Positions 1 through 64,000 of a stretch of 64,000 nt of DNA are shown in pieces. Below the pieces are notes generated by a model. That model saw nothing but the letters and a program-made list of their open reading frames with translations. It made no database searches and was not told the origin of the DNA. Source of the stretch: an uncultured Gammaproteobacteria bacterium. Its GTDB lineage: Bacteria > Patescibacteriota > Microgenomatia > UBA12405. The translations under genes and the position numbers were made by a program. How positions within the stretch are numbered: the first letter of the stretch is position 1; each line of letters begins with the position of its first letter. The stretch lies in NCBI GenBank assembly GCA_964463925.1, contig CAYXDV010000003.1:19455-83454 (forward strand). Reading direction: 5' to 3'.

Positions 1-1219
1 CAGCAAAACCGAGACCTACTAGTTTTTCTTTTACTGTCGCAGCTTGACCATTGATGTCTGTTGCGTTTAGGACTTGAAATTTAAGTTTTTTATTAATTGG
101 AGGCAAAGTAGGGGCAACTGTTGGCTCTTCGGTTGGGACTCCTGAGATTTCTTCTACAGGAGTAGGCGAAGTGTTTGCTGTTTGCTTGCTTGCGTTGTCT
201 CGATTAAAGACAAACCAAACTAAACCAGCTACTAAAAGCAGGGTTCCCAAGAAGACAAAAATAATAGGTTTGGTATTACGCTTGGAACTAGATAAATTAA
301 TGTCTGGTTCAAAAGCTCCAGTATTGTTCATAGTTGGTAATGGTGGTGGCGCGGTAGCCACTGGTGGAGTTGCTTCTGTAGCCACCGGTTTTACAATGGT
401 TTTTTTTACCATATTTTTGACGGTAGTGGATAGAAAGGCACCAATAATTGGTAACGTAAAATTGACTGGTTTTTTTAATTGAGTAGCCAAAGAAACTTCT
501 TCAAATTCAGCAGTCTCAAGATCTTCTGGTGCTTTGTACTCTATTTTGTGTCCTTTGGGGCTAAACAAACGACGAATTGGCTTGTCAAAATATAAATTGC
601 TATAGTTGATATGTTTGTTTAAGTCTGGATGTTGACTTTTGACTTTGCTGGTTGCGTAAACTTCGGAACCTTTGGCTAAAATCAAAGTATTCTCATCATT
701 ATCATAAGGGTAAAGTAAAAAATATTCCTGTTGATAAAAATTACTGACCGCTTTGGTTGCAGCGCGAGCAAGACTTAGATATGTGACTTTGGCAGGTAGA
801 TACTGTAATGACTGCAAATTGCGTTCCAATGCCTGAAACTTGGTTTTGTGAAACAAATCTGCATGAATTATGGTTTTTTGTGGAGTTTGCTCAAGACTAT
901 ATTCAACATTGTCCAGATCAAGTTCAAAGCTAACTACATCATGAGCCAATTTGATAACTTCTTTTTTGTCAATAGTTGTAGTTTTTGTATCGTACACAAA
1001 AGATTTGGTAACCATGACTTCTTCACTTAATAGAACCACCACTTCTTCTGGTTTTTGAGACTTTAAATAACTGTCTATTTGATTTAAATCAGTTGTTTGC
1101 GATTCTTTTGTGAGTGAGAAACTCAGAGAGAGGTGGTTGTTCGAGGTCGCATCAAGATAAAGCTCAGTGGTTGCTGTTTTTGGTAGTAAAACTAATTTTT
1201 TATTTTTTGCGAACAACAT
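1..1219 (-). CDS. Partial CDS (ATG at 1219-1217; C-terminus lies beyond the window start). Hypothetical bitopic membrane protein with a PilM/GspL-like N-terminal cytoplasmic domain, one TM helix, a Pro/Thr-rich linker and a C-terminal LytR_C-like domain.
   Basis: Manual reverse-strand translation gives an uninterrupted frame MLFAKNKKLVLLPKT...KLKFQVLNATDINGQAATVKEKLVGLGFA. It is absent from the ORF track only because there is no in-window stop. A hydrophobic segment IIFVFLGTLLLVAGLVWFVF follows the N-domain. The terminal KLKFQVLNATD..A..VKEKL..LGF pattern resembles the LytR_C domain. The N-domain aligns loosely with PilM and with the N-terminus of ORF 15442..17532. Confidence 0.5.
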   Translation of the reverse strand, partial: MLFAKNKKLVLLPKTATTELYLDATSNNHLSLSFSLTKESQTTDLNQIDSYLKSQKPEEVVVLLSEEVMVTKSFVYDTKTTTIDKKEVIKLAHDVVSFELDLDNVEYSLEQTPQKTIIHADLFHKTKFQALERNLQSLQYLPAKVTYLSLARAATKAVSNFYQQEYFLLYPYDNDENTLILAKGSEVYATSKVKSQHPDLNKHINYSNLYFDKPIRRLFSPKGHKIEYKAPEDLETAEFEEVSLATQLKKPVNFTLPIIGAFLSTTVKNMVKKTIVKPVATEATPPVATAPPPLPTMNNTGAFEPDINLSSSKRNTKPIIFVFLGTLLLVAGLVWFVFNRDNASKQTANTSPTPVEEISGVPTEEPTVAPTLPPINKKLKFQVLNATDINGQAATVKEKLVGLGFA

Positions 1220-1259
1220 AAGGCAGAAGTTAATCTGCATCTAGTATGACGAAAAAAAA

Positions 1260-1736
1260 CTACCAACGCAAGTGGGCAAAGGCCTTATTGGCTTCAGCCA
1301 TACGTTCTACTTCTGCTCGTTTGTTTACGGAAGCACCAGTATTATTGAAAGCATTTTGGAGTTCGGCAAAAAGTTTATCGGCGTAAGTATGGTGTGCTTT
1401 GTTTGGCAGGGCACGTGATTGCTCAACTAACCAACGGATAGCAAGAGAGGCTTGGCGATGTGGACGAACTGGAGTAGGCACTTGATAGACTGCACCTCCA
1501 ATTCTTCTTGGACGAACTTCTACCTTTGGTTTTATATTTTCCAGGGCCTGCTCTACAAAAATCAAAGGATCTTGATTAGTGGTTTCTTTAATTTTTTGCA
1601 AACAAGCATAGACTTGAGTGGCAGCAGGTCCTTTTTTACCATCGTACATAGAACGATTGATTAGTCTAGTGACTAGAGCACTACCGTAAATCAAATCTGG
1701 AGCAATTGTTTTTATAGATTGAGCACGTTTTCTCAT
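1260..1736 (-). CDS. rpsG: 30S ribosomal protein S7
   Basis: 158 aa; the C-terminal ...RMAEANKAFAHLRW and overall sequence are typical of S7. It sits directly downstream of rpsL. Confidence 0.95.
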   Translation of the reverse strand: MRKRAQSIKTIAPDLIYGSALVTRLINRSMYDGKKGPAATQVYACLQKIKETTNQDPLIFVEQALENIKPKVEVRPRRIGGAVYQVPTPVRPHRQASLAIRWLVEQSRALPNKAHHTYADKLFAELQNAFNNTGASVNKRAEVERMAEANKAFAHLRW

Positions 1737-1739
1737 AGT

Positions 1740-2162
1740 TTAGGTTTGACTGGCTCCTGGTTTTTTGGCCCCGTACTTACTTCTGGATTGAAGACGTCCA
1801 GCTACAGCACCAGCATCAAATTTACCACGGATAATATGATAACGAACACCAGGAAGATCGCGGACCCTTCCTCCCCTAATAGTCACAATTCCATGCTCGG
1901 CCAAATTGTGGCCGATACCTGGAATGTAGGCGGTGACTACTGTACGGTTGGACAAACGAACTTTGGCAACTTTGCGCAAAGCTGAATGTGGTTTTTTTGG
2001 AGTCATAGTTTTTACAACTGTGACCACACCTTTTTTAATTGGGTTTAATGTAGAAACTATTGCATTCTGCTTGCTATTAAAGGAGTCACGCAAGGCTCCG
2101 GTTTTTAATTTGTATACCCTTTTTTTACGTGGGCTTTTAATTAGTTGATTAAATGTCGGCAT
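1740..2162 (-). CDS. rpsL: 30S ribosomal protein S12 carrying a roughly 14-aa insertion near the N-terminus
   Basis: 140 aa; [12 protein letters not shown]...GHNLAEHG...[19 protein letters not shown] are S12 hallmarks. The extra segment [16 protein letters not shown] lies between the N-terminal basic region and PKKP. Confidence 0.95.
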
Positions 2163-2165
2163 GGT

Positions 2166-5100
2166 TTATAAAGATAAAGTTTGCTTTTTCCCAACCGGAA
2201 TAAGACGTCCGATAATAACATTTTCTTTTAGACCGATCAAGTGATCAACAGAACCGAGAAGTGAATTTTCGGTTAGGGTAGTTGTCGTTTGCTGGAAGGA
2301 AGCAGCAGACAGCCAGGATCCTGTAGTCAGTGATGATTGGATTAATCCCAACAAAGTCTTGGCGCCTTTGGCTGGTTTTTTACCTTCAGCTTTGGCTTTG
2401 TCGTTCTCTGTTTGATAAATTGAATTGGGTACCACCTGTCCATACATGAACAGAGTGTCGCCTGGGTCGGTGATACGAACTTTATTTGTCATCTCGCGAA
2501 CTAGGACTTCAAAATGTTTGTCGTGGATACCGATCCCTTGAGATTCATAAACACCTTGGACATTGTTGATCAGATATCTTTGAGCGGCCTGATGTCCAGA
2601 AACTTCTTTGATCTGCTTAACATCTAATGGTCCGGTAGTTAAGGGAGTTCCCTGGGCAACCAGATCACCATTAGAAACTAATAGAGTTACTGTAGGAGGT
2701 AACATGTAGGTAACTTTTTTAGCTTTACCTTCTTCATCTTTACCTTCAAGGATGACTTCGTAAGAATCAGGATTCTCTTTGACTTTGATTTTTCCACCGA
2801 TTTCAGCAATTGGGGATGGAGCCTTTGGGGTACGCATCTCTAAGAGTTCTTGCACACGTGGCAAACCCTGGGTCACGTCTAAGCCAACTACTCCTCCTGT
2901 ATGTTTGGTACGAAGTGTTAATTGAGTACCAGGTTCTCCAATAGATTGGGCAGCAATAACGCCTGCTGGAACTCCGATTTTGATTGTTCTTCTGGTCGAT
3001 GGATCCCAACCATAACATTTTTGACAAAGTCCATAGCGAGTATTGCAGGTTAGTGGAGAGCGAACTTCAACAGTGTTTATAGATTCGTTGGCTTCAATTT
3101 GGGAAACCAATGCATCGTCTAGAAGAGTATTGGCAGCAATAATTACGTTACCTTTGGCGTCTTCTAAATCTTTTGCTAAGTAACGTCCAATTAGACGTTT
3201 GCCAAATACTCGTTTACGATTTTCTTCATTACGATCAATGACTACGCCTGTGGTAGTTTTACAATCATTTTCGCGAATAATACAGGCATGAGTTGCATCG
3301 ACCAACTTTCTGGTTAAATAACCAGCATCTGCAGTCTTTAGGGCAGTATCGGCCAAACCTTTGCGGGCACCGCGGGCACCAGTAATATATTCAAAAGTTG
3401 ACAAACCTTCACGAAGACTTGATTTGGTTGGAAGTGGAACGATTTTACCCGTTGGATCTACCATCAAGCCACGCATACCTGAAAGTTGTTTGATTTGGTC
3501 TTTAGAAGCGCGTTTAATACCAGCGCTAGCAATTAAACGAATTGGAGAATCAGAATCCAAAGTAGCCCAAGTTTTGTCAGCGATAACATCAGTAATATCG
3601 AGCCATACTTGGTTGCTTAATCTGGTTTTTTCTCCTAGTGAGATTAATCCCATATTAAAGCTTTCTTCGATTTCAGAAACTTTTAATTCAGCTTCCTTAA
3701 TAAGCTTTGCCTTTTCTGGTAAGAAGCCACAATCTTCCATAGCCAAGGAAATACCGGACATAGTAGTTCCGATAAAACCTAGGTTTTTTAGGGCATCTAA
3801 TAGTTTTACTGTTGCTTTGCGTCCAAGTTTTGACAAGCAATTTAGCGCCAGTTCTTTGGTTTGTTTACCACCAACAACCGGTTCATTGATAAAATTTAAT
3901 CCTTTTGGCAAAACTGAGTTGAAGAGTAAACGTCCATAGGTTGTCCTTACAATTTTGTGATCTATATAGACATTAATCAATTGACGTAATTCTATTTTTC
4001 CAGATTGATAGGCTAAAACTGCTTCATCAGAGCTACCGAAAAGCGAGAGGTCATTGTCAGTAACAGACTCCATTTTGGACTGGTCTTCTTGCCTAATAGA
4101 GGTGATGTAATACAAACCAATGGCCATTTCTTTTGAAGGCAAGGCAACAGGCGAACCATCAGATGGCTTTAACAAGTTGCGACTTGGCAACATGAAGCGA
4201 CGAGCTTCTCGCCTTGATGCCTCTGATAAAGGTAAATGAACACCCATTTGATCACCGTCAAAGTCTGCATTAAAACCCTCACAAACACCGGGGTGAAGCC
4301 TGATGGCCAGACCGTCAACCAAAACCGGCTTAAAAGCAAGGATTGATAATTTATGTAGTGTTGGAGCACGGTTTAAGAGTACATAACTATTTTTGGTTAC
4401 AAGATCCAACATATCGTAAACTTCCTTAGCTTTGTTATCGATTAGATTTTTGGCACTTTTAATGTTGGCAGCAATCCCGCTTTCCATAAGCTCGTGGAGC
4501 AAAAATGGACGATAAATTTCCATGGCAATTTCTTTTGGTAAGCCAACCTGGTTGAGTTTTAGTTCGGGTCCGACAACGATAGCGCTACGACCAGAATAGT
4601 CTACACGCTTACCAAGTAAGTTACGACGAAAACGACCCTTTTTACCCTTAAGCATGTCAGACAGAGATCTGGGGGTACGCTTTAAAGTTTTGCGTCGATT
4701 CTTCATGGTTTTAGTAGAATCGATTAACATGTCAACTACTTCTTGAAGCATTCGCTTCTCGTTGCGCAAAATAATTTCTGGAGCTCCAAGCTTTACTAAT
4801 TTCTTCAAACGGTTGTTTCGATTGATTACTCGCCTGTAAAGATCATTTAGATCTGAAGTGGCAAAACGACCGCCAGTTAATTGGACCATAGGTCGCAAAT
4901 CAGCTGGGATAACAGGCACTACATTCATGACCATCCACTCTGGTTTAATGCCTGCTTCAGACATTCCTTTTAGTACACGTAATTTATACATTAATTTGCG
5001 CTTCTTCAAACGAGAGCTAGTTTTTTCAACATCTTTTTTCAATTGTTCAATTGTGGCTCCAATATTAATATTGGACAGTACTTTGTAAACAGCCTGAGCA

Positions 5101-5909
5101 CCCATGTCTGCCTTGAAAAAAATGTCGGCTTTGAAGGATTCAAGATAGGACATTTCTTCATCAGTTAGAATGCTTAATACATCCAAACTGGTTACAGTAT
5201 CTTCTAAGAATTGGATTAGGCTTTGGATTTTGTTTTTCTCGGCAATGGCTTTGTTTTCCATTTTCTGGATGTCTTGTTTTAGTTTTACATCCATTTCCTT
5301 CTGGGCTAAAGCTAACTGTTCAGAATTTTTGATCTTTTTACCAAGACCGATTCTTTCTTCTTCTGCTTGAGATTGGCGTTTGGCAATGGCTTGTTGGGTA
5401 AAGGTATCAATCTCCTGTTGATGAAGTTTGGAATTTGAATGGAGGTTGGCTACGGCTTCTTTACGAAGAGAAGCATCAACTTCAATTACTAAGTACTTAG
5501 TAAAATAGACTACAGCTTCTAACTCTTTTTGAGGTATATCTAAAATAACACCCATTGGCGATGGACTATTTTTTAGATACCACAAATGAGCAACCGGAGC
5601 GGCCAGATTGATATGGCCCATACGCTCACGACGAATTTTACTTGTAGTAACTTCCACACCACACTTATCACAGATAATACCTTTGTAACGCATCTTTTTA
5701 TATTTGCCGCAAAAACATTCATAGTCTTTGGTTGGACCAAAGATTTTTTCACAAAACAAGCCATCTTTCTCAGCACGGAAGGTGCGATAGTTGATGGTTT
5801 CAGGTTTAGTAACTTCGCCGTTTGACCAAGCTAATATGGTATCCGGAGAAGCAAGCTTGATTTGCAATCCGTTAAAATCTGATAAGTTAGTAAGGCTTAG
5901 ACTAAGCAT
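2166..5909 (-). CDS. rpoC: DNA-directed RNA polymerase subunit beta'
   Basis: 1247 aa; NADFDGDQM catalytic motif, N-terminal zinc-binding Cys cluster, and co-linear with rpoB. Confidence 0.97.
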
Positions 5910-8900
5910 TGGATACCTCCTGAGTTAAAGTTTCTTCCGCGGGTGCAGTAGATTCCTCTGTCACTTCGCCTTCGGAAGGATTGGTAACGGGTAGAATTTC
6001 AATACACAAACCAGCAAGTTCTTTTGTTAGAACTTTGAAAGATGCTGGCATTGCAGGTTCTGGAATTTTAAGACCCTTAATAATTGCTTGATAAGCTCCT
6101 GAACGACCTTCTAAATCATCTGATTTAAGGGTCAAGCTCTCTTGAAGAATATGGGCTGCTCGGTGAGCTTCTAGGGCCCAAACTTCCATTTCTCCCAAAC
6201 GCTGACCTCCCATGCGGGCTTTACCACCCAAAGGCTGCTGGGTAACTAAAGAGTATGGACCAGTAGATCTTGCGTGGAATTTGTCTTCCACCATGTGATG
6301 AAGTTTGAGAATGTAGCTGATACCAACCAAGACATCTTGTTCATACTTTTTACCTGTTCTTCCATCAAATAATTGAGTTTTACCATTTACTGGTAAGCCG
6401 GCAGCGACTAACTCTTTGGCAATTAAATCTTCATCATATTTTTCAAAGGTTGGCACGGCATAGGTTTTGCCTAGGCGGTAACCAGCGTAACCAAGCATTG
6501 TCTCGAGAACCTGTCCAAGATTCATACGAGAAATTACTGAGAGTGGTGACATAACCATGTCAACTGGAGTACCATCGGCTAAACGTGGCATGTCGTGACT
6601 GGGCATAATTTTGGCAATTACACCTTTGTTTCCGTGTCGTCCAGCAATCTTGTCACCTTCTTGGATACGTCGCATTTGAGCAACATATACCTTAACTACT
6701 TTGTTTACGCCTGGGTCCAACTCATCGTGAGCATCGCGATCAAGAACGTCGACTTTAATCACTACACCACTCTCACCATTGGGTACGCGCAAGCTGGTGT
6801 CTTTGACTTCACGAGCCTTCTCTCCAAAGATTGCTCGTAGCAAGCGTTCTTCTGCTGAAAGTTCTTTTTCCCCTCTGGGTTCAACTTTGCCAACCAAGAT
6901 GTCGTTTGGACCAACATTGGCTCCGATCATCACAATTCCATCTTCTGTTAGCTTTGCTAGTTGCTCTTCAGCTACCCCTGGAATATCGCGGGTTAACTCT
7001 TCTGGACCCAACTTGGTGTCAACTACCTGAGCTTCATATTCGTAGATATGGATGCTAGTAAAAATATCTTCTTTTATCAAACGATCAGAGACTAAAAAGG
7101 CATCCTCAAAGCCGTAACCATCAACTGAAGCATAGGCAACTAGCAAGTTGCGACCTATTGCCAGTTCGCCACCAGCTGCAGCCGGACCGTCAATGATCAA
7201 ATCCCCTTTCTTAACTTTTTGACCAGGAGTTACTACAACCTTTTGGTTATAACAAGTACCGTTTGGACTTGTTCTGATGAATTTTTCGACAGGATAGGTT
7301 ATTTTTCCTATAATCACTTTATCAGCATCAACATAACTAACTACTCCGTCTTCTTTGGCAAGAACATTGCGATTCATAGCGTTGGCAATATCGTCTTCCA
7401 TACCAGTGCCAACTACCGGCTTTTCTGTGGAAATTAGCGGAACTGCTTGACATTGCATGTGCGAGCCCATTAGAGCACGAGTAGCATCATCATGGTCAAC
7501 AAATGGAATAAGAGAAGCTGAAGTTCCTAAAATTTGTCTAGGAACCATATCAATGTAAGCAACTTGTTCTAGAGGTGCACTTCCGAAGTCACCTTCAAAC
7601 TTTACTGGGACTATTTCATCAGTGATCTTTCCGTCTTTATCTACATTAACCCCAAGATGAGTAGTCTTGACATTGTATTCATCATCAGGACTTAGATAAA
7701 CAATCTCGTCAGTAATTTTTTTGTTCTCAATTTTTCGGTATGGGGCCTCAATAAATCCGTATTTATTGACTCGTGAATATAGTGCAAGGTAGGTAACCAA
7801 GCCAATATTTGGTCCTTCTGGAGAACGGACTGCACAGATCTTTCCATATTGAGAGCTGTGTACGTCACGAATGCTGAAAGAAGCGCGTTCACGAGTAAGC
7901 CCTCCGGTTCCAGTAACTGTTACGCGTCGTAATAATTCTAGCTCAGATAAAGGATTGGTTTGATCCAAAATGGCTGACAACTGGTTTTGTTTGAAAAAGG
8001 TATTTAGAGCTGAAATTAGCGGTTGTGGGTTGATTAATTGGCTTGGTAAAACTCGATCTTTGGTGGAAATTAAGCTCATTCTTTCTTTAATCATGCGCTC
8101 AAATTTAGAAAGGGCTGGACGCAGAGCTACCTGAGCAACAATCTCGCCAACTGAACGAAGACGACGATTAGCTAAGCTATCGATATCATCTATTTTTTTG
8201 ACTTTTCCAAGTTGGAGGTCAATCAAATATTTAATTGTTGCAATTAAATCTTCCTTTTTAAGAACCCAATTTGCTTTGTCAGTGTCAGAAAGGTCTAGTC
8301 CGAATTTGTGATTGATCTTGTGTCGACCAACCATACCAAGTTCATAGGTTCGCAAATCGAAAAAGCGATCGTTGAAAAATTTCTCGATAGTTTCGGGAAC
8401 TATTGGCTCACCGGGGCGCATTTTTTTGTAGAATTCGACCAAAGCTTCTTGCTCGGTTTTGCTAGGATCAGCAGCAATCGTATGGTTGATAAATTCTCCA
8501 AATTCATGAACTAGAGTTTTGTCGTTTAGACCACAAGCGGCCCGTAATAAAACGGTAGCCGGTAACTTCTTTTTTCGGTCAATACGGGCAAAAATTACAC
8601 CTTTTTTACCAATTATAAATTCAAGCCAAGAACCTTTTTGTGGACGAACTTCAGCATTGTAGAGTAACTTTCCAGTGGCAGGATCGGCAGTACCGGTAAA
8701 ATAAATCCCTGGAGATCTTACTAATTGGTTAACGACTCCCCTTTCAATACCATTGATGATAAAAGTACCTTCGGAGGTCATGTTTGGTAAATTGAGGAAA
8801 TAAACATTTTCCTCAGTAACCTGACCTGATCTCTTGTTAGTTAGAGCTACCTTAACTTTAACCGGAATAGTGTAATTAAGAGCTTTTTTCTTAGCTAATG

Positions 8901-9117
8901 ATGGCGTGACAACAGCCGGATCATAAGTAACTTCGCCAAACTCAAGCAACCAATTGTTCCCAGTATAGTCTGAGACCGGTGTGATGGAGTGAATAATATC
9001 TGCAAAATCTTTACTTAAAAAACTTTGCCAAGAATCTTTTTGGACTTTTATTAAATCTAACTTTGGAAGATTGGAGTAGTCCTTGCCCCAATTTTGGCGA
9101 TGTTTACCCGATGACAT
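5902..9117 (-). CDS. rpoB: DNA-directed RNA polymerase subunit beta
   Basis: 1071 aa; conserved blocks [10 protein letters not shown]..., ...HGNKGV..., [12 protein letters not shown]; overlaps the rpoC start by 8 nt. Confidence 0.97.
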
Positions 9118-9177
9118 CGTATTTTTTTATTTGTTAAATTGTAAATGAGGCCACAGCCGGCCCAAGCAACGTTGCTT

Positions 9178-9206
9178 ATTATATATGTGTCGAACTGTTT
9201 GCGCAA
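9178..9206 (-). promoter_or_regulatory. Candidate sigma70-type promoter for rpoB (TTGCGC-17-TATAAT), followed by a GC-rich leader element (GCAACGTTGC / GGGCCGGCTGTGGCC)
   Basis: Minus-strand reading: TTGCGC aaacagttcgacacata TATAAT about 60 nt upstream of the rpoB ATG. GC-rich palindromic segments between the -10 and the ATG are unusual against the AT-rich background. Confidence 0.3.
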
Positions 9207-9225
9207 GGACCAGGAATAGCGATAT

Positions 9226-10383
9226 TTACTGTGATGTGGGTGGAATTGGGTTGTCGACACCACTAAAGATGATAGAGACAGTTTTGTAGGCTTCTTCGCA
9301 TTTTTTGGTATAATCTTCAAAGTTTTTTTGGTCAATTGGGTCGTCTGGCCCCATTCCCCCTGTACATACAAAGCTCCAGTAAATTCTGTCCTTAGTAGCA
9401 ACTAATGGATGGGCTTCGCCGACCCCCGATACACATTTATTAAAATCATTTAGCTCCTGACTATTAGTAAAACCTAAGGTATTTGGGGTATATAGAACTG
9501 TTATGCCTTGGTGATATTCACCAAATTTCCCAGTGACAGATTTAAATTCAAAATCTCCTATATTTTTTTCGTACCAATTAATTTTTTTATCGTCAAAACT
9601 TTTTAAGTAATCTGTTGTTTTTTGTGATTGGTGGCCATCACACTGGTCAAGCGAGGGTGTTCCGACAGAAGTTGTTTTCCAACCTTGCTCCGTATCTAAA
9701 GCATTTTTGTAGATATTGTATTCGGTGGGAGCACTGGTTGGAATGGAATTGAAATCAATAGTGACAGTTTGTAATATTTTTTCAAATTGAGTGCGAATAA
9801 AACTGATTTGATCGGGGCTAAGTGGTTGATTTGTATCTTCTGAAATTAATACTTTGCCTTGAAAACAGCTTGTCTCTGGTCCTTGATACTGATAAACAAA
9901 ATTTCTGGCGGTATGGCCAAGAGCGCCGTCTGGACGCTCTTCACTTATGGAATAAGAGTAGTTACCAATTTTTCTATTTTCTGGGTTATTTAAGATTTGA
10001 CATCTTTGTGGCAGCCAAAAGGAAAAAGAGGCTCCATTGTATCCGGAATTAGGGAGACTATCTTGTGGGAAGTATAGGCAAATATTACTACCTGTAGGAT
10101 CGCAAAGAGGAATGTAGGAATCGTATGCTTGAGTGTATTGTTTGGGATATTGAAAGCTTAAATTTCGCCCCGGAGCGCCAGCAGGGCTAGTATAGGTTAA
10201 GGATTCAGTTTGGCTGATTTGATTTGTGGGTGTAACTATGGACGAAACTGTCGGTTGGACATTACTCTTTGGATCTAATTTCGATTGTAAAGACAGGTTT
10301 CCAACAAGATATGCAGTGGTAACAAGTAAGAGGAAAAGTATAGTAATCAGACAATACAGGTACATTGGTTTTATTTTTGACAT
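9226..10383 (-). CDS. Hypothetical signal-anchored extracytoplasmic protein (385 aa, multiple Cys)
   Basis: N-terminal hydrophobic segment LYCLITILFLLLVTTAYLV. The start is 3 nt after the stop of the upstream ORF, suggesting operonic arrangement. No recognisable catalytic motif. Confidence 0.6.
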   Translation of the reverse strand: MSKIKPMYLYCLITILFLLLVTTAYLVGNLSLQSKLDPKSNVQPTVSSIVTPTNQISQTESLTYTSPAGAPGRNLSFQYPKQYTQAYDSYIPLCDPTGSNICLYFPQDSLPNSGYNGASFSFWLPQRCQILNNPENRKIGNYSYSISEERPDGALGHTARNFVYQYQGPETSCFQGKVLISEDTNQPLSPDQISFIRTQFEKILQTVTIDFNSIPTSAPTEYNIYKNALDTEQGWKTTSVGTPSLDQCDGHQSQKTTDYLKSFDDKKINWYEKNIGDFEFKSVTGKFGEYHQGITVLYTPNTLGFTNSQELNDFNKCVSGVGEAHPLVATKDRIYWSFVCTGGMGPDDPIDQKNFEDYTKKCEEAYKTVSIIFSGVDNPIPPTSQ

Positions 10384-10385
10384 GT

Positions 10386-10901
10386 TTATTTTTTTGCTTT
10401 GATAGTTGGGGTAGTTGTGGCAGAAGGACAGGACATTTGAGTACAGACAATAGAGCCATCAGCTTGGCAGGAGCAAGTATTGCAACCGTCGGCAGCCAAA
10501 AAACTTTGTCCAAGTTGATATGATTGATCGTTTAGAACACAGATTGGGGCGGGAGGTATTGTTGGCTGAGGCGAAATAAAACCAGTAGGGACTAAAGAAG
10601 TGTTTAAGGGTATTTTTATATTTTGATAACGATATAAATTATAGAATATTTTTCCGAAAACTAGGCAAAATAGAATAAATGATACAAGGGCAGTTAGCTT
10701 GAAAAAGTTGGCAGCATGAACCATTGCTGGATGTGGTTTGTCAGGTAGAGTGACAACTTTTGGAGTTGTTAGTGGGATTATTGGAGGTGGGGGCAATATT
10801 GTCTCAATTGGCTCTGGTGGTTTTGGGAGGGTAGTTCCCAATGATTGCTTATATTTATCAATTATTGCTTGGTATTCAAGATTAGCAGGATTTTGATCCA
10901 T
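10386..10901 (-). CDS. Hypothetical small protein with a Pro-rich N-region, one TM helix and a C-terminal 6-Cys module (CVLNDQSYQLGQSFLAADGCNTCSCQADGSIVCTQMSC); start taken at an internal Met (MDQNP...)
   Basis: The track ORF 10386..11159 would overlap MiaB-like 10938.. by more than 200 nt, so an internal ATG near 10901 is preferred. An alternative start at about 10724 (MVHAANFF..., signal-anchor) is also possible. The Cys spacing resembles small disulfide-rich, Kazal/antistasin-like extracellular modules. Confidence 0.5.
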   Translation of the reverse strand: MDQNPANLEYQAIIDKYKQSLGTTLPKPPEPIETILPPPPIIPLTTPKVVTLPDKPHPAMVHAANFFKLTALVSFILFCLVFGKIFYNLYRYQNIKIPLNTSLVPTGFISPQPTIPPAPICVLNDQSYQLGQSFLAADGCNTCSCQADGSIVCTQMSCPSATTTPTIKAKK

Positions 10902-10937
10902 ACAAGATGATAGAAAACTCTTGATAAAATAACAAGC

Positions 10938-12056
10938 ATGCAAAAGACAAAAACATTTTTTATTCAGACTTATGGCTGTATTCAGAACCAGTCTGATTCC
11001 GAAAGGATAAAAGCCTTCTATCAGGAACAAATGATGTTGGAAGTGGATGATTGGAAGCTGGCAGATCTGGTAATCATAAATACTTGCATCGTGCGGGAAT
11101 CGGCCGAAAATAGAGCATTTGGACTGGTCAACAAGATTGATATTTATCGAAAGGAACAAAATAAAAAGATAGAGATAGTTGTTACTGGTTGTTTACCTGG
11201 AGTTGCTCATCATGTTACAACGGCTGCTGAAAGGAAGAAGAAGGTTGAGGAACTTTATAAAAGATTTCCGCAAGTTGACAAGTTCTTGCCAACTGAAGAG
11301 ATCAGCTTTTGGCTGGATCCGATCCGAGATAAAAAAAGAGCAGGCATGATAACGATTAGTACTGGCTGCAATAATTTTTGTAGTTTTTGTATTGTGCCCA
11401 TGGCTCGTGGCAGAGAAAAATCAAGGCCAATGAATGAAATTTTGGAGGAATCTGCCAGGCTAATAACAGATGGATTTGAAGAAGTAGTTTTGATCGGTCA
11501 AAATGTTAATTCGTATGGCAATGATTTGATAGACAAGAAAATTTTAACTAAGAATATGGGTAAAACGAGATTCACTACCCTGTTTCCAGAATTGCTTGAA
11601 AATATTGCCAAAATGGGCTTTAAAAAGGTTAGTTTTGTAAGCAGTAATCCTTGGGATTTTTCTGATGAACTGATTGAAATAATAGCAAAATACCCAAATA
11701 TAAATAGAACAATACACCTGCCTGTGCAATCTGGGGATGATGAAGTTCTTAAGAAAATGAAACGAGCTTATACAGCTAGTCAATATTTAGATTTAATTGG
11801 AAAAATACGCGAAAAAGTTGCTGGGATTGAATTTACCACCGATGTAATTATTGGTTTTTGTGATGAGAGCGAAGAACAATTTCAACACACAATAGATTTG
11901 TGCAACAAAGTCGGTTTTAAAATGGTGTATTTAAATAAATATTCACCGAGAAAAGGGACTTTTTCTGCTGCAAATTACCCAGATAATGTGCCTAGCGAGA
12001 CAAAACACGAACGGTGGCTAAGGGCGGATATCGAAATCAACCACTTTCAGCACTAA
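10938..12056 (+). CDS. MiaB/RimO-like radical-SAM methylthiotransferase lacking a C-terminal TRAM domain
   Basis: N-terminal MTTase motif FIQTYGCIQNQSDSE, radical SAM CNNFCSFC. At 372 aa it ends directly after the radical SAM core. Confidence 0.85.
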   Translation: MQKTKTFFIQTYGCIQNQSDSERIKAFYQEQMMLEVDDWKLADLVIINTCIVRESAENRAFGLVNKIDIYRKEQNKKIEIVVTGCLPGVAHHVTTAAERKKKVEELYKRFPQVDKFLPTEEISFWLDPIRDKKRAGMITISTGCNNFCSFCIVPMARGREKSRPMNEILEESARLITDGFEEVVLIGQNVNSYGNDLIDKKILTKNMGKTRFTTLFPELLENIAKMGFKKVSFVSSNPWDFSDELIEIIAKYPNINRTIHLPVQSGDDEVLKKMKRAYTASQYLDLIGKIREKVAGIEFTTDVIIGFCDESEEQFQHTIDLCNKVGFKMVYLNKYSPRKGTFSAANYPDNVPSETKHERWLRADIEINHFQH

Positions 12057-12083
12057 CTATCACTTTATAAATGGCGAGGGAGA

Positions 12084-13163
12084 CTATTCAAACAATTCGG
12101 CAATGCTTTTACTTTTTATTTTAGTTATTCCACTTTCCTGAACTGGGATGTAGTGTATGTAAGCATCTTTAAACGATTGTCTAGTCCACGTTTTTTTCTC
12201 ATCTAAAATATAGGATCGGCTAACAGCATAATGGCTTCTTAAATTTTGACTTTCGATAATAATTGGCCTTTCTGTTCTAACTTGTATCCCATCTTTTTCG
12301 CTGTTTACTTCCAAACTTATGTGTGAATAATAGCGTAGCAATTTAGAAACATCGGCATCTATTTGCTTTGGCATAGATAATGCGTTTATACCTATTTCAA
12401 GTGCAGTTTTATGATCGATTGGATAACTATGGGTTGGGAAATTGTCATTTAAAGAATCAACAATTTTGCTAATTCTCTCATCATCGTTTATGTGACCTTT
12501 AAGGATATCTCTGGTTAACATTTTTGAGAGGTATAGTGAGCGCTGAATTGTTCCTAATACCAGGGGATGAACATGTTGCGATAGGATAGCTTGTGGTGTT
12601 TTTGTTATATCACTGTTATTGCCCACAATCATCCCCTCGGACATCAACTCTAAATATTTTTGAATTTGTGTGATCTCGACTCTAACAGGATAACCGTCAT
12701 TACCTTTTGGCGCCAATTGATGATTAGCTATACTTGTATCAATTGGGGATAAAGATGACATAGCACTCATATAGATGACATCTCCAACAAGGGAAAGCAT
12801 AGTGCATGCAGATGATGCTCTTGCTGGTACTAAAACTTCAACTGACGAATAATAATCTCTGATCAAAGATGCGATTCTTTTAGCTGCAATTCCACTACCT
12901 CCCGGTCCTGTAACAAAAAGTGTTAATTTTTCACTTTTATTGGCTATGCGGTATAAATGTGCATGTATAGTTGCAACTTCATCTTCAGACAGACTACTTG
13001 TGTCTGAAATATATAACGACAAAAAGTCACCCCCAACTTTACTGGAAATGCTTTTGATCAATGATTGAGTTTCGTTCCATCTTGGAACTCCATTAGTATC
13101 CATTGGAATTAAAAACTCACTTCCTTGTGTTTGGTTTGGTGTATTATTACTGTCAGTATTCAT
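12084..13163 (-). CDS. ClpP/crotonase-fold serine protease of the SDH (serine dehydrogenase proteinase / S49-like) family
   Basis: LFVTGPGGSGIAAKRIASLI...PARASSACTMLSLVGDVIYMSAMSSLSPIDTSI matches the hTPGG...A.SAGT...LGPIDP pattern of that family. Confidence 0.5.
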   Translation of the reverse strand: MNTDSNNTPNQTQGSEFLIPMDTNGVPRWNETQSLIKSISSKVGGDFLSLYISDTSSLSEDEVATIHAHLYRIANKSEKLTLFVTGPGGSGIAAKRIASLIRDYYSSVEVLVPARASSACTMLSLVGDVIYMSAMSSLSPIDTSIANHQLAPKGNDGYPVRVEITQIQKYLELMSEGMIVGNNSDITKTPQAILSQHVHPLVLGTIQRSLYLSKMLTRDILKGHINDDERISKIVDSLNDNFPTHSYPIDHKTALEIGINALSMPKQIDADVSKLLRYYSHISLEVNSEKDGIQVRTERPIIIESQNLRSHYAVSRSYILDEKKTWTRQSFKDAYIHYIPVQESGITKIKSKSIAELFE

Positions 13164-13180
13164 GTTAAGAGTATAGCAAA

Positions 13181-14098
13181 CTATCTTAAGTATTTTGCAA
13201 TGTTTTGGTTATGTTCAGATAAGGTAATGGCATAGTGCGGGGTTCCATTTGGCTCATGTAGATAAAAATAATAGTCACTTTTTATTGGATTCTTGGCTGC
13301 TATTAGCGAGTTTAAGCTTGGGTTACAAATTGGTGTGGGTGGTAATCCGACGTTTAGATAAGTATTGTATGGAGAGGGCAGTTTTAAATCAGATTTTATT
13401 ATTGGCAGCCAATATGTTTTTGGACGAGGCAGTTGGGAATCCCTGGCATACTGAACACTAGCGTCAACCTGAAGAGGCATGCCTGTTTGAAGGCGGTTTT
13501 TTAAAATTCCAGAAATTACTTTTTTATCTTCCAAAGAGCTACCTTCACGTTCTAACAAGGATGCTAAGATAACATCTTCTCCGGCTAGATTGAGATTGGC
13601 GGTTTTCTGTTTATAGTTTTTGTCCACTTGAGATAAAAATTCGTCTAAATTGTAATAATCGGGAACTAAATAAGTGTCTGGAAATAGGCTACCTGTTTTC
13701 CTTTTTATCAATAACTCATCTTTACCATAGGGGAGGGATAGCTCTTCGTTGCGACTTCCTTCTGATATTTTTACCCACAAATCAGTACTTCCTTTACTTG
13801 AAAGCTTTTTTATTATTTCAGTACTTCCCATTGACGGTGATAAACGAAAAGTGCCTGCCTGCAATTTACTAGACAAACCTAGCAATCGTGAATGAATTAA
13901 GAATACGTAAGTATTTTTGATTAGGTGATTTTGTGACAAACGTGTAGCAATAGTAGCTACACTTTCACCAGAATTAACAACAAAGTCCTGTTTTTTAGTT
14001 TGAGAAGGATTTATGGCCTTTAAACTATAGGAATAAAAAGCAAAAATACAAATAAAAGTCAGCCCGACAATAGTTAGAAAGTAATAGACATACTTCAT
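13181..14098 (-). CDS. mltG: Endolytic murein transglycosylase MltG (YceG-like)
   Basis: N-terminal TM segment, then an F.V..GES...IA..L....I..........L......LQAGTFRL...M YceG signature. C-terminal ...YYFYLHEPNGTPHYAITLSEHNQN. Confidence 0.85.
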   Translation of the reverse strand: MKYVYYFLTIVGLTFICIFAFYSYSLKAINPSQTKKQDFVVNSGESVATIATRLSQNHLIKNTYVFLIHSRLLGLSSKLQAGTFRLSPSMGSTEIIKKLSSKGSTDLWVKISEGSRNEELSLPYGKDELLIKRKTGSLFPDTYLVPDYYNLDEFLSQVDKNYKQKTANLNLAGEDVILASLLEREGSSLEDKKVISGILKNRLQTGMPLQVDASVQYARDSQLPRPKTYWLPIIKSDLKLPSPYNTYLNVGLPPTPICNPSLNSLIAAKNPIKSDYYFYLHEPNGTPHYAITLSEHNQNIAKYLR

Positions 14099-14104
14099 GG
14101 AATT

Positions 14105-14302
14105 CTAGACCTCTTCTAACAGGGCACGACGATAGTTTCCGGATTTATCTAGAACATAAAGACGGGTGCATTTGGGGCATTTTACAATATCTTGCCCGTG
14201 CACATTTCTTTTATTCCCCTTTTCTAATTGGCTACCACAGCCAACACAACGGTCTTGAGACATAAGCCACATTTGAAGAGGGGAAATTAGTTTTTTGTAC
14301 AT
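14105..14302 (-). CDS. Small zinc-ribbon protein (CxxC...CxxC), hypothetical
   Basis: 65 aa; CVGCGS...CPKCT pairs. Sits between mltG and ruvX as small DUF proteins do in the Firmicutes alaS-ruvX-mltG cluster. Confidence 0.5.
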   Translation of the reverse strand: MYKKLISPLQMWLMSQDRCVGCGSQLEKGNKRNVHGQDIVKCPKCTRLYVLDKSGNYRRALLEEV

Positions 14303-14328
14303 ATTACTAATGATAACAGAGAATAAGA

Positions 14329-14772
14329 CTAGTTTCCCAAAAAGCGAGATAGTATGACGGCAGCGGCGGCTGAATCGACTGGAATTTTAAGATATTTTTT
14401 ATGGTAATTTCGATTATTTTTTACTATTTGGGTAGCTTCGTAAGTAGATACATTTTCATCTGCCAGATGGACAAGTAAGCCAGTGGCAGTTTGAATTTGG
14501 GATTTAAAGTCTAAAATTTGGCTGTAATTGGGACTTTGGGTATATCCCAGGACTAGCTCCCCTATTTTGTAATCGCTAATTAGTTTTTTTAAATGAGCAA
14601 GCGGGTTTTGAGTAGAAGATAAAATTGGCCCTGGCTGAACGATTCCGTGAATAGCAATGGCAGTACCAATCCTTTTTTTGCCGAAATCAAGCGATAAATA
14701 ATTCACTGTTAATAATCTATTAAACGCGATTTGATAACCAAACGCCGCAAATAAGTTCCTGGGGGATGACAA
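14329..14772 (-). CDS. ruvX: Holliday junction resolvase-like nuclease RuvX/YqgF
   Basis: LSLDFGKKRIGTAIA matches the RuvX LGLDlGtKRIGvA motif; likely TTG start; conserved position next to mltG and alaS. Confidence 0.8.
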   Translation of the reverse strand: MSSPRNLFAAFGYQIAFNRLLTVNYLSLDFGKKRIGTAIAIHGIVQPGPILSSTQNPLAHLKKLISDYKIGELVLGYTQSPNYSQILDFKSQIQTATGLLVHLADENVSTYEATQIVKNNRNYHKKYLKIPVDSAAAAVILSRFLGN

Positions 14773-15440
14773 GTTACCAATGTCAAATATTTTGAATCAA
14801 ACCTCTGCTCTAATACAGACAGGTCAGTTGCGGATACTTCATAAATATCTTCAACCTGATATTTATATTTAATGTTGTCGTAATCAATTAAAATTTCATC
14901 CCCTTCCTTTAATTTATAGAGTGTGGAAAAAATTGTCATATAATTTTTGGGGTTAAAAAATTGCGGTAAAACTGAATGGCCAAAAATAACTGGCGAGCCA
15001 AGCTGGCCCGGCAGGGCAGTTTGTCCATAGTGGACCAAGCTGGCCTTTAGATCCTGGCCGCCAATAGTAACTACTGCCTGATTGATTTTTAGTTTGGGAA
15101 TAGTTAGGGTGTAAGTTGATCCAACTGGGCTATCTAGGACGCCAAGATTGGCTTTGGCTGGACTTGCTGTAAACCAGTTATTTATCTGGGTTAAGTCTGT
15201 AGTTTCTTCTGTCCCCTGTTCGGCTTGAGTGTAATAGTTAGCAGACAGGGGACTTAAGATTTGACGGAATGAATTGTCTGATATTTGGAAACGAAGAATA
15301 GGTATAACTGCCCAGAGTATTAAAAACAGTCCAATTCCAAACAGTGGAAGGGCCAACATTTTTGGCTTTTTTGTTCTAAGAGATTGTGGCGAACTGGTTA
15401 CTGCTGGTTCTTGAGATTGATTTAAATAAATATATCCCAT
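14709..15440 (-). CDS. Sortase family transpeptidase (membrane-anchored)
   Basis: N-terminal TM LALPLFGIGLFLILWAVIPIL; catalytic TLxTC motif LTLVTCHP near the C-terminus; beta-barrel-type sequence in between. Confidence 0.8.
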   Translation of the reverse strand: MGYIYLNQSQEPAVTSSPQSLRTKKPKMLALPLFGIGLFLILWAVIPILRFQISDNSFRQILSPLSANYYTQAEQGTEETTDLTQINNWFTASPAKANLGVLDSPVGSTYTLTIPKLKINQAVVTIGGQDLKASLVHYGQTALPGQLGSPVIFGHSVLPQFFNPKNYMTIFSTLYKLKEGDEILIDYDNIKYKYQVEDIYEVSATDLSVLEQRFDSKYLTLVTCHPPGTYLRRLVIKSRLIDY

Positions 15441-15441
15441 A

Positions 15442-17532
15442 TTAGCTCCCCAAAACTACTAATTGAATTTTCTTACTATCTAATGGAAGTCTATTTAGCA
15501 ACTTTAGAAGCATAGATAATTTATCTAATTTGTAGTCGTAAATACGATTTGAAAAACTACTAATTAGGTTTTTTAAATTACCGGTTGGCTGAAAACGAAG
15601 GTTGTTTGCTAATTTTTCTGTGTCAAATTTTGGCATAGCTTGACCAGAAAGCACTAAAGTACCAGTAGCTTGCTTATCGTCTTGTGTAGTTACGGTGAAA
15701 TTGATGTTTATTTTTTTGGGATCTATTTGTAAATTAGAAAAGCTATCATTTGATTGTAGATAAGCAGCAATTAATTCCTTTTTTGTAGATTCTGATAGAG
15801 CAAAAACGCTGACATTGGCATCAATTGTCCCATCTAAATTATCAGCTTCTTCGTCAATCTGACGACTGTAATCTGTTCGTTTGCGGCCAATTTTCAAAGT
15901 TGCTGGCAGAATATTTGGGGAGTCTGATTCCTTTTTTATGGTCTCATCTAGATTTGATTTTATTTTTTCTTGCAATTGGGCGTCTAATTTTGCTTTGTCG
16001 TCTTTACTGACTACTGTAATATCACGGCTAGTACCGCCAGTAAACGGCTCATTGGCCTTAGCTAAAAGAGAGCTGGAACTAGTATCAATCGTAAGTGGTG
16101 TATCTTTGGACAAATTACTTTCCGGACCTATAACATCAGCAGTCAATATGGCTTTTGTTTGACCCATTGTAATTACTCCAGTGTTTAGATTTGGCTCTGA
16201 AGGAGCTACAGAAGTCAGGTTCCCTAAAAGGAAGCGGTGGGATAGAGAATCTTTGAAAACTGTCCCCTTTGGAAGGGTTACTGCCTTTTCAGATTTATTA
16301 AAAATTACAACTTCTCCCTTGGATTTTTCGCCAGTTGCTTTTTTACCGGTGGTATTTGTGCTGGCTTTGGCCTGAACTTGGCTTGTTTTAAGATCTACTG
16401 GAATTATCCCTTTTTGGGTGGAGATGCTTGTAGTTGTACTATCGAGTTGTACTTTTTTTGAAATATTTACTGGTTGGGAATTAACTAAAAGGGTAATGTT
16501 TGCCGAGGATTTAAAAAGAGCGATAGCAAAGACAAATAATAAAAATAAGCTAATTACAGAAGCAAAAATTGGTAATTTACCTGCACTGTTTATGGAAAAA
16601 TTTAGTTTTGGCAATTGTACTTTTGGCAGATTTAGAGTCTTTGTGGTTTCAGCTTCAGTCTTAACGATAACTGGTACTGGGCCAAAACCCAAAACTTCAG
16701 GCTCGACTTCATTGATCTGATTTATTTGATTTGGAAGCGTCGGAACATTTGGAGTAATGGTTTCTGACGAGGATAATATTGGCTCTACTGGAGATATAGC
16801 AAACAAATGCCCCACAATAAATTCGGCATACATTTGAACTATTTGCCCTGAATTGTATCTAATTAAGCTTGGCAATTGGGAAAAAAGTTCTCGGCCACCA
16901 TGGGTTGACCAATTGTGTCTTACTAATTGGTCAAAAAGCTGACTGTCTAGCATGTCACCAAAAATAACAACTCTAGATGGCAAAATACCGGCTGCCTTTA
17001 GTTGGAACATACAATCTTCAATGAGTTTTGGTGTCAGATCGCTTAGATTGGAAAAAGTAGAAGTGGCCCGTTCCCGAATTTTACCGCCGGCAATTAAAGA
17101 AACTTCTATGTAGTTTGAAAATATCTGAGCTAAAATCAGATTTAAACTGTCGGGTTGATTATTTTGCAGGTATTCAGATAGTGCCTCGTCATAACTAGAG
17201 AATCCCATCGGTTGAAGCTGAAGCTCGGTGCAAGCAAAATCAATTATGTGTTTTTTGTCTGGTAATATTTTTCCATCAGTTCCCACCCAAGATGGCGACA
17301 AGATGAAAGCTACTTTACTATTAGGACTATTTTGATGGTCTTCCAGAAGTTGTTTACAGCCAGAAAGTGATACTTCAATAGCTTGAGTCAGGCTTTGGGC
17401 GGTTCCATCCCAAGATTGAGTCATGCCCGTTGCAACTACACGTATAGTTTTTTCTTGTGAATCAGCTTCAATTGCATGCAGAGCAACTGTGTTATCGTAT
17501 AAAGTTACGAGCCAAAATAAGGTACTGGTCAT
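15442..17532 (-). CDS. Hypothetical 696-aa bitopic membrane protein with a PilM/GspL-like cytoplasmic N-domain, one TM helix, and a Ser/Thr-rich extracytoplasmic C-domain
   Basis: N-domain segment KVAFILSPSWVGTDGKILPDKKHIIDFACTELQLQ...YDEALSEYLQ aligns with the PilM SHS2 region and with the N-domain of the partial ORF at 1..1219. TM segment LPIFASVISLFLLFVFAIALF around aa 320. Confidence 0.5.
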   Translation of the reverse strand: MTSTLFWLVTLYDNTVALHAIEADSQEKTIRVVATGMTQSWDGTAQSLTQAIEVSLSGCKQLLEDHQNSPNSKVAFILSPSWVGTDGKILPDKKHIIDFACTELQLQPMGFSSYDEALSEYLQNNQPDSLNLILAQIFSNYIEVSLIAGGKIRERATSTFSNLSDLTPKLIEDCMFQLKAAGILPSRVVIFGDMLDSQLFDQLVRHNWSTHGGRELFSQLPSLIRYNSGQIVQMYAEFIVGHLFAISPVEPILSSSETITPNVPTLPNQINQINEVEPEVLGFGPVPVIVKTEAETTKTLNLPKVQLPKLNFSINSAGKLPIFASVISLFLLFVFAIALFKSSANITLLVNSQPVNISKKVQLDSTTTSISTQKGIIPVDLKTSQVQAKASTNTTGKKATGEKSKGEVVIFNKSEKAVTLPKGTVFKDSLSHRFLLGNLTSVAPSEPNLNTGVITMGQTKAILTADVIGPESNLSKDTPLTIDTSSSSLLAKANEPFTGGTSRDITVVSKDDKAKLDAQLQEKIKSNLDETIKKESDSPNILPATLKIGRKRTDYSRQIDEEADNLDGTIDANVSVFALSESTKKELIAAYLQSNDSFSNLQIDPKKININFTVTTQDDKQATGTLVLSGQAMPKFDTEKLANNLRFQPTGNLKNLISSFSNRIYDYKLDKLSMLLKLLNRLPLDSKKIQLVVLGS

Positions 17533-19304
17533 TAATCCAGCTTAGCATAAATACGGCGAATCCCGCCAGAAACACTTTCCTCTTTATATATAGTAAAATG
17601 ACCAATTTCGGCAGTATGTAAAACATGGGGACCTGTACAGACTTCCTTGGAAAAATCACCAACAGAATAAACACTCACAATTTCTGGATAACGCGCTTTG
17701 AAAAAAGCCAATGCCCCTTCTGCTTGGGCCCTGATAAGGGGCATAGTTTCCATTACTACTGGCAGATTCTCTTCAATTTTCTGATTGACCAAATCTTCTA
17801 CGTCCTGTTTTTGTTTATCACTTAGCTTTCCACCAGTGTAAGTAAAATCGAAGCGGATTCTTTCACTGGTATTGTTGCTACCGTCCTGATGAGTTTCCTT
17901 TCCTAGAACTTGGCGCAAAGCGGCCTGAAGCAAATGAGTGGCCGTATGCATTCTGGTTAGAAGTTCAGTATGGTCGGCAAGTCCGGATTTAAACTTTCCG
18001 GCCGATAAGCTTCTGGAAGCATCTTGATGAATTTGTTTTTGTTGATTAAAAGATTCCAAATCCAACTCTAAATTGTGTTTTTTTAGCTCCTCTTGAATTA
18101 GTTCTACTGGGAAACCATATGATTCATACAATTTGAAAGCTTCCTGACCATTTACTGTTTGGTTTTTAGTGATTAACTTATCAATTTCTTTTAGACCTAA
18201 TTGAATTGTGTTTTTAAATTTTTGTTCTTCTTGCAACAATACTTGGATGGTTTTTTCTTTATTCTGATCAAGTTCTGGATAATTTCCAGCATAATTTGTT
18301 TGATTGGCGTAAACAGCTTCAACAATAGGACGGATACTGGGAATGTTTAGAAATAAACATTGACGAACCGAGCGACGAATTAGACGGCGTAATACATACC
18401 CAGATTCTTTATTGGCCGGAACTACACCATCAGTAGCTATGAAGACAGCAGCCCGTAAATGGTCCGCTAAAATTCTCATACTTTGGGTATAATTTGTTGA
18501 CTCTCCATATTTTCTATTAGATAAGTTTTCAATTTGGAGAATAATTGGCTGCCAAATTTGACTAAGATAGTCGTCAGCATAGCCGTTTAAAATAGCTACA
18601 GTTCTTTCCACACCCATACCAGTGTCTACATTTTGTTGGGAGAGAACTTCGTAGGTACCTGATTGAGTTTTAGAATATTGCATAAAAACATTGTTCCAAA
18701 TTTCCACATAACGATTTGCCTTATTACCAATTTTAAAATCAACTTTGGGAAGGGATGGGGTGGTGTCTATAAAAATTTCTGAATCCGGTCCACACGGCCC
18801 TGTGGTGCCAGCAGGACCCCACCAATTATCAGTTTTTGGCAAGAACATGATCCTGTCTTCAGGTATACCTAAATCACGCCAAATTTGGAAACTTTGTAAA
18901 TCTTTTGGGGCATTTTCGTCACCGGCAAAACAGGTTACAAAAATGTCATTTGGATTTATCCCAAGCAAAGTAGTCAGGAATTCCAAACTCCAGCTAAGTG
19001 ACTCTTTTTTGAAATAATCTCCAAGTGACCAGTTGCCAAGCATTTCAAAAAACGTGTGGTGGGTAGTGTCCCCAACTTCATCAATATCTCCAGTCCTTAC
19101 ACATTTTTGAACATTTACCAGTCTTTTGCCTTGAGGATGCGGCTGTCCAAGTAGATAGGGCACCAAGGGGTGCATACCAGCAGATATGAAGAGTGTTGTT
19201 GGGTCGTTTTCTGGTAATAGCGAGGCAGAATTAATTTCCTGATGATTTTTTTTTATAAAAAAATCTACAAACAATTGTTTTAGAGATCGACCCGTAATGA
19301 CCAT
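17532..19304 (-). CDS. alaS: Alanyl-tRNA synthetase, short form (catalytic plus editing domains, no C-Ala domain)
   Basis: DPTTLFISAGM...FFEMLGNWSLGDYFK class-II AlaRS N-terminus; editing-domain HTATHLL motif; at 590 aa it ends after the editing domain. Confidence 0.9.
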   Translation of the reverse strand: MVITGRSLKQLFVDFFIKKNHQEINSASLLPENDPTTLFISAGMHPLVPYLLGQPHPQGKRLVNVQKCVRTGDIDEVGDTTHHTFFEMLGNWSLGDYFKKESLSWSLEFLTTLLGINPNDIFVTCFAGDENAPKDLQSFQIWRDLGIPEDRIMFLPKTDNWWGPAGTTGPCGPDSEIFIDTTPSLPKVDFKIGNKANRYVEIWNNVFMQYSKTQSGTYEVLSQQNVDTGMGVERTVAILNGYADDYLSQIWQPIILQIENLSNRKYGESTNYTQSMRILADHLRAAVFIATDGVVPANKESGYVLRRLIRRSVRQCLFLNIPSIRPIVEAVYANQTNYAGNYPELDQNKEKTIQVLLQEEQKFKNTIQLGLKEIDKLITKNQTVNGQEAFKLYESYGFPVELIQEELKKHNLELDLESFNQQKQIHQDASRSLSAGKFKSGLADHTELLTRMHTATHLLQAALRQVLGKETHQDGSNNTSERIRFDFTYTGGKLSDKQKQDVEDLVNQKIEENLPVVMETMPLIRAQAEGALAFFKARYPEIVSVYSVGDFSKEVCTGPHVLHTAEIGHFTIYKEESVSGGIRRIYAKLD

Positions 19305-19320
19305 GGGCTAGTATAACAAA

Positions 19321-19548
19321 TTACTTCCTACGGTAAGATTTGATACTTTTTACAACAAAATCTTTGATATCAAACCACTCAAGCGGACGCAAAGAAGTGG
19401 CAAAATTTTCAACTTTATTAGCAGTAAGATTAATTTTTCGAGTTATGTTGTAAATCTGTGAAAAGATAACCACCAGAATAGCAGCAAGAAAAATAGCAAT
19501 TGTTGTTAAAATAACTAAACAAATAGCAATTACTGATTGAGTGTCCAT
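19321..19548 (-). CDS. Small membrane protein (DUF948-like), hypothetical
   Basis: 75 aa; single N-terminal TM AICLVILTTIAIFLAAILVVIF followed by a charged tail. Confidence 0.45.
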   Translation of the reverse strand: MDTQSVIAICLVILTTIAIFLAAILVVIFSQIYNITRKINLTANKVENFATSLRPLEWFDIKDFVVKSIKSYRRK

Positions 19549-19566
19549 AATTTATTAAAAACCAAA

Positions 19567-20172
19567 TTATGGCTTTTGTATAGTACGAGAATCCTTTATG
19601 GTTTTTCCATTGCGACCCTTGGCTTCAACAGTTATTTGATTATCCCCACTTCCCAGAAATAGTTCCTTGCTAAATTTTCCGTCAGTTACAATAACCAAAT
19701 CTTGGTTGATACGAACAGTGGCATCATCTGATGTGTAGCCGTTAAGTTGAATAGAATTCTGTAATATGGGGGGTTGCGGCCAGTTAACAACTAGCTTTGG
19801 TGGTTTGTTAAATTGAGAATAAGAGTAGTAAATGTAAAGGGTAAAAACTGAGATAATCAGCCCTAATCCAAGTTTGAAAACTCTTTGTGGGGTAAGAATA
19901 TCGGTATGCATTTTTGGAATGTGAGATTTTGATTGAAAAGACTCATAATCACGACGAAACAAAGCTAGGATATTGTCTTGATTTAGCCCAAGAAAACCAG
20001 CATAATTGCGGACGTGGAAGGAACAATAAGGCTCTGGTGGATAATCTTGATATTTTTCATTTTCAAAAGCTAGTATATAGCGAAGCGGTGTTTTTATTTT
20101 ACGACTAGCTTCTTCTGCACTAAAACCAAGCTGTTGACGACTCTGTTTTAATAAAGAGGCAACCGTATACAT
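19567..20172 (-). CDS. RodZ-like HTH-domain membrane protein
   Basis: N-terminal XRE-type HTH (LLKQSRQQLGFSAEEASRKIKTPLRYILAFE), central TM LGLGLIISVFTLYIYY, C-terminal beta-rich domain. Confidence 0.6.
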   Translation of the reverse strand: MYTVASLLKQSRQQLGFSAEEASRKIKTPLRYILAFENEKYQDYPPEPYCSFHVRNYAGFLGLNQDNILALFRRDYESFQSKSHIPKMHTDILTPQRVFKLGLGLIISVFTLYIYYSYSQFNKPPKLVVNWPQPPILQNSIQLNGYTSDDATVRINQDLVIVTDGKFSKELFLGSGDNQITVEAKGRNGKTIKDSRTIQKP

Positions 20173-20177
20173 AACAT

Positions 20178-22301
20178 TTACTGGTTATCAGAAGTTGTAT
20201 TATGTTGGATTAGGATTTCTCTTGGTTTGGCTCCATTGTTTGGACCAATAATTCCTGCCTGTTCTAATTCATCCAAGACACGAGCTGCTCTGGCATAGCC
20301 AAACTTCAAACGTCGTTGCAACAGAGAGGCGCTGGCTTTACCAGTTTCCTGGATAACTTTTATGGCAGCATCAAACATTGGATCTCGATCTTCCCCTTCG
20401 ACTGGTTCACCCAGTTGCACACGCTTGCCATTGTTCATTACAGATACTGATTGGTTGAGAATAGAAGTGTCGTAGTCTGGAGTCCGCTGAGATTTGATCT
20501 GATCGACTAGTCGAGTAATTTCCTTATCTGACAAAAAGCATCCTTGCATACGAACAGGTTTGGCCAGCTCTGGTGGAGTGTAGAGCATATCACCTTTGCC
20601 TAACAGTTTCTCAGCACCAGGTGAGTCAAGAATGACCCGAGAATCGGTCATACTGGAAACGGCAAAGGCCACACGAGTAGGAATATTTGCTTTGATTAGA
20701 CCAGTTAGAACATCTACAGAAGGCCGCTGAGTAGCCAAGACTAAATGGATACCGACTGCCCGGGCCATTTGAGCAATACGGACGATACTGTCTTCTACTT
20801 CGGAGGGAGCAAAAAGCATAATGTCAGCCAACTCATCAATTACAATTATGATATAAGGCATATTTTGAAATCCGGATATCTCGTGGAAAGATTCAATATT
20901 TTTTGCACCAACCTGAGCAAAATGCTTATAACGTCGATCCATTTCCTGAGTAGCCCATTTGAGGGCCGAGATAACCTTTTCAGGTTCAACAATTACTGGG
21001 GCGAGCAAATGAGGAATATCGTTGTAGGGTGTCAATTCCACACGCTTTGGATCGACCATAATAAAACGGACTTCGTCGGGGCTGGCACGGAAAAGAATGG
21101 TGGCAATCCAGGAATTAACACAGACTGATTTTCCGGAACCAGTTTGACCGGCAATTAAAACATGGGGCATTTTGGCAATATTAGCAATTCTTGGTTTTCC
21201 AGAAACATCGAGTCCAAGTGGAACGGCGATTTTGGATTTAACATCAACAAAGGCTTCTGATTCCAGAATTTTACGAATTGGTACAGTTTCCAGGCTACGA
21301 TTTGGAACTTCAATACCCACAAGCGATCGGCCTGGAATTGGGGCTTCAACCCGGATTTGGCCACCTGGAGCGGCCAGGGCCATGGCCAAATCATTACCCA
21401 AACTAACAATTTTTGCAAGCTTAGTACCCAGTGCAACTTCCAAAGCATACTGCGTAACCGAAGGACCATTGTTTACTTCTTTAACCCTGGCAGTAATACC
21501 AAAAGATTCCAAAGTTTGCTCAATAGTTTGGGCATTTTTCTTTACATCACCTCTATCGGCTTTGGTGCCTGGACTATTGTCAAACAAATCTAGACTTGGA
21601 TACTCCCAAGCCTGATTGTTCGAAGAAGATTTAGGTTTCAAATCTATTTCAGTCTGCAAGGGGACTGGTGGTTTTATTGGAGAGTTTAAAATTGGTTTTG
21701 TGCCAGTAATATAGTCATCCTTTTCATCTTTGACAAATTGAATTTCTTTTTTCTCAATTTTTGTTTTAGCCTTTAGGCTTTCTTTGGCAACTTTACTTAC
21801 ACGACCAAAAGTATATTTGTAGCAGGCTTGCAAAAAAGCCGAAACAATCTTGAAAACTTGGACTATATTTGTATCAAACAAAATTACAAAACCAATTAAG
21901 GCGAAGGACAAATAAACTAGAAATGCCGGAAAAGCAGACAATAAGTCGCTCAGATTTTGCCAAAAAAATAGACCAATTTGCCCTTGTCGAAGTAGGCCAA
22001 GCAAGGCAGAAAATAGAATGTGAAAACCAAAGAAAATATTTGCTTGTTTGAATGGTGAGTTAACTTTGGCAAAAATAAAACCAATTAAAATCAGCCAAAA
22101 GGGCACTAAAACAGACATTAAGCCAAATTTTGAAATCAAAAAGCCGTTAAAAGCTACGGGTATGTTTCCTGTACCTAAAAATGAATATACCGCAAAGATA
22201 GCCAAAAAAATGAACAAGAAAAAGAAAACAGTGTAAACTGTTTCATCTTTCACCTCTAGTTTTGGCAAACCAGGTGAAGCTTTTTTGGATTTTCTTGCCA
22301 T
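20178..22301 (-). CDS. ftsK: DNA translocase FtsK/SpoIIIE
   Basis: N-terminal polytopic TM region, then Walker A GQTGSGKS, Walker B VIDELAD, and a C-terminal gamma-domain winged helix. Confidence 0.92.
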   Translation of the reverse strand: MARKSKKASPGLPKLEVKDETVYTVFFFLFIFLAIFAVYSFLGTGNIPVAFNGFLISKFGLMSVLVPFWLILIGFIFAKVNSPFKQANIFFGFHILFSALLGLLRQGQIGLFFWQNLSDLLSAFPAFLVYLSFALIGFVILFDTNIVQVFKIVSAFLQACYKYTFGRVSKVAKESLKAKTKIEKKEIQFVKDEKDDYITGTKPILNSPIKPPVPLQTEIDLKPKSSSNNQAWEYPSLDLFDNSPGTKADRGDVKKNAQTIEQTLESFGITARVKEVNNGPSVTQYALEVALGTKLAKIVSLGNDLAMALAAPGGQIRVEAPIPGRSLVGIEVPNRSLETVPIRKILESEAFVDVKSKIAVPLGLDVSGKPRIANIAKMPHVLIAGQTGSGKSVCVNSWIATILFRASPDEVRFIMVDPKRVELTPYNDIPHLLAPVIVEPEKVISALKWATQEMDRRYKHFAQVGAKNIESFHEISGFQNMPYIIIVIDELADIMLFAPSEVEDSIVRIAQMARAVGIHLVLATQRPSVDVLTGLIKANIPTRVAFAVSSMTDSRVILDSPGAEKLLGKGDMLYTPPELAKPVRMQGCFLSDKEITRLVDQIKSQRTPDYDTSILNQSVSVMNNGKRVQLGEPVEGEDRDPMFDAAIKVIQETGKASASLLQRRLKFGYARAARVLDELEQAGIIGPNNGAKPREILIQHNTTSDNQ

Positions 22302-22414
22302 GTAATCAGTATAAACAGACTACCGAGTCAGTTCAACTGGATATGAAACTAAGCACATTGTTTTAAAAAGATTGATTGAAATACGGTAGATTTTCTTAGA
22401 ACTTAACAAGATAT

Positions 22415-22846
22415 TCATTTTTCTCTGGCAGATTTTATACGAGGACTGATTTTACAAAATTTCACACCACACATTTTGCACCCCAATTCCCCGTCTGGTT
22501 GGTTTATTAACAAAAAGTTTAGAGAACTATGTGAAGGTGGTACGTCTAATACAGCATTTACCAGTCTTCCTCCTAGATCAGATCCGGCTTCTAGCGGTCC
22601 TTTTCGAATTAATTGGTCACTTCCACCCCAGGCAGTACAAGTGCCTCCAATGGCAATTTGTCCCCCTTTGTTACCACCTTGTCTGGCATGAGGACATTTC
22701 TCTGGATGATCAGGGTTTTTACATTTACCTGAGAATAATATTTCTACACTCACTCTCCACAAACGATTACCTTCTTTGTAACCAAAACTAGCATTGGTTT
22801 TGTTTAGTCCAGATGGCCATTTAACACGATCAAATCCTTTTGGCAT
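22415..22846 (-). CDS. Hypothetical small Gly/Cys-rich protein with a weak NucB-like GFDRxxWP motif; locally elevated GC
   Basis: 143 aa; native-looking AT-rich codon usage. MPKGFDRVKWP resembles the GYDRDEWP block of secreted NucA/NucB DNases, but the N-terminal half of that fold is not present in frame. Gly-rich centre (GGNKGGQIAIGGTCTAWGG) and CxxC near the C-terminus (GCKMCGVKFC). Confidence 0.45.
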   Translation of the reverse strand: MPKGFDRVKWPSGLNKTNASFGYKEGNRLWRVSVEILFSGKCKNPDHPEKCPHARQGGNKGGQIAIGGTCTAWGGSDQLIRKGPLEAGSDLGGRLVNAVLDVPPSHSSLNFLLINQPDGELGCKMCGVKFCKISPRIKSAREK

Positions 22847-22859
22847 TTTTTATTTTAAC

Positions 22860-23040
22860 ATAACCTATAATTTATTTACTTAGTAGCTTTGGACGAAGAA
22901 GTAATTTCTACTGAGATAACCGACAGTTTCCTGCGACATTGGGTACAATGTGGCAGCTCGTAGCAATACCTCATGTCGGCGCCATCTCCTCGCGACTTAA
23001 TCGTTATGTGATGATCTAGCAAATAAAACACTACAAATAT
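22860..23040 (-). other. GC-rich intergenic region with nested inverted repeats; candidate structured 5' leader or small RNA upstream of ORF 22415..22846
   Basis: Longest non-coding stretch in the window (about 200 nt). Minus-strand reading ...GGCGCCGACAUGAGGUAUUGCUACGAGCUGCCACAUUGUACCCAAUGUCGCAGGAAACUGUCGGUUAUC... has CCGACA/UGUCGG long-range pairing enclosing a CACAUUG-UACC-CAAUGU hairpin. No tRNA T-loop motif is present. Confidence 0.25.
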
Positions 23041-23048
23041 GGTATGGG

Positions 23049-24473
23049 TTAGTAGCTTTGGGCAAAAAGCCAGGTGGTAGAACAGGGCTCTCCGGTTAGA
23101 AAATCTTTGCCTTTGATGGATTCTTGGTCAAGTGGCTGGCAGCGGCTAGTAGCTTTGGTTTCTTCTTTGATTTTGGCTTCTGACTCGGCAGTTTGGTTCC
23201 AAAAAACTTTAATAAAACCTCGGTGCTTTTGCATTATCTCTTTAAACTCATCATAGTTAGTTGCAAACCTAGTATTGTCATCTTGATATTTTTTAGCTTT
23301 GGCATACATCTCCTCATGTATTTGATCTAATAATAGTGGTAATTTGGTTTGTAAATCGGTAGCAGAAATCGATATTTTTTCTCCTGTATTGCGCTTAACT
23401 AGGGTAAATACATTTGCTTCGGCTTCTTTTTGGCCGATTTCTAATCGTAGCGGATAGCCCTCCAACTCAATTTGGTGAAGACGATAACCCAATGACTTAG
23501 TGAAATCAGAATCTATTTTTACTCTAAAATTGGATGATAATTTATTTTTTAATTCTTCTGACTTGGTAAGTAATTGAGGATCGTTTTTGATAGGGACAAT
23601 AACTATTTGGATGGGCGCTACACGAGGTGGTAAAACTAGACCTTTATCATCACCATGCATGAGTATAAGTGCTCCGATAGAGCGAGTAGAATAACCCCAG
23701 GAATTTTGCCAAACATATTTTTTCTGACCATCCTGGTCTTGAAAACCAACATTAAAAGTTTTGCTAAAATTTTGACCAAGGTCGTGGCTGGTACAGCTTT
23801 GAAGTGACTTGCCAGAAGGCATTAAAGATTCAAAAGTTAAGGTGGCATCAGCCCCAGCAAATTTTTCTGATTCTGATTTTTTGCCAACTATTCCCGGAAT
23901 TGCCAAAAGCTCGTTGTAGGTTTTTTCGTAAAGTCGAATAGCCCACAAAACCATTTCCCAGTTTTCTTCGGAGGTAGCATGGGCACAATGACCTTCCTGC
24001 CACAAAAATTCACTAGTACGCAAAAAAGGGATTGTTCTTTTTTCCCAACGAAGGACATTGTTCCACTGATTAATCAACATCGGCAAATCGCGATGAGACT
24101 GGATCCATTTGGAGTAGGATTCATACATTATTGTTTCTGAAGTTGGACGAATAACTAGTCGTTCAGTTAGCTCTTCACCACCACCGACCGTAACGTAGGC
24201 ACATTCAGGGGCAAAACCAGCCACATGTTGCTTTTCACGATGTAAAAAAGTTTCTGGGATTAATAGTGGAAAATAACCATTTTGGACACCTTTATCTTTT
24301 ATAAAACGATCCATAAACGACATAATATTTTCCCAAAGAGCATAGCCCCTTGGCATAATTATCATAGTTCCTTTGACTGGACCGTAATCGGCTAGTTTGG
24401 CTTGTTCAATTACAGAAACATACCAATCGGACAAATCTTGGGTTCTTTTTGGTAATTGATTTGCAAAAGCCAT
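23049..24473 (-). CDS. proS: Prolyl-tRNA synthetase (archaeal/eukaryote-like type without insertion editing domain)
   Basis: 474 aa; class II motifs; C-terminal Zn-binding-type tail ending ...TWLFAQSY. Confidence 0.92.
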   Translation of the reverse strand: MAFANQLPKRTQDLSDWYVSVIEQAKLADYGPVKGTMIIMPRGYALWENIMSFMDRFIKDKGVQNGYFPLLIPETFLHREKQHVAGFAPECAYVTVGGGEELTERLVIRPTSETIMYESYSKWIQSHRDLPMLINQWNNVLRWEKRTIPFLRTSEFLWQEGHCAHATSEENWEMVLWAIRLYEKTYNELLAIPGIVGKKSESEKFAGADATLTFESLMPSGKSLQSCTSHDLGQNFSKTFNVGFQDQDGQKKYVWQNSWGYSTRSIGALILMHGDDKGLVLPPRVAPIQIVIVPIKNDPQLLTKSEELKNKLSSNFRVKIDSDFTKSLGYRLHQIELEGYPLRLEIGQKEAEANVFTLVKRNTGEKISISATDLQTKLPLLLDQIHEEMYAKAKKYQDDNTRFATNYDEFKEIMQKHRGFIKVFWNQTAESEAKIKEETKATSRCQPLDQESIKGKDFLTGEPCSTTWLFAQSY

Positions 24474-24496
24474 GGGTTATTGTAGCAAAACAAGAA

Positions 24497-26245
24497 TTAT
24501 TCTACCTCAATAATCAGCGGCAGAACCATTGGTTGACGGCCAGTTTTTTCGTAGATCACGGTTTCGACATGAGATTGGATTTGATCTTTTATGTATTCAA
24601 AATTGCTAGGTGTACCGGAATTTTCTTTGAATTTTAATTTGGCCTCATCCTTTAGATAGTTAATTAGATCAGTGTTTTCTTTAACAAAAACAAAACCGCG
24701 GGAAAGAACAATTGGCTCTTTGACCATGGCTCCGGTTTCAGCATTAACCAGCATAATAATGGTAAACATGCCTTCTTCAGCCAGGGCTTTTCGGTCGCGT
24801 AAAACTGTAGCTCCTACATCACCTACACCAAAACCATCAATTAGAACTTTTCTAAAAGGTATGATGGCACTTAAATCCACATTCTTTTCAGAATTAAAGG
24901 TGACAGTCTGATTTATATCCGGGCTAATAAGACGCGAGCTATCATAGCCCATGGTTTTGGCCATATCATGATAGGCACGGATATGTCTGTAATTTCCGCC
25001 AATTGGTAGTAAATATTGGGGACGGAGCATATTGATTAAAAGAGCATGTTCAGCTTGATAGCCATGGCCAGATACATGGACTTCCTTTTCACCGTAGACA
25101 ACTTCTACACCCATTTTAGAAAGAGTGTCGATCATAGTATGAATGGCAGAAACTGTTCCAGGAATGTAATCTGGGGAACTAAAAATTACTTTGTCTCCTG
25201 ATTTTATTTTTACCTGATGCTTACCCATAATCATTTTAGACAGAGCAGATTCAGGCTGACCGGCAAAACCAGCAACTAAAAACATCAACTTGTCATCGCC
25301 AAAATTTTTAACTTTGGAAACATCTACTAAATCTTGGTCTTTTATGTCCAAATATCCAAGTTCTTTAGCCAATTTAATAGCTTTATCGACACTAAATCCA
25401 ACAGTTACTATTTTTCTACCAGTACGCTTACCGTAAGTAATGGCCTGGCCCCAGCGGACAATGTTGCTACTAATTGTGGTCACAAAAACCCGTCCTTTGG
25501 CAGTTTTGATCTCGTGTTCGAAATTCTCGGCAATTGAGCGCTCGCTTGGGGAAAAACCTTCATGTTCGGCACCCAGAGAATCTGAGAGTAAACACAGAAC
25601 TCCATTGCTACCTACTCGACAAATATGCTGCAGATCAGCAAATTTTCCGTCCATTGGCAGGGTATCAAATTTAAAGTCAGAACCATGATATACAGTACCA
25701 ACTGGAGTAGTAATAGCAAAATGATGAGTGTCTGGAATACTGTGATTTACTAAAATTGGGTCGATTTTGAAAGGACCCTTTTCCATAATCTGACTGTGTT
25801 TGTATTCAATTAAATTGACCCTAATCTGAGCCTCGGCTAGCCGAGAGCTGATAAAAGCAACGGCTAATTTGGGGGCAAAAATTGGAATATTGGTTCCTAA
25901 AATAGGCATCATAAAGCGGACTGCCCCAATATGATCTTCGTGTCCGTGTGTTATGAAAATACCTAAGATGCGGTCTTTTTTGTCTTTTAAATATTCTGGA
26001 TCTGGGATAATTAAATCCACGCCGAAAATGTCAGTTTCCGGAAACCCGACTCCACAGTCGACAATAATAATTTGAGATTTATTGAAATCTCCGTTTGGGG
26101 CGTATTCATAGGCAAACATATTTTGAGTTACGTTGCCAAAACCACCCAGGGCTATAATGCGCAGAGCATCGCTTCCCTTGTTAAATGTTTTGATAAATTG
26201 TTTTGGTGCAGGTTGATACCTGTCGTTTTTCTTAGCTTGAAGCAT
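24497..26245 (-). CDS. rnj: Ribonuclease J (metallo-beta-lactamase/beta-CASP)
   Basis: HGHEDHIG motif, beta-CASP region and C-terminal domain; 582 aa. Confidence 0.92.
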   Translation of the reverse strand: MLQAKKNDRYQPAPKQFIKTFNKGSDALRIIALGGFGNVTQNMFAYEYAPNGDFNKSQIIIVDCGVGFPETDIFGVDLIIPDPEYLKDKKDRILGIFITHGHEDHIGAVRFMMPILGTNIPIFAPKLAVAFISSRLAEAQIRVNLIEYKHSQIMEKGPFKIDPILVNHSIPDTHHFAITTPVGTVYHGSDFKFDTLPMDGKFADLQHICRVGSNGVLCLLSDSLGAEHEGFSPSERSIAENFEHEIKTAKGRVFVTTISSNIVRWGQAITYGKRTGRKIVTVGFSVDKAIKLAKELGYLDIKDQDLVDVSKVKNFGDDKLMFLVAGFAGQPESALSKMIMGKHQVKIKSGDKVIFSSPDYIPGTVSAIHTMIDTLSKMGVEVVYGEKEVHVSGHGYQAEHALLINMLRPQYLLPIGGNYRHIRAYHDMAKTMGYDSSRLISPDINQTVTFNSEKNVDLSAIIPFRKVLIDGFGVGDVGATVLRDRKALAEEGMFTIIMLVNAETGAMVKEPIVLSRGFVFVKENTDLINYLKDEAKLKFKENSGTPSNFEYIKDQIQSHVETVIYEKTGRQPMVLPLIIEVE

Positions 26246-26330
26246 AAAAATTAAATAATATAAATAAACAGTTTAATGACAAATCTCGTCCCATTAAACT
26301 AAGCTTTGACTAAAGTGTAGCACACTTGAT

Positions 26331-27389
26331 TTACCATTGTGGCAGAAAGTCTTTGATGTTTGATTCATCAACAATCACATAAGGTGCGCTGCCTTCAAAA
26401 ATTATCTTAGCAACTTTACGGCACAGCCCCTCTACATTTCGTTTTAAAGTACGTACTCCCGAATCAAACCCGAGTGGACGGACAATATTGGGCCAAACAG
26501 TATCTTTTATTTGAAGCTCGTTTGCATCGAGTCCAGTATCTTCCATGGCCCTGGGGAGTAGATAAAGTTTGGCAATACCAATTTTTTCTTCGTCGGTATA
26601 ACTAGGCATTTGGATAACTTCTAATCTATCCATAACGGCAGTGGCAATTCGAGTTGTATTGTTACAAGTTGCCACAAAAATGCAATTACTTAGATCAAAA
26701 GGATACTCTAAATAATGATCTTCAAAACGGTTGTTTTGTTCTGGATCCAAAAGTTCAACCAAAACGCCCATTATTGTATTTAGGGCTTCATCAGCCACCC
26801 GATCAATTTCGTCTAATAAAATAACTGGGTTGTTGTATCCGGCACGAGACAGTCCCTTGATAATCTGGCCTGGTTCGGCATTTGGATACTGTCTAGACTG
26901 GCCGCGCAAGTAGAGTGGATCACCCAAGCCTCCAAAGGGAATACGAATGAGCTGTCTGCCCATCATTTTGGCAATAGATTTGGCCATAGTGGTTTTCCCT
27001 GTTCCTACTAAGCCAACAAACAACAAAATTGGAGCACGTAAATGTTTTTCCTGATTACGATGTTTTTGCAGGGCCAAGGCCGATAAATACTCTAGCATGC
27101 GTTCTTTGACGGAATCTAAGCCATAGTGTTCTTCGTTTAGTTTTTCCCGAGCAAAATTTAGATCTAAAATATCCTGGGATTCTTTAAACCAAGGAAGGGA
27201 GACTATCCAATCCAAATAACGATTTACTTTTTGGTAATTTTCCCAAAAAGTAGCTTCTGACTTGGCATTAATTTCCAGCTGAGAAAAAATTTCTGCTAAT
27301 TTTTCTACCAAACCATCGGGCAATTTTACGCTTTGAGATTTCAAGCGTAGCTTGGCTATAGCCTGATCGATGGTTAAAACTTCGGACAT
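26331..27389 (-). CDS. Lon-like AAA+ ATPase lacking both the N-terminal LON domain and the C-terminal protease domain
   Basis: HYGLDSVKERMLEYLS..., PILLFVGLVGTGKTTMAKSIAKMMGRQLIRIPFGGLGD...LRGQSRQYPNAEPGQIIKGL...PVILLDEIDRV...IFVATCNN...MDRLEVIQMPSYTDEEKIGIAKLYL...GVRTLKRNVEGLCRKVA is co-linear with the Lon AAA+ module. The protein stops at 352 aa, where the protease domain would begin. Confidence 0.8.
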   Translation of the reverse strand: MSEVLTIDQAIAKLRLKSQSVKLPDGLVEKLAEIFSQLEINAKSEATFWENYQKVNRYLDWIVSLPWFKESQDILDLNFAREKLNEEHYGLDSVKERMLEYLSALALQKHRNQEKHLRAPILLFVGLVGTGKTTMAKSIAKMMGRQLIRIPFGGLGDPLYLRGQSRQYPNAEPGQIIKGLSRAGYNNPVILLDEIDRVADEALNTIMGVLVELLDPEQNNRFEDHYLEYPFDLSNCIFVATCNNTTRIATAVMDRLEVIQMPSYTDEEKIGIAKLYLLPRAMEDTGLDANELQIKDTVWPNIVRPLGFDSGVRTLKRNVEGLCRKVAKIIFEGSAPYVIVDESNIKDFLPQW

Positions 27390-27431
27390 TAAATTAGTAT
27401 GCGGATTTTTTTTAGATTTGGCAAATCCAAA

Positions 27432-27695
27432 TTATTTTCTAGGACTAGGTATACTATCGGCAATAACTGCTCCAACTGCTTTTGCAGCACTTGCCAAAAG
27501 AGAATATCTAACGCCATCAATGCCCATGCCTCTTACTGTAACTTCTACAACCTGACTACTACTCCAAGTTTCAGTAACTTCAGATGCACCCCCCAAACCT
27601 CTTACAATCGTAGTTCTACCACCTTCAGGTGGTGGCCCAAATTTCTCTGCGATATTCTGCCATGGATAAAGTACTTTTACATCTTTGCCTTTCAT
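27432..27695 (-). CDS. Hypothetical 87-aa protein translationally coupled to pnp (TAATG overlap)
   Basis: ATG overlaps the pnp stop by 1 nt. Gly/Ala-rich segment LLASAAKAVGAVIADS is faintly SpoVS/Alba-like, but function is unassigned. The opposite-strand ORF 27399..27860 looks non-coding. Confidence 0.5.
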   Translation of the reverse strand: MKGKDVKVLYPWQNIAEKFGPPPEGGRTTIVRGLGGASEVTETWSSSQVVEVTVRGMGIDGVRYSLLASAAKAVGAVIADSIPSPRK

Positions 27696-29950
27696 TATTG
27701 TTTGGTTTTTGAATTGGTAAAGGAGGCGCGGTTGGGAGCCTGGCGACGAGGAGCCGAAGCTGGGGGATGGAAATTGTCAAATTTTGGAGTAAATCCGCTG
27801 TGGCGTTCGCCTGCAAATTTGCGCTCTGTGCGCATTGGCGCAGGGCTGGTATTCGGCTGACCAATATGGGCAGCTTTAAACTCTGGAGCTGAGAGCTTGA
27901 TTTGATGATTGTCGTTAAAACCAGCAATGGTTACTTTTAGCTTGTCTCCTACTTTAATAATAGAGCTAACATCTTTGACAAAACCTGTAGCCATTTCAGA
28001 TATGTGAAGAAGAGCCTCTTGACCTGGCAAGAACTCGACAAAAGCACCATAGCTTTCTACACGCATTACTTCACCATCATATACTTCACCAATTTGTGGT
28101 TCTTTGATCATAGCTTTGATAGCTTCAACACAAGTTTCAACCATGGAGGTATCTAAGCCAGAAATAAAAGCCTGCCCTTGATCGTTAATATCAATTTGAA
28201 CACCATAGCGCTCCATTAACATTTTAATTGTTTTACCGCCGCTGCCAATTACTTCACCAATTTTGTCCTGGGGCAGCTCTAAAATAGAAATCTTTGGAGC
28301 ATGGGCTGCTAGAGTTGGTCTGGGTGAAGCTAGAGTTTTTTCCATGAGGTCTAGAATTTCAAATCTGGCAGTTTGCGATCTAGCAAGTGTTTGTTTGATC
28401 ATTTCCAAAGTTAGACCTGCGCGTTTGATGTCTAGTTGAATGGCTGTAATTCCTTTTCTAGTACCAGTAATTTTAAAATCCATATCACCAAAGTGATCTT
28501 CGATACCAGCAATGTCAGTTAAAAGAACAAAATCCTGATCACTAGTGCTGACCATTCCAGTAGAAATACCGGCAACATGGGCTGAAATTGGTACTCCAGC
28601 ATCCATTAGGGACATAGTGGAGCCACAGGTACTGGCCATAGAGCTAGAACCGTTTTGTGATAGAACTTCACTAGTTAAAACAATGGTGTATGGAAACTGA
28701 TTTGTATTTGGCAAAACGGCCCAAAGAGCTTTTTCAGCCAAGGCTCCATGACCTATTTCACGACGACCAGGACGGCCAGTTCGTCCGGGTTGCCCAGTAG
28801 AAAATGGCATAGCTGAGTAAAAATGCATATAGTTTTTTTCTTGTTCACCTTGGCTATTTTGCATGTATAAACGCTCTTCTAAAGTGCTTAAACTTACATT
28901 AGTAATAGCCTGGGTTAAACCGCGCTGAAAAAAGGCAGAACCATGAGTACCAGGTAAAATACCAGTTTCAATGTTAAGAGGTCGAATTTGGTCAATTTTC
29001 CTACCATCAAAACGCCAGCCAGTCATCATTTTTTGCTTAAAATTAAGCTCCAAAATTTCTAGAGCCGATGCAACAACTTGATTTTCTGTATAGGTACCCT
29101 CGGCAATTTCAGTAGTCATAATGGTTTTGGCAGCGGTGATGAATTTTTCCTCAGCATGGTTGTGAGCTCCATCTTGACCTCCATTTAAAAACTCAGATAC
29201 TTCAGTTTTTAACTTTTTTTCTAAAAGTGAGGATAGTTTATTGTCAGATTCAGCTAAAACCATTTTTGGTTTGCCGAGTTCTTTGGCAATGGCTGCAATT
29301 TGGCTGTTTATGGATTGGGAAGTGGAAACAGCCAGGCTAATGGCCTCAAACATAGTGTCGTTGTCGATGATTTTGCCATCAGCTTCAATCATATTTACAC
29401 CCCAAGGACCGGTGCAAACTAATAGGTCTAGATCACTTTCTTTTAATTCGGAAATAGTCGGATTGGCAATAAGGGTTTTGTCACTTGATCTGGCAATACG
29501 CACGGCACTAACTGGACCATTGAACGGGATGTCGGAAACTGCAAGAGCCACGGCAGCAGACAAAAAGGCAATAACTACATGATCAACATCGGCATCACTA
29601 CTCATTAAAGTAGCAATAACTTGGGTTTCTATTTTAAAATTTGATGGAAATAATGGTCTGATTGAACGATCTATGATTCTACTCTCTAGGACATCGGCAT
29701 CAGACCCGCCAATATCACGTTTGGACCATTTGCCACCTTTAATCTGGGCACCAGCATATAATTTGTGAATAAAATCAACGCTTAAAGGGAAATAATCTTT
29801 GGAACTATCTTCCTGGCCGCAAACTACAGTTGATAAAACCATACAGTTTCCAAGGCTCGCCATAACCGAACCGTTGGTTTGAGGTGCATATTTATTAAAA
29901 GTAAGGGTTACGGTTTTGCCGCTACCCAGAGTGATGGTTTTTTGAATCAT
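27695..29950 (-). CDS. pnp: Polyribonucleotide nucleotidyltransferase (PNPase) with an extended basic C-terminal tail
   Basis: Two RNase PH domains, KH and S1 domains; 751 aa with a roughly 55-aa Pro/Arg-rich extension after S1. Confidence 0.95.
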   Translation of the reverse strand: MIQKTITLGSGKTVTLTFNKYAPQTNGSVMASLGNCMVLSTVVCGQEDSSKDYFPLSVDFIHKLYAGAQIKGGKWSKRDIGGSDADVLESRIIDRSIRPLFPSNFKIETQVIATLMSSDADVDHVVIAFLSAAVALAVSDIPFNGPVSAVRIARSSDKTLIANPTISELKESDLDLLVCTGPWGVNMIEADGKIIDNDTMFEAISLAVSTSQSINSQIAAIAKELGKPKMVLAESDNKLSSLLEKKLKTEVSEFLNGGQDGAHNHAEEKFITAAKTIMTTEIAEGTYTENQVVASALEILELNFKQKMMTGWRFDGRKIDQIRPLNIETGILPGTHGSAFFQRGLTQAITNVSLSTLEERLYMQNSQGEQEKNYMHFYSAMPFSTGQPGRTGRPGRREIGHGALAEKALWAVLPNTNQFPYTIVLTSEVLSQNGSSSMASTCGSTMSLMDAGVPISAHVAGISTGMVSTSDQDFVLLTDIAGIEDHFGDMDFKITGTRKGITAIQLDIKRAGLTLEMIKQTLARSQTARFEILDLMEKTLASPRPTLAAHAPKISILELPQDKIGEVIGSGGKTIKMLMERYGVQIDINDQGQAFISGLDTSMVETCVEAIKAMIKEPQIGEVYDGEVMRVESYGAFVEFLPGQEALLHISEMATGFVKDVSSIIKVGDKLKVTIAGFNDNHQIKLSAPEFKAAHIGQPNTSPAPMRTERKFAGERHSGFTPKFDNFHPPASAPRRQAPNRASFTNSKTKQ

Positions 29951-29969
29951 AAAAATTAATGTTTATAAA

Positions 29970-30251
29970 CTATTTCTTTAAACCAAGTTCTTTGATTAAC
30001 TTGGAATATCTGTCCTTAGCGTGCTCTTGCATATAGCGAAGCAAACGGCGACGTTTGGCAATTTTGGTTAAAAGTCCGCGTTTGCCTGGCTGATCGTGTT
30101 TATTTTCTTGTAAATGTTTGGACAAACGGTCGATCTCTTCAGATAGTAGAGCTACTTGAATTTCTGGTGAACCAGTATCACCCTTGGCTTGGGCAAATTT
30201 AGCAATAATTTTTGCTTTGTCTGTTTGTGGTAAGGCCATCTTAAAAGGCAA
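29970..30251 (-). CDS. rpsO: 30S ribosomal protein S15
   Basis: 93 aa; ...GDTGSPEIQVALLSEEIDRLSKHL...RGLLTKIAKRRRLLRYM... is typical S15; conserved position upstream of pnp. Confidence 0.93.
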   Translation of the reverse strand: MPFKMALPQTDKAKIIAKFAQAKGDTGSPEIQVALLSEEIDRLSKHLQENKHDQPGKRGLLTKIAKRRRLLRYMQEHAKDRYSKLIKELGLKK

Positions 30252-30337
30252 TCATCCAGCAACAATTAAATTTGTTTTTGGCGAAACAAAAGCCGGATTA
30301 AAGCTAGAGTAGTATAACATATTGACCTAATCCCAAT

Positions 30338-30553
30338 TTATTTCCTGTAAAATGTTTCTCTGGCAAATGCTAAATTAATTGCTCTACGAGTATGTTCGAC
30401 ATATGCATCTTTTGCCAAGACTAACCTGCTGGGAACTTTTTTGTTTCCACCGTTTAACTGTTGGAGTCTAAGATAGGCCCAGGCTTCTTTATAGGTTTCC
30501 CTCTGTACAGCAGTCAGCTGTTTTTGTTTTTTAACATCTGGATGGTTCGACAT
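30338..30553 (-). CDS. Hypothetical small basic protein (71 aa)
   Basis: Complete ORF with coding-like composition between the DHH-like gene and rpsO; no recognisable motif. Confidence 0.4.
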   Translation of the reverse strand: MSNHPDVKKQKQLTAVQRETYKEAWAYLRLQQLNGGNKKVPSRLVLAKDAYVEHTRRAINLAFARETFYRK

Positions 30554-30573
30554 ATATTTTTGCTTATATAAAT

Positions 30574-30834
30574 TTATAAATTATGTTTTTTGCATTCAAT
30601 TGCAAGGGCACGGTAGGCCATTGATAGACCAAAATTTATATTAGCTTCGGCTATTAAAAATAATGATTCTATGGACATAAAAAAAGGATCTAAAGTTATG
30701 CGGCCTTTTGCATGTTGTTTTTTTGAAAGGCTCTTGGATTCTTCAACAAGCCTCAAGCTTTTATCTCTCGCAGCCATACAAATTATATCGGCACCATTAT
30801 GAGCATTGGTAAAAAAGGATTCAAGTTTGCCCAT
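30574..30834 (-). CDS. Hypothetical small protein (86 aa)
   Basis: Complete ORF co-oriented within the infB-rpsO operon; no recognisable motif. Confidence 0.4.
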   Translation of the reverse strand: MGKLESFFTNAHNGADIICMAARDKSLRLVEESKSLSKKQHAKGRITLDPFFMSIESLFLIAEANINFGLSMAYRALAIECKKHNL

Positions 30835-30851
30835 TTTGCTTAGTTAAATTT

Positions 30852-31718
30852 TTAATTAGTAGGAGTTGGATTGGGTTTGGAAGGGCTAGAAGATTCCTTG
30901 GCTTCTACTGCCTGAATCGGAGTAGTATCAGCAGGGGTTTGTTCCATGCCAAGCTGACTTGCTCGCAAACAAATTCCAGCAGCTTCAAAAGATTCTGGGC
31001 TAATATTGATAGAAAACCCTTGAGTAGCCACGCGCAGAGCTACTAACAAATTTTTACTTGGATCTATCTCTAGTTCATACCCAAGCATGGGTATTAAGAA
31101 AGAAAAGATTTCAGAAAACGGTGCTTCGGGATCGAAGATAGTATAGGCATATGTGTTTTCACTCTGTACTGGAGTAACCAAGGCTACTGGCGAAGCCTGG
31201 AGAACAATAGATTTTTCACCTAAAGCAGTAGGATCACCCAATAAGATGGTTAAATCGAAACTGGGACCATTTTGATTTTGAATGCTAATTTTTTCTGTCT
31301 CAACTTTGGGAGATCCAGATTTAGTTTGAACAACTAGATTTAGTTTTCCACCATCATCGTTGTAGCTAACCTTTTCGATTTGATCTAATGGGAAGTCAAC
31401 ACTGATAGTTAGATCTTTGGCAATAGTACTGGTGTCGGTTAGGAGATCCATGCCCGCTAATTTACTGTAATTGGCATCTGGTGTTTGTGGACAATAAACG
31501 GCAACTTGCTTGTTGGCTTTCTTCAAAGTCATGCCAAGAGCAAGGGCAGAAGCAATACCATCAACTGACAGATTTGGCACAACAATTTGTATGTTTTGTG
31601 CCTGTTGTAGGGCTATTTTTAGATCAGAAACGTTATAGTTTTTCATAGTTGACTCCTGCTTTTTAGCAACTATTGGGGTTGGATTAATTAAATTTCCCCT
31701 GGTATTGCCCATATGCAA
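30852..31718 (-). CDS. DHH-family-like (NrnA-position) protein with degenerate catalytic motifs
   Basis: IQIVVPNLSVDGIASALALGMTLKKANKQVAVYCP resembles the DHH motif-I region (H.nPDGDalGS.lal) but lacks the His/Asp residues. Sits where rbfA/nrnA-like genes follow infB. Confidence 0.4.
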   Translation of the reverse strand: MHMGNTRGNLINPTPIVAKKQESTMKNYNVSDLKIALQQAQNIQIVVPNLSVDGIASALALGMTLKKANKQVAVYCPQTPDANYSKLAGMDLLTDTSTIAKDLTISVDFPLDQIEKVSYNDDGGKLNLVVQTKSGSPKVETEKISIQNQNGPSFDLTILLGDPTALGEKSIVLQASPVALVTPVQSENTYAYTIFDPEAPFSEIFSFLIPMLGYELEIDPSKNLLVALRVATQGFSINISPESFEAAGICLRASQLGMEQTPADTTPIQAVEAKESSSPSKPNPTPTN

Positions 31719-31767
31719 GTATATAACGGATTATAGCCTAAAACAAGCATTTTGTCAAGACTATAGG

Positions 31768-33198
31768 CTACTTTTTATAAGCCAGAAGGATGTCGTCGGT
31801 TTTGAAATCAACATAAGGCAAAAAAGTCATACCACAATCCTGGCCAGATTTGACAATTTCAACGATATTTTTTGCCTGCTGGATATTGCCGACTTTAGTA
31901 TCTTTGATGATTTTAGATTCACGTTTTAGATGAATACTGTCCCCTTTTTTTATTTCTCCTTTGGTGACTTTTACGCCAGCAATACGAACTTTGTTGATTT
32001 TGAATTCGGCAATTATTTGAGCTTCTCCAAGGATGGTTTCGTCGATAGTTGGTTCCATTAGTTTTAAGACCTTTTGTGAGATAGATTCAATTATTTCGTA
32101 AATAATTTTAGATTCGATAATATTTACCTGACTATTGTGAGCTAAAGTTTGAATAGTAGCAGCAGTTTTTAAGTTAAAGGCATAAATGGTGGCTTTGGTA
32201 GTTTGGGCTAAAAAAACATCAGTGTCAGTTATGCTGCCAACTGAACTGCTAACCACCTGCACCTCTTCTGGAAAGCTATTTTTAAGTGCTTCAAGGGTAC
32301 CTTGGGTGTCAGCCTTTAGAATTACAGGTAATTTTATGTCGGTGCCATCCGTAACTTTTGGCGATTGAGTGGTAGTTTTTTCCTCTTCTGCTACTGGAGA
32401 TAATGTAAGTAGAGAACCAACCGAAGGTACTGTGGTAAAGCCTAAAATTTCTACTGGAGTACTAGCATTGGCTTTTTCTAGTGGCATGCCTTTGAAGTTT
32501 AGTAAGTTCCTAATTTTTCCAGAAGCAGATTGGGCATATACAAAATCACCTTTGTGCAGAACCCCTTTTTGCATGATGACTGTAGCTACCGGGCCACGTC
32601 TAGTGTCCATACTGGATTCAACAACAAGACCAAGGACTGGTTCTGAATCTTGATTGGCAAGTTCCATAACATCAGCATGGATTAATATGGTTTCAAGTAA
32701 TTTGTCGATACCTTCTTTGGTTTTAGAAGACAGGGCAACTACTGGTATTTGGCCTCCATATTCTTCTGGAGTCAATCCAGATTCCACTAATTGACCTTTG
32801 ATTTTGTCTAAAAATATATTTGGCAAATCTATCTTAGTAATGGCAACAATAGGGGTTAAATTGTTCTCTTGAATAATCCTAATACACTCTTTGGTTTGGG
32901 GCATAATACCTTCTCCGGCACTAATAACAAGAATAACTAGATCAGTAATACTGGCGCCCCGTTTTCGCATGGCTGTAAAGGCTGCATGACCTGGAGTATC
33001 GATAAAGGTAATTAGCTTTGGTCCATTTTTGGTAGCAATTTCAACCTGATAGGCACCCAAATGTTGAGTAATTGCACCTGCTTCTTTGGCTGCTATGTTG
33101 GCAGTACGAATAGTGTCCAGTAGGGTAGTTTTTCCATGATCGACATGACCCATTACGGTTACAACAGGCGGCCGAAAAGATTGATTATTTTTTGTCAT
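31768..33198 (-). CDS. infB: Translation initiation factor IF-2 (short form lacking the N-terminal extension)
   Basis: G domain VVTVMGHVDHGKTTLLD...DTPGH...; 476 aa; follows nusA. Confidence 0.92.
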   Translation of the reverse strand: MTKNNQSFRPPVVTVMGHVDHGKTTLLDTIRTANIAAKEAGAITQHLGAYQVEIATKNGPKLITFIDTPGHAAFTAMRKRGASITDLVILVISAGEGIMPQTKECIRIIQENNLTPIVAITKIDLPNIFLDKIKGQLVESGLTPEEYGGQIPVVALSSKTKEGIDKLLETILIHADVMELANQDSEPVLGLVVESSMDTRRGPVATVIMQKGVLHKGDFVYAQSASGKIRNLLNFKGMPLEKANASTPVEILGFTTVPSVGSLLTLSPVAEEEKTTTQSPKVTDGTDIKLPVILKADTQGTLEALKNSFPEEVQVVSSSVGSITDTDVFLAQTTKATIYAFNLKTAATIQTLAHNSQVNIIESKIIYEIIESISQKVLKLMEPTIDETILGEAQIIAEFKINKVRIAGVKVTKGEIKKGDSIHLKRESKIIKDTKVGNIQQAKNIVEIVKSGQDCGMTFLPYVDFKTDDILLAYKK

Positions 33199-33218
33199 AG
33201 TGATTGATAGATTAAATT

Positions 33219-34217
33219 TTAGGCAGCCTGACCTACTACCTTGATCTCAAAGCCACCCACTAATTCGCCTGCAAGGCGAACGTTGCTTCCTTCAGAACCA
33301 ATGGCCAGGGCTAGTTGATCTTCTGGAACGGTAACTAGAGCAGTTTTGGCTTCTTTGTTGATTTCGGTCACCTGTACATCGCGAGCAGGAGAAAGGGCCT
33401 GAGCAATAAATTGACTTAGATTTTTAGCAAATAAAATCACGTCTATTTTTTCGTGGGAAGGTAGTTCGTTTAAAATGGCCTGAATCCTGGCACCTTTTTG
33501 GCCGATACAGGAACCGACTGGATCAATGTTTCCTTGACTGGTACTAACTGCCACCTTGGTCCTATCTCCGGCAGATCTAGAAATTTTTTCAATTTTGACT
33601 GTTTTGTTACCAACCTCAGGAACTTCCCGCAAAAATAATTGGCGAATAAACTCCGGATCCTTGCGAGATAAAAGAACTTCTTTTTTACCGTTTGGATCTT
33701 CGCTAACACCTTTGACTAAGAACATTTTGCGCGTACCTACGGCAAGGTTTTCACCTCGGATTTGCTCATCTTTGGGACAAATTCCTTCAGTTTGGTTTAG
33801 ACTGACAACTAATTTATAAGGATCACTTTTAATGACAGTGCCAGAAACCAAGGATCCTGTTTTTCGAATAAAATCGCCTAAAATAGTATCTCTTTCGGCT
33901 TCATTGATACGCTGGTTGATAACTTGCATAGCGGTTTGGGCAGCAATTCGGCCAAAACCAGGAGGAGTAACATCTGTTTTTTTATCAGGGTTAGTTGTGT
34001 CAAAAACATGAAAAGATCCAGAATCAGCGTCTAAATCAACGATAAAAGTTGAATCTTGTGAAACTTCAATGTTCTTCTCTTTTTGATCACGTTTATAGGC
34101 GGCAATTAAGCCGTCTTCGATAGAATCTAAGATTAGTTGTGCATCAATTTTCCGCTCACCAGCAATTTGGGCGATGGCCGCAGAAAATTCTGTTTTTGGT
34201 AACTTTTTTAGATCCAT
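33219..34217 (-). CDS. nusA: Transcription termination/antitermination factor NusA
   Basis: N-terminal NusA domain, S1 and two KH domains (...GSCIGQKGARIQAI...); 332 aa. Confidence 0.92.
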   Translation of the reverse strand: MDLKKLPKTEFSAAIAQIAGERKIDAQLILDSIEDGLIAAYKRDQKEKNIEVSQDSTFIVDLDADSGSFHVFDTTNPDKKTDVTPPGFGRIAAQTAMQVINQRINEAERDTILGDFIRKTGSLVSGTVIKSDPYKLVVSLNQTEGICPKDEQIRGENLAVGTRKMFLVKGVSEDPNGKKEVLLSRKDPEFIRQLFLREVPEVGNKTVKIEKISRSAGDRTKVAVSTSQGNIDPVGSCIGQKGARIQAILNELPSHEKIDVILFAKNLSQFIAQALSPARDVQVTEINKEAKTALVTVPEDQLALAIGSEGSNVRLAGELVGGFEIKVVGQAA

Positions 34218-34252
34218 AGATTGATGATTATATCAGAAAAATCTGCTATTCA

Positions 34253-34630
34253 CTATATTTTTGGATCGATTATTTGGTGTTTTTTTCTGAATTTTACAAA
34301 CAGAAGACCAAGTAAGTAGCCAAGTAAACCAAAATGGACAGAAAAATATTGGATTTTGTCGTCATTAAATTGTTGGTTTACTGAATCTAAATTCTTGCCA
34401 TTTATAGATAATTTTGGCTGGTTAAAACTGGTTGAAATGTCTAGGATTTTTCCATCAGGAAGCTGAACTTGGGTGTGAGGGGCAAAAAAACCTTTTTGGA
34501 CAGAGGGCTGCTTTTTCTCATTGATAAATACTTCGTAATATTTGCCTTTGAAAAAATGATAGGACTGATATAGATCTATTTTAGTACCGTCTGGAAGAGT
34601 AAGTTGTTGGGGAGTTTTGGAGGGAAACAT
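34253..34630 (-). CDS. Hypothetical protein with a C-terminal TM anchor (125 aa)
   Basis: Soluble N-part then LLGYLLGLLFV hydrophobic tail; occupies the position where rimP usually precedes nusA but has no RimP similarity. Confidence 0.45.
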   Translation of the reverse strand: MFPSKTPQQLTLPDGTKIDLYQSYHFFKGKYYEVFINEKKQPSVQKGFFAPHTQVQLPDGKILDISTSFNQPKLSINGKNLDSVNQQFNDDKIQYFSVHFGLLGYLLGLLFVKFRKKHQIIDPKI

Positions 34631-34638
34631 TATTTATT

Positions 34639-35559
34639 TTACTCTACATCATCACCGCTATCTTCGGCGCCTAGGCGGTCGTTGCCAAATAAAATTTCTT
34701 CTGAAAATCCAGAATTTTTCCAGTAAGTTTCAGCTCCTTCTGATGTCATTTTCCTAAAGTTAATAATTGAGCTAAAAGCACTTTGCATAGCTTCGGGCGT
34801 TATCCGGGAAACATCTTGATATGAATCTCTGTCTTTTGATGCATCAACCGGTATTCCATACTGACTGCATAATGTATGCCATATTTCTTTCAAATCACCA
34901 GTGAAATTATTCGGATGAGTATATCCTTCTGATATTTTCCAACCATATCTATTTTCTGCTTTGATTTTGACGCATCTTATTTTAGAACCAAATTCTTTCA
35001 GTAATTCTGACTCGTAATGTCGTCCAATTCTTTTCTTAGTTTTGCTCAAAAATTTTTCAGCTGAAATTGCTCCGGCAGCAAAGGCTATAATATCGGCTAT
35101 TTGGTTTTCGGCCCCACGACGACGTGTATGTTCACCAGTATCTTTGAGCTTTGGATTATCTACACTGACAGATTGAGCCCAAGCACGGAGAGCTAGGCAA
35201 CGAGGCAACTGGCGAATGCTTATCTCTGGCTGCCATTCGTCATCCATAGCAATGGCCAAAGCCGGGCCGCGATCCAAATAGGCTCCACTCTTATCTGTTC
35301 TATCTTTGGTCAAAACTCGAAGTTGGCCAGCTTTTAATCTTTGTTGATTGTCTGGTTGTTGGAGTTTTTCAAAATCAATGCCAGCTGCAGCCAGCTCAAT
35401 TCTAAGATATCCTTTGAGCTCTTCTGTCCTTTCTGTGGTTAATGTGGCCACAGCGTTAGGATCAACTAAGTCACGAAAAAAAGCATTGATAAAACCTACT
35501 CTATCATGTTCCACTCTTGCTTCTGGTTTTTCAACAAATTGTTCTAGTTTTCCTGTCAT
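34639..35559 (-). CDS. Hypothetical cytoplasmic protein (306 aa), second gene of an atypical-composition two-gene cassette
   Basis: No TM or signal peptide. Codon usage is richer in CGT/GGC/GCC/CCG codons than neighbouring genes, with local GC about 45-47%. Short segments (KSGAYLD...AIAMDDE; KKRIGRHYESE) are only faintly reminiscent of nucleotidyltransferase or HEPN-type motifs. Confidence 0.55.
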   Translation of the reverse strand: MTGKLEQFVEKPEARVEHDRVGFINAFFRDLVDPNAVATLTTERTEELKGYLRIELAAAGIDFEKLQQPDNQQRLKAGQLRVLTKDRTDKSGAYLDRGPALAIAMDDEWQPEISIRQLPRCLALRAWAQSVSVDNPKLKDTGEHTRRRGAENQIADIIAFAAGAISAEKFLSKTKKRIGRHYESELLKEFGSKIRCVKIKAENRYGWKISEGYTHPNNFTGDLKEIWHTLCSQYGIPVDASKDRDSYQDVSRITPEAMQSAFSSIINFRKMTSEGAETYWKNSGFSEEILFGNDRLGAEDSGDDVE

Positions 35560-35589
35560 ATGTTTATATAAGTTAATTTCGCGAATTTA

Positions 35590-36117
35590 TTAACCTTCCT
35601 GATCAGCTATTATTCTTGGTAAGATACTTACTCTTTCTACATCTGCTGTAAGTTGTGGATCACGACGAATGTTCTGGAATGCCCTACCCAAACGCACCGA
35701 GTTATACAAGTCTGATTCCTGCGCACTGGCAGCAAAGACAAGATTGAATCTTCTTGCATATTCGTCAGGTTTAATTTGACTAGCTGCTAATTCGGCTGTA
35801 CTAAGTAAAAGATCTAAGAGCACTGAATCGGGAGAGGCATTTGGTTTATCAGAAGGGATGATATGGGCTAGAAGCCTGTCAAAAACGTTTGTGGGGCAGA
35901 TGTCGGCTAAGACCTGCATATCGCCGGCTACACCTTGTCTCTTTGACGTATGTGGAACTTGGCTTAAGTCTATGCCCTGTTGTCGCCATAGTATTGTAAA
36001 ACCTTCTTTAAGAGCTCTGGCATTTTTAGGTCGCATTGACTTAGGAAGATTAGGATCGCAGATGGTGTTAAAAATTTGCTGTGATCCTTGTAAGGCTCGG
36101 TCATATTTATTTGTCAT
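35590..36117 (-). CDS. Hypothetical cytoplasmic protein (175 aa), first gene of the two-gene cassette
   Basis: Complete ORF, same strand, 30-nt gap to the downstream partner; no recognisable motif. Confidence 0.55.
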   Translation of the reverse strand: MTNKYDRALQGSQQIFNTICDPNLPKSMRPKNARALKEGFTILWRQQGIDLSQVPHTSKRQGVAGDMQVLADICPTNVFDRLLAHIIPSDKPNASPDSVLLDLLLSTAELAASQIKPDEYARRFNLVFAASAQESDLYNSVRLGRAFQNIRRDPQLTADVERVSILPRIIADQEG

Positions 36118-36175
36118 ATGTTTATATTATAGTTCTATTTTAGGATTTGTAAATGCCTATTTCTTTGGCTACAGT

Positions 36176-36561
36176 TTAGTCAATGTTAGTAGTAAAGTAA
36201 TTAGGTATTTGTGACGGCAAAATCCATCTAGCTTCACTAATTTCTGGATCCTGAATATTTATCTCACCACCTTGATATTGGCATTTAAAATAGCTTATCT
36301 GTACGGCAAACTGCGGATGTTGTTTACTGACTATAAGTTTTTCTACAGTGACTGTGCAGCCGCTTTCTTCAGCTACTTCTCGAATGACTGCTTCGACCAG
36401 GGGCTCTCGGTGTTTGGCACTACCGCCCGGATAGACCCAAGTTAATGTAGACCCATCACTCCCCGATTCCTGTTTACTACGTAAAACTATTAGCACTTGG
36501 CCTTGGGAATTTAGGACAACTCCTAGACAATTTGTTTTATTTCCGAATTAGTTGTGTCCAT
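36176..36561 (-). CDS. NUDIX hydrolase; the 5' end is probably frameshifted, or the gene uses a non-ATG start
   Basis: NUDIX box PGGSAKHREPLVEAVIREVAEESGCTV. The in-frame upstream peptide ...NKTNCLGVVLNSQGQVLIVLRS looks like the first NUDIX beta-strands but is cut off by an in-frame TAA. An ATG (about 36561) lies in another frame, and an A-run (ggaaataaaacaaa) sits at the junction. Confidence 0.7.
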
Positions 36562-36567
36562 TTTGAA

Positions 36568-37422
36568 TTATATATCTAGCTTTTCGAGAGCCGATTTGGT
36601 TTCACGAGAAATAGAAGTTGGGATAGTAACCAATAGACGAATATACATATCCCCTTTGCGCTTGGAGCGCACATCTGGGATACCTTCACCCCTGACTCGA
36701 ACCATAGTATTTGGTTGAGTGCCGGCTTTGACTTTTAGTTTTAGTGGCTTGCTTAGAGTAGGAACTTCGATAGTGTCACCTAAAATGGCTTGTTTTATGG
36801 TTATTTCATGGTTTATATACAAATCATTGCCATCTCGTTGGAAGATTTTGTCTGGTAAAACATCGATGTATAAAATAAAATCTTCAAAACGAATTTGTTG
36901 CCCGTCAGAGATACCTGCTGGAATTTTTATTTGTCGTTTCTTTCCATCTAAATTAACTTCTTTTTCTACACCCCTGGCGGCATCCATAAAGCTAATTTGG
37001 ATTTTGTAGCGAGGTAAGCTGCGACTAGATGAACCAGAAAAACCACCACCAAAAAATTGTTCAAAAATATCAAAAGGATTGCTAAAACCGCCAAAATCGA
37101 AATCTGCACCAAATGGATTTTCGCCGCCGCTTGACCAAGAATAAGTAAATGGCCCCTGCTGGTTGGTATAAGTATGTCCACCAAAACCACCGGAAGCCCC
37201 ATCAAAAGCTGCGTGTCCAAATTGGTCATAAGCCTGCTTTTTTTGAGAGTCGGAAAGAATTTCGTAGGCTTCGTTGATTTCTTTAAAATGTTCTTCAGCT
37301 CCCGCTTCTTTGTTGCGATCTGGGTGATATTTTAGGGCTAGTTTGCGATAGGCTGATTTGATTTCATCAGCAGATGATGTTTTGCCTATGCCTAAAATTT
37401 CGTAATAATCGCGCTTGGACAT
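36568..37422 (-). CDS. dnaJ: DnaJ-family co-chaperone (J domain + G/F region + C-terminal substrate-binding domains, no Zn-finger repeats; CbpA/type II-like)
   Basis: [34 protein letters not shown] domain, Gly/Phe-rich linker, CTD; follows dnaK. Confidence 0.85.
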
Positions 37423-37428
37423 AATAAA

Positions 37429-37707
37429 TTAAAGTTGTTTTTCTAGTTTTTTAATTTTTCTGAGACGAAAGAAATTGCCAACCCAACAGTACAAAGTATA
37501 AGCAGTGGCCATGATGGTTATCACCATATTTATATCGAAACTTGGAATATGTGTCTGCGGATTTCTAATTAACCAAATGCTACTAAAGTATCCCCAAATA
37601 GTTAATAGACCTATCGCGAAAGGAAATACGGCTATAGAATTTAGAAAATGAATAATTACATCTAGCCTGAGCTGTTGGATTTGAAATTCAAGATTTTTGT
37701 TTTTCAT
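37429..37707 (-). CDS. Small two-TM membrane protein, hypothetical
   Basis: 92 aa with two hydrophobic segments; lies between dnaK and dnaJ. Confidence 0.4.
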   Translation of the reverse strand: MKNKNLEFQIQQLRLDVIIHFLNSIAVFPFAIGLLTIWGYFSSIWLIRNPQTHIPSFDINMVITIMATAYTLYCWVGNFFRLRKIKKLEKQL

Positions 37708-37718
37708 AATTTATTTTA

Positions 37719-37742
37719 AGAGACGCGCGGGTGCGCGTCTCT
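37719..37742. terminator. Perfect GC-rich hairpin AGAGACGCGC-GGGT-GCGCGTCTCT between dnaK and the downstream small ORF; candidate partial terminator or mRNA-stability stem-loop
   Basis: 10-bp perfect stem with a 4-nt loop seen directly. There is no strong U-tract on the minus-strand side, so termination efficiency is uncertain. Confidence 0.4.
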
Positions 37743-37749
37743 GGATTTG

Positions 37750-39645
37750 TTAGTTAACAACCTCCCCTTCCTGAACGTCATTTTTGTCGGATTTGTTTTC
37801 TTCGGACCTCGGAGTTTCGCCTTCTGGCTTTTTACCTGCTTCAGACTGTTGGTACATAGCTGAACCAATAGTTTGCAAGATCTGGCTTAGATCATTAGAA
37901 GCCTTGTCATAGTCCTCTTTTTTCAAATCAGTTTTGGCGTGTACTTCTTTGGCTTTTTTAATTTCCTCTTCTAGCTTAGCCTTGTCCTCGGCTTTAGCCT
38001 TGTCGCCATAATCTTTGAGGGTCTTTTCGCCACTAAAGATGGTTGCGTCAAGCTGATTTCTGGACTCAACTATTAGCCTTTTGGCTTCATCTTCTTTGGC
38101 ATGCAAGTCGGCTTCAGCTTTCATTTTTTCTACCTCCTCTTTACTTAGGTTAGTGGCGTTTTGGATAGTAATTTTTTGCTCTTTGTTGGTAGCTTTGTCT
38201 TTGGCTGAGACTGAAAGTATGCCGTTGCTATCGATATCAAAAGTAACTTCAATTTGGGGCATACCACGAGGTGCTGGAGGTATACCATCAAGAACAAAAC
38301 GACCAAGTGATTTGTTGTCTGCAGCCATTGGCCGCTCACCCTGAAGTACATTGATTTCTACCTGGGTTTGGTTGTCACTATAAGTGGAAAATACTTGTGA
38401 CTTTTTGGTTGGCACAGTGGTGTTTTTTTCAATCAGAGGGGTCCTGACTCCACCTGCTGTTTCAATGCCTAATGTTAGCGGAGTTACATCCAGAAGGACA
38501 ACATCCTTAACATCACCAGCCAAGACACCACCTTGAACAGCAGCACCAATAGCTACTACTTCGTCGGGGTTAACGGTGCTATTTAGATCTTTGCCAAAAA
38601 AGTTCTTAACAGTTTGCTGAACTAAAGGCATACGTGTCATGCCCCCGACCATAACAATATCGGTAATCTCTGATTTACTGACTTTGGCATCTTTTAAACA
38701 CTGTTCGACTGGTTTTAACGATTTTTGAACCAGGTCGTCAACTAGCTTCTCGAGTTGAGTTCTGGTAAATTTGACGGTTAAGTGTAGGGCTTGTCCGTCT
38801 TTTTGAGTAATAAATGGTAGATTGATTTCGGTTTCTACTGAATTACTGAGTTCAATTTTGGCTTTTTCTGCAGCCTCGCGAACGCGCTGTAGAGCTTGTG
38901 GATCTTTGGACAAATCAACTCCATTCTGTTTTTCGAAATCGGTTAACAACCATTCAGCAATACGGTGATCAAAATCATCCCCTCCCAAAAAGGTATCTCC
39001 GTTTGTGGCTTTGACTTCAAAAACTCCGTCGCCAATTTCTAGAATAGAAATATCAAAAGTGCCACCTCCCAAGTCGTAAACAGCAATGGTTCCTTTTTTC
39101 TTTTTATCCAAACCATAGGCTAGGGCAGCAGCGGTTGGCTCATTAACAATTCTTAATACATTCAGGCCAGAAATTTCTCCTGCCTGTTTGGTAGCCTGAC
39201 GTTGACTATCGTCAAAATAAGCAGGTACAGTAATTACGGCATCAGTAATTTTGTCACCGATAAATTTTTCAGCGTCAGTTTTACATTTTTGTAAAATCTT
39301 AGCCGAAATTTCTTGGGGAGTATAAACTTTACCATCGATTTCTACACAAGCCATGTTGTCTTTGCCAGCAACTATTTTATAGGGGGCAATTTTTTTGGTT
39401 TTTTCAACTTCTGGATCATCGTAGCGTCGACCCATGAGTCGTTTGATGCTAAAAATAGTGCTTTTGGGGTCTAAAACCATTTGGCGTTTGGCCAAATCTC
39501 CGACCAATTTTTTTAGTGGGTTAACAATAGATGGAATAGTGTTGCGGCCTTCGGAAGTTACTACTACCTTAGCCTGTCCACCCTCCATAAAAGCAACACA
39601 AGAGTTGGTGGTACCTAAATCGATACCGATGATTTTGTTTGGCAT
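37750..39645 (-). CDS. dnaK: Chaperone DnaK (Hsp70)
   Basis: [21 protein letters not shown] and [14 protein letters not shown] motifs; 631 aa. Confidence 0.97.
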
Positions 39646-39659
39646 ATATTTTTTATTAA

Positions 39660-40133
39660 TTAATTAACTTTTCCCACGACAACTTCTGCAGGACGCAAAA
39701 TTTCGTCGTGTAATTTATAACCTATTTTGTGGACTACTAAAACCTGGTTTTCAGGTCCAGGCTGGGTACCAATGCAGGACATAGTGGACTCATCGTAAAC
39801 TTGATCCTGGGGGTTAATTTCTTCGATTCCTTCAGATTTTAGAACCTGCCTTAATTTGTCTAGAGCAATCTGCAAACCAGGATCAGATAAATGTTGATTG
39901 GCTAAATTCAGATCATCTAAAACTGGCAGAATTTTATTGAGCATACTAGCTGTGGCTAGGGTGATAAGCATTTGGCGCTGGGCTTCTATCCGTTTTTCCA
40001 GATTAGCATAATCAGCCAGAGATCGGGCCAATTTATCCTGTAGATCATGAATTTGAGTATGTAAGGTTTCAAGGGCAGGCGGGGTTTGGTTTTGAGGTTG
40101 AAGTGGTTTGGTTTTGATTTTAAGATTGGACAT
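39660..40133 (-). CDS. grpE: Nucleotide exchange factor GrpE
   Basis: Coiled-coil N-part ([20 protein letters not shown]) and C-terminal beta domain; operon position between hrcA and dnaK. Confidence 0.9.
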
Positions 40134-40135
40134 AA

Positions 40136-40900
40136 TTAGTGGGTAATTTGAGTAATTAAATTGGCAAAATAATCAACTAAGGGAACTACTTGCGGATAGC
40201 GGGAGCGAGCAGGACCAACAATACCAATAACACCTCGATGTGGACCAGCACTATACCGTTGATAGATGAAGCTACATGGTTCTAAATGTTGCATACCAAG
40301 CTCTTCTCCAATCAGTAAATGAACAAGCTGTTCGCTACCATAAACTTCATTGGCGACATTTAGAGTTCTTTGAATTAGATCAAACCAATATTGCTGGTTG
40401 TCCAGAAGAGAAAGAATGGTTCTAGTAACATCGATGTCAAAAAATTCTGGTTGCTCTAATAAATTTGAGGCACCAGAATAACTAATGGCACCTTGTTCAG
40501 TAGTAGAAATGGCCATGGATCGAGTTTGACGGGCAAGTTCACGTGTGGCTTCTGTTAAAAGCTTTTCAAACTCGTTGCGATAATCCCACATTTTTTCTTT
40601 AGTACCAATCTCTTCGGAAATTGATAGAGTTTTGGGGGTCATCAAGTTTCTAACATAATACTTAAGTCCCATAGAAGTCGGCATGCGACCAGAACTAAGA
40701 TGTGACTTTTTTAAAAATCCCTGGCGAGTTAATTCACTCATTTCATTACGAATAGTTGCCGAAGAACAGCCAAGTGTAAACTTGTGCTCAAGTTTTTCTG
40801 AACCAACAGGTTCGGCAGTTTCGATAAATTCTTCTACAATACATTTTAAAATTTGTACTTGTCGTTGGGTTATATCAGGCATATTAGCAGAATAATACAC
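40136..40900 (-). CDS. hrcA: Heat-inducible transcription repressor HrcA (true start probably the internal ATG MPDITQRQ... near 40882)
   Basis: ITQRQVQILKCIVEEFIETAEPVGSEKL...SSATIRNEM matches the HrcA N-terminal winged helix. At 248-254 aa it is shorter than typical HrcA. Confidence 0.85.
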   Translation of the reverse strand: MYYSANMPDITQRQVQILKCIVEEFIETAEPVGSEKLEHKFTLGCSSATIRNEMSELTRQGFLKKSHLSSGRMPTSMGLKYYVRNLMTPKTLSISEEIGTKEKMWDYRNEFEKLLTEATRELARQTRSMAISTTEQGAISYSGASNLLEQPEFFDIDVTRTILSLLDNQQYWFDLIQRTLNVANEVYGSEQLVHLLIGEELGMQHLEPCSFIYQRYSAGPHRGVIGIVGPARSRYPQVVPLVDYFANLITQITH

Positions 40901-40921
40901 AGACTGCTAATAGATGTCAAG
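40884..40921 (-). promoter_or_regulatory. hrcA promoter (TTGACA-17-TATTAT) with an embedded CIRCE-like inverted repeat TTAGCAGTC-N9-TTCTGCTAA; the transcript is probably leaderless
   Basis: Minus-strand reading: CTCAC TTGACA TCTATTAGCAGTCTGTG TATTAT TCTGCTAAT ATG. The IR matches the CIRCE consensus TTAGCACTC-N9-GAGTGCTAA at 8/9 and 6/9 positions. The rmuC stop TGA lies inside the -35 hexamer. Confidence 0.55.
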
Positions 40922-42029
40922 TGAGTAGTTCTGGCTCTTTAGGAGTTAGTTTGATTTTGTCCATGGTTCGGACTAATTGACGAGTTCTGGTAGAATTTAC
41001 CGCCTCGTATTGCTTGGCGACGGCTTCGATCTTGTCCCCTATTTTTTCAAACTCTTGATTATATTTGGCAAATTCGTTTTGGAAAGATTGAATTTGAGTG
41101 AGAACCTCCTGAAGATTTGATTGGAGTTTGAAACTATCGTAGCTTTGACGAATTAGGCGCAAAAGTGCAGTAAAGCTAAAAGGTCCAGCCATGACAACCT
41201 TTTTGACCAAGGCCTCTTGCCACAATTCTGGAAAATTTTCGTATATAAAACTAAAGATCATTTCATTGGGGATAAATAGTAAAACAAAATCGACAGTTTT
41301 GGTTGAAGGATCAATATAGTCTCTGGTGGTAACTTCTTTGATTTTGTTTTTAATATCTTGCAGGAAGGCTCTTTTGAAATTTTCTTTGCTTTCTTTGTCT
41401 TCGGTTTCGGCCATTTTAACTAAATTGGCGTAGGGAAATTTAGAATCAACATTTAAATGGCTCCCGTCGGGCATAAAAATGGTAAAGTCAGGGCGAGAGG
41501 TAGCTCCTTCTAGCTGCTTTTGATAGTCAGTGCCACCAACAAATCCAGCCATTTTTAGTAAATCTTCGGCAATTTGCTCACCAAACTGTCCTCTAAGTTG
41601 GTTATTGTTTAGAATCTTTTTAAGGCCTTCAGTAGTTACTGATAACTGCTGGGTGAGTTGGGCTTGCTGAGACAATTGAGTTTTTAGACTTTCAAAACTG
41701 CCGATCCTCCCCTGTTCTGCTTGTTCAATTTTTTTATTATTGTCTTCCAGTTGTTTTCTTATTTCGGACACCAGAGTTTCGATGGCTTGTTTTTTATTGC
41801 CCAAATCAGTTGCAATATCCTGTTTTTCGGCGGCTAGTTTTTGGTTTGCGGTAGAAATTAAAGATTGGTTAGCTTGATTTAGAATTTCTGGAAATTTTTC
41901 GTAAAATTTGGAGAAGAACAGATCAGCAGTTTTTTGTGAGTCTGGCTGACTGCGTTTGCTGAGAAAAAAAATAGTAGCGCTGGCCAATAAACAGCCGACC
42001 AGTAGACCAAGAAGCAAATATAAAAGCAT
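40917..42029 (-). CDS. rmuC: DNA recombination protein RmuC
   Basis: N-terminal TM, long coiled-coil, C-terminal RmuC nuclease-like domain (...FVLLFIPNEMIFSF...); 370 aa. Confidence 0.85.
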   Translation of the reverse strand: MLLYLLLGLLVGCLLASATIFFLSKRSQPDSQKTADLFFSKFYEKFPEILNQANQSLISTANQKLAAEKQDIATDLGNKKQAIETLVSEIRKQLEDNNKKIEQAEQGRIGSFESLKTQLSQQAQLTQQLSVTTEGLKKILNNNQLRGQFGEQIAEDLLKMAGFVGGTDYQKQLEGATSRPDFTIFMPDGSHLNVDSKFPYANLVKMAETEDKESKENFKRAFLQDIKNKIKEVTTRDYIDPSTKTVDFVLLFIPNEMIFSFIYENFPELWQEALVKKVVMAGPFSFTALLRLIRQSYDSFKLQSNLQEVLTQIQSFQNEFAKYNQEFEKIGDKIEAVAKQYEAVNSTRTRQLVRTMDKIKLTPKEPELLT

Positions 42030-42123
42030 GATTTAGCTTAGCAGATTAGTAAAAAGCAAGTCCATGGGTTTTGTGGCAAAAGTCATAACTTTTCTTTAAA
42101 GAAGATGTTATAATTATTCATAT

Positions 42124-42396
42124 ATGTCTAAATTTGAAAGATTGGCTGCTGCTGGTCTTATCGTCGTAACAACTGCAGGTGCTTCTCTTGCAGCCAAAAA
42201 ACTTTATGAGGTAGTTGACTGTACTCTCAATGAGATAACCGCTGGCAAATCTGGTGAAGCCAATTCATGTTTAGATAATTCTAAAGCTGAGGAAATTGCA
42301 GTACATACTGGAGTATCTCTAACCAGCTTAGCAATATTATTAGAAGAAGCAAATTGGCACAAGCGACGTAAAGTAATCAACAGAGACACTGAGTAA
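42124..42396 (+). CDS. Hypothetical small protein with a signal-peptide-like N-terminus (90 aa)
   Basis: One of the few plus-strand ORFs; preceded by an extended -10 (TGTTATAAT) about 10 nt upstream of the ATG; two Cys; weak support. Confidence 0.35.
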   Translation: MSKFERLAAAGLIVVTTAGASLAAKKLYEVVDCTLNEITAGKSGEANSCLDNSKAEEIAVHTGVSLTSLAILLEEANWHKRRKVINRDTE

Positions 42397-42405
42397 GCAT
42401 AGTCT

Positions 42406-45400
42406 TTAATCTTGCCTGAGGACATGCAAATTGTTTGAGTCGGGGCAATTGAGACCTTTGGTTTGGAAATCGAGATTTAAAATCTGTTGATAAACGGTCT
42501 GGATCTGTTCTTTTAATTGGCTTAACTTGTCTCTATCAATATCAAAGAATTTGGTTTCGAACTGACTCTGATTATTTGGAGTCAAATATTCAATAGCTAA
42601 TTGATTTGGTTTTGGCTGAAAAAAAGTGCTTTGCTCACATAGCAAATAGTAGAAAAGTAATTGCCGTTCGTATTCCGGGAAACGGGCATAATTACCTGGT
42701 TTACCAGTTTTAAAATCAGACAAAATGAGCCCTGTATCTGTGTATTTTAGCTTGTCGATTTTGCCTGTAACGGGGACGTTATTTATTAAAAGATGTTCTT
42801 TTTTAAAATTTCGCTCTAGCAATATTTTTTGATAGTGTTCAGTTTGGAGAGTTGGATAATAAAGAGAAAGGGTTTGTACACCTTTTTGCAGTGCCTCTTC
42901 GTAATCGTTTATATTGGCAAAAGCTTGATTGGGTAAATTCTGTTTGAAAATATTGATCAAGTCATTTTGACTAAATTTTTGACGATAATATTGAGTAAGA
43001 GCGGTATGAATAGCTGTACCGTAAAATAAATGTTTGTTTTTTGGTAGTGGCAGGGAAAGAATTTTTTGGTAGTAAAAACAATGAGGACAAAGTAAATAAT
43101 TATTTAGATCAGAGGCAGTTAATATGTAATTATTTTTTAGATATTCTTTTAGATATTTAAAAAAATGTGTATTTTTGTGGTATTTAGATAATGGTTGTAA
43201 AAAATAGGAGCGGACTGCCTGAACCGGGTCCGGGGCTTGATTAGGATTTTTTTGGATTAAATTTTCGTCTAGGTTGGTTAAAAAAAGACTGGGTAGACTT
43301 TCTTTATTGTTGTCATTAAATTTGGAATAACTAAGATATAGTTGTATTTTGGCTCTAGTGATGGCTACATAAAATAAGCGACGCTCATCCTCGTTTGCGT
43401 TTGCCTGATTGAGCAAAGAGGCACTACCAGAAATAATACCTGGAGGCAATTTAATTTTATTTCTACTACTTGTATTGCCCCAAATTTTATCGTTGAGAAA
43501 CGGCAAAAAAACGTGTTCAAATTCCAAGCCTTTGGCCTTGTGAACAGTCATTACTCGAACTTTGTTTTGCTTGAATTCTTCGGGTATAAAAAATGATAAG
43601 GGTAGTTTTTGTATTTTTTGCCAAGAGAAAATTTGCAATATTTGTGCAAAATTTAAATCTTGATTGGTTTGCTGGTAAAACTGCTGAGAAAGAGCATTTA
43701 GAGCAAATAAATTAGTGTAATTTTGGGGTAAAAATTTAAACCGACGCAAGATGTTTAAAAAAGCTTGATGAGGATTTAATCTATTAATATCTTTTTGAGA
43801 GCGAGCGACTAAGCGATTTAGTAAACGCAAGTGTGGGCTAGTCTTTTGAGAAGTGGTATAGGCAAAGAGTTCTTTGGCTGGTAATTTTATAGCATATAAT
43901 TTGGCTAAATTTTCTTGACTTGGATTGGTGCAAGTTTCTAGGACTTGCAAGAATCTGAGGATATAATTTTGAGTAAAAATATCTTGGTTATTCTCCTGAA
44001 AATAGGCAATTTGCTGGCTAGATAAATAATCTCCCACCTGAGCAGCCTGTTGGTTGGTCTTAACTAAAACAACTATTTCCTCTGGTTTGGTTTGCTGCTG
44101 AATAAGGATTTTAATACTTTGGGAAAGAATGTATAGTTCGTCGCTTGGATTAATAGCTTCGGTTAGAAATATTGGTTTGGCAGGATGTGCAGATTTGGGA
44201 GTAGGGGTCTTGTCTAGATCTGGTAGCCAGGTGGTAAGACGGTTACGATTTTGACTAATTAAGTGGTTGGCGTGAGTTAAAACATGCGGTTGACTACGAT
44301 AATTATGATGCAAAGTAATTAGGCGAACATGGCTTTTAAAACGCTGGTAAAAAGAATATATATTTTCCAGGCTGGCTCCCTGAAAACGAAAAATTGATTG
44401 GTCGTCATCACCAACGACAAAGAGGTTGGGTGTACTATCGTAGCTACCCAGGGCATAAAGTATTTGGTTCTGGGCAGTATTGGTGTCTTGATATTCGTCC
44501 ACTAAAATATATTGATTTTGTTCCTGCTGCTTGGATAAAAAATACGGATCCGAGTTGAATTTTTGCAGAACTAAAAGTAGCATGTCGTCGTAATCATAAC
44601 GATTTAAATCGCCGAGTTTTTGCTGGTAGATTTGGTAAACAGAAGCCAAATTTTCTAGTTTGGGAAGTTGACTAGACAGGTCATCGAAAATTGAAATTAA
44701 AGCAGATTTTAAATCAGAAGTTTTGGTAAAATAGCCATTTTTTTCCAGTATAAATTGATTATTAATTTCCCGATAAAATGGATCATTTCCAGGAGATAAA
44801 CTCTGCCAGTTACTTAAAATATCTGATCTAGATTTGTCGGTGGCCCGTATTTTTTTTAGAAAATCGTAAAGTGGTTGTAGACGTTTTAGGGACTGGCAAT
44901 TCTCTGTGAGCAATTGAGAAAAGGTGGCTGGCGAAAAACCCTCCCGTTTAAGTGTTTGGATTTGAGAAGAGATTTCTGTTTGATAAAAATAAGTATCCCC
45001 CCAAGGCCGCAGGGGTGATAATGGCGGCAGTGAATCAATACACCATTTTAAAACTTGACCTCGTTCTAAATCGGTTATAGGCTGAGCAGAGGGTGATAGA
45101 GAAAACTCTTCAGGAGAGTTTAGAACCAGTTCATTGCAGTAAGAATGAAAGGTGTGAATTTTGACCTGATAGGCAGTTGGTCCAAGAATAGAAAGCAAAC
45201 GTTTTTGCATGGCTAGAACTCCAGATTCAGTAAAAGTCAGAGCTAAAATAGAGCTTGGATTAACCTGAGTTTTGAGCAATATATTGGCAATTCTTAGGGA
45301 AATAGTTTGTGTTTTTCCGGTTCCAGCACCAGCTAGAACAATAACTGGACCTTCGATCGCTTCTACAGCTTGCTGCTGCTCTGGGTTTAGCTTAGCGTAT

Positions 45401-45429
45401 TCTTTTTTGTAATTTTGTTCTAAGTCCAT
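42406..45429 (-). CDS. UvrD/PcrA-family helicase fused to a C-terminal RecB-like (PD-(D/E)xK, Cys-cluster) nuclease domain; AddA/AdnB-like
   Basis: LNPEQQQAVEAIEGPVIVLAGAGTGKTQT Walker A; helicase motifs throughout. C-terminal ...LLCPHCFYYQ...GKIDKL...DFKTGKP nuclease core with additional Cys. The internal Met (MDLEQNY...) is preferred as the start because the longer ORF overlaps the divergent HAD gene. Confidence 0.82.
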   Translation of the reverse strand: MDLEQNYKKEYAKLNPEQQQAVEAIEGPVIVLAGAGTGKTQTISLRIANILLKTQVNPSSILALTFTESGVLAMQKRLLSILGPTAYQVKIHTFHSYCNELVLNSPEEFSLSPSAQPITDLERGQVLKWCIDSLPPLSPLRPWGDTYFYQTEISSQIQTLKREGFSPATFSQLLTENCQSLKRLQPLYDFLKKIRATDKSRSDILSNWQSLSPGNDPFYREINNQFILEKNGYFTKTSDLKSALISIFDDLSSQLPKLENLASVYQIYQQKLGDLNRYDYDDMLLLVLQKFNSDPYFLSKQQEQNQYILVDEYQDTNTAQNQILYALGSYDSTPNLFVVGDDDQSIFRFQGASLENIYSFYQRFKSHVRLITLHHNYRSQPHVLTHANHLISQNRNRLTTWLPDLDKTPTPKSAHPAKPIFLTEAINPSDELYILSQSIKILIQQQTKPEEIVVLVKTNQQAAQVGDYLSSQQIAYFQENNQDIFTQNYILRFLQVLETCTNPSQENLAKLYAIKLPAKELFAYTTSQKTSPHLRLLNRLVARSQKDINRLNPHQAFLNILRRFKFLPQNYTNLFALNALSQQFYQQTNQDLNFAQILQIFSWQKIQKLPLSFFIPEEFKQNKVRVMTVHKAKGLEFEHVFLPFLNDKIWGNTSSRNKIKLPPGIISGSASLLNQANANEDERRLFYVAITRAKIQLYLSYSKFNDNNKESLPSLFLTNLDENLIQKNPNQAPDPVQAVRSYFLQPLSKYHKNTHFFKYLKEYLKNNYILTASDLNNYLLCPHCFYYQKILSLPLPKNKHLFYGTAIHTALTQYYRQKFSQNDLINIFKQNLPNQAFANINDYEEALQKGVQTLSLYYPTLQTEHYQKILLERNFKKEHLLINNVPVTGKIDKLKYTDTGLILSDFKTGKPGNYARFPEYERQLLFYYLLCEQSTFFQPKPNQLAIEYLTPNNQSQFETKFFDIDRDKLSQLKEQIQTVYQQILNLDFQTKGLNCPDSNNLHVLRQD

Positions 45430-45453
45430 ATGCAATTGTAGAGGATTAACCGA

Positions 45454-45467
45454 TATAATTTGAAATG
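45454..45467 (+). promoter_or_regulatory. TATAAT -10 element 5 nt upstream of the HAD-hydrolase ATG; candidate leaderless transcript
   Basis: ccgaTATAATttgaaATG read directly; the spacing places the transcription start at or next to the start codon. Confidence 0.35.
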
Positions 45468-46025
45468 TTAGATAATTATGATTTTTTAATTTTTGATTTT
45501 GACGAAACGATAGCCAAAATAGAAATAAATTGGCAGCCATGGTGTAGTAGAGTTTTGGCTTTGTTTAGAGAGTACGAACCTAATTTTGAATTGCAGTCAG
45601 ATTGTGAAGTGGAAAACTGGCAAAACTATTTTTTGACAAAATATGCCCATACAGACTTAAGACTGAAATGGCAGAATTTTTGCGATCAATTTGAATTTAA
45701 TGCCACTGGTTTGAAACCAAATGAAAAAGTTGTAGAGTTGATAAAAAAATCGCCGCAAAAAAAATATTTATGGTCAAATAACGGTTTTGATTTCTTAAAG
45801 CTACAACTTGAAAAATTAGATATTGGAAATAAGTTTGAAAAAATAATTACCAGAGACCAAATGGAGTTAATAAAACCAAACGCCCTTGCTTTTGAAGCAA
45901 TTATTTGGGATAAAGTTTCACCATTGAATAACTATGTAATGATTGGAAATGATTGGGATAATGATTTTCGGGCTGCAAAAGGAGCTGGTATTGATTATTT
46001 GGATGTAGGAGAGTTTACTGGTTAA
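45465..46025 (+). CDS. HAD-superfamily hydrolase
   Basis: Motif I LIFDFDETIA (DxDxT); small cap; C-terminal GNDWDNDFRAAKGAGID (motif III/IV-like). Confidence 0.75.
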   Translation: MLDNYDFLIFDFDETIAKIEINWQPWCSRVLALFREYEPNFELQSDCEVENWQNYFLTKYAHTDLRLKWQNFCDQFEFNATGLKPNEKVVELIKKSPQKKYLWSNNGFDFLKLQLEKLDIGNKFEKIITRDQMELIKPNALAFEAIIWDKVSPLNNYVMIGNDWDNDFRAAKGAGIDYLDVGEFTG

Positions 46026-47436
46026 GTTCTTGCTCTAGAAGTTGTTTAGCTATTTGGGGATTGGCTTGACCATTGCTAGCCTTGATTACTTGGCCCATTA
46101 GAAAACCAATAGAGTTTGGATTTTTTTGGTAGTCGGCAATGGCTTTGGGGTTTTGGCCAAGTATCTGCTTAACAATTTGCTGAATTCCTTCTATGTCGGT
46201 ACTTTGGCTAACATAAGATAGTGGTTGCCCGGTTTTCAAGGATTGCAAGATAGCTTCGTTGATAGCATTGGCACTAGCTTGTTTGGAAATTACGGCCTGG
46301 TAGCCATCCCTAAATAATTGAGCGTTTGGCAAATTCATACTAGCTTCGATAACTGGTTTGGCACTGCCCAAAAAGCGATTGGCCACGAACTTGGCAAAAT
46401 CAGGATCGGGTGAGTTGCCTAAAATGGCATCAAATTTGTTGGCAAAGCCTTTGTCTTCAGCTAAAATTTTGGCGTCTACTGGGCTAAGGGAATAGGACAG
46501 ATAGCGATTTATTTTGGCCTCCGGCAGTTCTGGGAGTTTACTTTTTTGAAATTCGATTAATTCATTAGTTAGGACTATGGGTGGTATATCTGGCTCTGGA
46601 AAATAACGGTAATCGGCAGCGCCTTCTTTGTCACGCTGCAAATATGTTTGATTTTTTTGGCTATCCCAACCACGAGTAGTTTTATTGGAAGATGACTTGG
46701 TGATTCCAGTTTGGCGCCAATCATTTTCTTGTCGTTTGATTTCATACTCTATGGCAGCTTTGGCAAACTTCAAAGAAGCGATATTTTTTATTTCTACTAG
46801 AGGCGTGTAGACTGTTTGGCTATCATCAGTTGTTATTTGTAAATTTACGGTAGGCTCCACGCGCATAGAACCTTTTTCAATATCGGCATCAGATATTTCT
46901 AAATAGCGTATTAATTGCTGTATGTTTTTTGCATATTCTTCAGCTTCCTCACCCGAGTCCATTTCTGGTTTACTAACAATCTCGAATAGAGGCATGCCAG
47001 ATTTGTTGTAATCGATTAGAGTTTGACCAGTTTCGTGAATAGATTTAGCAGCATCCTCCTCAATATGGGCTTCGGCAATGTGGATTGTTTTTTTAGAAAT
47101 TTTTATTTCACCGGCTGTAATTATTGGCTTGTAATATTGTGAAATCTGATAACCTTTTGGTAGATCCGGATAAAAATAGTTTTTACGGTCAAACTGTGAA
47201 AGCATGGCTAAATTTTGACCATTATGATTAGGGTCTAGAGCTAGCCCTAATAATATCGCTCTATTTATCAACTCTTGATTAGGAACTGGAAGGGCACCTG
47301 GGAGACCAAAACAAACAGGACAGACATGCGTATTTGCTTCCGCTTGAAAATAATTGGTTGAACAAGAACAAAAAGCCTTGGTTTTTGTTTTGATTTGAAT
47401 ATGAATTTCTAAGCCAACTATGGGTTTAATTTTCAT
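46015..47436 (-). CDS. gatB: Asp/Glu-tRNA(Asn/Gln) amidotransferase subunit B
   Basis: MKIKPIVGLEIHIQIKTKTKAFCSCS... N-terminus; C-terminal YqeY-like tail; overlaps the gatA stop. Confidence 0.93.
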   Translation of the reverse strand: MKIKPIVGLEIHIQIKTKTKAFCSCSTNYFQAEANTHVCPVCFGLPGALPVPNQELINRAILLGLALDPNHNGQNLAMLSQFDRKNYFYPDLPKGYQISQYYKPIITAGEIKISKKTIHIAEAHIEEDAAKSIHETGQTLIDYNKSGMPLFEIVSKPEMDSGEEAEEYAKNIQQLIRYLEISDADIEKGSMRVEPTVNLQITTDDSQTVYTPLVEIKNIASLKFAKAAIEYEIKRQENDWRQTGITKSSSNKTTRGWDSQKNQTYLQRDKEGAADYRYFPEPDIPPIVLTNELIEFQKSKLPELPEAKINRYLSYSLSPVDAKILAEDKGFANKFDAILGNSPDPDFAKFVANRFLGSAKPVIEASMNLPNAQLFRDGYQAVISKQASANAINEAILQSLKTGQPLSYVSQSTDIEGIQQIVKQILGQNPKAIADYQKNPNSIGFLMGQVIKASNGQANPQIAKQLLEQELNQ

Positions 47437-48884
47437 AGTATTGGCTCCTTTTGATGATGGTTGGTTAACTGTTGAAATTGGTGGCCCAAGCTAAATAATT
47501 TGTCTTCGGAAAAATGAGGACCCAAAAGTTGTAAGCCAACTGGTAAATTTTTTGAGGTGAAACCTGAGGGAATTACTAAACCAGGAATTTGAGCTACATT
47601 GGCGCAAACAGTATAGACATCGGCCATATACATAGCCAATGGGTCATTGTTTTTTTGGCCAATTGGCCAAGCTGGAGTTGGAGAAGCTGGAGTTAAAAGT
47701 AGATCTACTTTTTCAAAAACTTCCGCAAACTCCTGGCGGATTAGTTGTCTAACTTGACTGGCGCGGTGGTAATAGGCATCATAATAACCTGCAGATAAAC
47801 AATAAGTTCCGATAATAATCCGTCGTTTCATTTCTGGTTCCATAAACTGGCCACGCGTTTTTAAATAATATTCAAGCAGATCTTTCATATCTTGGCTTCT
47901 AGATCCAAAACGAAGACCGTCGTAACGGGCCATATTTGAAGAAATTTCACAAGGAACTAAAATGTAATAGACGGCAATTCCCAAATTAGTTTTAGGAAGA
48001 CTGACTTCTTTAAATTTGACCCCAGATTTTTCAAGTTCAGAAATAGCTTTTTGAATTGTCTCTTTTACTTCTGAGTCAAGTCCTGGTCCAAAATACTCTT
48101 TTGGTAAGCCAATTGTTAGGGTTTTTAAGTCCAATTGATTCAAAAGTTGTGGATAGTTTGGTACCGGTTTTTTGCTTGAGGTGGCATCGTGTGGATCCCA
48201 ATTGGCAGTAATCTGAAGAAGAGTGGCAAGATCAGCAACATTGTTGGCAAAAAAACCAGGACAGTCAAAAGAACTGGCCATAGCAGTAATTCCATAACGT
48301 GAGTTTCTCCCGTAAGTTGGCTTGATACCTGAAACAGAACACATAGAACTCGGCTGACGAATACTGCCTCCAGTATCGGTACCTGTAGAGACCACACATA
48401 AACCGGCAGCCTGGGCGGCGGCTGAGCCTCCAGAGCTTCCACCAGGAATTAGATTTAGATCCCAGGGGTTACGCGTTGGTCCATAGCCAGAATTTTCAGT
48501 GCTAGCACCAAAAGCAAAAGTGTCTGTATTAGTCTTGCCAACCAAAATTGCTCCGGCATTTTCTAGTCGTTGGTAAACCGTAGATGAATATTGTGGGATA
48601 TAATTTTCTAAAACTTTGGAACCTGAAGTGGTGCGAATACCTTGTGTTAGAAAAATATCTTTGACTGCTAGGGTAATGCCTTCAAGAGGCCGTATTTGTC
48701 CGTTTGAAAAATTTATGTCTGCTTCTTTGGCTTTATTTAAGGCAAAATCGTTGGTGACTGTTAAAATGGCATTTAACTTTTGATTTTGGGTTTGAATTTT
48801 ACTAAGTTGTTTTTCTACAAATTCAAAAACAGAATATTTCTTTGATCGGAAATCAGCTTGGAGAGAAGATATGTCTAATTTCAT
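47433..48884 (-). CDS. gatA: Asp/Glu-tRNA(Asn/Gln) amidotransferase subunit A (amidase signature)
   Basis: GGSSGGSAAAQAAG amidase signature, Ser-cisSer-Lys triad context. Confidence 0.95.
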   Translation of the reverse strand: MKLDISSLQADFRSKKYSVFEFVEKQLSKIQTQNQKLNAILTVTNDFALNKAKEADINFSNGQIRPLEGITLAVKDIFLTQGIRTTSGSKVLENYIPQYSSTVYQRLENAGAILVGKTNTDTFAFGASTENSGYGPTRNPWDLNLIPGGSSGGSAAAQAAGLCVVSTGTDTGGSIRQPSSMCSVSGIKPTYGRNSRYGITAMASSFDCPGFFANNVADLATLLQITANWDPHDATSSKKPVPNYPQLLNQLDLKTLTIGLPKEYFGPGLDSEVKETIQKAISELEKSGVKFKEVSLPKTNLGIAVYYILVPCEISSNMARYDGLRFGSRSQDMKDLLEYYLKTRGQFMEPEMKRRIIIGTYCLSAGYYDAYYHRASQVRQLIRQEFAEVFEKVDLLLTPASPTPAWPIGQKNNDPLAMYMADVYTVCANVAQIPGLVIPSGFTSKNLPVGLQLLGPHFSEDKLFSLGHQFQQLTNHHQKEPIL

Positions 48885-49180
48885 TCTTTGTGGACAGTTT
48901 GGGGAGCAATAATATAATTACCGTCAGTATTGGCACTGCTTAGGAGATCTGCTTTTGATAAACCAGGGGAAACAATATCTTCTCTAAAGTCATTGTTATT
49001 TATTGGCTGAAGATTTTTTCCCTGTTCCTGTATATCTATTTTTTTTATAATTTCAAGATAATTAAAAATTGCTGAAATCTGAGATAAATATAGATCAATT
49101 TCCTCATCTGTTAGATTGAGCCGTGCCAAGTGGGCAGTTTTTTTGAGATCGCTTTTTGTAAGAATTGGATTACCGTCCAT
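48881..49180 (-). CDS. gatC: Asp/Glu-tRNA(Asn/Gln) amidotransferase subunit C
   Basis: 99 aa; LTKSDLKKTAHLARLNLTDEEIDLY...; 4-nt overlap with gatA. Confidence 0.85.
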   Translation of the reverse strand: MDGNPILTKSDLKKTAHLARLNLTDEEIDLYLSQISAIFNYLEIIKKIDIQEQGKNLQPINNNDFREDIVSPGLSKADLLSSANTDGNYIIAPQTVHKE

Positions 49181-49195
49181 GATTGATATTGTAAC

Positions 49196-50236
49196 TTAGT
49201 TAGAACGAAATTTGGCTTTTAGACGCAATAATTTCCAACGCATTTTATCTAATTGATTAAAAATTTTGTAAAAATTGGGATAAACTATTAGGTCGTAACT
49301 ACCTACAAATTGAGTAAGGATACCTCCAAAACCCTGTTTGAAACGATGAAAGCCGAATTGAGGATCATATTCTTTGGCATCTGGACCTAAGCTTCCCCAC
49401 ATATCAAAGCTAGTACAGCCAAGTGACTTTCCAAGACGAATGGTTTCCCACATGGCTAAAGTTGGGGCCATAACTTCTCTGGACTCATTTGAACTAGCGG
49501 CATAAACATAAAATAATTTATTTTTAATAACCATAGCAATTACCGATGAAATTGGTTTTCCCTGGTAATAAGCGTTTAGAATTTTCATGGTTTTTGTGTG
49601 GCCAATAGTATCCCAAAGTGCTTGAAAATATTGAGGCGTGTGCAGATAAAAACCCTGCCGGGAAGTAGTTATTTGTTGGAGTTTTAGATATGTTTTCAGT
49701 CCCAATAAATTGCTTTCTTCTTTTATATCTACTCCGTGTCGATTGGCTACTTTTATGTTGTAGCGAGTTTTTGGGTGCATTGACTGTAAAAGTTCTTCTT
49801 CTGTTTTGGAAATGTCTAGAATAAAGCTAAAAGGTAAAAACATAGACTTTGGTGAAACAACAACTTGTGATGTATCGATTTCGGCATGGTAAGAATATTT
49901 ATCAGTGCCGTTTTTGAAATAAAATTCTGGAATATCGGGTTCAAATTTCACAAAAATAGCTTTTTTTTCATGGGCAATTTTCTTTACATTTAGTACCATA
50001 TCCTGATTAATAGTCGGTCCTCGGAGGCATTTTCCGATTGTATAGCCAAATTTAGGAAGATGGTGAAAAACCACTGTATAACCACCTATCATTTTATCGT
50101 TTTCGAATTGACCAAAACGAACTACTTCGTGCCCCTGAGCTTTCTCAAAATCTCCCCAAGTCCAGGATTGTACAGGGTGGCTAATCACATTATCGTAAGC
50201 TTCTTTTTCTGTATCGAATAGGATTCTAGTTATCAT
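49196..50236 (-). CDS. FemAB-family aminoacyl-tRNA-dependent peptidoglycan peptidyltransferase (FemX/MurM-like)
   Basis: 346 aa; ...HPKTRYNIKVANRHGVDIKE... and an overall two-GNAT-like layout typical of Pfam FemAB; 15 nt downstream of gatC. Confidence 0.78.
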   Translation of the reverse strand: MITRILFDTEKEAYDNVISHPVQSWTWGDFEKAQGHEVVRFGQFENDKMIGGYTVVFHHLPKFGYTIGKCLRGPTINQDMVLNVKKIAHEKKAIFVKFEPDIPEFYFKNGTDKYSYHAEIDTSQVVVSPKSMFLPFSFILDISKTEEELLQSMHPKTRYNIKVANRHGVDIKEESNLLGLKTYLKLQQITTSRQGFYLHTPQYFQALWDTIGHTKTMKILNAYYQGKPISSVIAMVIKNKLFYVYAASSNESREVMAPTLAMWETIRLGKSLGCTSFDMWGSLGPDAKEYDPQFGFHRFKQGFGGILTQFVGSYDLIVYPNFYKIFNQLDKMRWKLLRLKAKFRSN

Positions 50237-50272
50237 AGAGTATTATGACGCAGAAATTGGGTTGGATCAATT

Positions 50273-52150
50273 CTAGTAAATATCTGGGTCATAATACAAA
50301 TCATCATTATTTTTATTATTTTTTTGAGGCAGAAAATCTCTTAGGATACTATCCTGCTCTTGTCTTATCAAATGTTTTGGAATATCAAGCAGAAATCGAC
50401 TTGGCTCATTTAAACTACTTTTTCCAAAATAGAGACGTTGAGTGGCATAAGTAATATATAAATATTCTTTGGCCCTGGTAATACCAACATATGCAAGCCT
50501 CCTCTCTTCCTCAATTGAATTCTCATCCAACATTGAATTAGAATGGGGTAAGATCCCTTCTTCAAAACCAATTAGAAAAACAGATTGAAACTCCAATCCT
50601 TTGCTGGCATGAAAAGTCATAAGCCTAACTCCAGTTTTAGCTTCATCTTTTTTATTTTTTTCCTGCATTGAATATTCTTGCTGGACTAGGGCAATATTTT
50701 CCAAAAAATCGTCTAGCTTGGGATGGGTAGTAGCAACTGATTGTAACTCTTGGATATTTTCCAAACGTTTAACATCTTCTTCGTCGGTCTTGTCAAAACG
50801 AGTCAAATAAAGGGTCTGGTTTAATACATCTTGAAGTATTTCAGTTGTATTTTTTTCTGAATAATTATAGGCACTAATAAAATTAAGATAATCAGCCTTC
50901 TTTCTCTTGCCCAAAGCTTTGTCAGTTCGATCCTCAGAAACTGCATCTTGGTTGTTTTTTAAAAAACGCAAGAGGGCAACTAAATCTTTAATTTCTGCCC
51001 GTTCATAAAAACGAATACCACCGATTAAGACATAGGGTATTGACCACTTTAAAAAAGCTTCTTCTATGGTTCTCGATTGGGCATTAGTCCGATACAAAAC
51101 GGCAATATCTTTGTAGGCAACAAAAATATTCTTATGGAGAAAGTCGATTGTTTTGGCAACATAAACTGATTCTGATAACTCACTACTCGCTTGAAAAATC
51201 TGAATTGGATTTTGGGTTGAATTTTTTGTGTAGAGTTTTAAAACTGGATGAGATACGTTTTTACTGATTACAGCGTTGGCTGCATCTAAAATAGTTTGAG
51301 TAGATCGATAGTTTTCCTCCAGGTTTAATACTTGGGCATTTGGAAAGTCGTTGGTAAATGCCATAAGATTTCTGTAATCAGCTCCGCGCCATCCATAAAT
51401 TGATTGGGCGGCATCGCCTACTGCTGTGATGTTGTTATAATTTTTGGCCATCAGCCGAGTAAGTAAATACTGGATTTGATTGGTGTCTTGATATTCATCT
51501 ACAAAAATTGCTCTGAATTTATCTTGGTATTTTTCTAAAATATCAGGCTTTTCTAAAAATAGATCTAGAGTTTTTGTCAACAGATCATTAAAATCCAAAG
51601 CTTTAAATTCTTGCATTTTTTGTTCATATTTTTCGTAAATTTGTGTAGCCATATTTTCCCAAAAACCACGAACAAACTTTTTCATATCTGTAGGTTTTTG
51701 ATGAGAGTTTTTTGCCTTTTCGATAAAAGCCAGAACTGCACTGGTTTTAAATTCTTTGGTTCCCAGGTCAAGTTCTTTGAGAATCATTTTTATCAAGCCA
51801 TCTTGATCATCGGTGTCGTAGATTACATAATCAACTGGTACCCCAATGTGTGGACCATCAGATCTTAGAATTTTGCTAGCAATGGAATGAAAAGTGCCCG
51901 CCTGTATTTGTTTGTTGCCTTTTATCAAATTGTTCATACGATCTTTCATTTCACCCGCAGCCTTGTTGGTAAAAGTCAAAAGTAAAACATTCTCTGGTTT
52001 GGCGATATTTTCCTGAATAAAATAGGCGGCTCTATGGGTTAAAACACGCGTCTTGCCAGAACCTGCGCCTGCCAATAATAGGAGTGGTGTTGGTGTATGG
52101 GTGACAGCACGCAACTGTTGTTTGTTAAGCCCGCTTAGAATATCTGACAT
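50273..52150 (-). CDS. pcrA: ATP-dependent DNA helicase PcrA/UvrD
   Basis: LLLLAGAGSGKTRVLTHR Walker A, VDEYQDTN motif, full UvrD helicase motif set; 625 aa. Confidence 0.9.
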   Translation of the reverse strand: MSDILSGLNKQQLRAVTHTPTPLLLLAGAGSGKTRVLTHRAAYFIQENIAKPENVLLLTFTNKAAGEMKDRMNNLIKGNKQIQAGTFHSIASKILRSDGPHIGVPVDYVIYDTDDQDGLIKMILKELDLGTKEFKTSAVLAFIEKAKNSHQKPTDMKKFVRGFWENMATQIYEKYEQKMQEFKALDFNDLLTKTLDLFLEKPDILEKYQDKFRAIFVDEYQDTNQIQYLLTRLMAKNYNNITAVGDAAQSIYGWRGADYRNLMAFTNDFPNAQVLNLEENYRSTQTILDAANAVISKNVSHPVLKLYTKNSTQNPIQIFQASSELSESVYVAKTIDFLHKNIFVAYKDIAVLYRTNAQSRTIEEAFLKWSIPYVLIGGIRFYERAEIKDLVALLRFLKNNQDAVSEDRTDKALGKRKKADYLNFISAYNYSEKNTTEILQDVLNQTLYLTRFDKTDEEDVKRLENIQELQSVATTHPKLDDFLENIALVQQEYSMQEKNKKDEAKTGVRLMTFHASKGLEFQSVFLIGFEEGILPHSNSMLDENSIEEERRLAYVGITRAKEYLYITYATQRLYFGKSSLNEPSRFLLDIPKHLIRQEQDSILRDFLPQKNNKNNDDLYYDPDIY

Positions 52151-52151
52151 A

Positions 52152-54248
52152 TTATAAAACTTTGTAAATCTTTACATTGCCAGATTGAAAAGCTACCGGG
52201 TAGCTTAACTGCCAAAAATTTGATTCGTTTAGCTTTGTGTATTTTTCTCTCTCTTTGGCACCAACAAAGATATATTCAACTCCGTATTTTTTTAACAAAG
52301 AGGACACCTCTTCTTTATTCTTACTTTCGTAAATTTTGGCCACATCAGTTTGACGAGCAGCTGGTTTGTCATAACCGTTTCGCCACAACCATTCGTGGAC
52401 TACCCACCCTTGTACTGTAGGCAAGCCAGTGGAAATGCTGACGTGACCGAAGTCTGTATAACTATCGCCTACTGCTTCTAAAATAGTTGGTTGGCCAGGT
52501 AGTTGACTCAACCAATTGATGGCTGCAAAGTTATCTGGATAGCGGTTTTTTAGAAATGAAAAGCCATATAAGCCTAAATATGGTTTTGCAGAAAACAGGC
52601 CGTAATAACCTCTTAAGCCAAAATACTGATAAGAAAGATGAATTAAGAAAACCAAAAGAAAGATTAACTTTAAAAGTAAACGCAAAAATATTGATTTTAT
52701 TTGGGAAAGCTTTACTAAAACAAAACCCGATAATAAACTGTAAAGCATAAATGCCTGATAAACCAATTTGAACATGGTGTTTGCCCGACGATGATCAAAA
52801 ACATAAATATCCTTTAAATAAACAAGTTCCGGAATAATGATTAGTAAAGTCGCAATTAAAAATAATGAAACAAAAAACCACGATTCTGGGGACAATGATT
52901 TTATGCTTGGTTTATTTTTTAGTGAAAACAATAGGATTAAGAGAACTGGCACTGTCAACAACCAAAAGCCTCCATATAAAATAAATAGCTGCCAAAAGGG
53001 ACTATGCATATCGGCTATTGTCGGGCCAGCTACCATAGGAATAAAATGTATAGAGAAAGGCAGATTAAACAAATATTTAAAGCCAATTACTAAAAGGCCG
53101 TTTAACCAAGTATTAGCTACAGAATCAATAAAAGAAAAACGATTCAAATTGTAAATAAAAAACGCCAGAGCAAATAAAAGTCCGTAAACAAAAAAGTCCC
53201 AAGCATTGGTCATATAGGCAATTGAAAGTAGAAAACCGTAGATGCTTACCAATCTCCAATTAACAGACCATAAATTTGAAATCACTTTGCTTTTATCTGT
53301 TTTTGGAAGAAATAATTGAAGAAGTATAGCAACCATCAAAAGAACTACCATTATGTCATTCATGTGTCCATGCAGATCAGCCACAATAAAACTGTAGGAT
53401 GGAAATTCATGAATTGTTTTATCTCGAACGTCTGGGTCAAATCCAATAAAACGAGTAGCATCTGGATACCAATAATTTGCCAAACCTTCAGATAGGCTAT
53501 GTTTTTGCAGGCTTAATTTAGTGATCTTGTATAAAGGATGAAGATTGCCTCCAAAAGTCAAAAAAAGGGCTGATATGAGACCGGCTATTAAAATTTGTTT
53601 AAAAGAGTTAGCAAAGTTTTTTACCAAGTTGCTAGCAATTGAAAAACCTGAGCTGAAGGTAAAGGCTGCACAAGTTGCTATGGCTAAATTGTAAGTGATA
53701 GTAGAAGGGATTTTGGTAAGTTTTGTAAGTAGAGCAAAAATTAGATGGCCAAAATAATAATAATTAATTGGTTCTCTGGCAAACCATATATCAATTGGCG
53801 GAAAATAAGTGCTGCGCAGAATGCTGTTTACAAATCCCCAGTCCATAAATTTCTCCAATCCTTCTATTTCTGGCTGAAAACCTCGTATATATGACCAGAG
53901 CACTAAAATTAAGGTAAAGCAGATCTCGGAAAATAAAAATTTTAGTAAATGACTGCGCATCACTTTTGTCAATTTTGGCTTTTTAGAGATTAGAAAAATC
54001 CAGTTAAAACCAAACCATAAGCCAAATAATGACCAAAGGCTGAGGCCATCAAATCGAAAAATATGAAAAACTGAAGTGGTAAATGATAGATATGATATTA
54101 GAACTAAACCTATGGTTTTAGAAAAAATATAGCCTTTGTCCCAAAATTTGTTAAAAATTAGACTAGTAAAGGGCAGGCTGACTAAACCAAAAACCAAAAG
54201 AGCTAGCCACCAAATAAAAATAAAAGTTAGATCGTGTAGAAACAGCAT
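52152..54248 (-). CDS. DUF2298/YYY-domain-like polytopic membrane protein, putative GT-C-type glycosyltransferase
   Basis: More than 12 predicted TM helices, then a soluble C-terminal domain ...KKYGVEYIFVGAKEREKY...; architecture is typical of GT-C fold enzymes. Confidence 0.45.
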   Translation of the reverse strand: MLFLHDLTFIFIWWLALLVFGLVSLPFTSLIFNKFWDKGYIFSKTIGLVLISYLSFTTSVFHIFRFDGLSLWSLFGLWFGFNWIFLISKKPKLTKVMRSHLLKFLFSEICFTLILVLWSYIRGFQPEIEGLEKFMDWGFVNSILRSTYFPPIDIWFAREPINYYYFGHLIFALLTKLTKIPSTITYNLAIATCAAFTFSSGFSIASNLVKNFANSFKQILIAGLISALFLTFGGNLHPLYKITKLSLQKHSLSEGLANYWYPDATRFIGFDPDVRDKTIHEFPSYSFIVADLHGHMNDIMVVLLMVAILLQLFLPKTDKSKVISNLWSVNWRLVSIYGFLLSIAYMTNAWDFFVYGLLFALAFFIYNLNRFSFIDSVANTWLNGLLVIGFKYLFNLPFSIHFIPMVAGPTIADMHSPFWQLFILYGGFWLLTVPVLLILLFSLKNKPSIKSLSPESWFFVSLFLIATLLIIIPELVYLKDIYVFDHRRANTMFKLVYQAFMLYSLLSGFVLVKLSQIKSIFLRLLLKLIFLLVFLIHLSYQYFGLRGYYGLFSAKPYLGLYGFSFLKNRYPDNFAAINWLSQLPGQPTILEAVGDSYTDFGHVSISTGLPTVQGWVVHEWLWRNGYDKPAARQTDVAKIYESKNKEEVSSLLKKYGVEYIFVGAKEREKYTKLNESNFWQLSYPVAFQSGNVKIYKVL

Positions 54249-54253
54249 AAAGT

Positions 54254-54829
54254 TTAGCGTTTGACAAAGAAAACTATATCAAAAACAGAACGAATAAGGA
54301 AGTTGAGATGGTCCGGAAAAACTAGAGTATGGGTAAAAAACCAGGCCAAAAACCCGATAAAAATCCCCCCAAGCAAATCAATTGGATAGTGAAAACCAAC
54401 TAAAACTCTAAAAATCATCAGTGGCAAGGTATAAACTAAAAACAAAAAGGGATTAAAAATAGAATATTGCAGAACTAAGAATAAGAAATAGGCTACCCTG
54501 ACCATGTGGCCCGAAGGAAAAGAACCGCCGATATACCATCTTTTGACCAGGCCGGTAGGTAGGTGGTCACGGCGTTCGTAGAGTGGCCGTTTCCAGAAAA
54601 AACTATGTTTGGCTATTCTTTCTATGATTTCTGTAAAAATAATTGAAGTTAAAATCTGCCAAAAGATATTGGCATCTTCAAAAATGTGAATCCAGCATAT
54701 GAAAAATAAAAATGGCCAAAGAGCATAGTTGAGAAATAAAATTAAACGGTGACCAAAAGGATTGGCAAGTAAAATACGTAAATAATCTTTTTTAGGCTGC
54801 CAGAAGAATAAGCTTTTAAAAGAAGACAT
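54254..54829 (-). CDS. PAP2-family (type 2 phosphatidic acid phosphatase-like) polyprenyl-(di)phosphate phosphatase
   Basis: KHSFFWKRP (KX6RP), FPSGHMV (PSGH) and FHYPIDLLGG (SRX5HX3D-like) motifs within a 6-TM protein. Confidence 0.75.
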   Translation of the reverse strand: MSSFKSLFFWQPKKDYLRILLANPFGHRLILFLNYALWPFLFFICWIHIFEDANIFWQILTSIIFTEIIERIAKHSFFWKRPLYERRDHLPTGLVKRWYIGGSFPSGHMVRVAYFLFLVLQYSIFNPFLFLVYTLPLMIFRVLVGFHYPIDLLGGIFIGFLAWFFTHTLVFPDHLNFLIRSVFDIVFFVKR

Positions 54830-54847
54830 AAATCATTATACTGGAGC

Positions 54848-55957
54848 GTGATGAAGAAAGTTTTGGTATGTTGTACTTATTGGAAGCCAAACGTGTCGGG
54901 CTTGACACGGTATGCAGAAAATTTAGTAAAGCTTTTGGGGAACAAATTTGAATTTACTGTTTTAACCAGTGATTACAAAAATATTGGAAGTGAAGAAAAT
55001 GTTTTTAGATCGAAAGTTTGGTTTCAAATAGGAAAAGGCGTATTTATGCCTTGGTGGTGGGTGGATAGTTACCAAATGGTTAAGAGAGCTGATGTAGTTA
55101 ACTGCCATATGCCGAATTTAGAGTCCTGGTTGATCTGTTTTTGGGCTAAGATAATGAAAAAAAAGATAGTTTTAACTCACCACTGTGAGTTTGCCTGGAG
55201 TGGAAACTGGCAGAATAAGTTGATTTTTGTATCGAGTTTTATTTTTCATTGGCTATCATACTTTTGGGCTGACAAAATAGTTGCCTATACGCAGGACTAT
55301 GCAGAAAATGGTAGCTACTTTTTAAAATTGTTCGCAGATAAAATAGTTTATATTCTACCGCCTGTAGTTTTAGAATCTGGAGATGAGATATATGCAAAAA
55401 AAATGATTTCTAATTGGCCGCAGCATTTAAGAAAAATAGGTTTTGCAGGTAGATTGACTTGGGAAAAGGGACTAAAAATACTGTTTGAAGCAGTAAGTAA
55501 GATGAAAAATGGACAACTAATCTTGGCTGGGCCATATGAAAATATGATGGGAGATTATACCTATGCGTCGATCAAATTGTTGGAGAAAAAATTAGCCAAC
55601 AAGCCAATTTTTTTGGGGTCATTAAATGGTCACGAGTTAGTGTCTTTTTATGAGAAAATTGACTGCTTAGTTTTACCAAGTATTGATAATTTAGAAACAT
55701 TTGGCCTAGTACAGGCTGAAGCGATGTTGTGCGGGACACCAGTTGTTGCCAGTAATTTACCTGGGGTGAGGATCCCGGTTTTACAGACAGGAATGGGTGA
55801 AATAGCTAAAGTAAAAGATTCTAAAGATCTAATGGATAAAATTGAAATGGTACTTAAGAACAGAAAAAAATACACCCAAAATATTGATAAGGCTAGAAAA
55901 ATGTTTGATCTTGAAAAGTTTAAAAAAAGCTACATGTCAGTTTTTGAGGGAAGATAG
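54848..55957 (+). CDS. GT4-family glycosyltransferase
   Basis: C-terminal FGLVQAEAMLCGTPVVASNLPGV (EX7E-type) motif and two Rossmann-like halves (GT-B fold). Confidence 0.8.
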   Translation: MMKKVLVCCTYWKPNVSGLTRYAENLVKLLGNKFEFTVLTSDYKNIGSEENVFRSKVWFQIGKGVFMPWWWVDSYQMVKRADVVNCHMPNLESWLICFWAKIMKKKIVLTHHCEFAWSGNWQNKLIFVSSFIFHWLSYFWADKIVAYTQDYAENGSYFLKLFADKIVYILPPVVLESGDEIYAKKMISNWPQHLRKIGFAGRLTWEKGLKILFEAVSKMKNGQLILAGPYENMMGDYTYASIKLLEKKLANKPIFLGSLNGHELVSFYEKIDCLVLPSIDNLETFGLVQAEAMLCGTPVVASNLPGVRIPVLQTGMGEIAKVKDSKDLMDKIEMVLKNRKKYTQNIDKARKMFDLEKFKKSYMSVFEGR

Positions 55958-56670
55958 GCATATAAAAAACCAATGTTGTTGTGCACTGCATTAGTATGTG
56001 TCTTGACATGAAAACCAGCTTTCGTTAATTTTTTGACTAGTTTTGTATGTTTTTGATTACTGTTATATTCATGCCATTCCATGGCTATCTGGGAAAATTT
56101 CTTTAAAACCTCATTCTTGGTTCCCAAAATAATATCGTATTCAGCCCCTTCGCAATCTATTTTTAATATCAATTTGTCGTCAGATGTTAAATTCACTATA
56201 TCTTGAACTAAAAAGGTTTTTGTTGTTTGCGTTTTAGAGGGAACAGTTTTGGAATTGCCAAAATTCCTTGAATTGACCAATGTCTTTAATTGTATATTTC
56301 CGACTGCATTAGGTAGAAATTTAATATTTAATAAATTATTTGCCTGAATATTTTTCAAAAATATTCCTCCAGACACTTTAACTGGTTCAAAGGAAATAAC
56401 TTCCCTACAACTCTTTGCCGCCAGAATGGAAAATTCACCTATGGCTGCTCCGATATCTACCACGGTGTATCGCTGATCCCAATTTAAGCCAATTTGTTCG
56501 TAATCATGATTAATATATACTTCTGTAATAGTCCAAAGATCCATAAAATTTCGATAGTAAAATTGTGTATTATCCTTTAAGAGAATTAATTTTTTAGAAA
56601 AATTAATATATTTTAAGTTTTTAACAAAAGAAAGAACAATTGTTAGTCTGTAGAAGACTGCTTTAATCAT
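55930..56670 (-). CDS. FkbM-family SAM-dependent methyltransferase
   Basis: VVDIGAAIGEFSI SAM-binding motif; size and pattern are typical of FkbM. Confidence 0.7.
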   Translation of the reverse strand: MIKAVFYRLTIVLSFVKNLKYINFSKKLILLKDNTQFYYRNFMDLWTITEVYINHDYEQIGLNWDQRYTVVDIGAAIGEFSILAAKSCREVISFEPVKVSGGIFLKNIQANNLLNIKFLPNAVGNIQLKTLVNSRNFGNSKTVPSKTQTTKTFLVQDIVNLTSDDKLILKIDCEGAEYDIILGTKNEVLKKFSQIAMEWHEYNSNQKHTKLVKKLTKAGFHVKTHTNAVHNNIGFLYAYLPSKTDM

Positions 56671-58324
56671 GCTGAAAAATGAGGACCTGGGGGTGGTCGT
56701 AAACTGTAAAAGCTTCTTCAGCAGTATCGTCGCGAAGATAAATGCCTGGCCTAGAACAGGCGCTTATTTCTAACCATTTATTTTGTAATTTAGAGTAAGG
56801 ATAGTTGGATGGCCCAAAATAAATACAGTTTTTAATGGGCAGCTGAAAACCAGGGTAAACTGATAGATGATAAATAGGCTTAAAGGATAATTGATTGTCA
56901 AATAAGTTGTGATAAAAATTGACAGTTTGGGGATATAGCTTGGACACACTGGGAATACTGGCCCACAGACGATTTGAAGACATAACTAAATAATCTACTT
57001 GATTTAAAGTCTGACTGATCTGTGACCATTTTGCAGTAGAATCGGGTTCAAAGAGTGCTAACTTTACTGAGCCAAAGCTTTTTGTTTGATTGGCCAAAGG
57101 CAGAGGTAGTGGATCATCCCAATACTCATAACTGAGCGTTGATTGGTTTGGTAGATTTTGATTGATCCAAATGCTGGCTTGAACACGACTGTGTGGCTGT
57201 AAATAAATGTTTAGAAAAGATAGAGTATACAGAATTCCAAAAAGTAGAAACAGTATCTTCAGATTGATTTTTATATGACTATATCCCAAGGCGCATAAAA
57301 TACATAAATATGGATATATGGGTAAAAAATAACGCATAGTAAACGAAAATTGTATACCCTGATAAAAAATTAAGAGGATTATCCAAAAAATCATAATTAG
57401 GGTTAGTTTTTTATTATGTAATTTTTTTAAAGAAAATAGTAGAAACAAAGAAAAAGGAAAACCAAGACCCCAAAATAAAATATTTTGTATTGGATAGATT
57501 AATTTAGTTTTTGAAATCCATTGAACTGCTGGAGGAAACCAACCAGTTGGATTGTTAAAGGTCGATAGAGTTTTAAGACTTTGTGCAAAATCTAAGTTCA
57601 ATGTAAAAAGATTTACAAATAAATGTGGCTGAAAAAGTCGAAATAAACACACAACAGTAGAGAAAAAAACAAAGCTTTTAACAAAAATAGTTTTGGGTCG
57701 AAAATTGGAATTTACTATTAAAAATAGTAGTGCAACTGGCAAAAAAATTAGTCCAGAAATTTTGCAGGATAATGCTAAGGAATAAAAAATGGCGGCAAAA
57801 AAAACTTTTTTTTGATTGAGAAAATAAAAAGTACCAAGCAAAAAGAAATTAAGAAAAGTATCGACTGCAAAAAAATGAGAAAGTTGGATGGGTAAAATAC
57901 AAAAAGCGTAAAACAAAGAAGCTATTAAGCCTAGTTTTGGTCGTACTCTTTCAGCAATTTTATAGATAAAGAACAAAGACGAAATATCAAAAAAAGCAGA
58001 CAAGATTCGACCCAAAAGATTAAACTTGTCATAGCTATCGTAGCCAAAAATAACAGCAAAAAATTTGGTAAGCCAGAGCGGAAAAGTACCGTACACGAAA
58101 AATTTATACTCAGGATAATTATAAGGATTAAGAGGGTTTTTGTTTGTGTCTATAAATTCGGAAAAAGAAATTGGTAGCCGCATGCTTGATCCAACCATAG
58201 TTAAAAATCTTTCGTCTGGATGGAGGTGATTGCCTTGATCCCAATTTAGATTGAGAAGGCGAAAAAAAGCTGCACAGAATAAGATCAAAAGAAACAACAA
58301 TTTTTGATTATCAAATTTTTTCAT
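56663..58324 (-). CDS. GT-C fold membrane glycosyltransferase (PMT/ArnT-like, PMT_2 family)
   Basis: Polytopic; first extracytoplasmic loop carries HPDERF (DE-type motif) after TM1. Confidence 0.65.
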   Translation of the reverse strand: MKKFDNQKLLFLLILFCAAFFRLLNLNWDQGNHLHPDERFLTMVGSSMRLPISFSEFIDTNKNPLNPYNYPEYKFFVYGTFPLWLTKFFAVIFGYDSYDKFNLLGRILSAFFDISSLFFIYKIAERVRPKLGLIASLFYAFCILPIQLSHFFAVDTFLNFFLLGTFYFLNQKKVFFAAIFYSLALSCKISGLIFLPVALLFLIVNSNFRPKTIFVKSFVFFSTVVCLFRLFQPHLFVNLFTLNLDFAQSLKTLSTFNNPTGWFPPAVQWISKTKLIYPIQNILFWGLGFPFSLFLLFSLKKLHNKKLTLIMIFWIILLIFYQGIQFSFTMRYFLPIYPYLCILCALGYSHIKINLKILFLLFGILYTLSFLNIYLQPHSRVQASIWINQNLPNQSTLSYEYWDDPLPLPLANQTKSFGSVKLALFEPDSTAKWSQISQTLNQVDYLVMSSNRLWASIPSVSKLYPQTVNFYHNLFDNQLSFKPIYHLSVYPGFQLPIKNCIYFGPSNYPYSKLQNKWLEISACSRPGIYLRDDTAEEAFTVYDHPQVLIFQHD

Positions 58325-59771
58325 AGATTCTTATGGTAGGATTATCAAAAATTGTAAAGGTTTCTTCAGTAGTTTGCTCGTCATTTAATATGGCAGGGTA
58401 AATAGAAAATTCTTTGATTAATTTAAAACCGAGCTGTCCAGAAAATAGCTTAGAATAGTATTCTTTTAGGAACCGAGAAGAGTCAGGATTTTGGTTAGCA
58501 AAGACTCGCCTACTGGGTATAAAAATATAGTTTATTTGCGAAACTAAGCTAGCTAATTGACCAGCAGATTGAGCATTTAGATCATAAAAGTTGTAATCAA
58601 TTACTTGCAGATTGGGCTGACTAAGCAGTGGTAAACTTAAAACATTGCGATCTTCGGAAAGGGCAATGCCGTGTAAATTTTTGGCTATCCAAACACTAGC
58701 TTGCAATCGAATATCTGTTTGAAAATAACGATAGAAAAAAACAAAGCCTGGCAAGAGGCAAGCTAAAGTCAGAAAATAAGCAACTTTTTTGTTTAACAGG
58801 GAAGATAAAAAGGCTCCGACCAAGAGTGGTCCTAGGAAAAAAATAGGAGACATGAAACGAAACCATTTTACATAAAGTTGACCAAAATAAAGAAAGAAAA
58901 TTAGACAGGTAAAAAATAGTAACTTGCTTTTTGAAGACTTTAGTAATTTCAAGCAATAAAAAAGAGAAGGATAAAAAAGAATAAAAACAAAAAGTCCCCA
59001 AGAGGCTGGAAAAATTTTTTGTAGCTGAAACAAGTAAGGCTTGCTATTTATAAATTGGGAGGTATAAAATACTGGCAATTTTCCGGTAGCTACCGCTGTT
59101 TCATAATTCATGGAAGACAGAAAGTTCTTCCAGTCTAAAAGATTGTATGGTGAGGAAAGAAAATAGAAAGTGATTAGAGTGGAAATTAACTGCAAGAAAT
59201 GAACTAATTTATTTTTGGAGTTAAAAATAATAAACAGAGGGAAAACTAAGAAAATAAAACTACTTATTTTCAAACCTACAGCTAGGCCTAAAAACAAACC
59301 GGATAGGAAATAGTTCTCTTCCAAGCTATAAAAAATAAGGGCCAAAATCATGGCAATTAGCAAGCTTTCAGTAGTTCCATAGTGGGCTAACTGAATAAGA
59401 CCTGGACTAAAAATAAAAAGCACGGATGGAAAAATAAGTGAATGTTTCGGGAATATTTTTTTGTAGATTAAAAGAAAGTAAAAAAAACTAAAACAGGAGG
59501 CAGTAGCGGATAGAAAACGTAGAATATAAATTGAATTGGCAAAAGTATTTGGAAGATGAAACAAGGTCAACAAAAAATAACCCAAGTAAAGGGGAAATTG
59601 ACCATAAGCGAAAAAATCAGGATTGAAATTATTTGGCCCTAGATGATTTAAGGCAGTAGCCATATTATTTTCATCAGGATGAAAGAAATAGCCGTTGCCC
59701 CAAAAAAGGCCAAAATATCTGGTAAAGAGCAAAATAGGTAGAAGGAAAAAGAGGGCTTGTTTAGAGAACAT
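58311..59771 (-). CDS. GT-C fold membrane glycosyltransferase (PMT/ArnT-like), tandem paralog of 56663..58324
   Basis: Polytopic; HPDENNM loop motif after TM1; same architecture as its neighbour. Confidence 0.65.
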   Translation of the reverse strand: MFSKQALFFLLPILLFTRYFGLFWGNGYFFHPDENNMATALNHLGPNNFNPDFFAYGQFPLYLGYFLLTLFHLPNTFANSIYILRFLSATASCFSFFYFLLIYKKIFPKHSLIFPSVLFIFSPGLIQLAHYGTTESLLIAMILALIFYSLEENYFLSGLFLGLAVGLKISSFIFLVFPLFIIFNSKNKLVHFLQLISTLITFYFLSSPYNLLDWKNFLSSMNYETAVATGKLPVFYTSQFINSKPYLFQLQKIFPASWGLFVFILFYPSLFYCLKLLKSSKSKLLFFTCLIFFLYFGQLYVKWFRFMSPIFFLGPLLVGAFLSSLLNKKVAYFLTLACLLPGFVFFYRYFQTDIRLQASVWIAKNLHGIALSEDRNVLSLPLLSQPNLQVIDYNFYDLNAQSAGQLASLVSQINYIFIPSRRVFANQNPDSSRFLKEYYSKLFSGQLGFKLIKEFSIYPAILNDEQTTEETFTIFDNPTIRIYEKI

Positions 59772-60678
59772 AAATAATGGCCAACATCATTGCTCCCCAT
59801 GAAAAAATTGACATAATTAATGGAATATCGGTGGCCAATACTTTCTCTGGACGTTCAGCCTCTTCCATTTCGAATATTATCTGCCCATAACGCATGATGC
59901 CCATGATAATAGGTAAGAGAGTAATCATGTACCATTTGCGGTCTAGCCAATTTGGAAAGTGAATGCGAATCACTTCGTGCAGTAGACCATCAAATATAAC
60001 CTTTTCTTGGATAAAATAAGTAAACAAGGCATAGCTTAAAAGGGTACCCACTCCAAACATAGTGGTATAAAAATTTAGTAGATTAGTGCCATAGCCTGAA
60101 AGAGCAGAGCGCGTGGCTGATCCGCTGTGCAACAACTCACTTCGACGTTTGCCGCTGGCAATAAACAATGATAAAAAAATTACGGTTAACATGATCCAAA
60201 CAGGCAGATGATAACCAGTGGCAACTTCTCCAGCATAAGCACGAATAATAAAAAATAAGGAGATTCCCAGAATATCAAAGATTGCCTTACGTTTAAATAT
60301 TAGAGAATATGAGTATTGGAGAGCAACAAACAAAACACTTACCCAAAAGAAACTGGAATTAATGTAACTTGAGATAACAAGCCCGGCAAATAACAAAAAA
60401 ATGGCAAGAACTAAAGCCTGAGACCTAGTAATTGCACCACGAGCTAAGGGCCTGTTTTTCTTAAATGGATGAAGCTTGTCTTTGGAATAATCCAAAACAT
60501 CATTGACCAAATAAGAGCTGGAAGATAAAAAGCAGAATACAGAAAATGCCAGACCTGACTTCACAAAAATATCAAGCTGTAAAAGTTGCCCTGTGAGCAT
60601 AGCAGAAGCAAAAAGACTGACATTTTTTATCCATTGAGCAGGCCGCAGAGCTTCAAACAGTGCACTAATTGTTTCCAT
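59761..60678 (-). CDS. UbiA-family prenyltransferase resembling decaprenyl-phosphate 5-phosphoribosyltransferase (DPPR synthase)
   Basis: N-terminal LRPAQWIKNVSLF, NDVLDYSKDK (NDxxDxxxD), and a second Asp-rich motif context; 8-9 TM helices. Confidence 0.75.
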   Translation of the reverse strand: METISALFEALRPAQWIKNVSLFASAMLTGQLLQLDIFVKSGLAFSVFCFLSSSSYLVNDVLDYSKDKLHPFKKNRPLARGAITRSQALVLAIFLLFAGLVISSYINSSFFWVSVLFVALQYSYSLIFKRKAIFDILGISLFFIIRAYAGEVATGYHLPVWIMLTVIFLSLFIASGKRRSELLHSGSATRSALSGYGTNLLNFYTTMFGVGTLLSYALFTYFIQEKVIFDGLLHEVIRIHFPNWLDRKWYMITLLPIIMGIMRYGQIIFEMEEAERPEKVLATDIPLIMSIFSWGAMMLAIIYVL

Positions 60679-60689
60679 TCCTTATGGTA

Positions 60690-61976
60690 CTACAGTATGA
60701 GTAGAACTCCTAGGAGGGTAAGTATGCCACCAGTAATAGTAACTCCCCTGAGTGGCAGGTCGAAACCCGTTTTTGGTAATAGAATATGGGTTGGTGTCGG
60801 AGTAGTTGAACAACAGTAACCACTGGAATTATGGCTGGCACATGATTGTTGGAGCTCAGATAGGCCACAACGGGAAGATCCAGAGTCTGTTTTGATACAG
60901 ACCAGACCATCTTTGCAAATTTTATTAGGCTGATCACAACCTATTTGTCCACAAGAAAGGTGAGTGGTTTGGGGAGTGGGAGGCAGCTGACAGCAATAAG
61001 AAGAAGAATTATGGGAAGAGCAATAATCTTTGGCTTCTGAGGTAGCACAGCGATAAACACCAGAGGTAGTTTGTACGCAAGACAAACCATCTCGGCATGC
61101 CATATTTGCCTGATTACAACCAGCCTGACCGCAGGATAAATATGTGGTTTCAGGTATGTAAGTTGGAATAGGTGTAGAAGTTAGTATGGGCGTTGGGGTA
61201 GATGTTGGCATTGGAGTAGATGTGGGAACTGAAGTTGGAATAGGTGTAGCTGTTGGGACTGGGGTAGAGGTAGGAGTCAAAGTTGGCGTTGGGATCCTGG
61301 TTGGTATTGGGGTATTTGGAATACTCGTTGGCGTGGGGGTTGGAGCTGTGATCTTAGTTGGAATTGGAGTGTTTGGAATACTGGTAACACCGGTGCTTGT
61401 ACCGGCACAATTATTGTTAATCACATAATTTTGACTTGAAGCGCCGCATTGGGACTCTGGCTGCCCAGGAGGACAGGCATCAATTTGACCGCAGGTTACA
61501 GATTTTACGCTACTACACGGAACAGGAAGGCCACATTTTGTACATTGGCCATTAACCCAACCACCTTGACTACAGTCACAAACTTTACAATTCCAAGTTG
61601 CTGCATTCGGGTTGGCTACTGGGCTTGAAGGATTATAGGTAGAAGATGGATCTGGCGCTGGAGTAACTTGACCAGAGCCAGTATTGCCGTCATCACAAGT
61701 TTTTAAAGAAGAATTGTAAGTTTTGCCTGGAGGACAAGTAACGCCCTGTGCAGGACAGTTAGTAGCACCACCGTTGATATCAGTTTCTACTCCATTGCAT
61801 CTAACACGATAACAACCACCGTTTGCAGGACAGGCAGCAGCACACTCGCAACCTTCATATTGGGCAAAGTTTCGCAGGTCCTGCTCTTGTCGTAATAAAA
61901 AGACACCGGCAGCAACTGATAGTACTAAAAAAAACAAAGTGAGACCTTGCAAGAGATGTTGTCTTAGATAGTGCAT
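60690..61976 (-). CDS. Secreted Cys-rich, Pro/Thr-rich surface protein with a C-terminal LPKTG sorting-signal-like motif
   Basis: Signal peptide, N-terminal Cys-rich region, a long PT linker (TPIPT repeats), two duplicated roughly 60-aa Cys modules (LSCGQAGCNQANMACRDGLSCVQTTSGVYRC... / LSCGQIGCDQPNKICKDGLVCIKTDSGSSRC...), and a terminal LPKTG followed by a hydrophobic tail. Confidence 0.7.
   Translation of the reverse strand: MHYLRQHLLQGLTLFFLVLSVAAGVFLLRQEQDLRNFAQYEGCECAAACPANGGCYRVRCNGVETDINGGATNCPAQGVTCPPGKTYNSSLKTCDDGNTGSGQVTPAPDPSSTYNPSSPVANPNAATWNCKVCDCSQGGWVNGQCTKCGLPVPCSSVKSVTCGQIDACPPGQPESQCGASSQNYVINNNCAGTSTGVTSIPNTPIPTKITAPTPTPTSIPNTPIPTRIPTPTLTPTSTPVPTATPIPTSVPTSTPMPTSTPTPILTSTPIPTYIPETTYLSCGQAGCNQANMACRDGLSCVQTTSGVYRCATSEAKDYCSSHNSSSYCCQLPPTPQTTHLSCGQIGCDQPNKICKDGLVCIKTDSGSSRCGLSELQQSCASHNSSGYCCSTTPTPTHILLPKTGFDLPLRGVTITGGILTLLGVLLIL
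61180..61420. repeat. Imperfect tandem DNA repeats encoding the Pro/Thr-rich linker (TPIPT/TSIPN units)
   Basis: Repeated GGTATTTGGAATACT / GTGTTTGGAATACT-like units on the plus strand; the artefactual antisense ORF 61186..61428 is made of (GV)n. Confidence 0.5.
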
Positions 61977-62002
61977 TGATGTTTCAGTCTAATAGTTATT
62001 TT

Positions 62003-63247
62003 CTAATGTTGCAAGAATATGCTAGTTCCTGCTAATAAAAGACCAACTAAAATCAGGACTCCTGTTGGCCCCACAAAACCTGTTGTCGGTAATTTTGTAG
62101 GTCTTGGAGTTGGGGTAGAAATAATATTGGTAGGTGTTGCTGTCGGGGCAAGTGTTGGTTCTGGTGTTGGAATAAAAATTGTTGGCACCAATGTTGGAGC
62201 TGAAGTAGCCGATGGAGTACTTATAAAGGCTAGGCCAGAATTCGTGGTATTGACGGTAAAATTTCTGGATAAAGTGTTTGATCCTTGTTGGACTTTTAAC
62301 ACATAAGACCCAATTATCAGCGACTGAGACGGAGCCCAACGCCATGAGCCGGTAGAACTAATTTGAGTACTGGAAGTGCTAGATATAGGGCCACTAAGCG
62401 AGATGGATAGAGTGCTTGAGCTAGGGCCACTGCCAAAAAATTCTGGGATGGTTGGTGGCAAGACTTCCCCCTGGCTTGGATAGGAAATTAGCAATGAGCT
62501 ACTAGCGGATCCTGTTTGGCCTGAACTAAGATTTGATTGTTGTAAATTAAGACCGTTGACGGAAGAATATTTTGGTAATGTAAAGTTGTCTTGACCCAAG
62601 ATAATATCCGGAACTGGTAAATTATTGTCTGTGGTATTGTCTAGATTGAGATCCTGTCCAGTAGAAGTAACTACTTGTATGGATTCAGTACTTTGACTTG
62701 GCGACGGACTGTTTACAAGTGCATTTGGGATATTCCAAGAACCTTGTGTAGTTGTTAGCGCTGATAATAGTTGTGAATTGGGCAAAGTTATATATATTAG
62801 AGTATTGGGAGATGGTGACTGATCTTGGTTAAGTACTTTACCCCAGGCAAAAGAGGCACCTTCGCCAGATGCAATGACTGAATTTGTAGTAGTTATTTGA
62901 GATTGTGTTGCTTGTGTTTGTCCGGAGATGATTAAAGATATTGGATAAGTTTGTCCGCCAGTTAGTCCATTGATCTTAAAATAATGTATTTTAGAGTTGG
63001 TTGATGTATTTAAAAAGGCATTGTTATTAACTTGAAGAGAAATATCGCAATCTTTGTCAGTTGCAAAAGAGACATCGGCAGAATTTGCTGTTATATTTGA
63101 GGTTTTTATTGAATTTGGCAGACATGATGCTGATGCCTGCGTACGTATGTTAGTAGTATAGTGAGAAGTTAGAGCACCACCAAAAAGAGCGGTTATTGAT
63201 AAAAATACTAAACCAAGAATTGTTGGTATTCGAAATTCTTTTTTCAT
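62003..63247 (-). CDS. Secreted surface protein with a C-terminal LPTTG sorting-signal-like motif and a PT-rich stalk
   Basis: Signal peptide (ILGLVFLSITALFGGA); Ser/Thr/Asn-rich beta-type body; ...PTATPTNIISTPTPRPTKLPTTGFVGPTGVLILVGLLLAGTSIFLQH. Confidence 0.65.
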   Translation of the reverse strand: MKKEFRIPTILGLVFLSITALFGGALTSHYTTNIRTQASASCLPNSIKTSNITANSADVSFATDKDCDISLQVNNNAFLNTSTNSKIHYFKINGLTGGQTYPISLIISGQTQATQSQITTTNSVIASGEGASFAWGKVLNQDQSPSPNTLIYITLPNSQLLSALTTTQGSWNIPNALVNSPSPSQSTESIQVVTSTGQDLNLDNTTDNNLPVPDIILGQDNFTLPKYSSVNGLNLQQSNLSSGQTGSASSSLLISYPSQGEVLPPTIPEFFGSGPSSSTLSISLSGPISSTSSTQISSTGSWRWAPSQSLIIGSYVLKVQQGSNTLSRNFTVNTTNSGLAFISTPSATSAPTLVPTIFIPTPEPTLAPTATPTNIISTPTPRPTKLPTTGFVGPTGVLILVGLLLAGTSIFLQH

Positions 63248-63549
63248 GGTGTTAATGTTTGACTAGTGGTAGCATTTGATGCTGGCTGATAAATTAAATC
63301 GCTAGTTTTAAAATGGGTTTGCGATTCTAATTTGTTTAAAAATGATACATCGAGATTTGGGTCATTGATTTTGGTTTTATATGGTTCGAAAATTTTTTCT
63401 TGAGTAGATTTTATGTTGCTGTACGTCTTGTCAACCATTGTAAAAAAGGCAGCAACAAAGGCGCCTATTGCGACTGCTGCCAAATATTTGCTTATGACCA
63501 ATTTATTTGCCATTGTTAGATTTTGAAGGAGTGGATAAATAAAAAACAA
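63244..63549 (-). CDS. Hypothetical small membrane protein (start probably the internal MANKLVISKY...)
   Basis: Single TM AAVAIGAFVAAFFTMV; overlaps the 3' end of the upstream ORF. Confidence 0.35.
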   Translation of the reverse strand: MFFIYPLLQNLTMANKLVISKYLAAVAIGAFVAAFFTMVDKTYSNIKSTQEKIFEPYKTKINDPNLDVSFLNKLESQTHFKTSDLIYQPASNATTSQTLTP

Positions 63550-64000
63550 AAGGTGACATATTAAGAGTTAGATCATTTTTTTGAGTGTCTTTATTAAGTT
63601 GACTAGTTAAGCTTAACTCATCTTGATAGGTTAGTCTTTGTAGATTAGAGATGGAATCTAAAAAGAGCTTAACCTGCTGATAAGCAATGGGTATTTTGAA
63701 ACTCAATTGAACAGATTGTAAATTTTTATCAGATGAAACCAAAGAGGCAGGAGCTGATTCTAGATTGAAGTTTATAGTTTTTGGTTGAGTTAGGTTCTGA
63801 GTTTGTAGTAAGCCACGAAACTGGACACCTGCATCAGTTAATTCTGGAGACTGTGGCAAAACTTGTTCGAGTATTTGGTATTTACTTTGGATTGCAGCGA
63901 AATTTTGTTGAGCTGTAACTATTGTGTTTATCTTTTGTTTTAGTTCTTGTTTTAGTTGCTCTTTGGCCTTGATTTCTGAATATAAAGATCCAATAGTAAC
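63503..64000 (-). CDS. Partial CDS continuing beyond the window end (N-terminus upstream); hypothetical, with a coiled-coil-like N-part
   Basis: Reverse-strand frame is open from 64000 (...VTIGSLYSEIKAKEQLKQELKQKINTIVTAQQNFAAIQSKYQILEQVLPQSPELTDAGVQFRG...). The track's M at 63859 is a TTG inside this frame. Confidence 0.5.
   Translation of the reverse strand, partial: VTIGSLYSEIKAKEQLKQELKQKINTIVTAQQNFAAIQSKYQILEQVLPQSPELTDAGVQFRGLLQTQNLTQPKTINFNLESAPASLVSSDKNLQSVQLSFKIPIAYQQVKLFLDSISNLQRLTYQDELSLTSQLNKDTQKNDLTLNMSPFVFYLSTPSKSNNGK

Follow-up and report, generated by a model that had tools for sequence, protein, structure and literature searches.

The window analysed here, a stretch of 64,000 nucleotides, contains between the genes proS and ftsK an open reading frame of 143 codons (ORF143), preceded by 202 nt that were read in an initial annotation as a riboswitch, attenuator or small non-coding RNA controlling a fragment of a NucB-type DNase. 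This raises the question of what the interval between the two genes actually contains, and where its contents came from. The answer that we consider probable is that this is a strain-variable accessory locus in an AT-rich, CPR/Patescibacteria-like lineage, and that the 672-nt insert found there consists of a dead 3' gene fragment together with an orphan gene, ORF143.

The proS–ftsK gap and its gene fragment

The features of the locus are listed in Table 1. Both flanks are recognizable housekeeping genes: the called proS gene contains the Pfam domains tRNA-synt_2b, HGTP_anticodon and ProRS-C_1 and has relatives at 95%, 80% and 65–69% identity, while FtsK shows 94–97% amino-acid identity in the related genomes L086, L087 and L095. 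In L086, the closest relative, RNase J, ProRS and FtsK are 99%, 95% and 97% identical to their counterparts in the window, and the distance from proS to ftsK is only 105 nt. Comparison of the window with L086 using blastn gave 94% identity as far as the 31-nt flank behind proS and divergence beyond it; a similar flank was found in L087 and L095. Collinearity with the relatives resumes at the ftsK promoter, which is conserved in all three genomes. The breakpoints of the insert were placed by blastn and inspection, comparing the window with L086 and with L087.

Table 1. Features of the proS–ftsK locus, with positions numbered within the window
Feature	Position	Strand	Remarks
proS (prolyl-tRNA synthetase)	23049..24473	minus	Upstream flank, conserved; stop codon at 23049-23051
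proS 3' flank, 31 nt	23018..23048	minus	Collinearity with L086 ends here, ahead of the insert
Insert, 672 nt	22346..23017	minus	Strain-specific; stands in place of ~31 nt of L086
Pseudogene fragment	22876..23017	minus	Last ~45 codons and stop of a 151-aa Cys-motif gene (ending in HHITIKSRGDGADMRYCYELPHCTQCRRKLSVISVEITSSSKATK and stop)
Short ORF containing MRYCYELPHCTQCRRKL	22876..23031	minus	From the ORF list
Hairpin	22931..22956	minus	11-bp stem with one mismatch, 4-nt loop; overlapping the fragment's P-x-C-x-x-C codons
TAAAAT -10-like box	22852..22857	minus	5 nt ahead of the ATG of ORF143; putative leaderless promoter
ORF143, orphan, 143 aa	22415..22846	minus	Small protein gene, strain-specific and probably real
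ftsK promoter, TTGAAC-17 nt-TATACT	22308..22336	minus	From promoter scan; stops 6 nt short of the ftsK ATG
ftsK	20178..22301	minus	Downstream flank, conserved; Pfam FtsK_alpha, FtsK_SpoIIIE, FtsK_gamma

A different cassette of ~1.14 kb occupies the gap in L087, L088 and L095, with one ORF of 144 or 161 aa and a second of 151 aa. In other relatives the gap measures 288–2460 nt and its content is unrelated; that of L094, for example, includes a PEP-utilizers fragment (E = 1.2e-14). The proS–ftsK gap is a strain-variable hotspot, ranging in length from 105 to 2460 nt. We note that the useful relatives came only from protein searches followed by contig look-ups: a ProRS search of GTDB genomes and JGI metagenomes returned relatives of at most 67% identity and no synteny, and the JGI contigs that carry the proS cluster (L096 and L097) end short of the spacer. 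The insert is present as a single copy within the window, and a multi-copy mobile element (MITE or IS) was discarded on this ground. A phage, plasmid or defence origin was likewise discarded, with zero matches in IMG/VR, INPHARED, PLSDB, PHROGs and PADLOC.

The end of the insert nearest to proS is a 3' pseudogene fragment of the L087_151 (P0123) family. It aligns with residues 107–149 of the L087 protein with a Smith–Waterman score of 77 (z = 14.4), a value reached in 0 of 1000 shuffles. When an HMM of the L087/L095 gene was run against the 3551 stop-to-stop peptides of the window, the fragment was the sole match (E = 1.9e-5) and aligned to HMM positions 104–151 of 151; it was also the sole match in the window by tblastn (E = 1e-4), and the tblastx match is limited to a single frame. 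The DNA alignment to the 151-aa gene starts exactly at the L086 breakpoint, and at the same proS–ftsK locus this gene is intact in one sister strain and frameshifted in a second. The short ORF mentioned in the initial annotation does exist and corresponds to this fragment, and the suggestion that it is a remnant of a once longer gene holds good, except that the longer gene is the separate 151-aa gene and not that of ORF143. Conserved blocks by which the 151-aa family can be searched are GTNGAAATTAC and CGTTAT, and AlphaFold2 predictions for the family have a pLDDT of ~35.

Of the 151-aa gene, the last ~45 codons thus remain in the window, 31 nt behind the proS stop codon. We infer that the simplest route to this arrangement would be a single deletion taking away the promoter of the cassette, its first small gene and the first ~105 codons of the second. 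In this reading of the fragment, both its GC content and its hairpin are inherited from coding sequence, namely the P-x-C-x-x-C codons.

ORF143 as a candidate gene

ORF143 begins with MPKGFDRVKWP, as originally described, and has no 5' extension, because there is an in-frame stop two codons upstream of its ATG. Its Gly-rich core is readily confirmed (20 of 143 residues are Gly, and 12 of the 41 at positions 55–95), as is the CxxC near the C-terminus (C123/C126). Cys residues are found at positions 42, 51, 70, 123, 126 and 131, and form the groups C42-x8-C51 and C123-x2-C126-x4-C131. The GC content was described as raised; at 0.407 it lies at the 71st percentile of 200-nt windows, which is not exceptional.

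An ORF of at least 143 aa would be expected by chance in 747 nt of this composition with p ≈ 0.003. The codon log-likelihood ratio of ORF143 is +0.145 per codon, compared to 0.193 ± 0.081 for real genes and 0.002 ± 0.107 for other open frames, and it is negative in all five other frames of the same stretch. The TAAAAT box in front of ORF143 is a consensus match only; -10-like boxes 3–9 nt upstream are found at 13 of the 42 gene starts in the window, as against a share of 5.9% when every ATG of that strand is counted, and the gene at 34253..34630 has the same layout of TAAAAT, 5 nt and ATG. On these grounds ORF143 is probably a real gene, with putative expression and translation. It would probably be transcribed as a leaderless mRNA starting from the TAAAAT box, and its product would be a small cytoplasmic protein in which the Cys pairs could bind metal.

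No relatives of ORF143 were found among ~15 billion proteins, searches of 5.8 billion clusters and of 1.84 billion representatives gave no homologue, and there is no family match in Pfam, NCBIfam, PHROG or PADLOC; nor did the other reading frames of the insert match any Pfam family. A phmmer search of the PDB (E <= 10) gave five chance matches, with no nuclease among them. L086 does not have the ORF, and neither does any other related genome recovered. A 4178-aa cadherin-repeat protein (P0002, E = 3.6e-5) was considered as a homologue and judged to be a chance match, because its score is that of a 29-residue match summed across many repeats. The comparison with the 151-aa family is more equivocal. 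Local alignment gave z = 1.1, the HMM of the family does not match ORF143, and the hhalign probability is 1.5%, while global alignment reached z = 2.9–4.0 with soft gap penalties only. The collinear motif similarity between the two is therefore best described as weak and suggestive, and does not amount to proof of homology.

The strongest alternative to a functional gene is that the whole 672-nt insert is non-functional recombination debris, within which ORF143 is unexpressed or decaying. We regard this as rather unlikely. It would account for the want of any homologue and for the absence from L086, and ORF143 adjoins a proven gene fragment at a locus where other relatives also have fragments. 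Moreover, the cassette genes of the sister strains have a dN/dS of ~0.5, nearly flat codon-position differences and, in one case, a frameshift, so that the genes found here could be in decay. Single-sequence AlphaFold2 modelling of ORF143 gave a mean pLDDT of only 34.8, which is in line with debris and also makes a fold search meaningless. What speaks against debris is that an open frame of this length is improbable by chance, that only this one of the six frames has gene-like codon usage, and that the -10 box has the spacing seen at real gene starts in the window.

Hairpin, regulatory RNA and nuclease readings

There are 13 hairpins in the window of the quality of the one inside the fragment, compared to 4.2 ± 2.3 in shuffles; this hairpin is thus real and not unique. 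It could be a functional RNA or DNA element that genes of the 151-aa family carry near their 3' end and that the fragment of the window has kept; it might serve in RNA stability or processing, or as a site of recombination delimiting the cassette. We consider such a function doubtful, despite some evidence in its favor from the sister strains. The columns of the hairpin pair at 9 of 11 positions in L095 and at 7 of 11 in L087, four pairs have changed on both sides, and one pair is represented by three different Watson–Crick types in the window, L087 and L095. RNAalifold independently predicts the same helix, and pairing this good with the same geometry is found at only 3 of 1157 positions (0.26%) of the L087/L095 cassette. 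Retention of the hairpin with changes on both sides in L087 and L095 is not predicted by the reading of the fragment as dead. However, these are only two independent lineages, and the amino-acid sequences alone give means of 7.9, 5.7 and 7.9 pairs, and the pairs counted exceed those of synonymous alternatives only a little (P = 0.04, 0.15 and 0.22). The pairing in the three sequences thus appears to be largely explained by the amino-acid sequence. In addition, the outer helix (CCGACA/TGTCGG) is not conserved in L087 or L095, L086 lacks the element, the folding of the region as a whole is not significant and no Rfam family matches. The stem is not followed by a U-tract, and the hairpin is therefore not an intrinsic terminator.

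A more ambitious version, to which we give little credence, makes the gap a dedicated cassette-exchange site of this CPR-like clade, in which a rapidly diversifying family of small CxnC...CxxC (zinc-ribbon-like) proteins includes ORF143 as a very divergent member. The hairpin conserved at the CxxC codons, perhaps with the recurring 13-nt word CCAAAGCTACTAA, would then act as a structure-specific signal for recombination or RNA processing that persists in the truncated copy as well. By eye, neither terminal inverted repeats nor, at the hairpin, integron-type GTTRRRY/RYYYAAC cores could be made out convincingly.

The original reading of 22847-23048 as a riboswitch, attenuator or small RNA controlling a NucB-type DNase fragment is very improbable. 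The nested inverted repeats on which it drew do exist, with CCGACA/TGTCGG enclosing the 11-bp stem and GGCGCC also present. The region is GC-rich only in its core: a stretch of ~100 nt (22900-23000) has a GC content of 0.485, and the 202 nt as a whole are at 0.381, which is the window mean. It is the longest non-coding stretch on the available gene calls, since the larger gaps between ORFs of at least 90 aa contain smaller called genes or ORFs; it is itself, however, mostly gene fragment. On the transcribed strand the predicted minimum free energy is -42.3 kcal/mol, compared to -39.1 ± 3.6 for shuffled sequences (z = -0.88), a value equalled or bettered by 39 of 200 shuffles. The opposite strand gave z = -1.59, and the whole 672-nt insert, folded as RNA, z = +1.25. 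No matches were obtained with cmscan (Rfam 15) for 21800-23600 at E <= 1 or for the whole window at the gathering threshold, and none of relevance in L086, L087, L094 or L095. A known non-coding RNA hidden in the locus (RNase P, tmRNA, SRP or 6S) was considered, and none was found using Rfam and ARAGORN.

The region is missing in L086, its core is derived from coding sequence, and the best promoter-like element of ORF143, the TAAAAT box, is located 3' of the proposed leader, which argues against a location in a 5' UTR. A regulatory RNA in the GC-rich core is therefore not supported. This is largely the outcome that the initial annotation named as its own refutation: ORF143 is in none of the relatives recovered, and what is left in support of conserved structure is the one inner hairpin in two sister strains.

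The nuclease half of this reading fares no better. NucB has a mature fold of ~110 aa, with an N-terminal half that includes His53, and carries a secretion signal; the local resemblance noticed was between FDRVKWP and the DRDEWP block of this enzyme. The DRDE part of the block is confirmed by published work, in which Asp93 is a metal ligand and Glu94 the general base, and mutation of either kills activity (PMC5758888). Residues 6–9 of ORF143 are DRVK where NucB has DRDE, and both catalytic residues are therefore lost, Asp-Glu being replaced by Val-Lys. NucB also has a DNRG motif ~24 residues after Asp93, in which Asn117 is a metal chelator (PMC5758888). As judged from the sequence, ORF143 does not contain DNRG: residues 26–29 are GNRL, with the N-R dipeptide ~5 residues nearer than the NucB spacing. 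The ORF begins at the DR..WP motif, and so the first half of the fold and an equivalent of His53 are missing. It was proposed that a frameshift might separate them from ORF143; the short ORF and ORF143 together rebuild no NucB domain, the short ORF being part of another gene. With hmmscan against Pfam-A (E <= 10), ORF143 matches zero families, NucA/NucB included, and NCBIfam gave zero as well; there is no NucB chain among its PDB matches (E <= 10). Identification of ORF143 as a NucB nuclease is not supported.

Finally, the idea that the spacer arose from the 3' end of proS by displacement or duplication is scarcely credible: an exact 13-nt direct repeat of CCAAAGCTACTAA (23049-23061 and 22880-22892), an other-frame reading NYFFVQSY followed by a stop, a 22-nt local DNA alignment with z ≈ 4.6 and a match of 21/24 nt to the L087 proS end all suggest it, but a profile of 24 ProRS C-termini found no spacer match among the window peptides (E <= 50), the same bases form the end of the 151-aa family in another frame (SKATK versus SKVK, each before the stop), and a 12/13 copy of the repeat inside proS (23146-23158) is in a different frame, so that the word recurs for coding reasons.

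Significance and comparison with known systems

The main value of this analysis is as a correction: the supposed new nuclease arrangement and riboswitch become a gene remnant and an orphan ORF, and the locus is therefore not worth pursuing as either nuclease or riboswitch. Two lessons are that, in reduced genomes rich in AT, a seemingly non-coding stretch with high GC and hairpins can be a coding leftover, and that a single close relative, once compared, answers such a question faster than structure prediction. As a minor positive result, the analysis puts on record a hotspot that varies among strains between two essential genes, in a CPR-like lineage of which few genomes have been sampled, and a small uncharacterised family of Cys-motif genes known in three assemblies only.

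Among known systems, the NucA/NucB DNases (beta-beta-alpha-metal; Pfam DNase_NucA_NucB) share with ORF143 an N-terminal DR..WP block and an N-R dipeptide ~20 residues further on, and differ from it in having the profile match, DRDE, correctly spaced DNRG, N-terminal half, His53 and signal peptide that ORF143 lacks. Riboswitches and 5' leader attenuators resemble the 202-nt region in being non-protein-coding, upstream of an ORF and furnished with nested inverted repeats; the region differs in belonging to no family, in having no excess folding, in its absence from L086 and its coding origin, and in the position of the ORF promoter 3' of it. A closer parallel to ORF143 is provided by lineage-specific ORFan genes, which are similarly short, strain-specific and devoid of detectable homologues, with gene-like codon usage and start context, although ORF143 is a candidate gene only and may weakly resemble the adjacent 151-aa family in the order of its motifs.

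For the fragment, the appropriate comparison is with truncated pseudogenes in strain-variable hotspots of reduced genomes. It departs from these in that its parent is an uncharacterised orphan family, seen in two other assemblies only, and in the unexpected retention of the hairpin. In all other respects the correspondence is good: the fragment has frame-specific 3' similarity to an intact gene in synteny, it has neither start nor promoter, its housekeeping flanks are highly conserved, and other relatives hold other fragments or genes at the same locus.

The interval between proS and ftsK

All genes around ORF143, a 143-codon open frame between proS and ftsK, are on the minus strand (Table). 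ORF143 begins MPKGFDRVKWP and is closed on its 5' side by an in-frame stop two codons upstream; its residues include 20 Gly and 6 Cys, two of the latter forming C123-x2-C126. The sequence also has the short ORF with MRYCYELPHCTQCRRKL and the inverted repeats that the initial annotation lists. The 202-nt gap upstream, described there as GC-rich, has a GC content of 0.381, equal to the window mean, and just its core of about 100 nt reaches 0.485; the supposedly raised GC of ORF143 is an unremarkable 0.407.

Features around ORF143, in transcription order
Feature	Coordinates	Strand	Length
RNase J	24497..26245	minus	
proS	23049..24473	minus	
gap proS-ORF143	22847-23048	minus	202 nt
ORF143	22415..22846	minus	143 aa
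gap ORF143-ftsK			113 nt
ftsK	20178..22301	minus	

ProRS scans of genomes and metagenomes gave just distant, non-syntenic relatives; closer ones came from a ProRS protein search, and their contigs were then compared. In the closest, L086 (RNase J 99%, ProRS 95% and FtsK 97% identical to the window), the proS-ftsK gap is 105 nt long and has no ORF. In L087, L088 and L095 (RNase J and FtsK approximately 95%, ProRS 80%) it holds a cassette of approximately 1.14 kb with a promoter, TTGACA-18 nt-TAATAT, and two orphan ORFs (144/161 and 151 aa). More distant relatives (ProRS 65-69%) have gaps of 288-2460 nt, the content of which is unrelated. Collinearity with L086 ends 31 nt beyond the proS stop (23018) and returns at the ftsK promoter (about 22345), and the 672 nt between these breakpoints are specific to this genome. 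The genome-specific insert and the varying content among relatives show that the gap is a strain-variable hotspot, in which ORF143 and the "leader" upstream of it are both accessory. We read the locus as an ordinary accessory insert in this hotspot, where a gene fragment stands beside an orphan gene.

One of the more distant relatives, L094, has a 654-nt proS-ftsK gap (5429-6082) without a called gene; it carries a fragment of the PEP-utilising-enzyme mobile domain (PEP-utilizers, PF00391, E = 1.2e-14) and a frame of 72 codons that ends in ...NHPTCKICRKKIGVRMLTD* and has a CxxC block weakly like the fragment in the window (z = 3.4). A second strain-variable gap between conserved genes, that separating RNase J from proS, spans 23 nt in the window; in L086 it has a 505-nt insertion (1769-2273), with an ORF judged by eye to be GNAT-acetyltransferase-like (motif HRGKGFAKRML).

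Origin of the spacer sequence

An open frame in the 202-nt spacer, ...HHITIKSRGDGADMRYCYELPHCTQCRRKLSVISVEITSSSKATK*, aligns to the L087 151-aa ORF over residues 107-149, HYKLRSNGELGEDTRYARGAPRCVACDAKFRLCQVEITRVSK, with a score of 77 (z = 14.4; 0/1000 shuffles as good). When all 3551 stop-to-stop peptides in the window were searched, a profile of the L087/L095 gene matched this frame alone (E = 1.9e-5, covering positions 104-151 of 151), and a tblastn search of the window with the 151-aa protein again gave it as sole match. In tblastx the similarity is visible in one frame alone, and the DNA alignment begins exactly at the L086 breakpoint. The frame-specific alignment, profile and tblastn matches identify the spacer core as the last 45 or so codons of a small 151-aa gene. 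The window lacks the remainder of this gene as well as the first cassette gene and the cassette promoter; a deletion of approximately 0.9 kb would be the simplest explanation. The initial annotation rightly suggested a vestige of a formerly longer gene, but that gene belongs to the 151-aa family and is distinct from ORF143; the short ORF and ORF143 together do not reconstitute a NucB domain.

In the L087-L095 comparison, dN/dS is 0.01-0.04 for the flanking genes, with differences of about 0.07/0.02/0.40 at the three codon positions; for the two cassette ORFs it is about 0.5, and the differences hardly vary with position (0.26/0.27/0.30 and 0.16/0.16/0.21). The 151-aa gene is frameshifted in L095 (2733-2900; 99 codons called, P0124), through either decay or assembly error. 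These features suggest rapid evolution or decay of the genes at this locus and reduce our confidence in ORF143. The first 200 nt or so of the cassette (L087 6426-6625, L095 2123-2322), which include the promoter and the beginning of the first ORF, are 92-96% identical between the two strains, exceeding the flanking essential genes (82-84%); identity falls to 53-66% in the 3' third of that ORF.

The fragment contains an 11-bp hairpin (22931-22956), one of 13 of that quality in the window (4.2 ± 2.3 expected). This inner hairpin shares bases with the P-x-C-x-x-C codons, and its columns in the alignment also pair in the sister strains (9/11 in L095, 7/11 in L087), with four pairs altered on both sides and one pair present in three different Watson-Crick types. 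RNAalifold recovers the same helix, and just 3/1157 positions in the L087/L095 cassette match its pairing at that geometry. Selection on the hairpin is nevertheless improbable: only two independent lineages are involved, the outer helix is not conserved, and the amino-acid sequences alone give means of 5.7-7.9 pairs over synonymous variants, which the observed counts slightly exceed (P = 0.04, 0.15, 0.22). The stem has no U-tract after it, which excludes an intrinsic terminator. The only other GC-rich 11-bp hairpin in the window, AAGAGACGCGC-GGGT-GCGCGTCTCTG (37718-37743), is located in the gap separating ORF 37429..37707 from ORF 37750..39645; it may represent a terminator or a different RNA element.

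An exact 13-nt repeat, CCAAAGCTACTAA, over the last proS codons (QSY*) and again at 22880-22892, prompted the idea of a displaced proS tail, which we rejected on three grounds: a profile of 24 ProRS C-termini has no match in the spacer, the 151-aa family frame translates the bases at 22880-22892 as SKATK* (SKVK* in L087), and a 12/13 copy also lies within proS (ETKATS) in another reading frame. The word CCAAAGCTACTA(A/G) has three copies in 280 nt of the minus strand, in three different coding contexts: 23146-23158 (proS ETKATS), 23049-23061 (proS QSY*) and 22880-22892 (fragment SKATK*). Two are identical (a repeat of this kind is expected in the spacer by chance with a probability of approximately 0.004), and the word may be a microhomology used in recombination.

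The C-terminal domain of ProRS in the window (23049-23200) has lost the four Cys of its zinc motif, as in the 95% and 80% relatives; almost every other CPR-type relative keeps the motif (FWCE..CE ... C.YCG). The window sequence, FWNQTAESE ... KDFLTGEPCS, is similar to the Thermogemmatispora variant. Compared with L087, proS is a mosaic, with nucleotide identity of about 0.80 overall and 0.59-0.64 in one segment of about 300 nt (approximately 23270-23570, codons ~300-400), which accounts for ProRS being less similar than the flanking RNase J and FtsK.

Coding evidence for ORF143

An ORF of at least 143 codons arises in approximately 0.3% of simulations of 747 nt of this composition. Per codon, the codon log-likelihood ratio of ORF143 is +0.145, compared with 0.193 ± 0.081 for real genes and 0.002 ± 0.107 for other open frames; the remaining five frames of the stretch are all negative. 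Shine-Dalgarno sequences are rare in this genome, and a -10 box ends 3-9 nt before the start codon at 13/42 gene starts, compared with 5.9% of all ATGs, a pattern that suggests widespread leaderless mRNAs. ORF143 has TAAAAT 5 nt before its ATG, an arrangement identical to that of gene 34253..34630. Similar boxes precede ftsK (22308-22313) and proS (24479-24484).

No homologue of ORF143 was found anywhere searched, phages, plasmids and viral contigs included; it is missing from L086, and its AlphaFold2 model has a pLDDT of 34.8. With the 151-aa family it shares collinear short motifs only (V+W..G, C-xn-C..GGN+G, GELG, CxxC..KF..C): neither local alignment (z = 1.1) nor hhalign (probability 1.5%) is significant, and global alignment (z = 2.9-4.0) is only suggestive. 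On balance, ORF143 is probably a genuine strain-specific gene, leaderless and encoding a small protein, and its Cys pairs hint at metal binding.

Comparison with regulatory RNAs and NucB

The locus is neither the cis-regulatory RNA nor the NucB-like nuclease of the initial annotation. The 202-nt gap, supposedly structured as a riboswitch, attenuator or ncRNA, folds at -42.3 kcal/mol, compared with -39.1 ± 3.6 for dinucleotide shuffles (z = -0.88). Rfam cmscan gave no match around the locus at E <= 1, nor at gathering score in the whole window, and none in the relatives; ARAGORN found no tmRNA. ORF143 has no match in Pfam (E <= 10), NCBIfam, PDB sequences, PHROGs or PADLOC, and two whole-database protein searches returned ORF143 alone. 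Its lone remote match, a giant cadherin-repeat protein, was discarded, the score being inflated by repeats.

NucB has the conserved catalytic motifs DRDE (Asp93, Glu94) and DNRG (Asn117), and mutation of Asp93, Glu94 or Asn117 abolishes its activity (PMC5758888). ORF143, in contrast, is without DNRG and the entire N-terminal half of the NucB fold, and reads DRVK where NucB has DRDE.

What the first reader, a model, noticed from the sequence alone, without database searches (positions are those of the whole stretch)
26331..27695. Lon AAA+ module without N-domain or protease domain, preceded by an 87-aa ORF coupled to pnp
ORF 26331..27389 aligns co-linearly with the Lon AAA+ ATPase (HYGL..VKERiLEYLa, GPiL.fVGppGvGKTs, Walker B ILLDEIDRV, sensor/arginine-finger region GVRTLKRNVEGLCRKVA). 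It ends exactly where the Lon serine-protease domain should begin and has only a short N-terminal region. No protease domain is encoded nearby. A standalone Lon-derived unfoldase is uncommon. Directly upstream, an 87-aa ORF has its ATG overlapping the pnp stop (TAATG), implying co-translation with PNPase. It has a faint SpoVS/Alba-like Gly/Ala-rich segment. The two may form an RNA- or protein-remodelling module attached to the rpsO-pnp operon.
Basis: partly seen in the sequence, partly recalled or inferred. Interest (0 to 1): 0.55.

Follow-up and report, generated by a model that had tools for sequence, protein, structure and literature searches.

The report
Protease-less Lon ATPase of Microgenomates bacteria
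This gene encodes only the ATP-burning motor of the Lon protease, without its substrate-binding or cutting domains; the same stand-alone form sits next to the pnp gene across a whole group of tiny uncultured bacteria, while the 87-residue gene in front of it occurs only in this strain's closest relatives.

Summary
ORF 26331-27389 (minus strand, 352 aa) is a LonA-type AAA+ module: a three-helix bundle, the alpha/beta ATPase domain and the Lon lid. It matches positions 253-567 of the 795-position Lon model and nothing else. It is not a truncation. More than 300 distinct homologues, all 343-395 aa, stop at the same point. They come from Microgenomates (Shapirobacteria, Woesebacteria, Levybacteria, Gottesmanbacteria). 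All ATPase catalytic residues are invariant, but the substrate-gripping pore loops are remodelled. I found no Lon protease domain or ClpP in about 78 kb of this genome, or within 10 kb of the gene in the related loci fetched.

The order rpsO-pnp-LonAAA-(UDG)-rnj-ftsK is conserved. However, Lon-AAA has its own -10-like box 6 nt before the ATG in 71 of 83 loci, which predicts a leaderless transcript. Operon coupling to pnp is therefore not needed.

The 87-aa ORF does overlap the pnp stop (TAATG). It has one homologue among 1.84 billion representatives, is absent from the next-closest relatives, and lies in an insertion hot spot. It shows no SpoVS/Alba signal. It is probably a fast-evolving orphan gene and not part of a conserved module.

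Verdict: an undescribed protease-less variant of Lon, of moderate interest. Its partner and substrate are unknown.

The parts
26331..27389 (-). Stand-alone LonA-type AAA+ ATPase, 352 aa (three-helix bundle + alpha/beta domain + Lon lid)
   Evidence: Pfam AAA + Lon_lid. TIGR00763 positions 253-567/795, E 4e-95. PDB LonA up to E 2e-78. AlphaFold2 pLDDT 89.4, pTM 0.85. More than 300 homologues of 343-395 aa.
27135..27389 (-). N-terminal helical region (residues 1-85), equivalent to the C-terminal part of the LonA HI(CC) domain (three-helix bundle)
   Evidence: Aligns with Lon residues about 248-330. Predicted helices 7-18, 25-43, 45-64 and 77-87. Matches the start of the E. coli Lon 235-584 fragment, PDB 6N2I (PMC6722904).
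26988..27014 (-). Walker A, GLVGTGKTT
   Evidence: K132 and T133 are invariant in 308/308 family members.
26868..26906 (-). Pore-loop-1 region, RGQSRQYPNAEPG (canonical Lon: RGHRRTY[IV]G[AS]MPG)
   Evidence: The Tyr position is Y 120, F 98, H 60, R 15 of 308. The next residue is P/A/S, never the usual I/V. An acidic residue follows.
26802..26819 (-). Walker B, LLDEID
   Evidence: D193 and E194 are invariant in 308/308.
26760..26801 (-). Pore-loop-2 region replaced: RVADEALNTIMGVL instead of K-M-S-S-D-[FWM]-R-G-D-P
   Evidence: The aromatic position is Ala in 277/308. Predicted as part of helix 200-214.
26625..26627 (-). Arginine finger R255 (acts across the subunit interface)
   Evidence: Invariant in 308/308. 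Aligns with the LonA DRME motif.
26451..26453 (-). Sensor-2 arginine R313 in GVRTLKR
   Evidence: Invariant in 308/308.
26331..26348 (-). Conserved C-terminal end FLPQW + stop, where the Lon protease domain would start
   Evidence: F-[LIM]-P is conserved. A terminal W is present in 182/308. The Levybacteria branch ends one residue earlier. pLDDT is low at the tail.
27396..27424 (-). Promoter-like element TTGCCA-17-CATACT ending 6 nt before the Lon-AAA ATG (predicted leaderless transcript)
   Evidence: Nearly identical in L002, although the ORF just upstream is only about 50% identical. A TAnnnT box ends 4-10 nt before the ATG in 71/83 relatives against a 13% background. An SD-like motif is present in only 3/83.
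27432..27695 (-). 87-aa lineage-specific ORF; its ATG overlaps the pnp stop (TAATG)
   Evidence: The only homologue is a 93-aa ORF in L002/L003. It is absent in L005, L085, L087 and L088. The frame is kept open and amino-acid identity is 40%, against 19.5% under neutral simulation.
27695..29950 (-). PNPase (pnp), 751 aa, conserved upstream neighbour
   Evidence: RNase_PH x2, KH and S1 domains. Lies upstream of Lon-AAA in nearly all loci that reach that far.
24497..26245 (-). RNase J, conserved downstream neighbour, with its own TTGTCA-16-TATTAT box

Best explanation
ORF 26331-27389 is an intact, vertically inherited gene for a protease-less derivative of LonA. It keeps only the three-helix bundle and the AAA+ module.

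Shown:
- The domain content.
- The family-wide stop at the AAA+/protease boundary.
- Invariance of all ATP-binding and ATP-hydrolysis residues.
- The conserved position between pnp and rnj across Microgenomates.

Inferred:
- It still assembles into a ring and hydrolyses ATP. The invariant arginine finger only matters at a subunit interface.
- It works as an autonomous ATP-driven protein remodeller (chaperone-like or weak unfoldase), not as part of a protease.
- Its pore loops are remodelled ([Y/F/H]-[P/A/S]-[D/E]-A-E in loop 1, no aromatic in loop 2). This suggests a different, probably narrower, way of gripping substrate than Lon's processive threading.
- It is transcribed from its own promoter as a leaderless mRNA, so its link to pnp is one of gene order.

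The 87-aa ORF upstream is a separate, recent, fast-evolving orphan gene. It was inserted at a junction that accepts many different insertions. It is probably translated by coupling to pnp, and the Lon-AAA family does not need it.
For: Domain identity.

Not a truncation or artefact:
- The best 120 hits of two searches are all 348-395 aa, at 69-95% identity to their queries.
- All 84 genome-scan and contig loci give ORFs of 343-374 aa ending ...F[LI]P.W.

ATPase competence: K132, T133, D193, E194, N243, R255 and R313 are invariant in 308/308.

No protease nearby:
- A validated E. coli Lon P-domain query (Pfam Lon_C, E 2e-92) and a ClpP query find nothing in the 64-kb window plus the fetched loci, 1.4 Mb in all.
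- Pfam scans of the window ORFs and the flanks show no Lon_C.

Own promoter.

Synteny.

Small ORF not conserved.

Small ORF probably coding: only 1.2% of neutral simulations stay stop-free, and none of 20,000 reach 40% amino-acid identity.

Related biochemistry: the E. coli Lon 235-584 fragment, the same domain set, packs as an open helical hexamer in crystals (PMC6722904).
Against: - No biochemical data exist.
- Isolated Lon AAA+ modules are not known to be active unfoldases. In LonA the protease ring and the N-terminal region contribute to oligomerisation (PMC6722904).
- The pore-loop-1 aromatic residue is kept in 71% of members and is Tyr in this protein, so classical threading into an unlinked peptidase is not excluded.
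- I could not scan whole genomes for a separate Lon protease domain.
- About 70% identity across the Shapirobacteria/Woesebacteria-type members implies a specific, constrained interaction that 'general chaperone' does not explain.
- The promoter and leaderless call rests on sequence motifs only.
Confidence: 0.55

Rival explanations
1. Split Lon or two-component protease. The AAA+ ring docks onto a peptidase encoded elsewhere in the genome and feeds it unfolded substrates, as HslU does with HslV or ClpX with ClpP. The peptidase could be a stand-alone S16 Lon domain or another self-compartmentalising peptidase, such as the ClpP-like SDH-type protease at 12084-13163.
For: - The pore-loop-1 aromatic is kept in most members (Y/F in 218/308).
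- The extreme C-terminus F-[LIM]-P-x-(W) is conserved and predicted flexible. It recalls the C-terminal docking tails of HslU and the proteasomal ATPases (my own knowledge, not tested).
- A ClpP-fold SDH-type protease is in the window.
Against: - No Lon_C or ClpP lies within 10 kb in any of the related loci or in about 78 kb of this genome.
- The terminal Trp is missing in 40% of the family.
- The pore-loop-2 aromatic required in MtaLonA (PMC8503904) is lost.
- The SDH protease is 13 kb away, inside a separately conserved alaS-ruvX-mltG block.
Confidence: 0.2
2. RNA-decay accessory. The ATPase works with PNPase and/or RNase J, for example by remodelling RNA-protein complexes or regulating these nucleases. 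This would be the first reader's RNA-remodelling module, without the 87-aa protein.
For: pnp is the immediate upstream neighbour in nearly all loci spanning 52-93% identity (median gap 46 nt), and rnj follows downstream. PNPase here carries an unusual Pro/Arg-rich tail of about 64 aa that could act as a docking segment.
Against: - The same block also keeps proS, ftsK and often a UDG gene in order, so the order looks inherited and not functional.
- From my own knowledge, rpsO-pnp ... rnj ... ftsK is also a neighbourhood in Firmicutes and Actinobacteria, which have no such ATPase.
- Lon-AAA has its own promoter-like box, and some relatives have a hairpin after pnp.
- The remodelled pore loop is acidic, which is a poor fit for RNA.
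Confidence: 0.12
3. Decaying remnant. The gene is a truncated pseudogene of a full-length lon, or an assembly artefact, and the 87-aa ORF is a chance open frame in a spacer.
For: The small ORF evolves at close to the neutral rate: identity by codon position is 0.48/0.54/0.45, against a third-position baseline of 0.55-0.58. It has no ribosome-binding or promoter signal and no database family.
Against: - For Lon-AAA this is excluded. There are hundreds of same-length orthologues at about 70% identity with invariant catalytic residues.
- For the small ORF, the frame is open in both genomes while the antisense frame is not. Amino-acid identity of 40% was never reached in 20,000 neutral simulations.
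Confidence: 0.05

Closest known systems
LonA protease (endopeptidase La; E. coli, B. subtilis, M. taiwanensis), specifically its AAA+ module and the proteolytic fragment EcLon(235-584), PDB 6N2I
   Same: Co-linear over the three-helix bundle, alpha/beta domain and lid. About 44% identity to B. subtilis LonA. Same Walker A/B, sensor-1, Arg-finger and sensor-2 positions. Domain limits are almost the same as the 6N2I fragment.
   Different: A natural stand-alone gene with no LON N-domain and no S16 protease domain. Walker A is GLVGTGKTT, not GPPGVGKTS. Pore loop 1 is [YFH]-[PAS]-[DE]-A-E, not Y-[IV]-G-[AS]-M. The pore-loop-2 RGDP segment and its aromatic residue are lost. The whole-protein score of 320 bits is far below the family cut-off of 608.
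LonC (Meiothermus taiwanensis MtaLonC) and LonBA (B. subtilis)
   Same: Variants of the Lon architecture that dropped or degraded one Lon function (PMC3391209, PMC13069640, PMC9569914, listed).
   Different: These keep the protease domain. LonC has lost ATPase activity, and LonBA lacks the long N-terminal region. The present family is the reverse case: the ATPase is kept and the protease is lost. The 2022 survey states that all Lons carry both ATPase and protease domains in one chain (PMC9569914).
HslU and ClpX (stand-alone AAA+ partners of HslV and ClpP, the same HCLR clade)
   Same: A single AAA+ module encoded without a protease domain. A conserved C-terminal segment could act as a docking element (resemblance from my own knowledge).
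   Different: No partner peptidase gene is adjacent, whereas hslVU and clpPX are usually operons. Sequence similarity is weak (ClpX E 0.015). No I-domain, zinc-binding domain or IGF loop.
ClpB/Hsp104 disaggregases
   Same: Protease-free AAA+ remodellers. The LonA HI(CC) + AAA+ region has been argued to be related to ClpB (PMC6722904).
   Different: One AAA+ ring, not two. No M-domain coiled coil. The pore loops are not canonical.

Membership tests
LonA protease (TIGR00763 / MEROPS S16) | AAA+ module with the Lon-type lid domain | tested here: met
   Pfam AAA E 8e-19 and Lon_lid E 7e-10. lon model positions 253-567, E 4e-95.
LonA protease (TIGR00763 / MEROPS S16) | C-terminal S16 protease domain with a Ser-Lys dyad (Pfam Lon_C) | tested here: not met
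   The ORF ends at model position 567/795 and RNase J starts 85 nt later. A validated Lon_C query finds nothing in the window or the fetched loci.
LonA protease (TIGR00763 / MEROPS S16) | N-terminal LON substrate-binding domain and full HI(CC) coiled coil | tested here: not met
   The protein starts at lon model position 253. There is no LON domain hit.
LonA protease (TIGR00763 / MEROPS S16) | Whole-protein score above the curated cut-off | tested here: not met
   319.8 bits against a cut-off of 608.
Active AAA+ ATPase (ring-forming) | Walker A Lys/Thr, Walker B Asp-Glu, sensor-1 Asn, trans Arg finger, sensor-2 Arg | tested here: met
   All seven residues are invariant in 308/308 family members and are present in the window protein.
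Active AAA+ ATPase (ring-forming) | Hexamer formation and ATP hydrolysis | not testable with these tools
   Only a monomer model could be made. Fold searches on that model failed because it was no longer stored.
AAA+ polypeptide translocase / unfoldase | Pore-loop-1 aromatic-hydrophobic pair (Lon Tyr397/398 followed by Ile/Val) | tested here: inconclusive
   The window protein has Tyr168 followed by Pro. In the family this position is Y 120, F 98, H 60, R 15 of 308, and the next residue is P/A/S.
AAA+ polypeptide translocase / unfoldase | Pore-loop-2 aromatic (Trp431 in MtaLonA, required for degradation; PMC8503904) | tested here: not met
   The position is Ala in 277/308 and the RGDP segment is replaced.
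Two-component AAA+ protease (HslUV / ClpXP type) | Partner peptidase gene linked to the ATPase gene | tested here: not met
   No Lon_C or ClpP within 10 kb in the related loci. Genome-wide absence could not be tested.
rpsO-pnp operon member | Conserved co-transcription or translational coupling with pnp | tested here: inconclusive
   Adjacency is conserved. However, there is a -10-like box 6 nt before the ATG in 71/83 loci and a hairpin after pnp in some. No transcript data.
SpoVS / Alba-like small nucleic-acid-binding protein (87-aa ORF) | Detectable sequence or fold similarity | tested here: not met
   No hit in Pfam, NCBIfam, PHROGs or PADLOC. The AlphaFold2 model has pLDDT 62.7, and the best Foldseek match has E 0.04 to unrelated folds.
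Conserved partner of Lon-AAA (87-aa ORF) | Co-occurrence with Lon-AAA across relatives | tested here: not met
   Present only in the window and L002/L003. Absent in 80+ other loci.
Anti-phage defence ATPase (e.g. BREX BrxL, IetA) | Specific match to a defence-system model and a defence-island context | tested here: not met
   Only generic AAA matches (best is DolB at E 3.5e-12, against E 4e-95 for lon). The context is housekeeping genes.

The most novel reading that the evidence does not exclude
In Microgenomates, Lon has been converted into a dedicated ATP-driven ring that docks, through its conserved C-terminal F-L-P-x-W tail and acidic pore loops, onto a non-Lon partner. The partner could be the ring-shaped PNPase encoded next door or an unlinked ClpP-fold peptidase. 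This would be a two-component machine of a kind not described so far, and it would be the only Lon-derived activity left in these reduced genomes.
Probability: 0.1. Interest if true: 0.8.

Novelty: new variant of a known kind. Interest (0 to 1): 0.45.

Why it matters
Lon is treated as the textbook case of an AAA+ protease whose motor and protease are fused in one chain. A 2022 survey of the family says all Lons have both (PMC9569914). Here a whole class of the Candidate Phyla Radiation keeps only the motor. It is under strong purifying selection: about 70% identity within the Shapirobacteria/Woesebacteria-type group, more than 50% across the family, and invariant catalytic residues.

That raises three testable questions:
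- What can a Lon motor do without its protease?
- How does it assemble without the protease ring?
- How do these minimal cells handle protein quality control?

Databases currently label these proteins 'ATP-dependent Lon protease' (JGI) or 'AAA family ATPase' (NCBI). The first label wrongly implies proteolysis and could distort metabolic reconstructions of these organisms.

Tried and rejected
1. A structured RNA in place of the 87-aa ORF. Rfam found nothing at gathering or E <= 1, and the folding z-score was +0.96. Rejected.
2. The antisense 153-aa ORF 27399-27860 as the real gene. It is open for 102 codons in the window but only 59 in L002, and it overlaps the pnp 3' end. Rejected.
3. Distant homologues of the 87-aa ORF.
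   - The exhaustive search gave two extra hits. Both are artefacts: P0122 is a translated CRISPR-like repeat array and P0124 is an RTX-type repeat protein.
   - A two-sequence profile found nothing further in the loci.
4. Structure-based annotation.
   - The fold search of the Lon-AAA model failed three times ('no such model').
   - The small-protein model was of low confidence and matched nothing.
5. A defence-system reading. PADLOC gave only generic AAA hits.
6. Literature on a protease-less Lon, or on Lon in CPR, Patescibacteria or Microgenomates. Six searches found nothing relevant.
7. The terminal Trp as a universal docking residue. I weakened this after the Levybacteria branch was added, because only 182/308 end in W.
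8. Intrinsic terminator and promoter scans of the region gave counts no higher than shuffled sequence. Only the conserved -10 box next to the start codons stood out.
Full report
**What is there.** All genes in this part of the window are on the minus strand. In order they are:
- rpsO (29970-30251)
- pnp (27695-29950, 751 aa)
- an 87-aa ORF (27432-27695)
- a 352-aa ORF (26331-27389)
- RNase J (24497-26245)
- ProRS (23049-24473)
- FtsK (20178-22301)

The ATG of the 87-aa ORF overlaps the pnp stop by one base (CAATAATGAAA). RNase J starts 85 nt after the stop of the 352-aa ORF.

**Identity of the 352-aa protein.**
- It matches Pfam AAA (E 8e-19) and the Lon-specific lid domain (E 7e-10).
- It matches the NCBIfam LonA model TIGR00763 at E 4e-95, but only over model positions 253-567 of 795. 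The score of 320 bits is against a whole-protein cut-off of 608.
- Against solved structures the best hits are all LonA. B. subtilis 3M6A gives E 2e-78. Residues 248-577 of the 793-aa M. taiwanensis enzyme also align. So does the E. coli fragment 6N2I, which covers almost exactly the same span.
- An AlphaFold2 model built on 71 family sequences is confident (pLDDT 89.4, pTM 0.85). It shows an N-terminal helical bundle, a five-stranded alpha/beta core and a helical lid.
- The protein is therefore the LonA three-helix bundle plus AAA+ module and nothing else. There is no LON N-domain and no S16 protease domain.

**It is not a truncation.**
- The two homology searches (this protein, and a divergent member from L082) each returned about 8,000 proteins at E <= 1e-10. 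The best 120 of each were all 348-395 aa, at 69-95% identity to their query.
- Named sources are Shapirobacteria, Woesebacteria, Levybacteria, Microgenomates and 'Patescibacteria group'.
- A scan of one genome per species found 315 genomes with a relative. I fetched the best 80.
- In every locus the ORF ends at the same place...N-[IV]-K-x-F-[LIM]-P-x-(W)-stop.
- Across 308 distinct sequences, the Walker A Lys/Thr, Walker B Asp-Glu, sensor-1 Asn, Arg finger and sensor-2 Arg are invariant.
- Mean column identity among 71 Shapirobacteria/Woesebacteria-type members is 78%.
- This is a gene under strong purifying selection. The invariant trans-acting arginine finger argues that it still works as an oligomeric ATPase (inference).

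**What differs from Lon.** The two axial loops that grip substrate in LonA are remodelled. These are Tyr397 of pore loop 1 and Trp431 of pore loop 2 in MtaLonA, and both are required for degradation (PMC8503904).
- Pore loop 1 reads R-G-Q-S-R-x-[Y/F/H/R]-[P/A/S]-[D/E]-A-E-P-G, where Lon has R-G-H-R-R-T-Y-[I/V]-G-[A/S]-M-P-G.
- The aromatic position is Y 120, F 98, H 60, R 15 of 308. The window protein has Tyr168-Pro169.
- In pore loop 2 the S-S-D-[F/W/M]-R-G-D-P segment is replaced by A-D-[D/E]-A-[L/R]-N-[T/S]-I. Ala stands at the aromatic position in 277/308. The segment is predicted to be part of a helix.
- Classical processive threading is therefore doubtful, though not excluded.

**Protease elsewhere?**
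- I wrote out the E. coli Lon protease domain from memory and checked it against Pfam (Lon_C, E 2e-92).
- tblastn and phmmer with this query, and with E. coli ClpP, found nothing in the window or the fetched loci, 1.4 Mb in total.
- Pfam scans of essentially all window ORFs showed no Lon_C, ClpP or HslV. The annotated flanks beyond the window ends showed none either.
- The only protease-like gene is a ClpP-fold SDH-type serine protease at 12084-13163, 13 kb away in a different conserved block.
- I could not search whole genomes. A distant partner peptidase remains possible.

**Context.**
- The order rpsO-pnp-LonAAA-rnj-(proS)-ftsK is kept in nearly all loci that extend far enough, down to 52% Lon-AAA identity.
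- The median gap between pnp and Lon-AAA is 46 nt.
- This does not show an RNA-specific module:
  - Thirty relatives carry a family-4 uracil-DNA glycosylase between Lon-AAA and rnj.
  - The block also keeps tRNA synthetase and cell-division genes.
  - From my own knowledge, rpsO-pnp ... rnj ... ftsK is an old neighbourhood in Firmicutes and Actinobacteria.
- Lon-AAA also has its own promoter-like signal:
  - 71 of 83 loci have a TAnnnT box (consensus TATACT) ending 4-10 nt, mostly 6 nt, before the ATG. The background is 13%.
  - Only 3 of 83 have a Shine-Dalgarno-like motif.
  - The window has TTGCCA-17-CATACT-6-ATG. This stretch is nearly identical in the close relative L002, while the DNA just upstream has diverged to about 50% identity.
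  - Three relatives have a perfect hairpin between the pnp stop and this box.
  - The same arrangement precedes 18 of 45 window genes, including rnj, ftsK, alaS and proS.
- I infer leaderless, individually promoted transcripts. No transcript data were available.

**The 87-aa ORF.**
- It has no match in Pfam, NCBIfam, PHROGs or PADLOC.
- The word-indexed search found only itself.
- An exhaustive HMMER search of 1.84 billion representatives found one real homologue. This is a 93-aa ORF (43% identity) at the same position in L002/L003, whose Lon-AAA is 93% identical. It also gave two repeat-driven artefacts.
- In relatives with Lon-AAA at 78-82% identity, pnp is followed directly by Lon-AAA.
- The junction is an insertion hot spot. 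24 of 80 loci carry unrelated ORFs there.
- Between the window and L002, identity by codon position is 0.48/0.54/0.45. This is close to the third-position baseline of 0.55-0.58 in flanking genes.
- Even so, the frame is open in both genomes (88 and 96 codons) and the antisense frame is not. Short motifs persist (GPPP, GRT, GMG).
- In a neutral simulation to the same divergence, only 1.2% of sequences stayed stop-free. None of 20,000 reached the observed 40% amino-acid identity; the mean was 19.5%.
- The RNA-structure z-score is +0.96.
- The single-sequence model is weak (pLDDT 62.7) and matches no fold, so nothing points to SpoVS or Alba.
- I conclude it is probably (about 60%) a young, fast-evolving orphan protein, possibly translated by coupling to pnp. 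It is not a conserved partner of the ATPase.

**Mechanism.**
- My preferred reading (confidence 0.55) is an autonomous, ring-forming, Lon-derived ATPase that remodels proteins without degrading them. It is expressed from its own promoter.
- Rivals:
  - A split protease with an unlinked peptidase (0.20).
  - An accessory to PNPase and RNase J (0.12).
  - A decaying remnant (0.05). This is excluded for the ATPase.
- The conserved C-terminal F-L-P-x-(W) tail is predicted flexible. It could be a docking element. However, the terminal Trp is absent in 40% of the family, so I treat this as a lead only.

**Comparison and novelty.**
- The closest known object is the LonA AAA+ module. Its nearest experimental counterpart is the proteolytic fragment EcLon(235-584), which packs as an open helical hexamer in crystals (PMC6722904).
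- Known Lon variants (LonB, LonBA, LonC) all keep the protease domain. A 2022 survey states that all Lons contain both domains in one chain (PMC9569914).
- Six literature searches found no description of a protease-less Lon or of Lon in these phyla.
- Databases label the family 'AAA family ATPase' or, misleadingly, 'ATP-dependent Lon protease'.
- I rate it a new variant of a known kind with moderate interest (0.45). The gene family is real, widespread and uncharacterised. The proposed two-gene module and the operon attachment are not supported.

Noticed in passing
window 12084-13163 (-): A 359-aa protein with a ClpP-like SDH-type serine protease domain (PF01972, E 2e-11). It is preceded by TATACT-N6-ATG. 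It is the only protease-like gene found in the window.
   Followed up: partly
window 10386-11159 (-): An ORF whose C-terminus matches Pacifastin_I / VWC / TIL-type cysteine-rich inhibitor domains (E 2e-8), which is unusual for a bacterium. Its 5' part overlaps a MiaB-like radical-SAM gene on the plus strand (10938-12056), so the true start is probably further downstream.
   Followed up: no
window 22302-23048: A gap of about 750 nt between ProRS and FtsK. It holds a 143-aa ORF (22415-22846) with no family match and no Rfam hit. It is not conserved in the 93%-identical relative L002, which has two different ORFs there.
   Followed up: partly
window, upstream of 18 of 45 genes (e.g. ftsK 22301, alaS 19304, proS 24473, rnj 26245): A -10-like TAnnnT box ends 4-10 nt before the start codon (background 13%). 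SD-like motifs precede only 5 of 45 genes. This suggests that leaderless mRNAs are common in this organism.
   Followed up: partly
window 27695-27890 (-), C-terminal end of pnp: PNPase carries a Pro/Arg-rich tail of about 64 aa after the S1 domain, in a locally GC-rich stretch (0.53 against about 0.39).
   Followed up: no
loci L006-L083, between Lon-AAA and rnj (e.g. L006 11186-11761): A family-4 uracil-DNA glycosylase gene (Pfam UDG, E 1e-36) sits between Lon-AAA and rnj in 30 relatives. It is missing in the window, where the gap is 85 nt.
   Followed up: yes
loci L010-L079, pnp/Lon-AAA junction: 24 of 80 loci carry unrelated insertions at this junction. They include DprA-like proteins of 171-175 aa, a 222-aa protein, and a pair in L034/L078 that looks like a toxin-antitoxin pair with an HTH partner.
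   Followed up: partly
L085, L088, L005, just after the pnp stop: Perfect inverted repeats (e.g. GTAGAGACGCATTGCAATGCGTCTCTAC) lie between pnp and the Lon-AAA -10 box. They may be a 3' stem-loop or terminator for pnp.
   Followed up: no
record titles of loci L005-L084: Many related MAG records are titled 'uncultured Gammaproteobacteria', 'Candidatus Methanoperedens' or 'Clostridia bacterium', yet they share the Microgenomates gene order and protein family. These labels look wrong.
   Followed up: no
protein P0122 (library of representatives): A 1,981-aa 'protein' made of 29 copies of a translated CRISPR-like repeat (FNPRPRVGGD...). It is a spurious gene call that produced a false strong hit to the 87-aa ORF.
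   Followed up: yes
window 36568-40900 (-): An hrcA-grpE-dnaK-dnaJ chaperone cluster lies about 10 kb upstream, followed by nusA-infB. The ATPase therefore sits in a long run of housekeeping genes in conserved order.
   Followed up: partly

Follow-up and report, generated by a model that had tools for sequence, protein, structure and literature searches.

What are the two small genes that separate dnaJ from nusA in the 64-kb stretch of DNA analysed here (the window), and did they arrive together as a foreign module or do they belong to the place in which they are found? The question is of some general relevance, as the genomes of CPR/Patescibacteria are small and approximately half of the genes in them still lack a functional assignment. 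The window genome belongs to Candidatus Shapirobacteria (Patescibacteria/CPR). A preliminary description of the locus reported two co-oriented ORFs of 175 and 306 aa (here p175 and p306) with 30-nt spacing, located between dnaJ/NUDIX and nusA-infB, and this layout is confirmed: both ORFs lie on the minus strand, Pfam identifies the NUDIX and dnaJ genes, and nusA and infB follow downstream. The description also held that this neighbourhood is usually compact, and indeed, only 53-123 nt separate dnaJ from nusA in approximately 30 of 47 related loci (83-123 nt in most relatives). Compared with the compact dnaJ-nusA junction of most relatives, p175 and p306 are therefore extra, and they are real genes for cytoplasmic-looking proteins, as had been proposed. 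It also proves correct that neither protein contains a recognised motif, since neither matches Pfam, NCBIfam or PADLOC.

Organisation of the locus

The features of the locus are collected in Table 1. The DnaJ protein encoded in the window comprises a J domain, a G/F region and a C-terminal domain; it has no zinc-finger region and no cysteine, and the DnaJ proteins of its relatives share this zinc-finger-less architecture. Shine-Dalgarno sequences are largely absent from the genome, and in many genes a -10-like box lies 6-13 nt upstream of the ATG. Within this context, the promoter-like site upstream of p175, which is a consensus match only, suggests a near-leaderless transcript that would span p175 and p306 and perhaps p125. 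Neither a CIRCE/HrcA operator nor any Rfam or tRNA feature was found in the 64-kb window.

Table 1. Features of the dnaJ-nusA interval and its flanks, in the order in which they are read on the minus strand (positions are those of the window)
Feature	Position	Strand	Remark
dnaJ (flank)	36568..37422	-	Pfam DnaJ and DnaJ_C
Short NUDIX hydrolase ORF, 106 aa	36176..36496	-	GTG start, intact Nudix box; Pfam PF00293, E 2e-10
Promoter-like site, TTTACA-16-TATAAT	36126..36153	-	11/12 matches; ends 8 nt 5' of the p175 ATG
16-nt exact direct repeat, copy 2, across the p175 start codon	36112..36127		558 nt from copy 1
p175, 175-aa ORF, probable degenerate tandem paralogue of p306	35590..36117	-	
Spacer between p175 and p306, 30 nt	35560-35589		
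16-nt exact direct repeat, copy 1, across the p306 start codon	35554..35569		minus-strand sequence ATATAAACATATGACA
p306, 306-aa ORF, family X member of the window	34639..35559	-	
GC-rich patch inside p306, codons 64-163	35069..35368	-	47.7% GC
p125, basic 125-aa ORF	34253..34630	-	C-terminal hydrophobic tail (residues 96-114)
Extended -10-like box preceding nusA	34227-34235		TGATATAAT
nusA (flank)	33219..34217	-	infB further on

Base composition

Horizontal acquisition of the two ORFs had been suggested on the basis of their composition, i.e., a preference for GC-rich codons and a local GC content of 45-47%, compared with approximately 30-40% in the flanking genes. The measurements do not bear this out. 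The cassette as a whole has a GC content of 40.7% (p175, 42.4%; p306, 40.4%), and the flanking genes have similar values instead of the 30-40% given in the description (nusA, 41.2%; dnaJ, 40.0%; dnaK, 41.5%). Codon usage is equally ordinary: GC3 is 0.324 in p175 and 0.277 in p306 vs. a mean of 0.305 +/- 0.031 for 51 ORFs of the window, and the codons named as preferred (CGT, GGC, GCC, and CCG) account for 7.3% of cassette codons vs. 6.2 +/- 1.9% per gene. What remains of the reported local GC content is the patch of approximately 300 nt inside p306, which codes for the last part of the N-terminal region, for a variable linker and for the greater part of the conserved core. In this patch, GC1 is 0.64 and GC2 is 0.45, but GC3 is only 0.34; thus, the patch reflects amino-acid content (Ala/Gly/Arg) rather than codon usage. 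With composition and GC3 ordinary, the argument for horizontal acquisition from composition falls away; nor is p306 a stray insertion, its family being fixed in the dnaJ-nusA slot (see below).

Family X between dnaJ and nusA

Few relatives of p306 could be found. A phmmer search for its family, here termed X, gave 11 matches among 1.84 billion representatives, and a profile re-search added P0013 and P0014 only. The word-index homologue search with p306 returned one near-identical match only, the search of genome contigs with p306 and that of metagenome contigs with alignment A4 and with p306 returned nothing, and a search of viral contigs found no relatives. Known families were equally uninformative: p306 has no match in Pfam, NCBIfam, PADLOC, PHROG or PDB, comparison of p306, p175 and 13 family members with PHROGs produced no significant match, no Pfam family recurred among the 15 members at E <= 5, and profile searches of the PDB (alignments A1, A4, and the core-only A5) gave nothing meaningful. 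PADLOC, Pfam and NCBIfam searches with p175, p306 and p125 yielded only chance-level rows (E 0.095-0.17), far under the curated cut-offs, and the NTase-like (SG...DDE) and R-x3-H segments once discerned in p306 are supported by no profile search. Alignments A1 and A2 of the family show conserved blocks; no residue is invariant across all members, and the proteins range in length from 164 to 306 aa. By these comparisons, p306 is the local representative of a small and very fast-diverging family seen only in Shapirobacteria.

The genomic position of X was examined in loci L050-L054, L059, L060, L066, L069, L003, and L042. In all examined members, dnaJ lies upstream of X, and nusA lies downstream wherever the contig extends that far; the matches of the family HMM in L003 and L042 land exactly within the dnaJ-nusA gap. 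X starts -1 to 40 nt after the stop codon of dnaJ (9 loci), which argues for co-transcription and probably for translational coupling, and the gap between X and nusA is 29-148 nt. Altogether, at least 12 independent loci of deep Shapirobacteria lineages have an X gene in this slot. In the comparison set of 47 NusA-anchored Shapirobacteria-like loci, the NusA tree places X in deep-branching lineages, and X is missing from a large crown clade in which dnaJ abuts nusA. Both the blocks and the position of X are kept across lineages whose NusA proteins are only 55-60% identical. X is thus a positional orthologue, encoded directly after the zinc-finger-less dnaJ of the hrcA-grpE-dnaK-dnaJ cluster and before nusA-infB. 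In the window, the NUDIX gene and p175 intervene between dnaJ and X, and the pair seems to have its own promoter. NUDIX, p175 and p125 are lineage specific, yet X is a positional orthologue across deep lineages; synteny is conserved for X, which is fixed after dnaJ, but not for the pair, as X has no p175-like partner in L003, L042, L050-L054, L060, L066, and L069.

In other lineages, the same slot is filled by unrelated genes, namely family Y, Ham1, Macro, DUF559, and NUDIX. Family Y (L006, L008, and L021) was considered as a possible relative of X and proved unrelated (hhalign P 0.6-0.9).

The upstream ORF and the sister contig

The best non-self blastp matches of p175 are X members, and its direct blastp comparison with p306 gives E 0.003. 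When compared with family X by hhalign, p175 is collinear over 120 columns (E 3e-4, probability only 39%), and a family HMM from which the window proteins had been left out gives it 12.0 bits, a value that exceeds all 5000 shuffles. The two genes also share the 16-nt sequence around their start codons. p175 does not contain the conserved family core motif, and its single homologue among 5.8 billion proteins is near-identical. Hence, p175 is probably a degenerate tandem paralogue of p306, although at 12 bits and an hhalign probability of 39% the homology is statistically weak. The independent JGI contig L002, which is 99.9% identical to the window, carries intact copies of both ORFs.

A different state is found in the sister contig L001, a short Logan contig that may be an assembly chimera of co-existing strains. 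Here, the p175 unit is missing, deleted precisely between the 16-nt direct repeats with the junction inside the repeat, a sequence that has just two matches in 64 kb even when 2 mismatches are allowed. Furthermore, p306 carries an in-frame premature stop, and the NUDIX gene, which is absent from this position in the other X-bearing loci, is reduced to fragments. Because of these three changes, the module is dispensable in L001. The preliminary idea that the 125-aa ORF belongs with the pair is right in so far as p125 travels with p306: it is co-present in L001 and absent elsewhere. Its sole homologue, that of L001, is 86.6% identical at the amino-acid level over 119 aligned residues (tblastn), with a dN/dS of 0.145; p125 has no domain matches in Pfam, NCBIfam or PADLOC.

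Comparison of p306 with its L001 counterpart gives a dN/dS of 0.35 and a dS of 0.165, and in codons 181-240 nonsynonymous changes exceed synonymous ones by 7 to 1. The overall dN/dS values of p306 and p125 indicate real genes. For dnaJ and dnaK, dS vs. L001 is 0.70-0.76, i.e., the p306 value is approximately 3-4x lower (Fisher p 3e-11). Accordingly, nucleotide identity to L001 is 96-98% in the centre of p306 and approximately 89% in the flanks.

Proposed history of the locus and its alternatives

Taken together, the locus is best explained by a family X gene next to dnaJ that was duplicated and decayed in the window lineage, with a role as a chaperone accessory offered as a guess; as a whole, this explanation is held with roughly even confidence. 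In the window lineage, a NUDIX gene was probably inserted after dnaJ, and X was probably duplicated, whereupon the upstream copy, p175, degenerated and lost the core motif. The p175-p306 pair probably also gained its own promoter-like element, with the small, putatively tail-anchored p125 following.

Another history can be considered, in which the dnaJ-nusA junction is a site of exchangeable cassettes, variable accessory genes, X alleles among them, are swapped between lineages by homologous recombination in the conserved dnaJ and nusA flanks, and p306 is a laterally replaced allele. As the dS of p306 is far below that of dnaJ and dnaK, lateral exchange is still plausible, and the high identity of the p306 centre relative to its flanks points in the same direction. 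In addition, identities between X proteins show no correlation with those between NusA proteins (rho 0.25, p 0.2), so purely vertical descent is not proven; the window X resembles its counterparts in L052 and L066 more closely than those in the nearest genomes, L003 and L060; and the filling of the slot by unrelated genes elsewhere would suit such a site. However, neither composition nor GC3 departs from the native pattern, trees of proteins as divergent and gappy as these are unreliable, rate heterogeneity alone could explain the incongruence, and L001, as a possible chimera, could mislead. Replacement of the p306 allele is therefore regarded as possible, though on the doubtful side. It should be noted that this reading concerns history and not function, and it is compatible with the duplication of a dnaJ-adjacent X gene described above.

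Rather improbable is the view that one or both ORFs are non-functional relics, with p175 a pseudogenised duplicate and p306 on its way out. The absence of the core motif from p175, its single near-identical homologue and its clean deletion in L001 would be expected of a relic, as would the relaxed dN/dS of p306, the excess of nonsynonymous changes in codons 181-240, the premature stop in L001, and the disappearance of X from most lineages. Nonetheless, p175 and p306 are intact in the window and in L002, p306 has a dN/dS that remains well under 1, and family X retains conserved blocks and position across lineages.

More specific, and improbable too, is the proposal that X is a diverged lysozyme-like domain protein, derived from GH23/SLT lytic transglycosylases, that would act on or bind peptidoglycan fragments and would be active in members with Glu-Ser and inactive in p306. 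The proposal arises from P0004, residues 99-132 of which match Pfam SLT (PF01464) with E 0.011 and 15.7 bits. The core block of the family, 'ES..LPKLK....SSR.RGLMQIMANT', parallels 'ESAWNPKVKSPVGASGLMQIMPGTA' of Slt70 (checked against 1QSA), and several X members share with GH23/SLT proteins the collinear arrangement ES-x3-P-x-(V/L)-K ... GLMQ(I/L)(M/L)..T. The same block is aligned when hhalign compares family X with Slt70 and five E. coli LT domains (P 6e-4 to 0.014), X members take the 2nd, 4th, and 10th places when 2595 ORFs are scored with an E. coli SLT HMM, and the secondary structure of X is predicted to be helical. However, the P0004 score is under the Pfam gathering threshold of 21.3 bits, p306 and 13 others have no match, and one match at E 0.011 among 15 proteins scanned is not significant. 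The family consensus sequences do not match SLT, the SLT HMM scores of X members are at most 6.8 bits, and PDB searches with full and core-only profiles, taken up to E 10, recover no SLT structure. The alignment itself covers only approximately 30 columns, with hhalign probabilities of 3-29%, and in contrast to GH23/SLT proteins no AYNxG block is aligned in X. Nor is the catalytic Glu kept: it is present in approximately 9 of 14 members and replaced by V in p306, A in P0007, Q in P0010, and L in P0011, so that p306 has S-V-S at the Glu position, as well as GAENQ in place of GLMQ. Finally, X has neither a signal peptide nor a TM segment.

The order rimP-nusA-infB is canonical in most bacteria, and no rimP was seen upstream of nusA in these loci. 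X, which lies immediately upstream of nusA, could in principle fill the rimP slot and be a functional part of the nusA-infB operon, with an accessory role in ribosome maturation or in transcription-translation, but this is very improbable. RimP_N and DUF150_C have no match in the 15 members even at E 5, nor was one found in p125, and X is mainly helical by low-confidence prediction, whereas RimP is alpha/beta plus Sm-like. Moreover, the spacing of X is tighter on the dnaJ side than on the nusA side, an extended -10-like box precedes nusA itself, and most Shapirobacteria manage without X.

The earlier suggestion that p175 and p306 form a horizontally acquired toxin-antitoxin or Abi/defence module can practically be dismissed: although the pair resembles a type II toxin-antitoxin system in consisting of two small adjacent co-oriented genes with their own promoter-like element, although the proteins diverge fast, and although in L001 the loss of the upstream gene coincides with nonsense in the downstream one (which antitoxin loss could in principle select), PADLOC, Pfam, NCBIfam and PHROG give no toxin, antitoxin or defence match, the two proteins resemble paralogues rather than toxin and antidote, X normally stands as a single gene in a housekeeping cluster (solo in at least 11 other loci, where it is tightly coupled to dnaJ), L001 has p306 without p175, the interval contains no integrase-like ORF, tRNA or mobile-element sign and no flanking repeat other than the 16-nt one on either side of p175, composition is native, and no viral relatives were found.

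Possible role beside the chaperone genes

Returning to X as a gene tied to dnaJ, it may be asked what its product does. Because of operon position alone, X can be proposed as a soluble protein of the cytoplasm that assists or modulates the DnaK/DnaJ chaperone system, a proposal that is tentative and clearly falls short of even probability. In the window itself, NUDIX stands between dnaJ and X, and X seems to have its own promoter, which tells against the proposal. No sequence or structural likeness of X to CbpM, GrpE or other co-chaperones was found, and the single-sequence AlphaFold2 models of p306 and p175 (pLDDT 37 and 50, respectively) are unusable. All Shapirobacteria considered here have a DnaJ of the same type, and X is mostly missing; hence, X is not a required partner of this DnaJ. 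The frequent loss of X, together with the dN/dS of p306 and the L001 nonsense mutation, fits a protein under low constraint or even a dispensable one.

The finding does not stand up as a case for a new defence or toxin system. Its significance lies elsewhere. With a fixed spot beside dnaJ across deep lineages and a sequence that is nearly unrecognisable, X offers a testable handle on lineage-specific chaperone or gene-expression biology. Furthermore, the dnaJ-nusA and dnaK-dnaJ junctions are hotspots for small accessory genes (NUDIX, Ham1, Macro, DUF559, X, and Y), and such hotspots are useful for the annotation and comparison of CPR genomes.

Comparison with known systems

Two small proteins encoded beside dnaJ-type genes invite comparison with X. 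The cbpM gene is encoded directly downstream of its J-protein gene, and dafA is encoded in the dnaK operon, next to dnaJ; DafA is approximately 78 aa long, and CbpM is MerR-like. CbpM, a small, cytoplasmic and lineage-restricted protein of gamma-proteobacteria, regulates the zinc-finger-less J-protein CbpA (PMC4063869). DafA, the lineage-specific DnaK-DnaJ assembly factor of Thermus thermophilus, is part of the DnaK3-DnaJ3-DafA3 complex, which likewise contains a zinc-finger-less DnaJ (PMC3727329). X resembles CbpM in its gene order relative to a zinc-finger-less DnaJ; however, X is 2-3x larger, is without a Pfam match at E <= 5, and is missing in most relatives, although their DnaJ is the same. 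DafA is much smaller than X, yet X may be seen as its positional and conceptual analogue, by operon position only. It would be a further step, and an unlikely one, to regard X as a hitherto unrecognised CPR-specific partner or regulator of the zinc-finger-less DnaJ, the third independently evolved J-protein modulator, after CbpM and DafA, whose gene directly follows that of its J-protein, perhaps built on a catalytically decayed lysozyme-like scaffold, in which the extreme divergence and repeated loss of the protein would amount to lineage-specific tuning of proteostasis in ultra-small symbionts.

Gene order and composition of the dnaJ-nusA junction

The cassette formed by p175 and p306, ORFs of 175 and 306 aa, consists of real genes. 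Its best description is a fast-evolving gene next to dnaJ that is specific to the lineage, accompanied by a decayed duplicate; no described family is related. ORF and domain calls bear out the preliminary description in its coordinates and in placing the pair between dnaJ/NUDIX and nusA: along the direction of transcription, the order is hrcA, grpE, dnaK, a 92-aa ORF, dnaJ, NUDIX, p175, p306, p125 (a 125-aa ORF), nusA, and infB, and exactly 30 nt separate p175 from p306. The atypical composition proposed in the same description is not borne out, since the cassette resembles its flanks and the other window ORFs. Its composition is ordinary: GC content is 42.4% for p175, 40.4% for p306, and 40.7% for the whole cassette (nusA, dnaJ, and dnaK, 41.2, 40.0, and 41.5%), GC3 is 0.324 for p175 and 0.277 for p306 vs. 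a mean of 0.305 +/- 0.031 for 51 window ORFs, and CGT, GGC, GCC, and CCG together make up 7.3% of codons vs. 6.2 +/- 1.9% per gene. The sole GC-rich patch of the cassette (47.7% GC) has GC1 of 0.64, GC2 of 0.45, and GC3 of 0.34, which points to an Ala/Gly/Arg-rich protein segment rather than foreign codon usage. Elsewhere in the window, two adjacent ORFs of 428 and 414 aa combine high GC2 (0.59 and 0.51) with normal GC3, i.e., a strongly biased amino-acid composition.

Features of the window and of related loci
Feature	Locus	Position	Strand	Remarks
288-aa ORF	window	30852-31718	-	directly after infB
nusA	window	33219-34217	-	
p125	window	34253-34630	-	125 aa
p306	window	34639-35559	-	306 aa
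GC-rich patch	window	35069-35368		
16-nt repeat, p306 copy	window	35554-35569		ATATAAACATATGACA, across start codon
p175	window	35590-36117	-	175 aa
16-nt repeat, p175 copy	window	36112-36127		ATATAAACATATGACA, across start codon
Promoter-like TTTACA-16-TATAAT	window	ends 8 nt before p175 ATG		11/12 positions, consensus match only
NUDIX ORF	window	36176-36496	-	106 aa, GTG start
dnaJ	window	36568-37422	-	
92-aa ORF	window	37429-37707	-	N-terminus with a strongly hydrophobic stretch, one or more predicted TMs
Hairpin	window	37719-37742		AGAGACGCGCGGGTGCGCGTCTCT, GC-rich, strong, 10-bp stem, just after dnaK
428-aa ORF	window	60690-61976	-	
414-aa ORF	window	62003-63247	-	
p306 orthologue	L001	2907-3830		
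Family X	L003	6879-7523		found by HMM
Family X	L042	9414-9908		found by HMM
Family Y	L006	9273-9848		dnaJ-nusA slot
Family Y	L008	8362-8946		dnaJ-nusA slot
Family Y	L021	7277-7807		dnaJ-nusA slot
Other junction gene	L008	7642-8250		
Other junction gene	L003	9288-9803		
Other junction gene	L037	9382-9810		
Other junction gene	L031	332-895		

The junction in related genomes

Related loci were anchored on NusA, with one genome per species (n = 47; NusA identity to the window, 58-77%), and the named relatives are Candidatus Shapirobacteria or related Microgenomates (Patescibacteria). In approx. 30 of the 47, nusA follows dnaJ after just 53-123 nt, so that the neighbourhood is indeed normally compact, as had been stated. 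In a minority, the two genes are separated by inserts of 0.4-3.1 kb whose content varies: family X, to which p306 belongs; family Y, in another Shapirobacteria clade; Ham1-like, Macro-domain, and DUF559 genes; or NUDIX (L031). The uncharacterised family Y (K/E-rich N-terminus, '...PHN...' block, C-terminal FLMTV) has no Pfam match and showed no relation to X on comparison. Small genes related to nucleotide 'house-cleaning' or ADP-ribose (Ham1, Macro, NUDIX) recur in different lineages, alongside a DUF559 endonuclease-like gene, and the window's NUDIX ORF parallels them; this short ORF aligns to the Pfam model only from position 20 onwards and may therefore be N-terminally truncated, although the Nudix box appears intact. 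Virtually all related loci have the 288-aa ORF in the same place (46-63% identity); its sole domain signal is a weak DHH-family match (E 0.014), and it lies roughly where rbfA is found in the canonical nusA operon.

The dnaK-dnaJ junction is a second variable hotspot, given that its 92-aa ORF is missing in the sister strain L001 and that the slot holds an unrelated 142-aa ORF in L050 and five small ORFs in L069. L042 and L043 carry weak homologues of the 92-aa ORF (33-37% identity) in this slot.

Family X

No meaningful match to p306 was found in Pfam, NCBIfam, PADLOC, PHROGs, or PDB sequences. A word-indexed search of 5.8 billion proteins returned one near-identical relative only, and an exhaustive phmmer search of 1.84 billion cluster representatives returned 11 proteins (E 7e-131 to 2e-4), which beyond the sister strain are mostly 26-38% identical; a family HMM added two members. 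The alignment has four parts: a helical block conserved at the N-terminus; the core, 'aWAqsES..lPKLk...sSRrRG.eQ..anTiAfAsGAI....Y....WR.G..yE'; a linker rich in K and E that leads into '..YGIP..'; and, in some members only, a C-terminal 'LLGND + acidic' tail. Neither a signal peptide nor a TM segment was found in the members, p306 has a pI of 5.9, and low-confidence models predict a mainly helical protein.

Context was recovered for L050-L054, L059, L060, L066, L069, L003, L042, the window, and L001. In every case, X directly follows dnaJ, its start lying -1 to 40 nt from the dnaJ stop, and nusA lies 29-148 nt beyond X wherever the contig reaches far enough. On the midpoint-rooted NusA tree, X-bearing lineages form deep branches on either side of the root, and a large crown clade is without X. 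X is thus a positional orthologue, long present in the group and repeatedly lost, and not a stray insertion. Divergence is very fast: at 73-78% NusA identity to the window, X proteins are only approx. 18-27% identical to p306. Identities of X and NusA are uncorrelated (rho 0.25, p 0.2), and cassette exchange at the slot may therefore have occurred.

Probable duplication, transcription, and decay

The single homologue of p175 among 5.8 billion proteins is 99% identical. Several independent, individually weak results indicate that p175 is a degenerate paralogue of X. It matches the N-terminal block of p306 by blastp (E 0.003), is collinear with X over 120 columns by hhalign (E 3e-4, probability 39%), and scores 12.0 bits against an X HMM built without either window protein, compared with a maximum of 11.6 among 5000 shuffles. 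Its best non-self blastp matches among junction ORFs are X members, and its whole length aligns with short members of the family, but the 'WA..ES...SRRRG' segment is missing. The identical 16-nt stretch across both start codons occurs only twice in the 64 kb, even with two mismatches allowed.

The promoter-like match before p175 suggests that the duplicated X genes may have their own transcription in the window lineage; in other lineages, dnaJ and X lie too close together for a promoter to fit between them. Shine-Dalgarno sequences are largely absent from this genome, and many genes carry a -10-like box (TATACT, TACAAT, TATAAT) 6-13 nt before the ATG, including nusA (TGATATAAT, a consensus match only), which suggests that mRNAs with little or no leader are widespread in this CPR genome. 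Such hexamers occur window-wide, e.g., upstream of 13163, 19304, 22301, 24473, 27389, 34217, and 49180. Searches of the window for a CIRCE operator, Rfam families, and tRNAs found none.

In L001, whose DnaK and DnaJ are 97% identical in amino-acid sequence to those of the window, the p175 unit is exactly missing, with the junction inside the 16-nt repeat, NUDIX is reduced to fragments, and codon 55 of the p306 orthologue is an in-frame TAG; the module is thus dispensable and eroding in that lineage. p306 is under constraint, though loose: dN/dS against L001 is 0.35 (dS 0.165), compared with 0.014 (0.76) for dnaK, 0.016 (0.70) for dnaJ, and 0.145 (0.51) for p125. Across codons 181-240, there are more nonsynonymous than synonymous differences (7 to 1). 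The p306 dS is 3-4 times lower than that of dnaJ/dnaK (Fisher p ~3e-11) along the entire gene, possibly reflecting a recent exchange of alleles at the slot, a contig chimerically assembled from short reads, or an atypical constraint on synonymous sites. This discordance and the variable slot content are the sole hints of lateral exchange at the junction; the horizontal acquisition proposed earlier finds neither compositional nor mobility evidence for an island.

Possible functions

The X core is similar to the ES...GLMQ..T motifs found in lytic transglycosylases and could be a diverged SLT/GH23-like domain, and one member, P0004, matches Pfam SLT below threshold (E 0.011; 15.7 bits, cut-off 21.3). 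This reading is unlikely: against Slt70 (sequence checked against 1QSA) and a profile of five E. coli lytic-transglycosylase domains, hhalign covered only approx. 30 columns (P 6e-4 to 0.014, probability 3-29%), and no SLT match came from X consensus sequences or from profile searches of the PDB. In p306, Val replaces the catalytic Glu and GAENQ replaces GLMQ; on this reading, p306 itself would be non-catalytic. The toxin-antitoxin or abortive-infection module once suggested is highly improbable, since no defence or toxin signature was found in p175/p306 (Pfam, NCBIfam, PADLOC, PHROGs), the two proteins are probably paralogous, and X normally stands alone within a housekeeping cluster; the cassette does not point to a new toxin or defence system.

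By analogy, and from gene order alone, X might tentatively be viewed as a cytoplasmic protein that assists or modulates the DnaK/DnaJ system. Tight coupling to dnaJ is the sole consistent clue, and the adjacent dnaJ encodes a J-protein without the zinc-finger region; such bacterial J-proteins have lineage-specific partners in CbpM, the partner of CbpA (PMC4063869), and DafA, the partner of Thermus DnaJ (PMC3727329). However, most Shapirobacteria with that DnaJ do not have X, no residue is invariant across the family, and no known co-chaperone proved similar to X. The cassette is a sensible target for family-alignment structure prediction and interaction tests. Like cbpM and dafA, which are both encoded next to a J-protein gene, X adjoins the gene of a zinc-finger-less J-protein.
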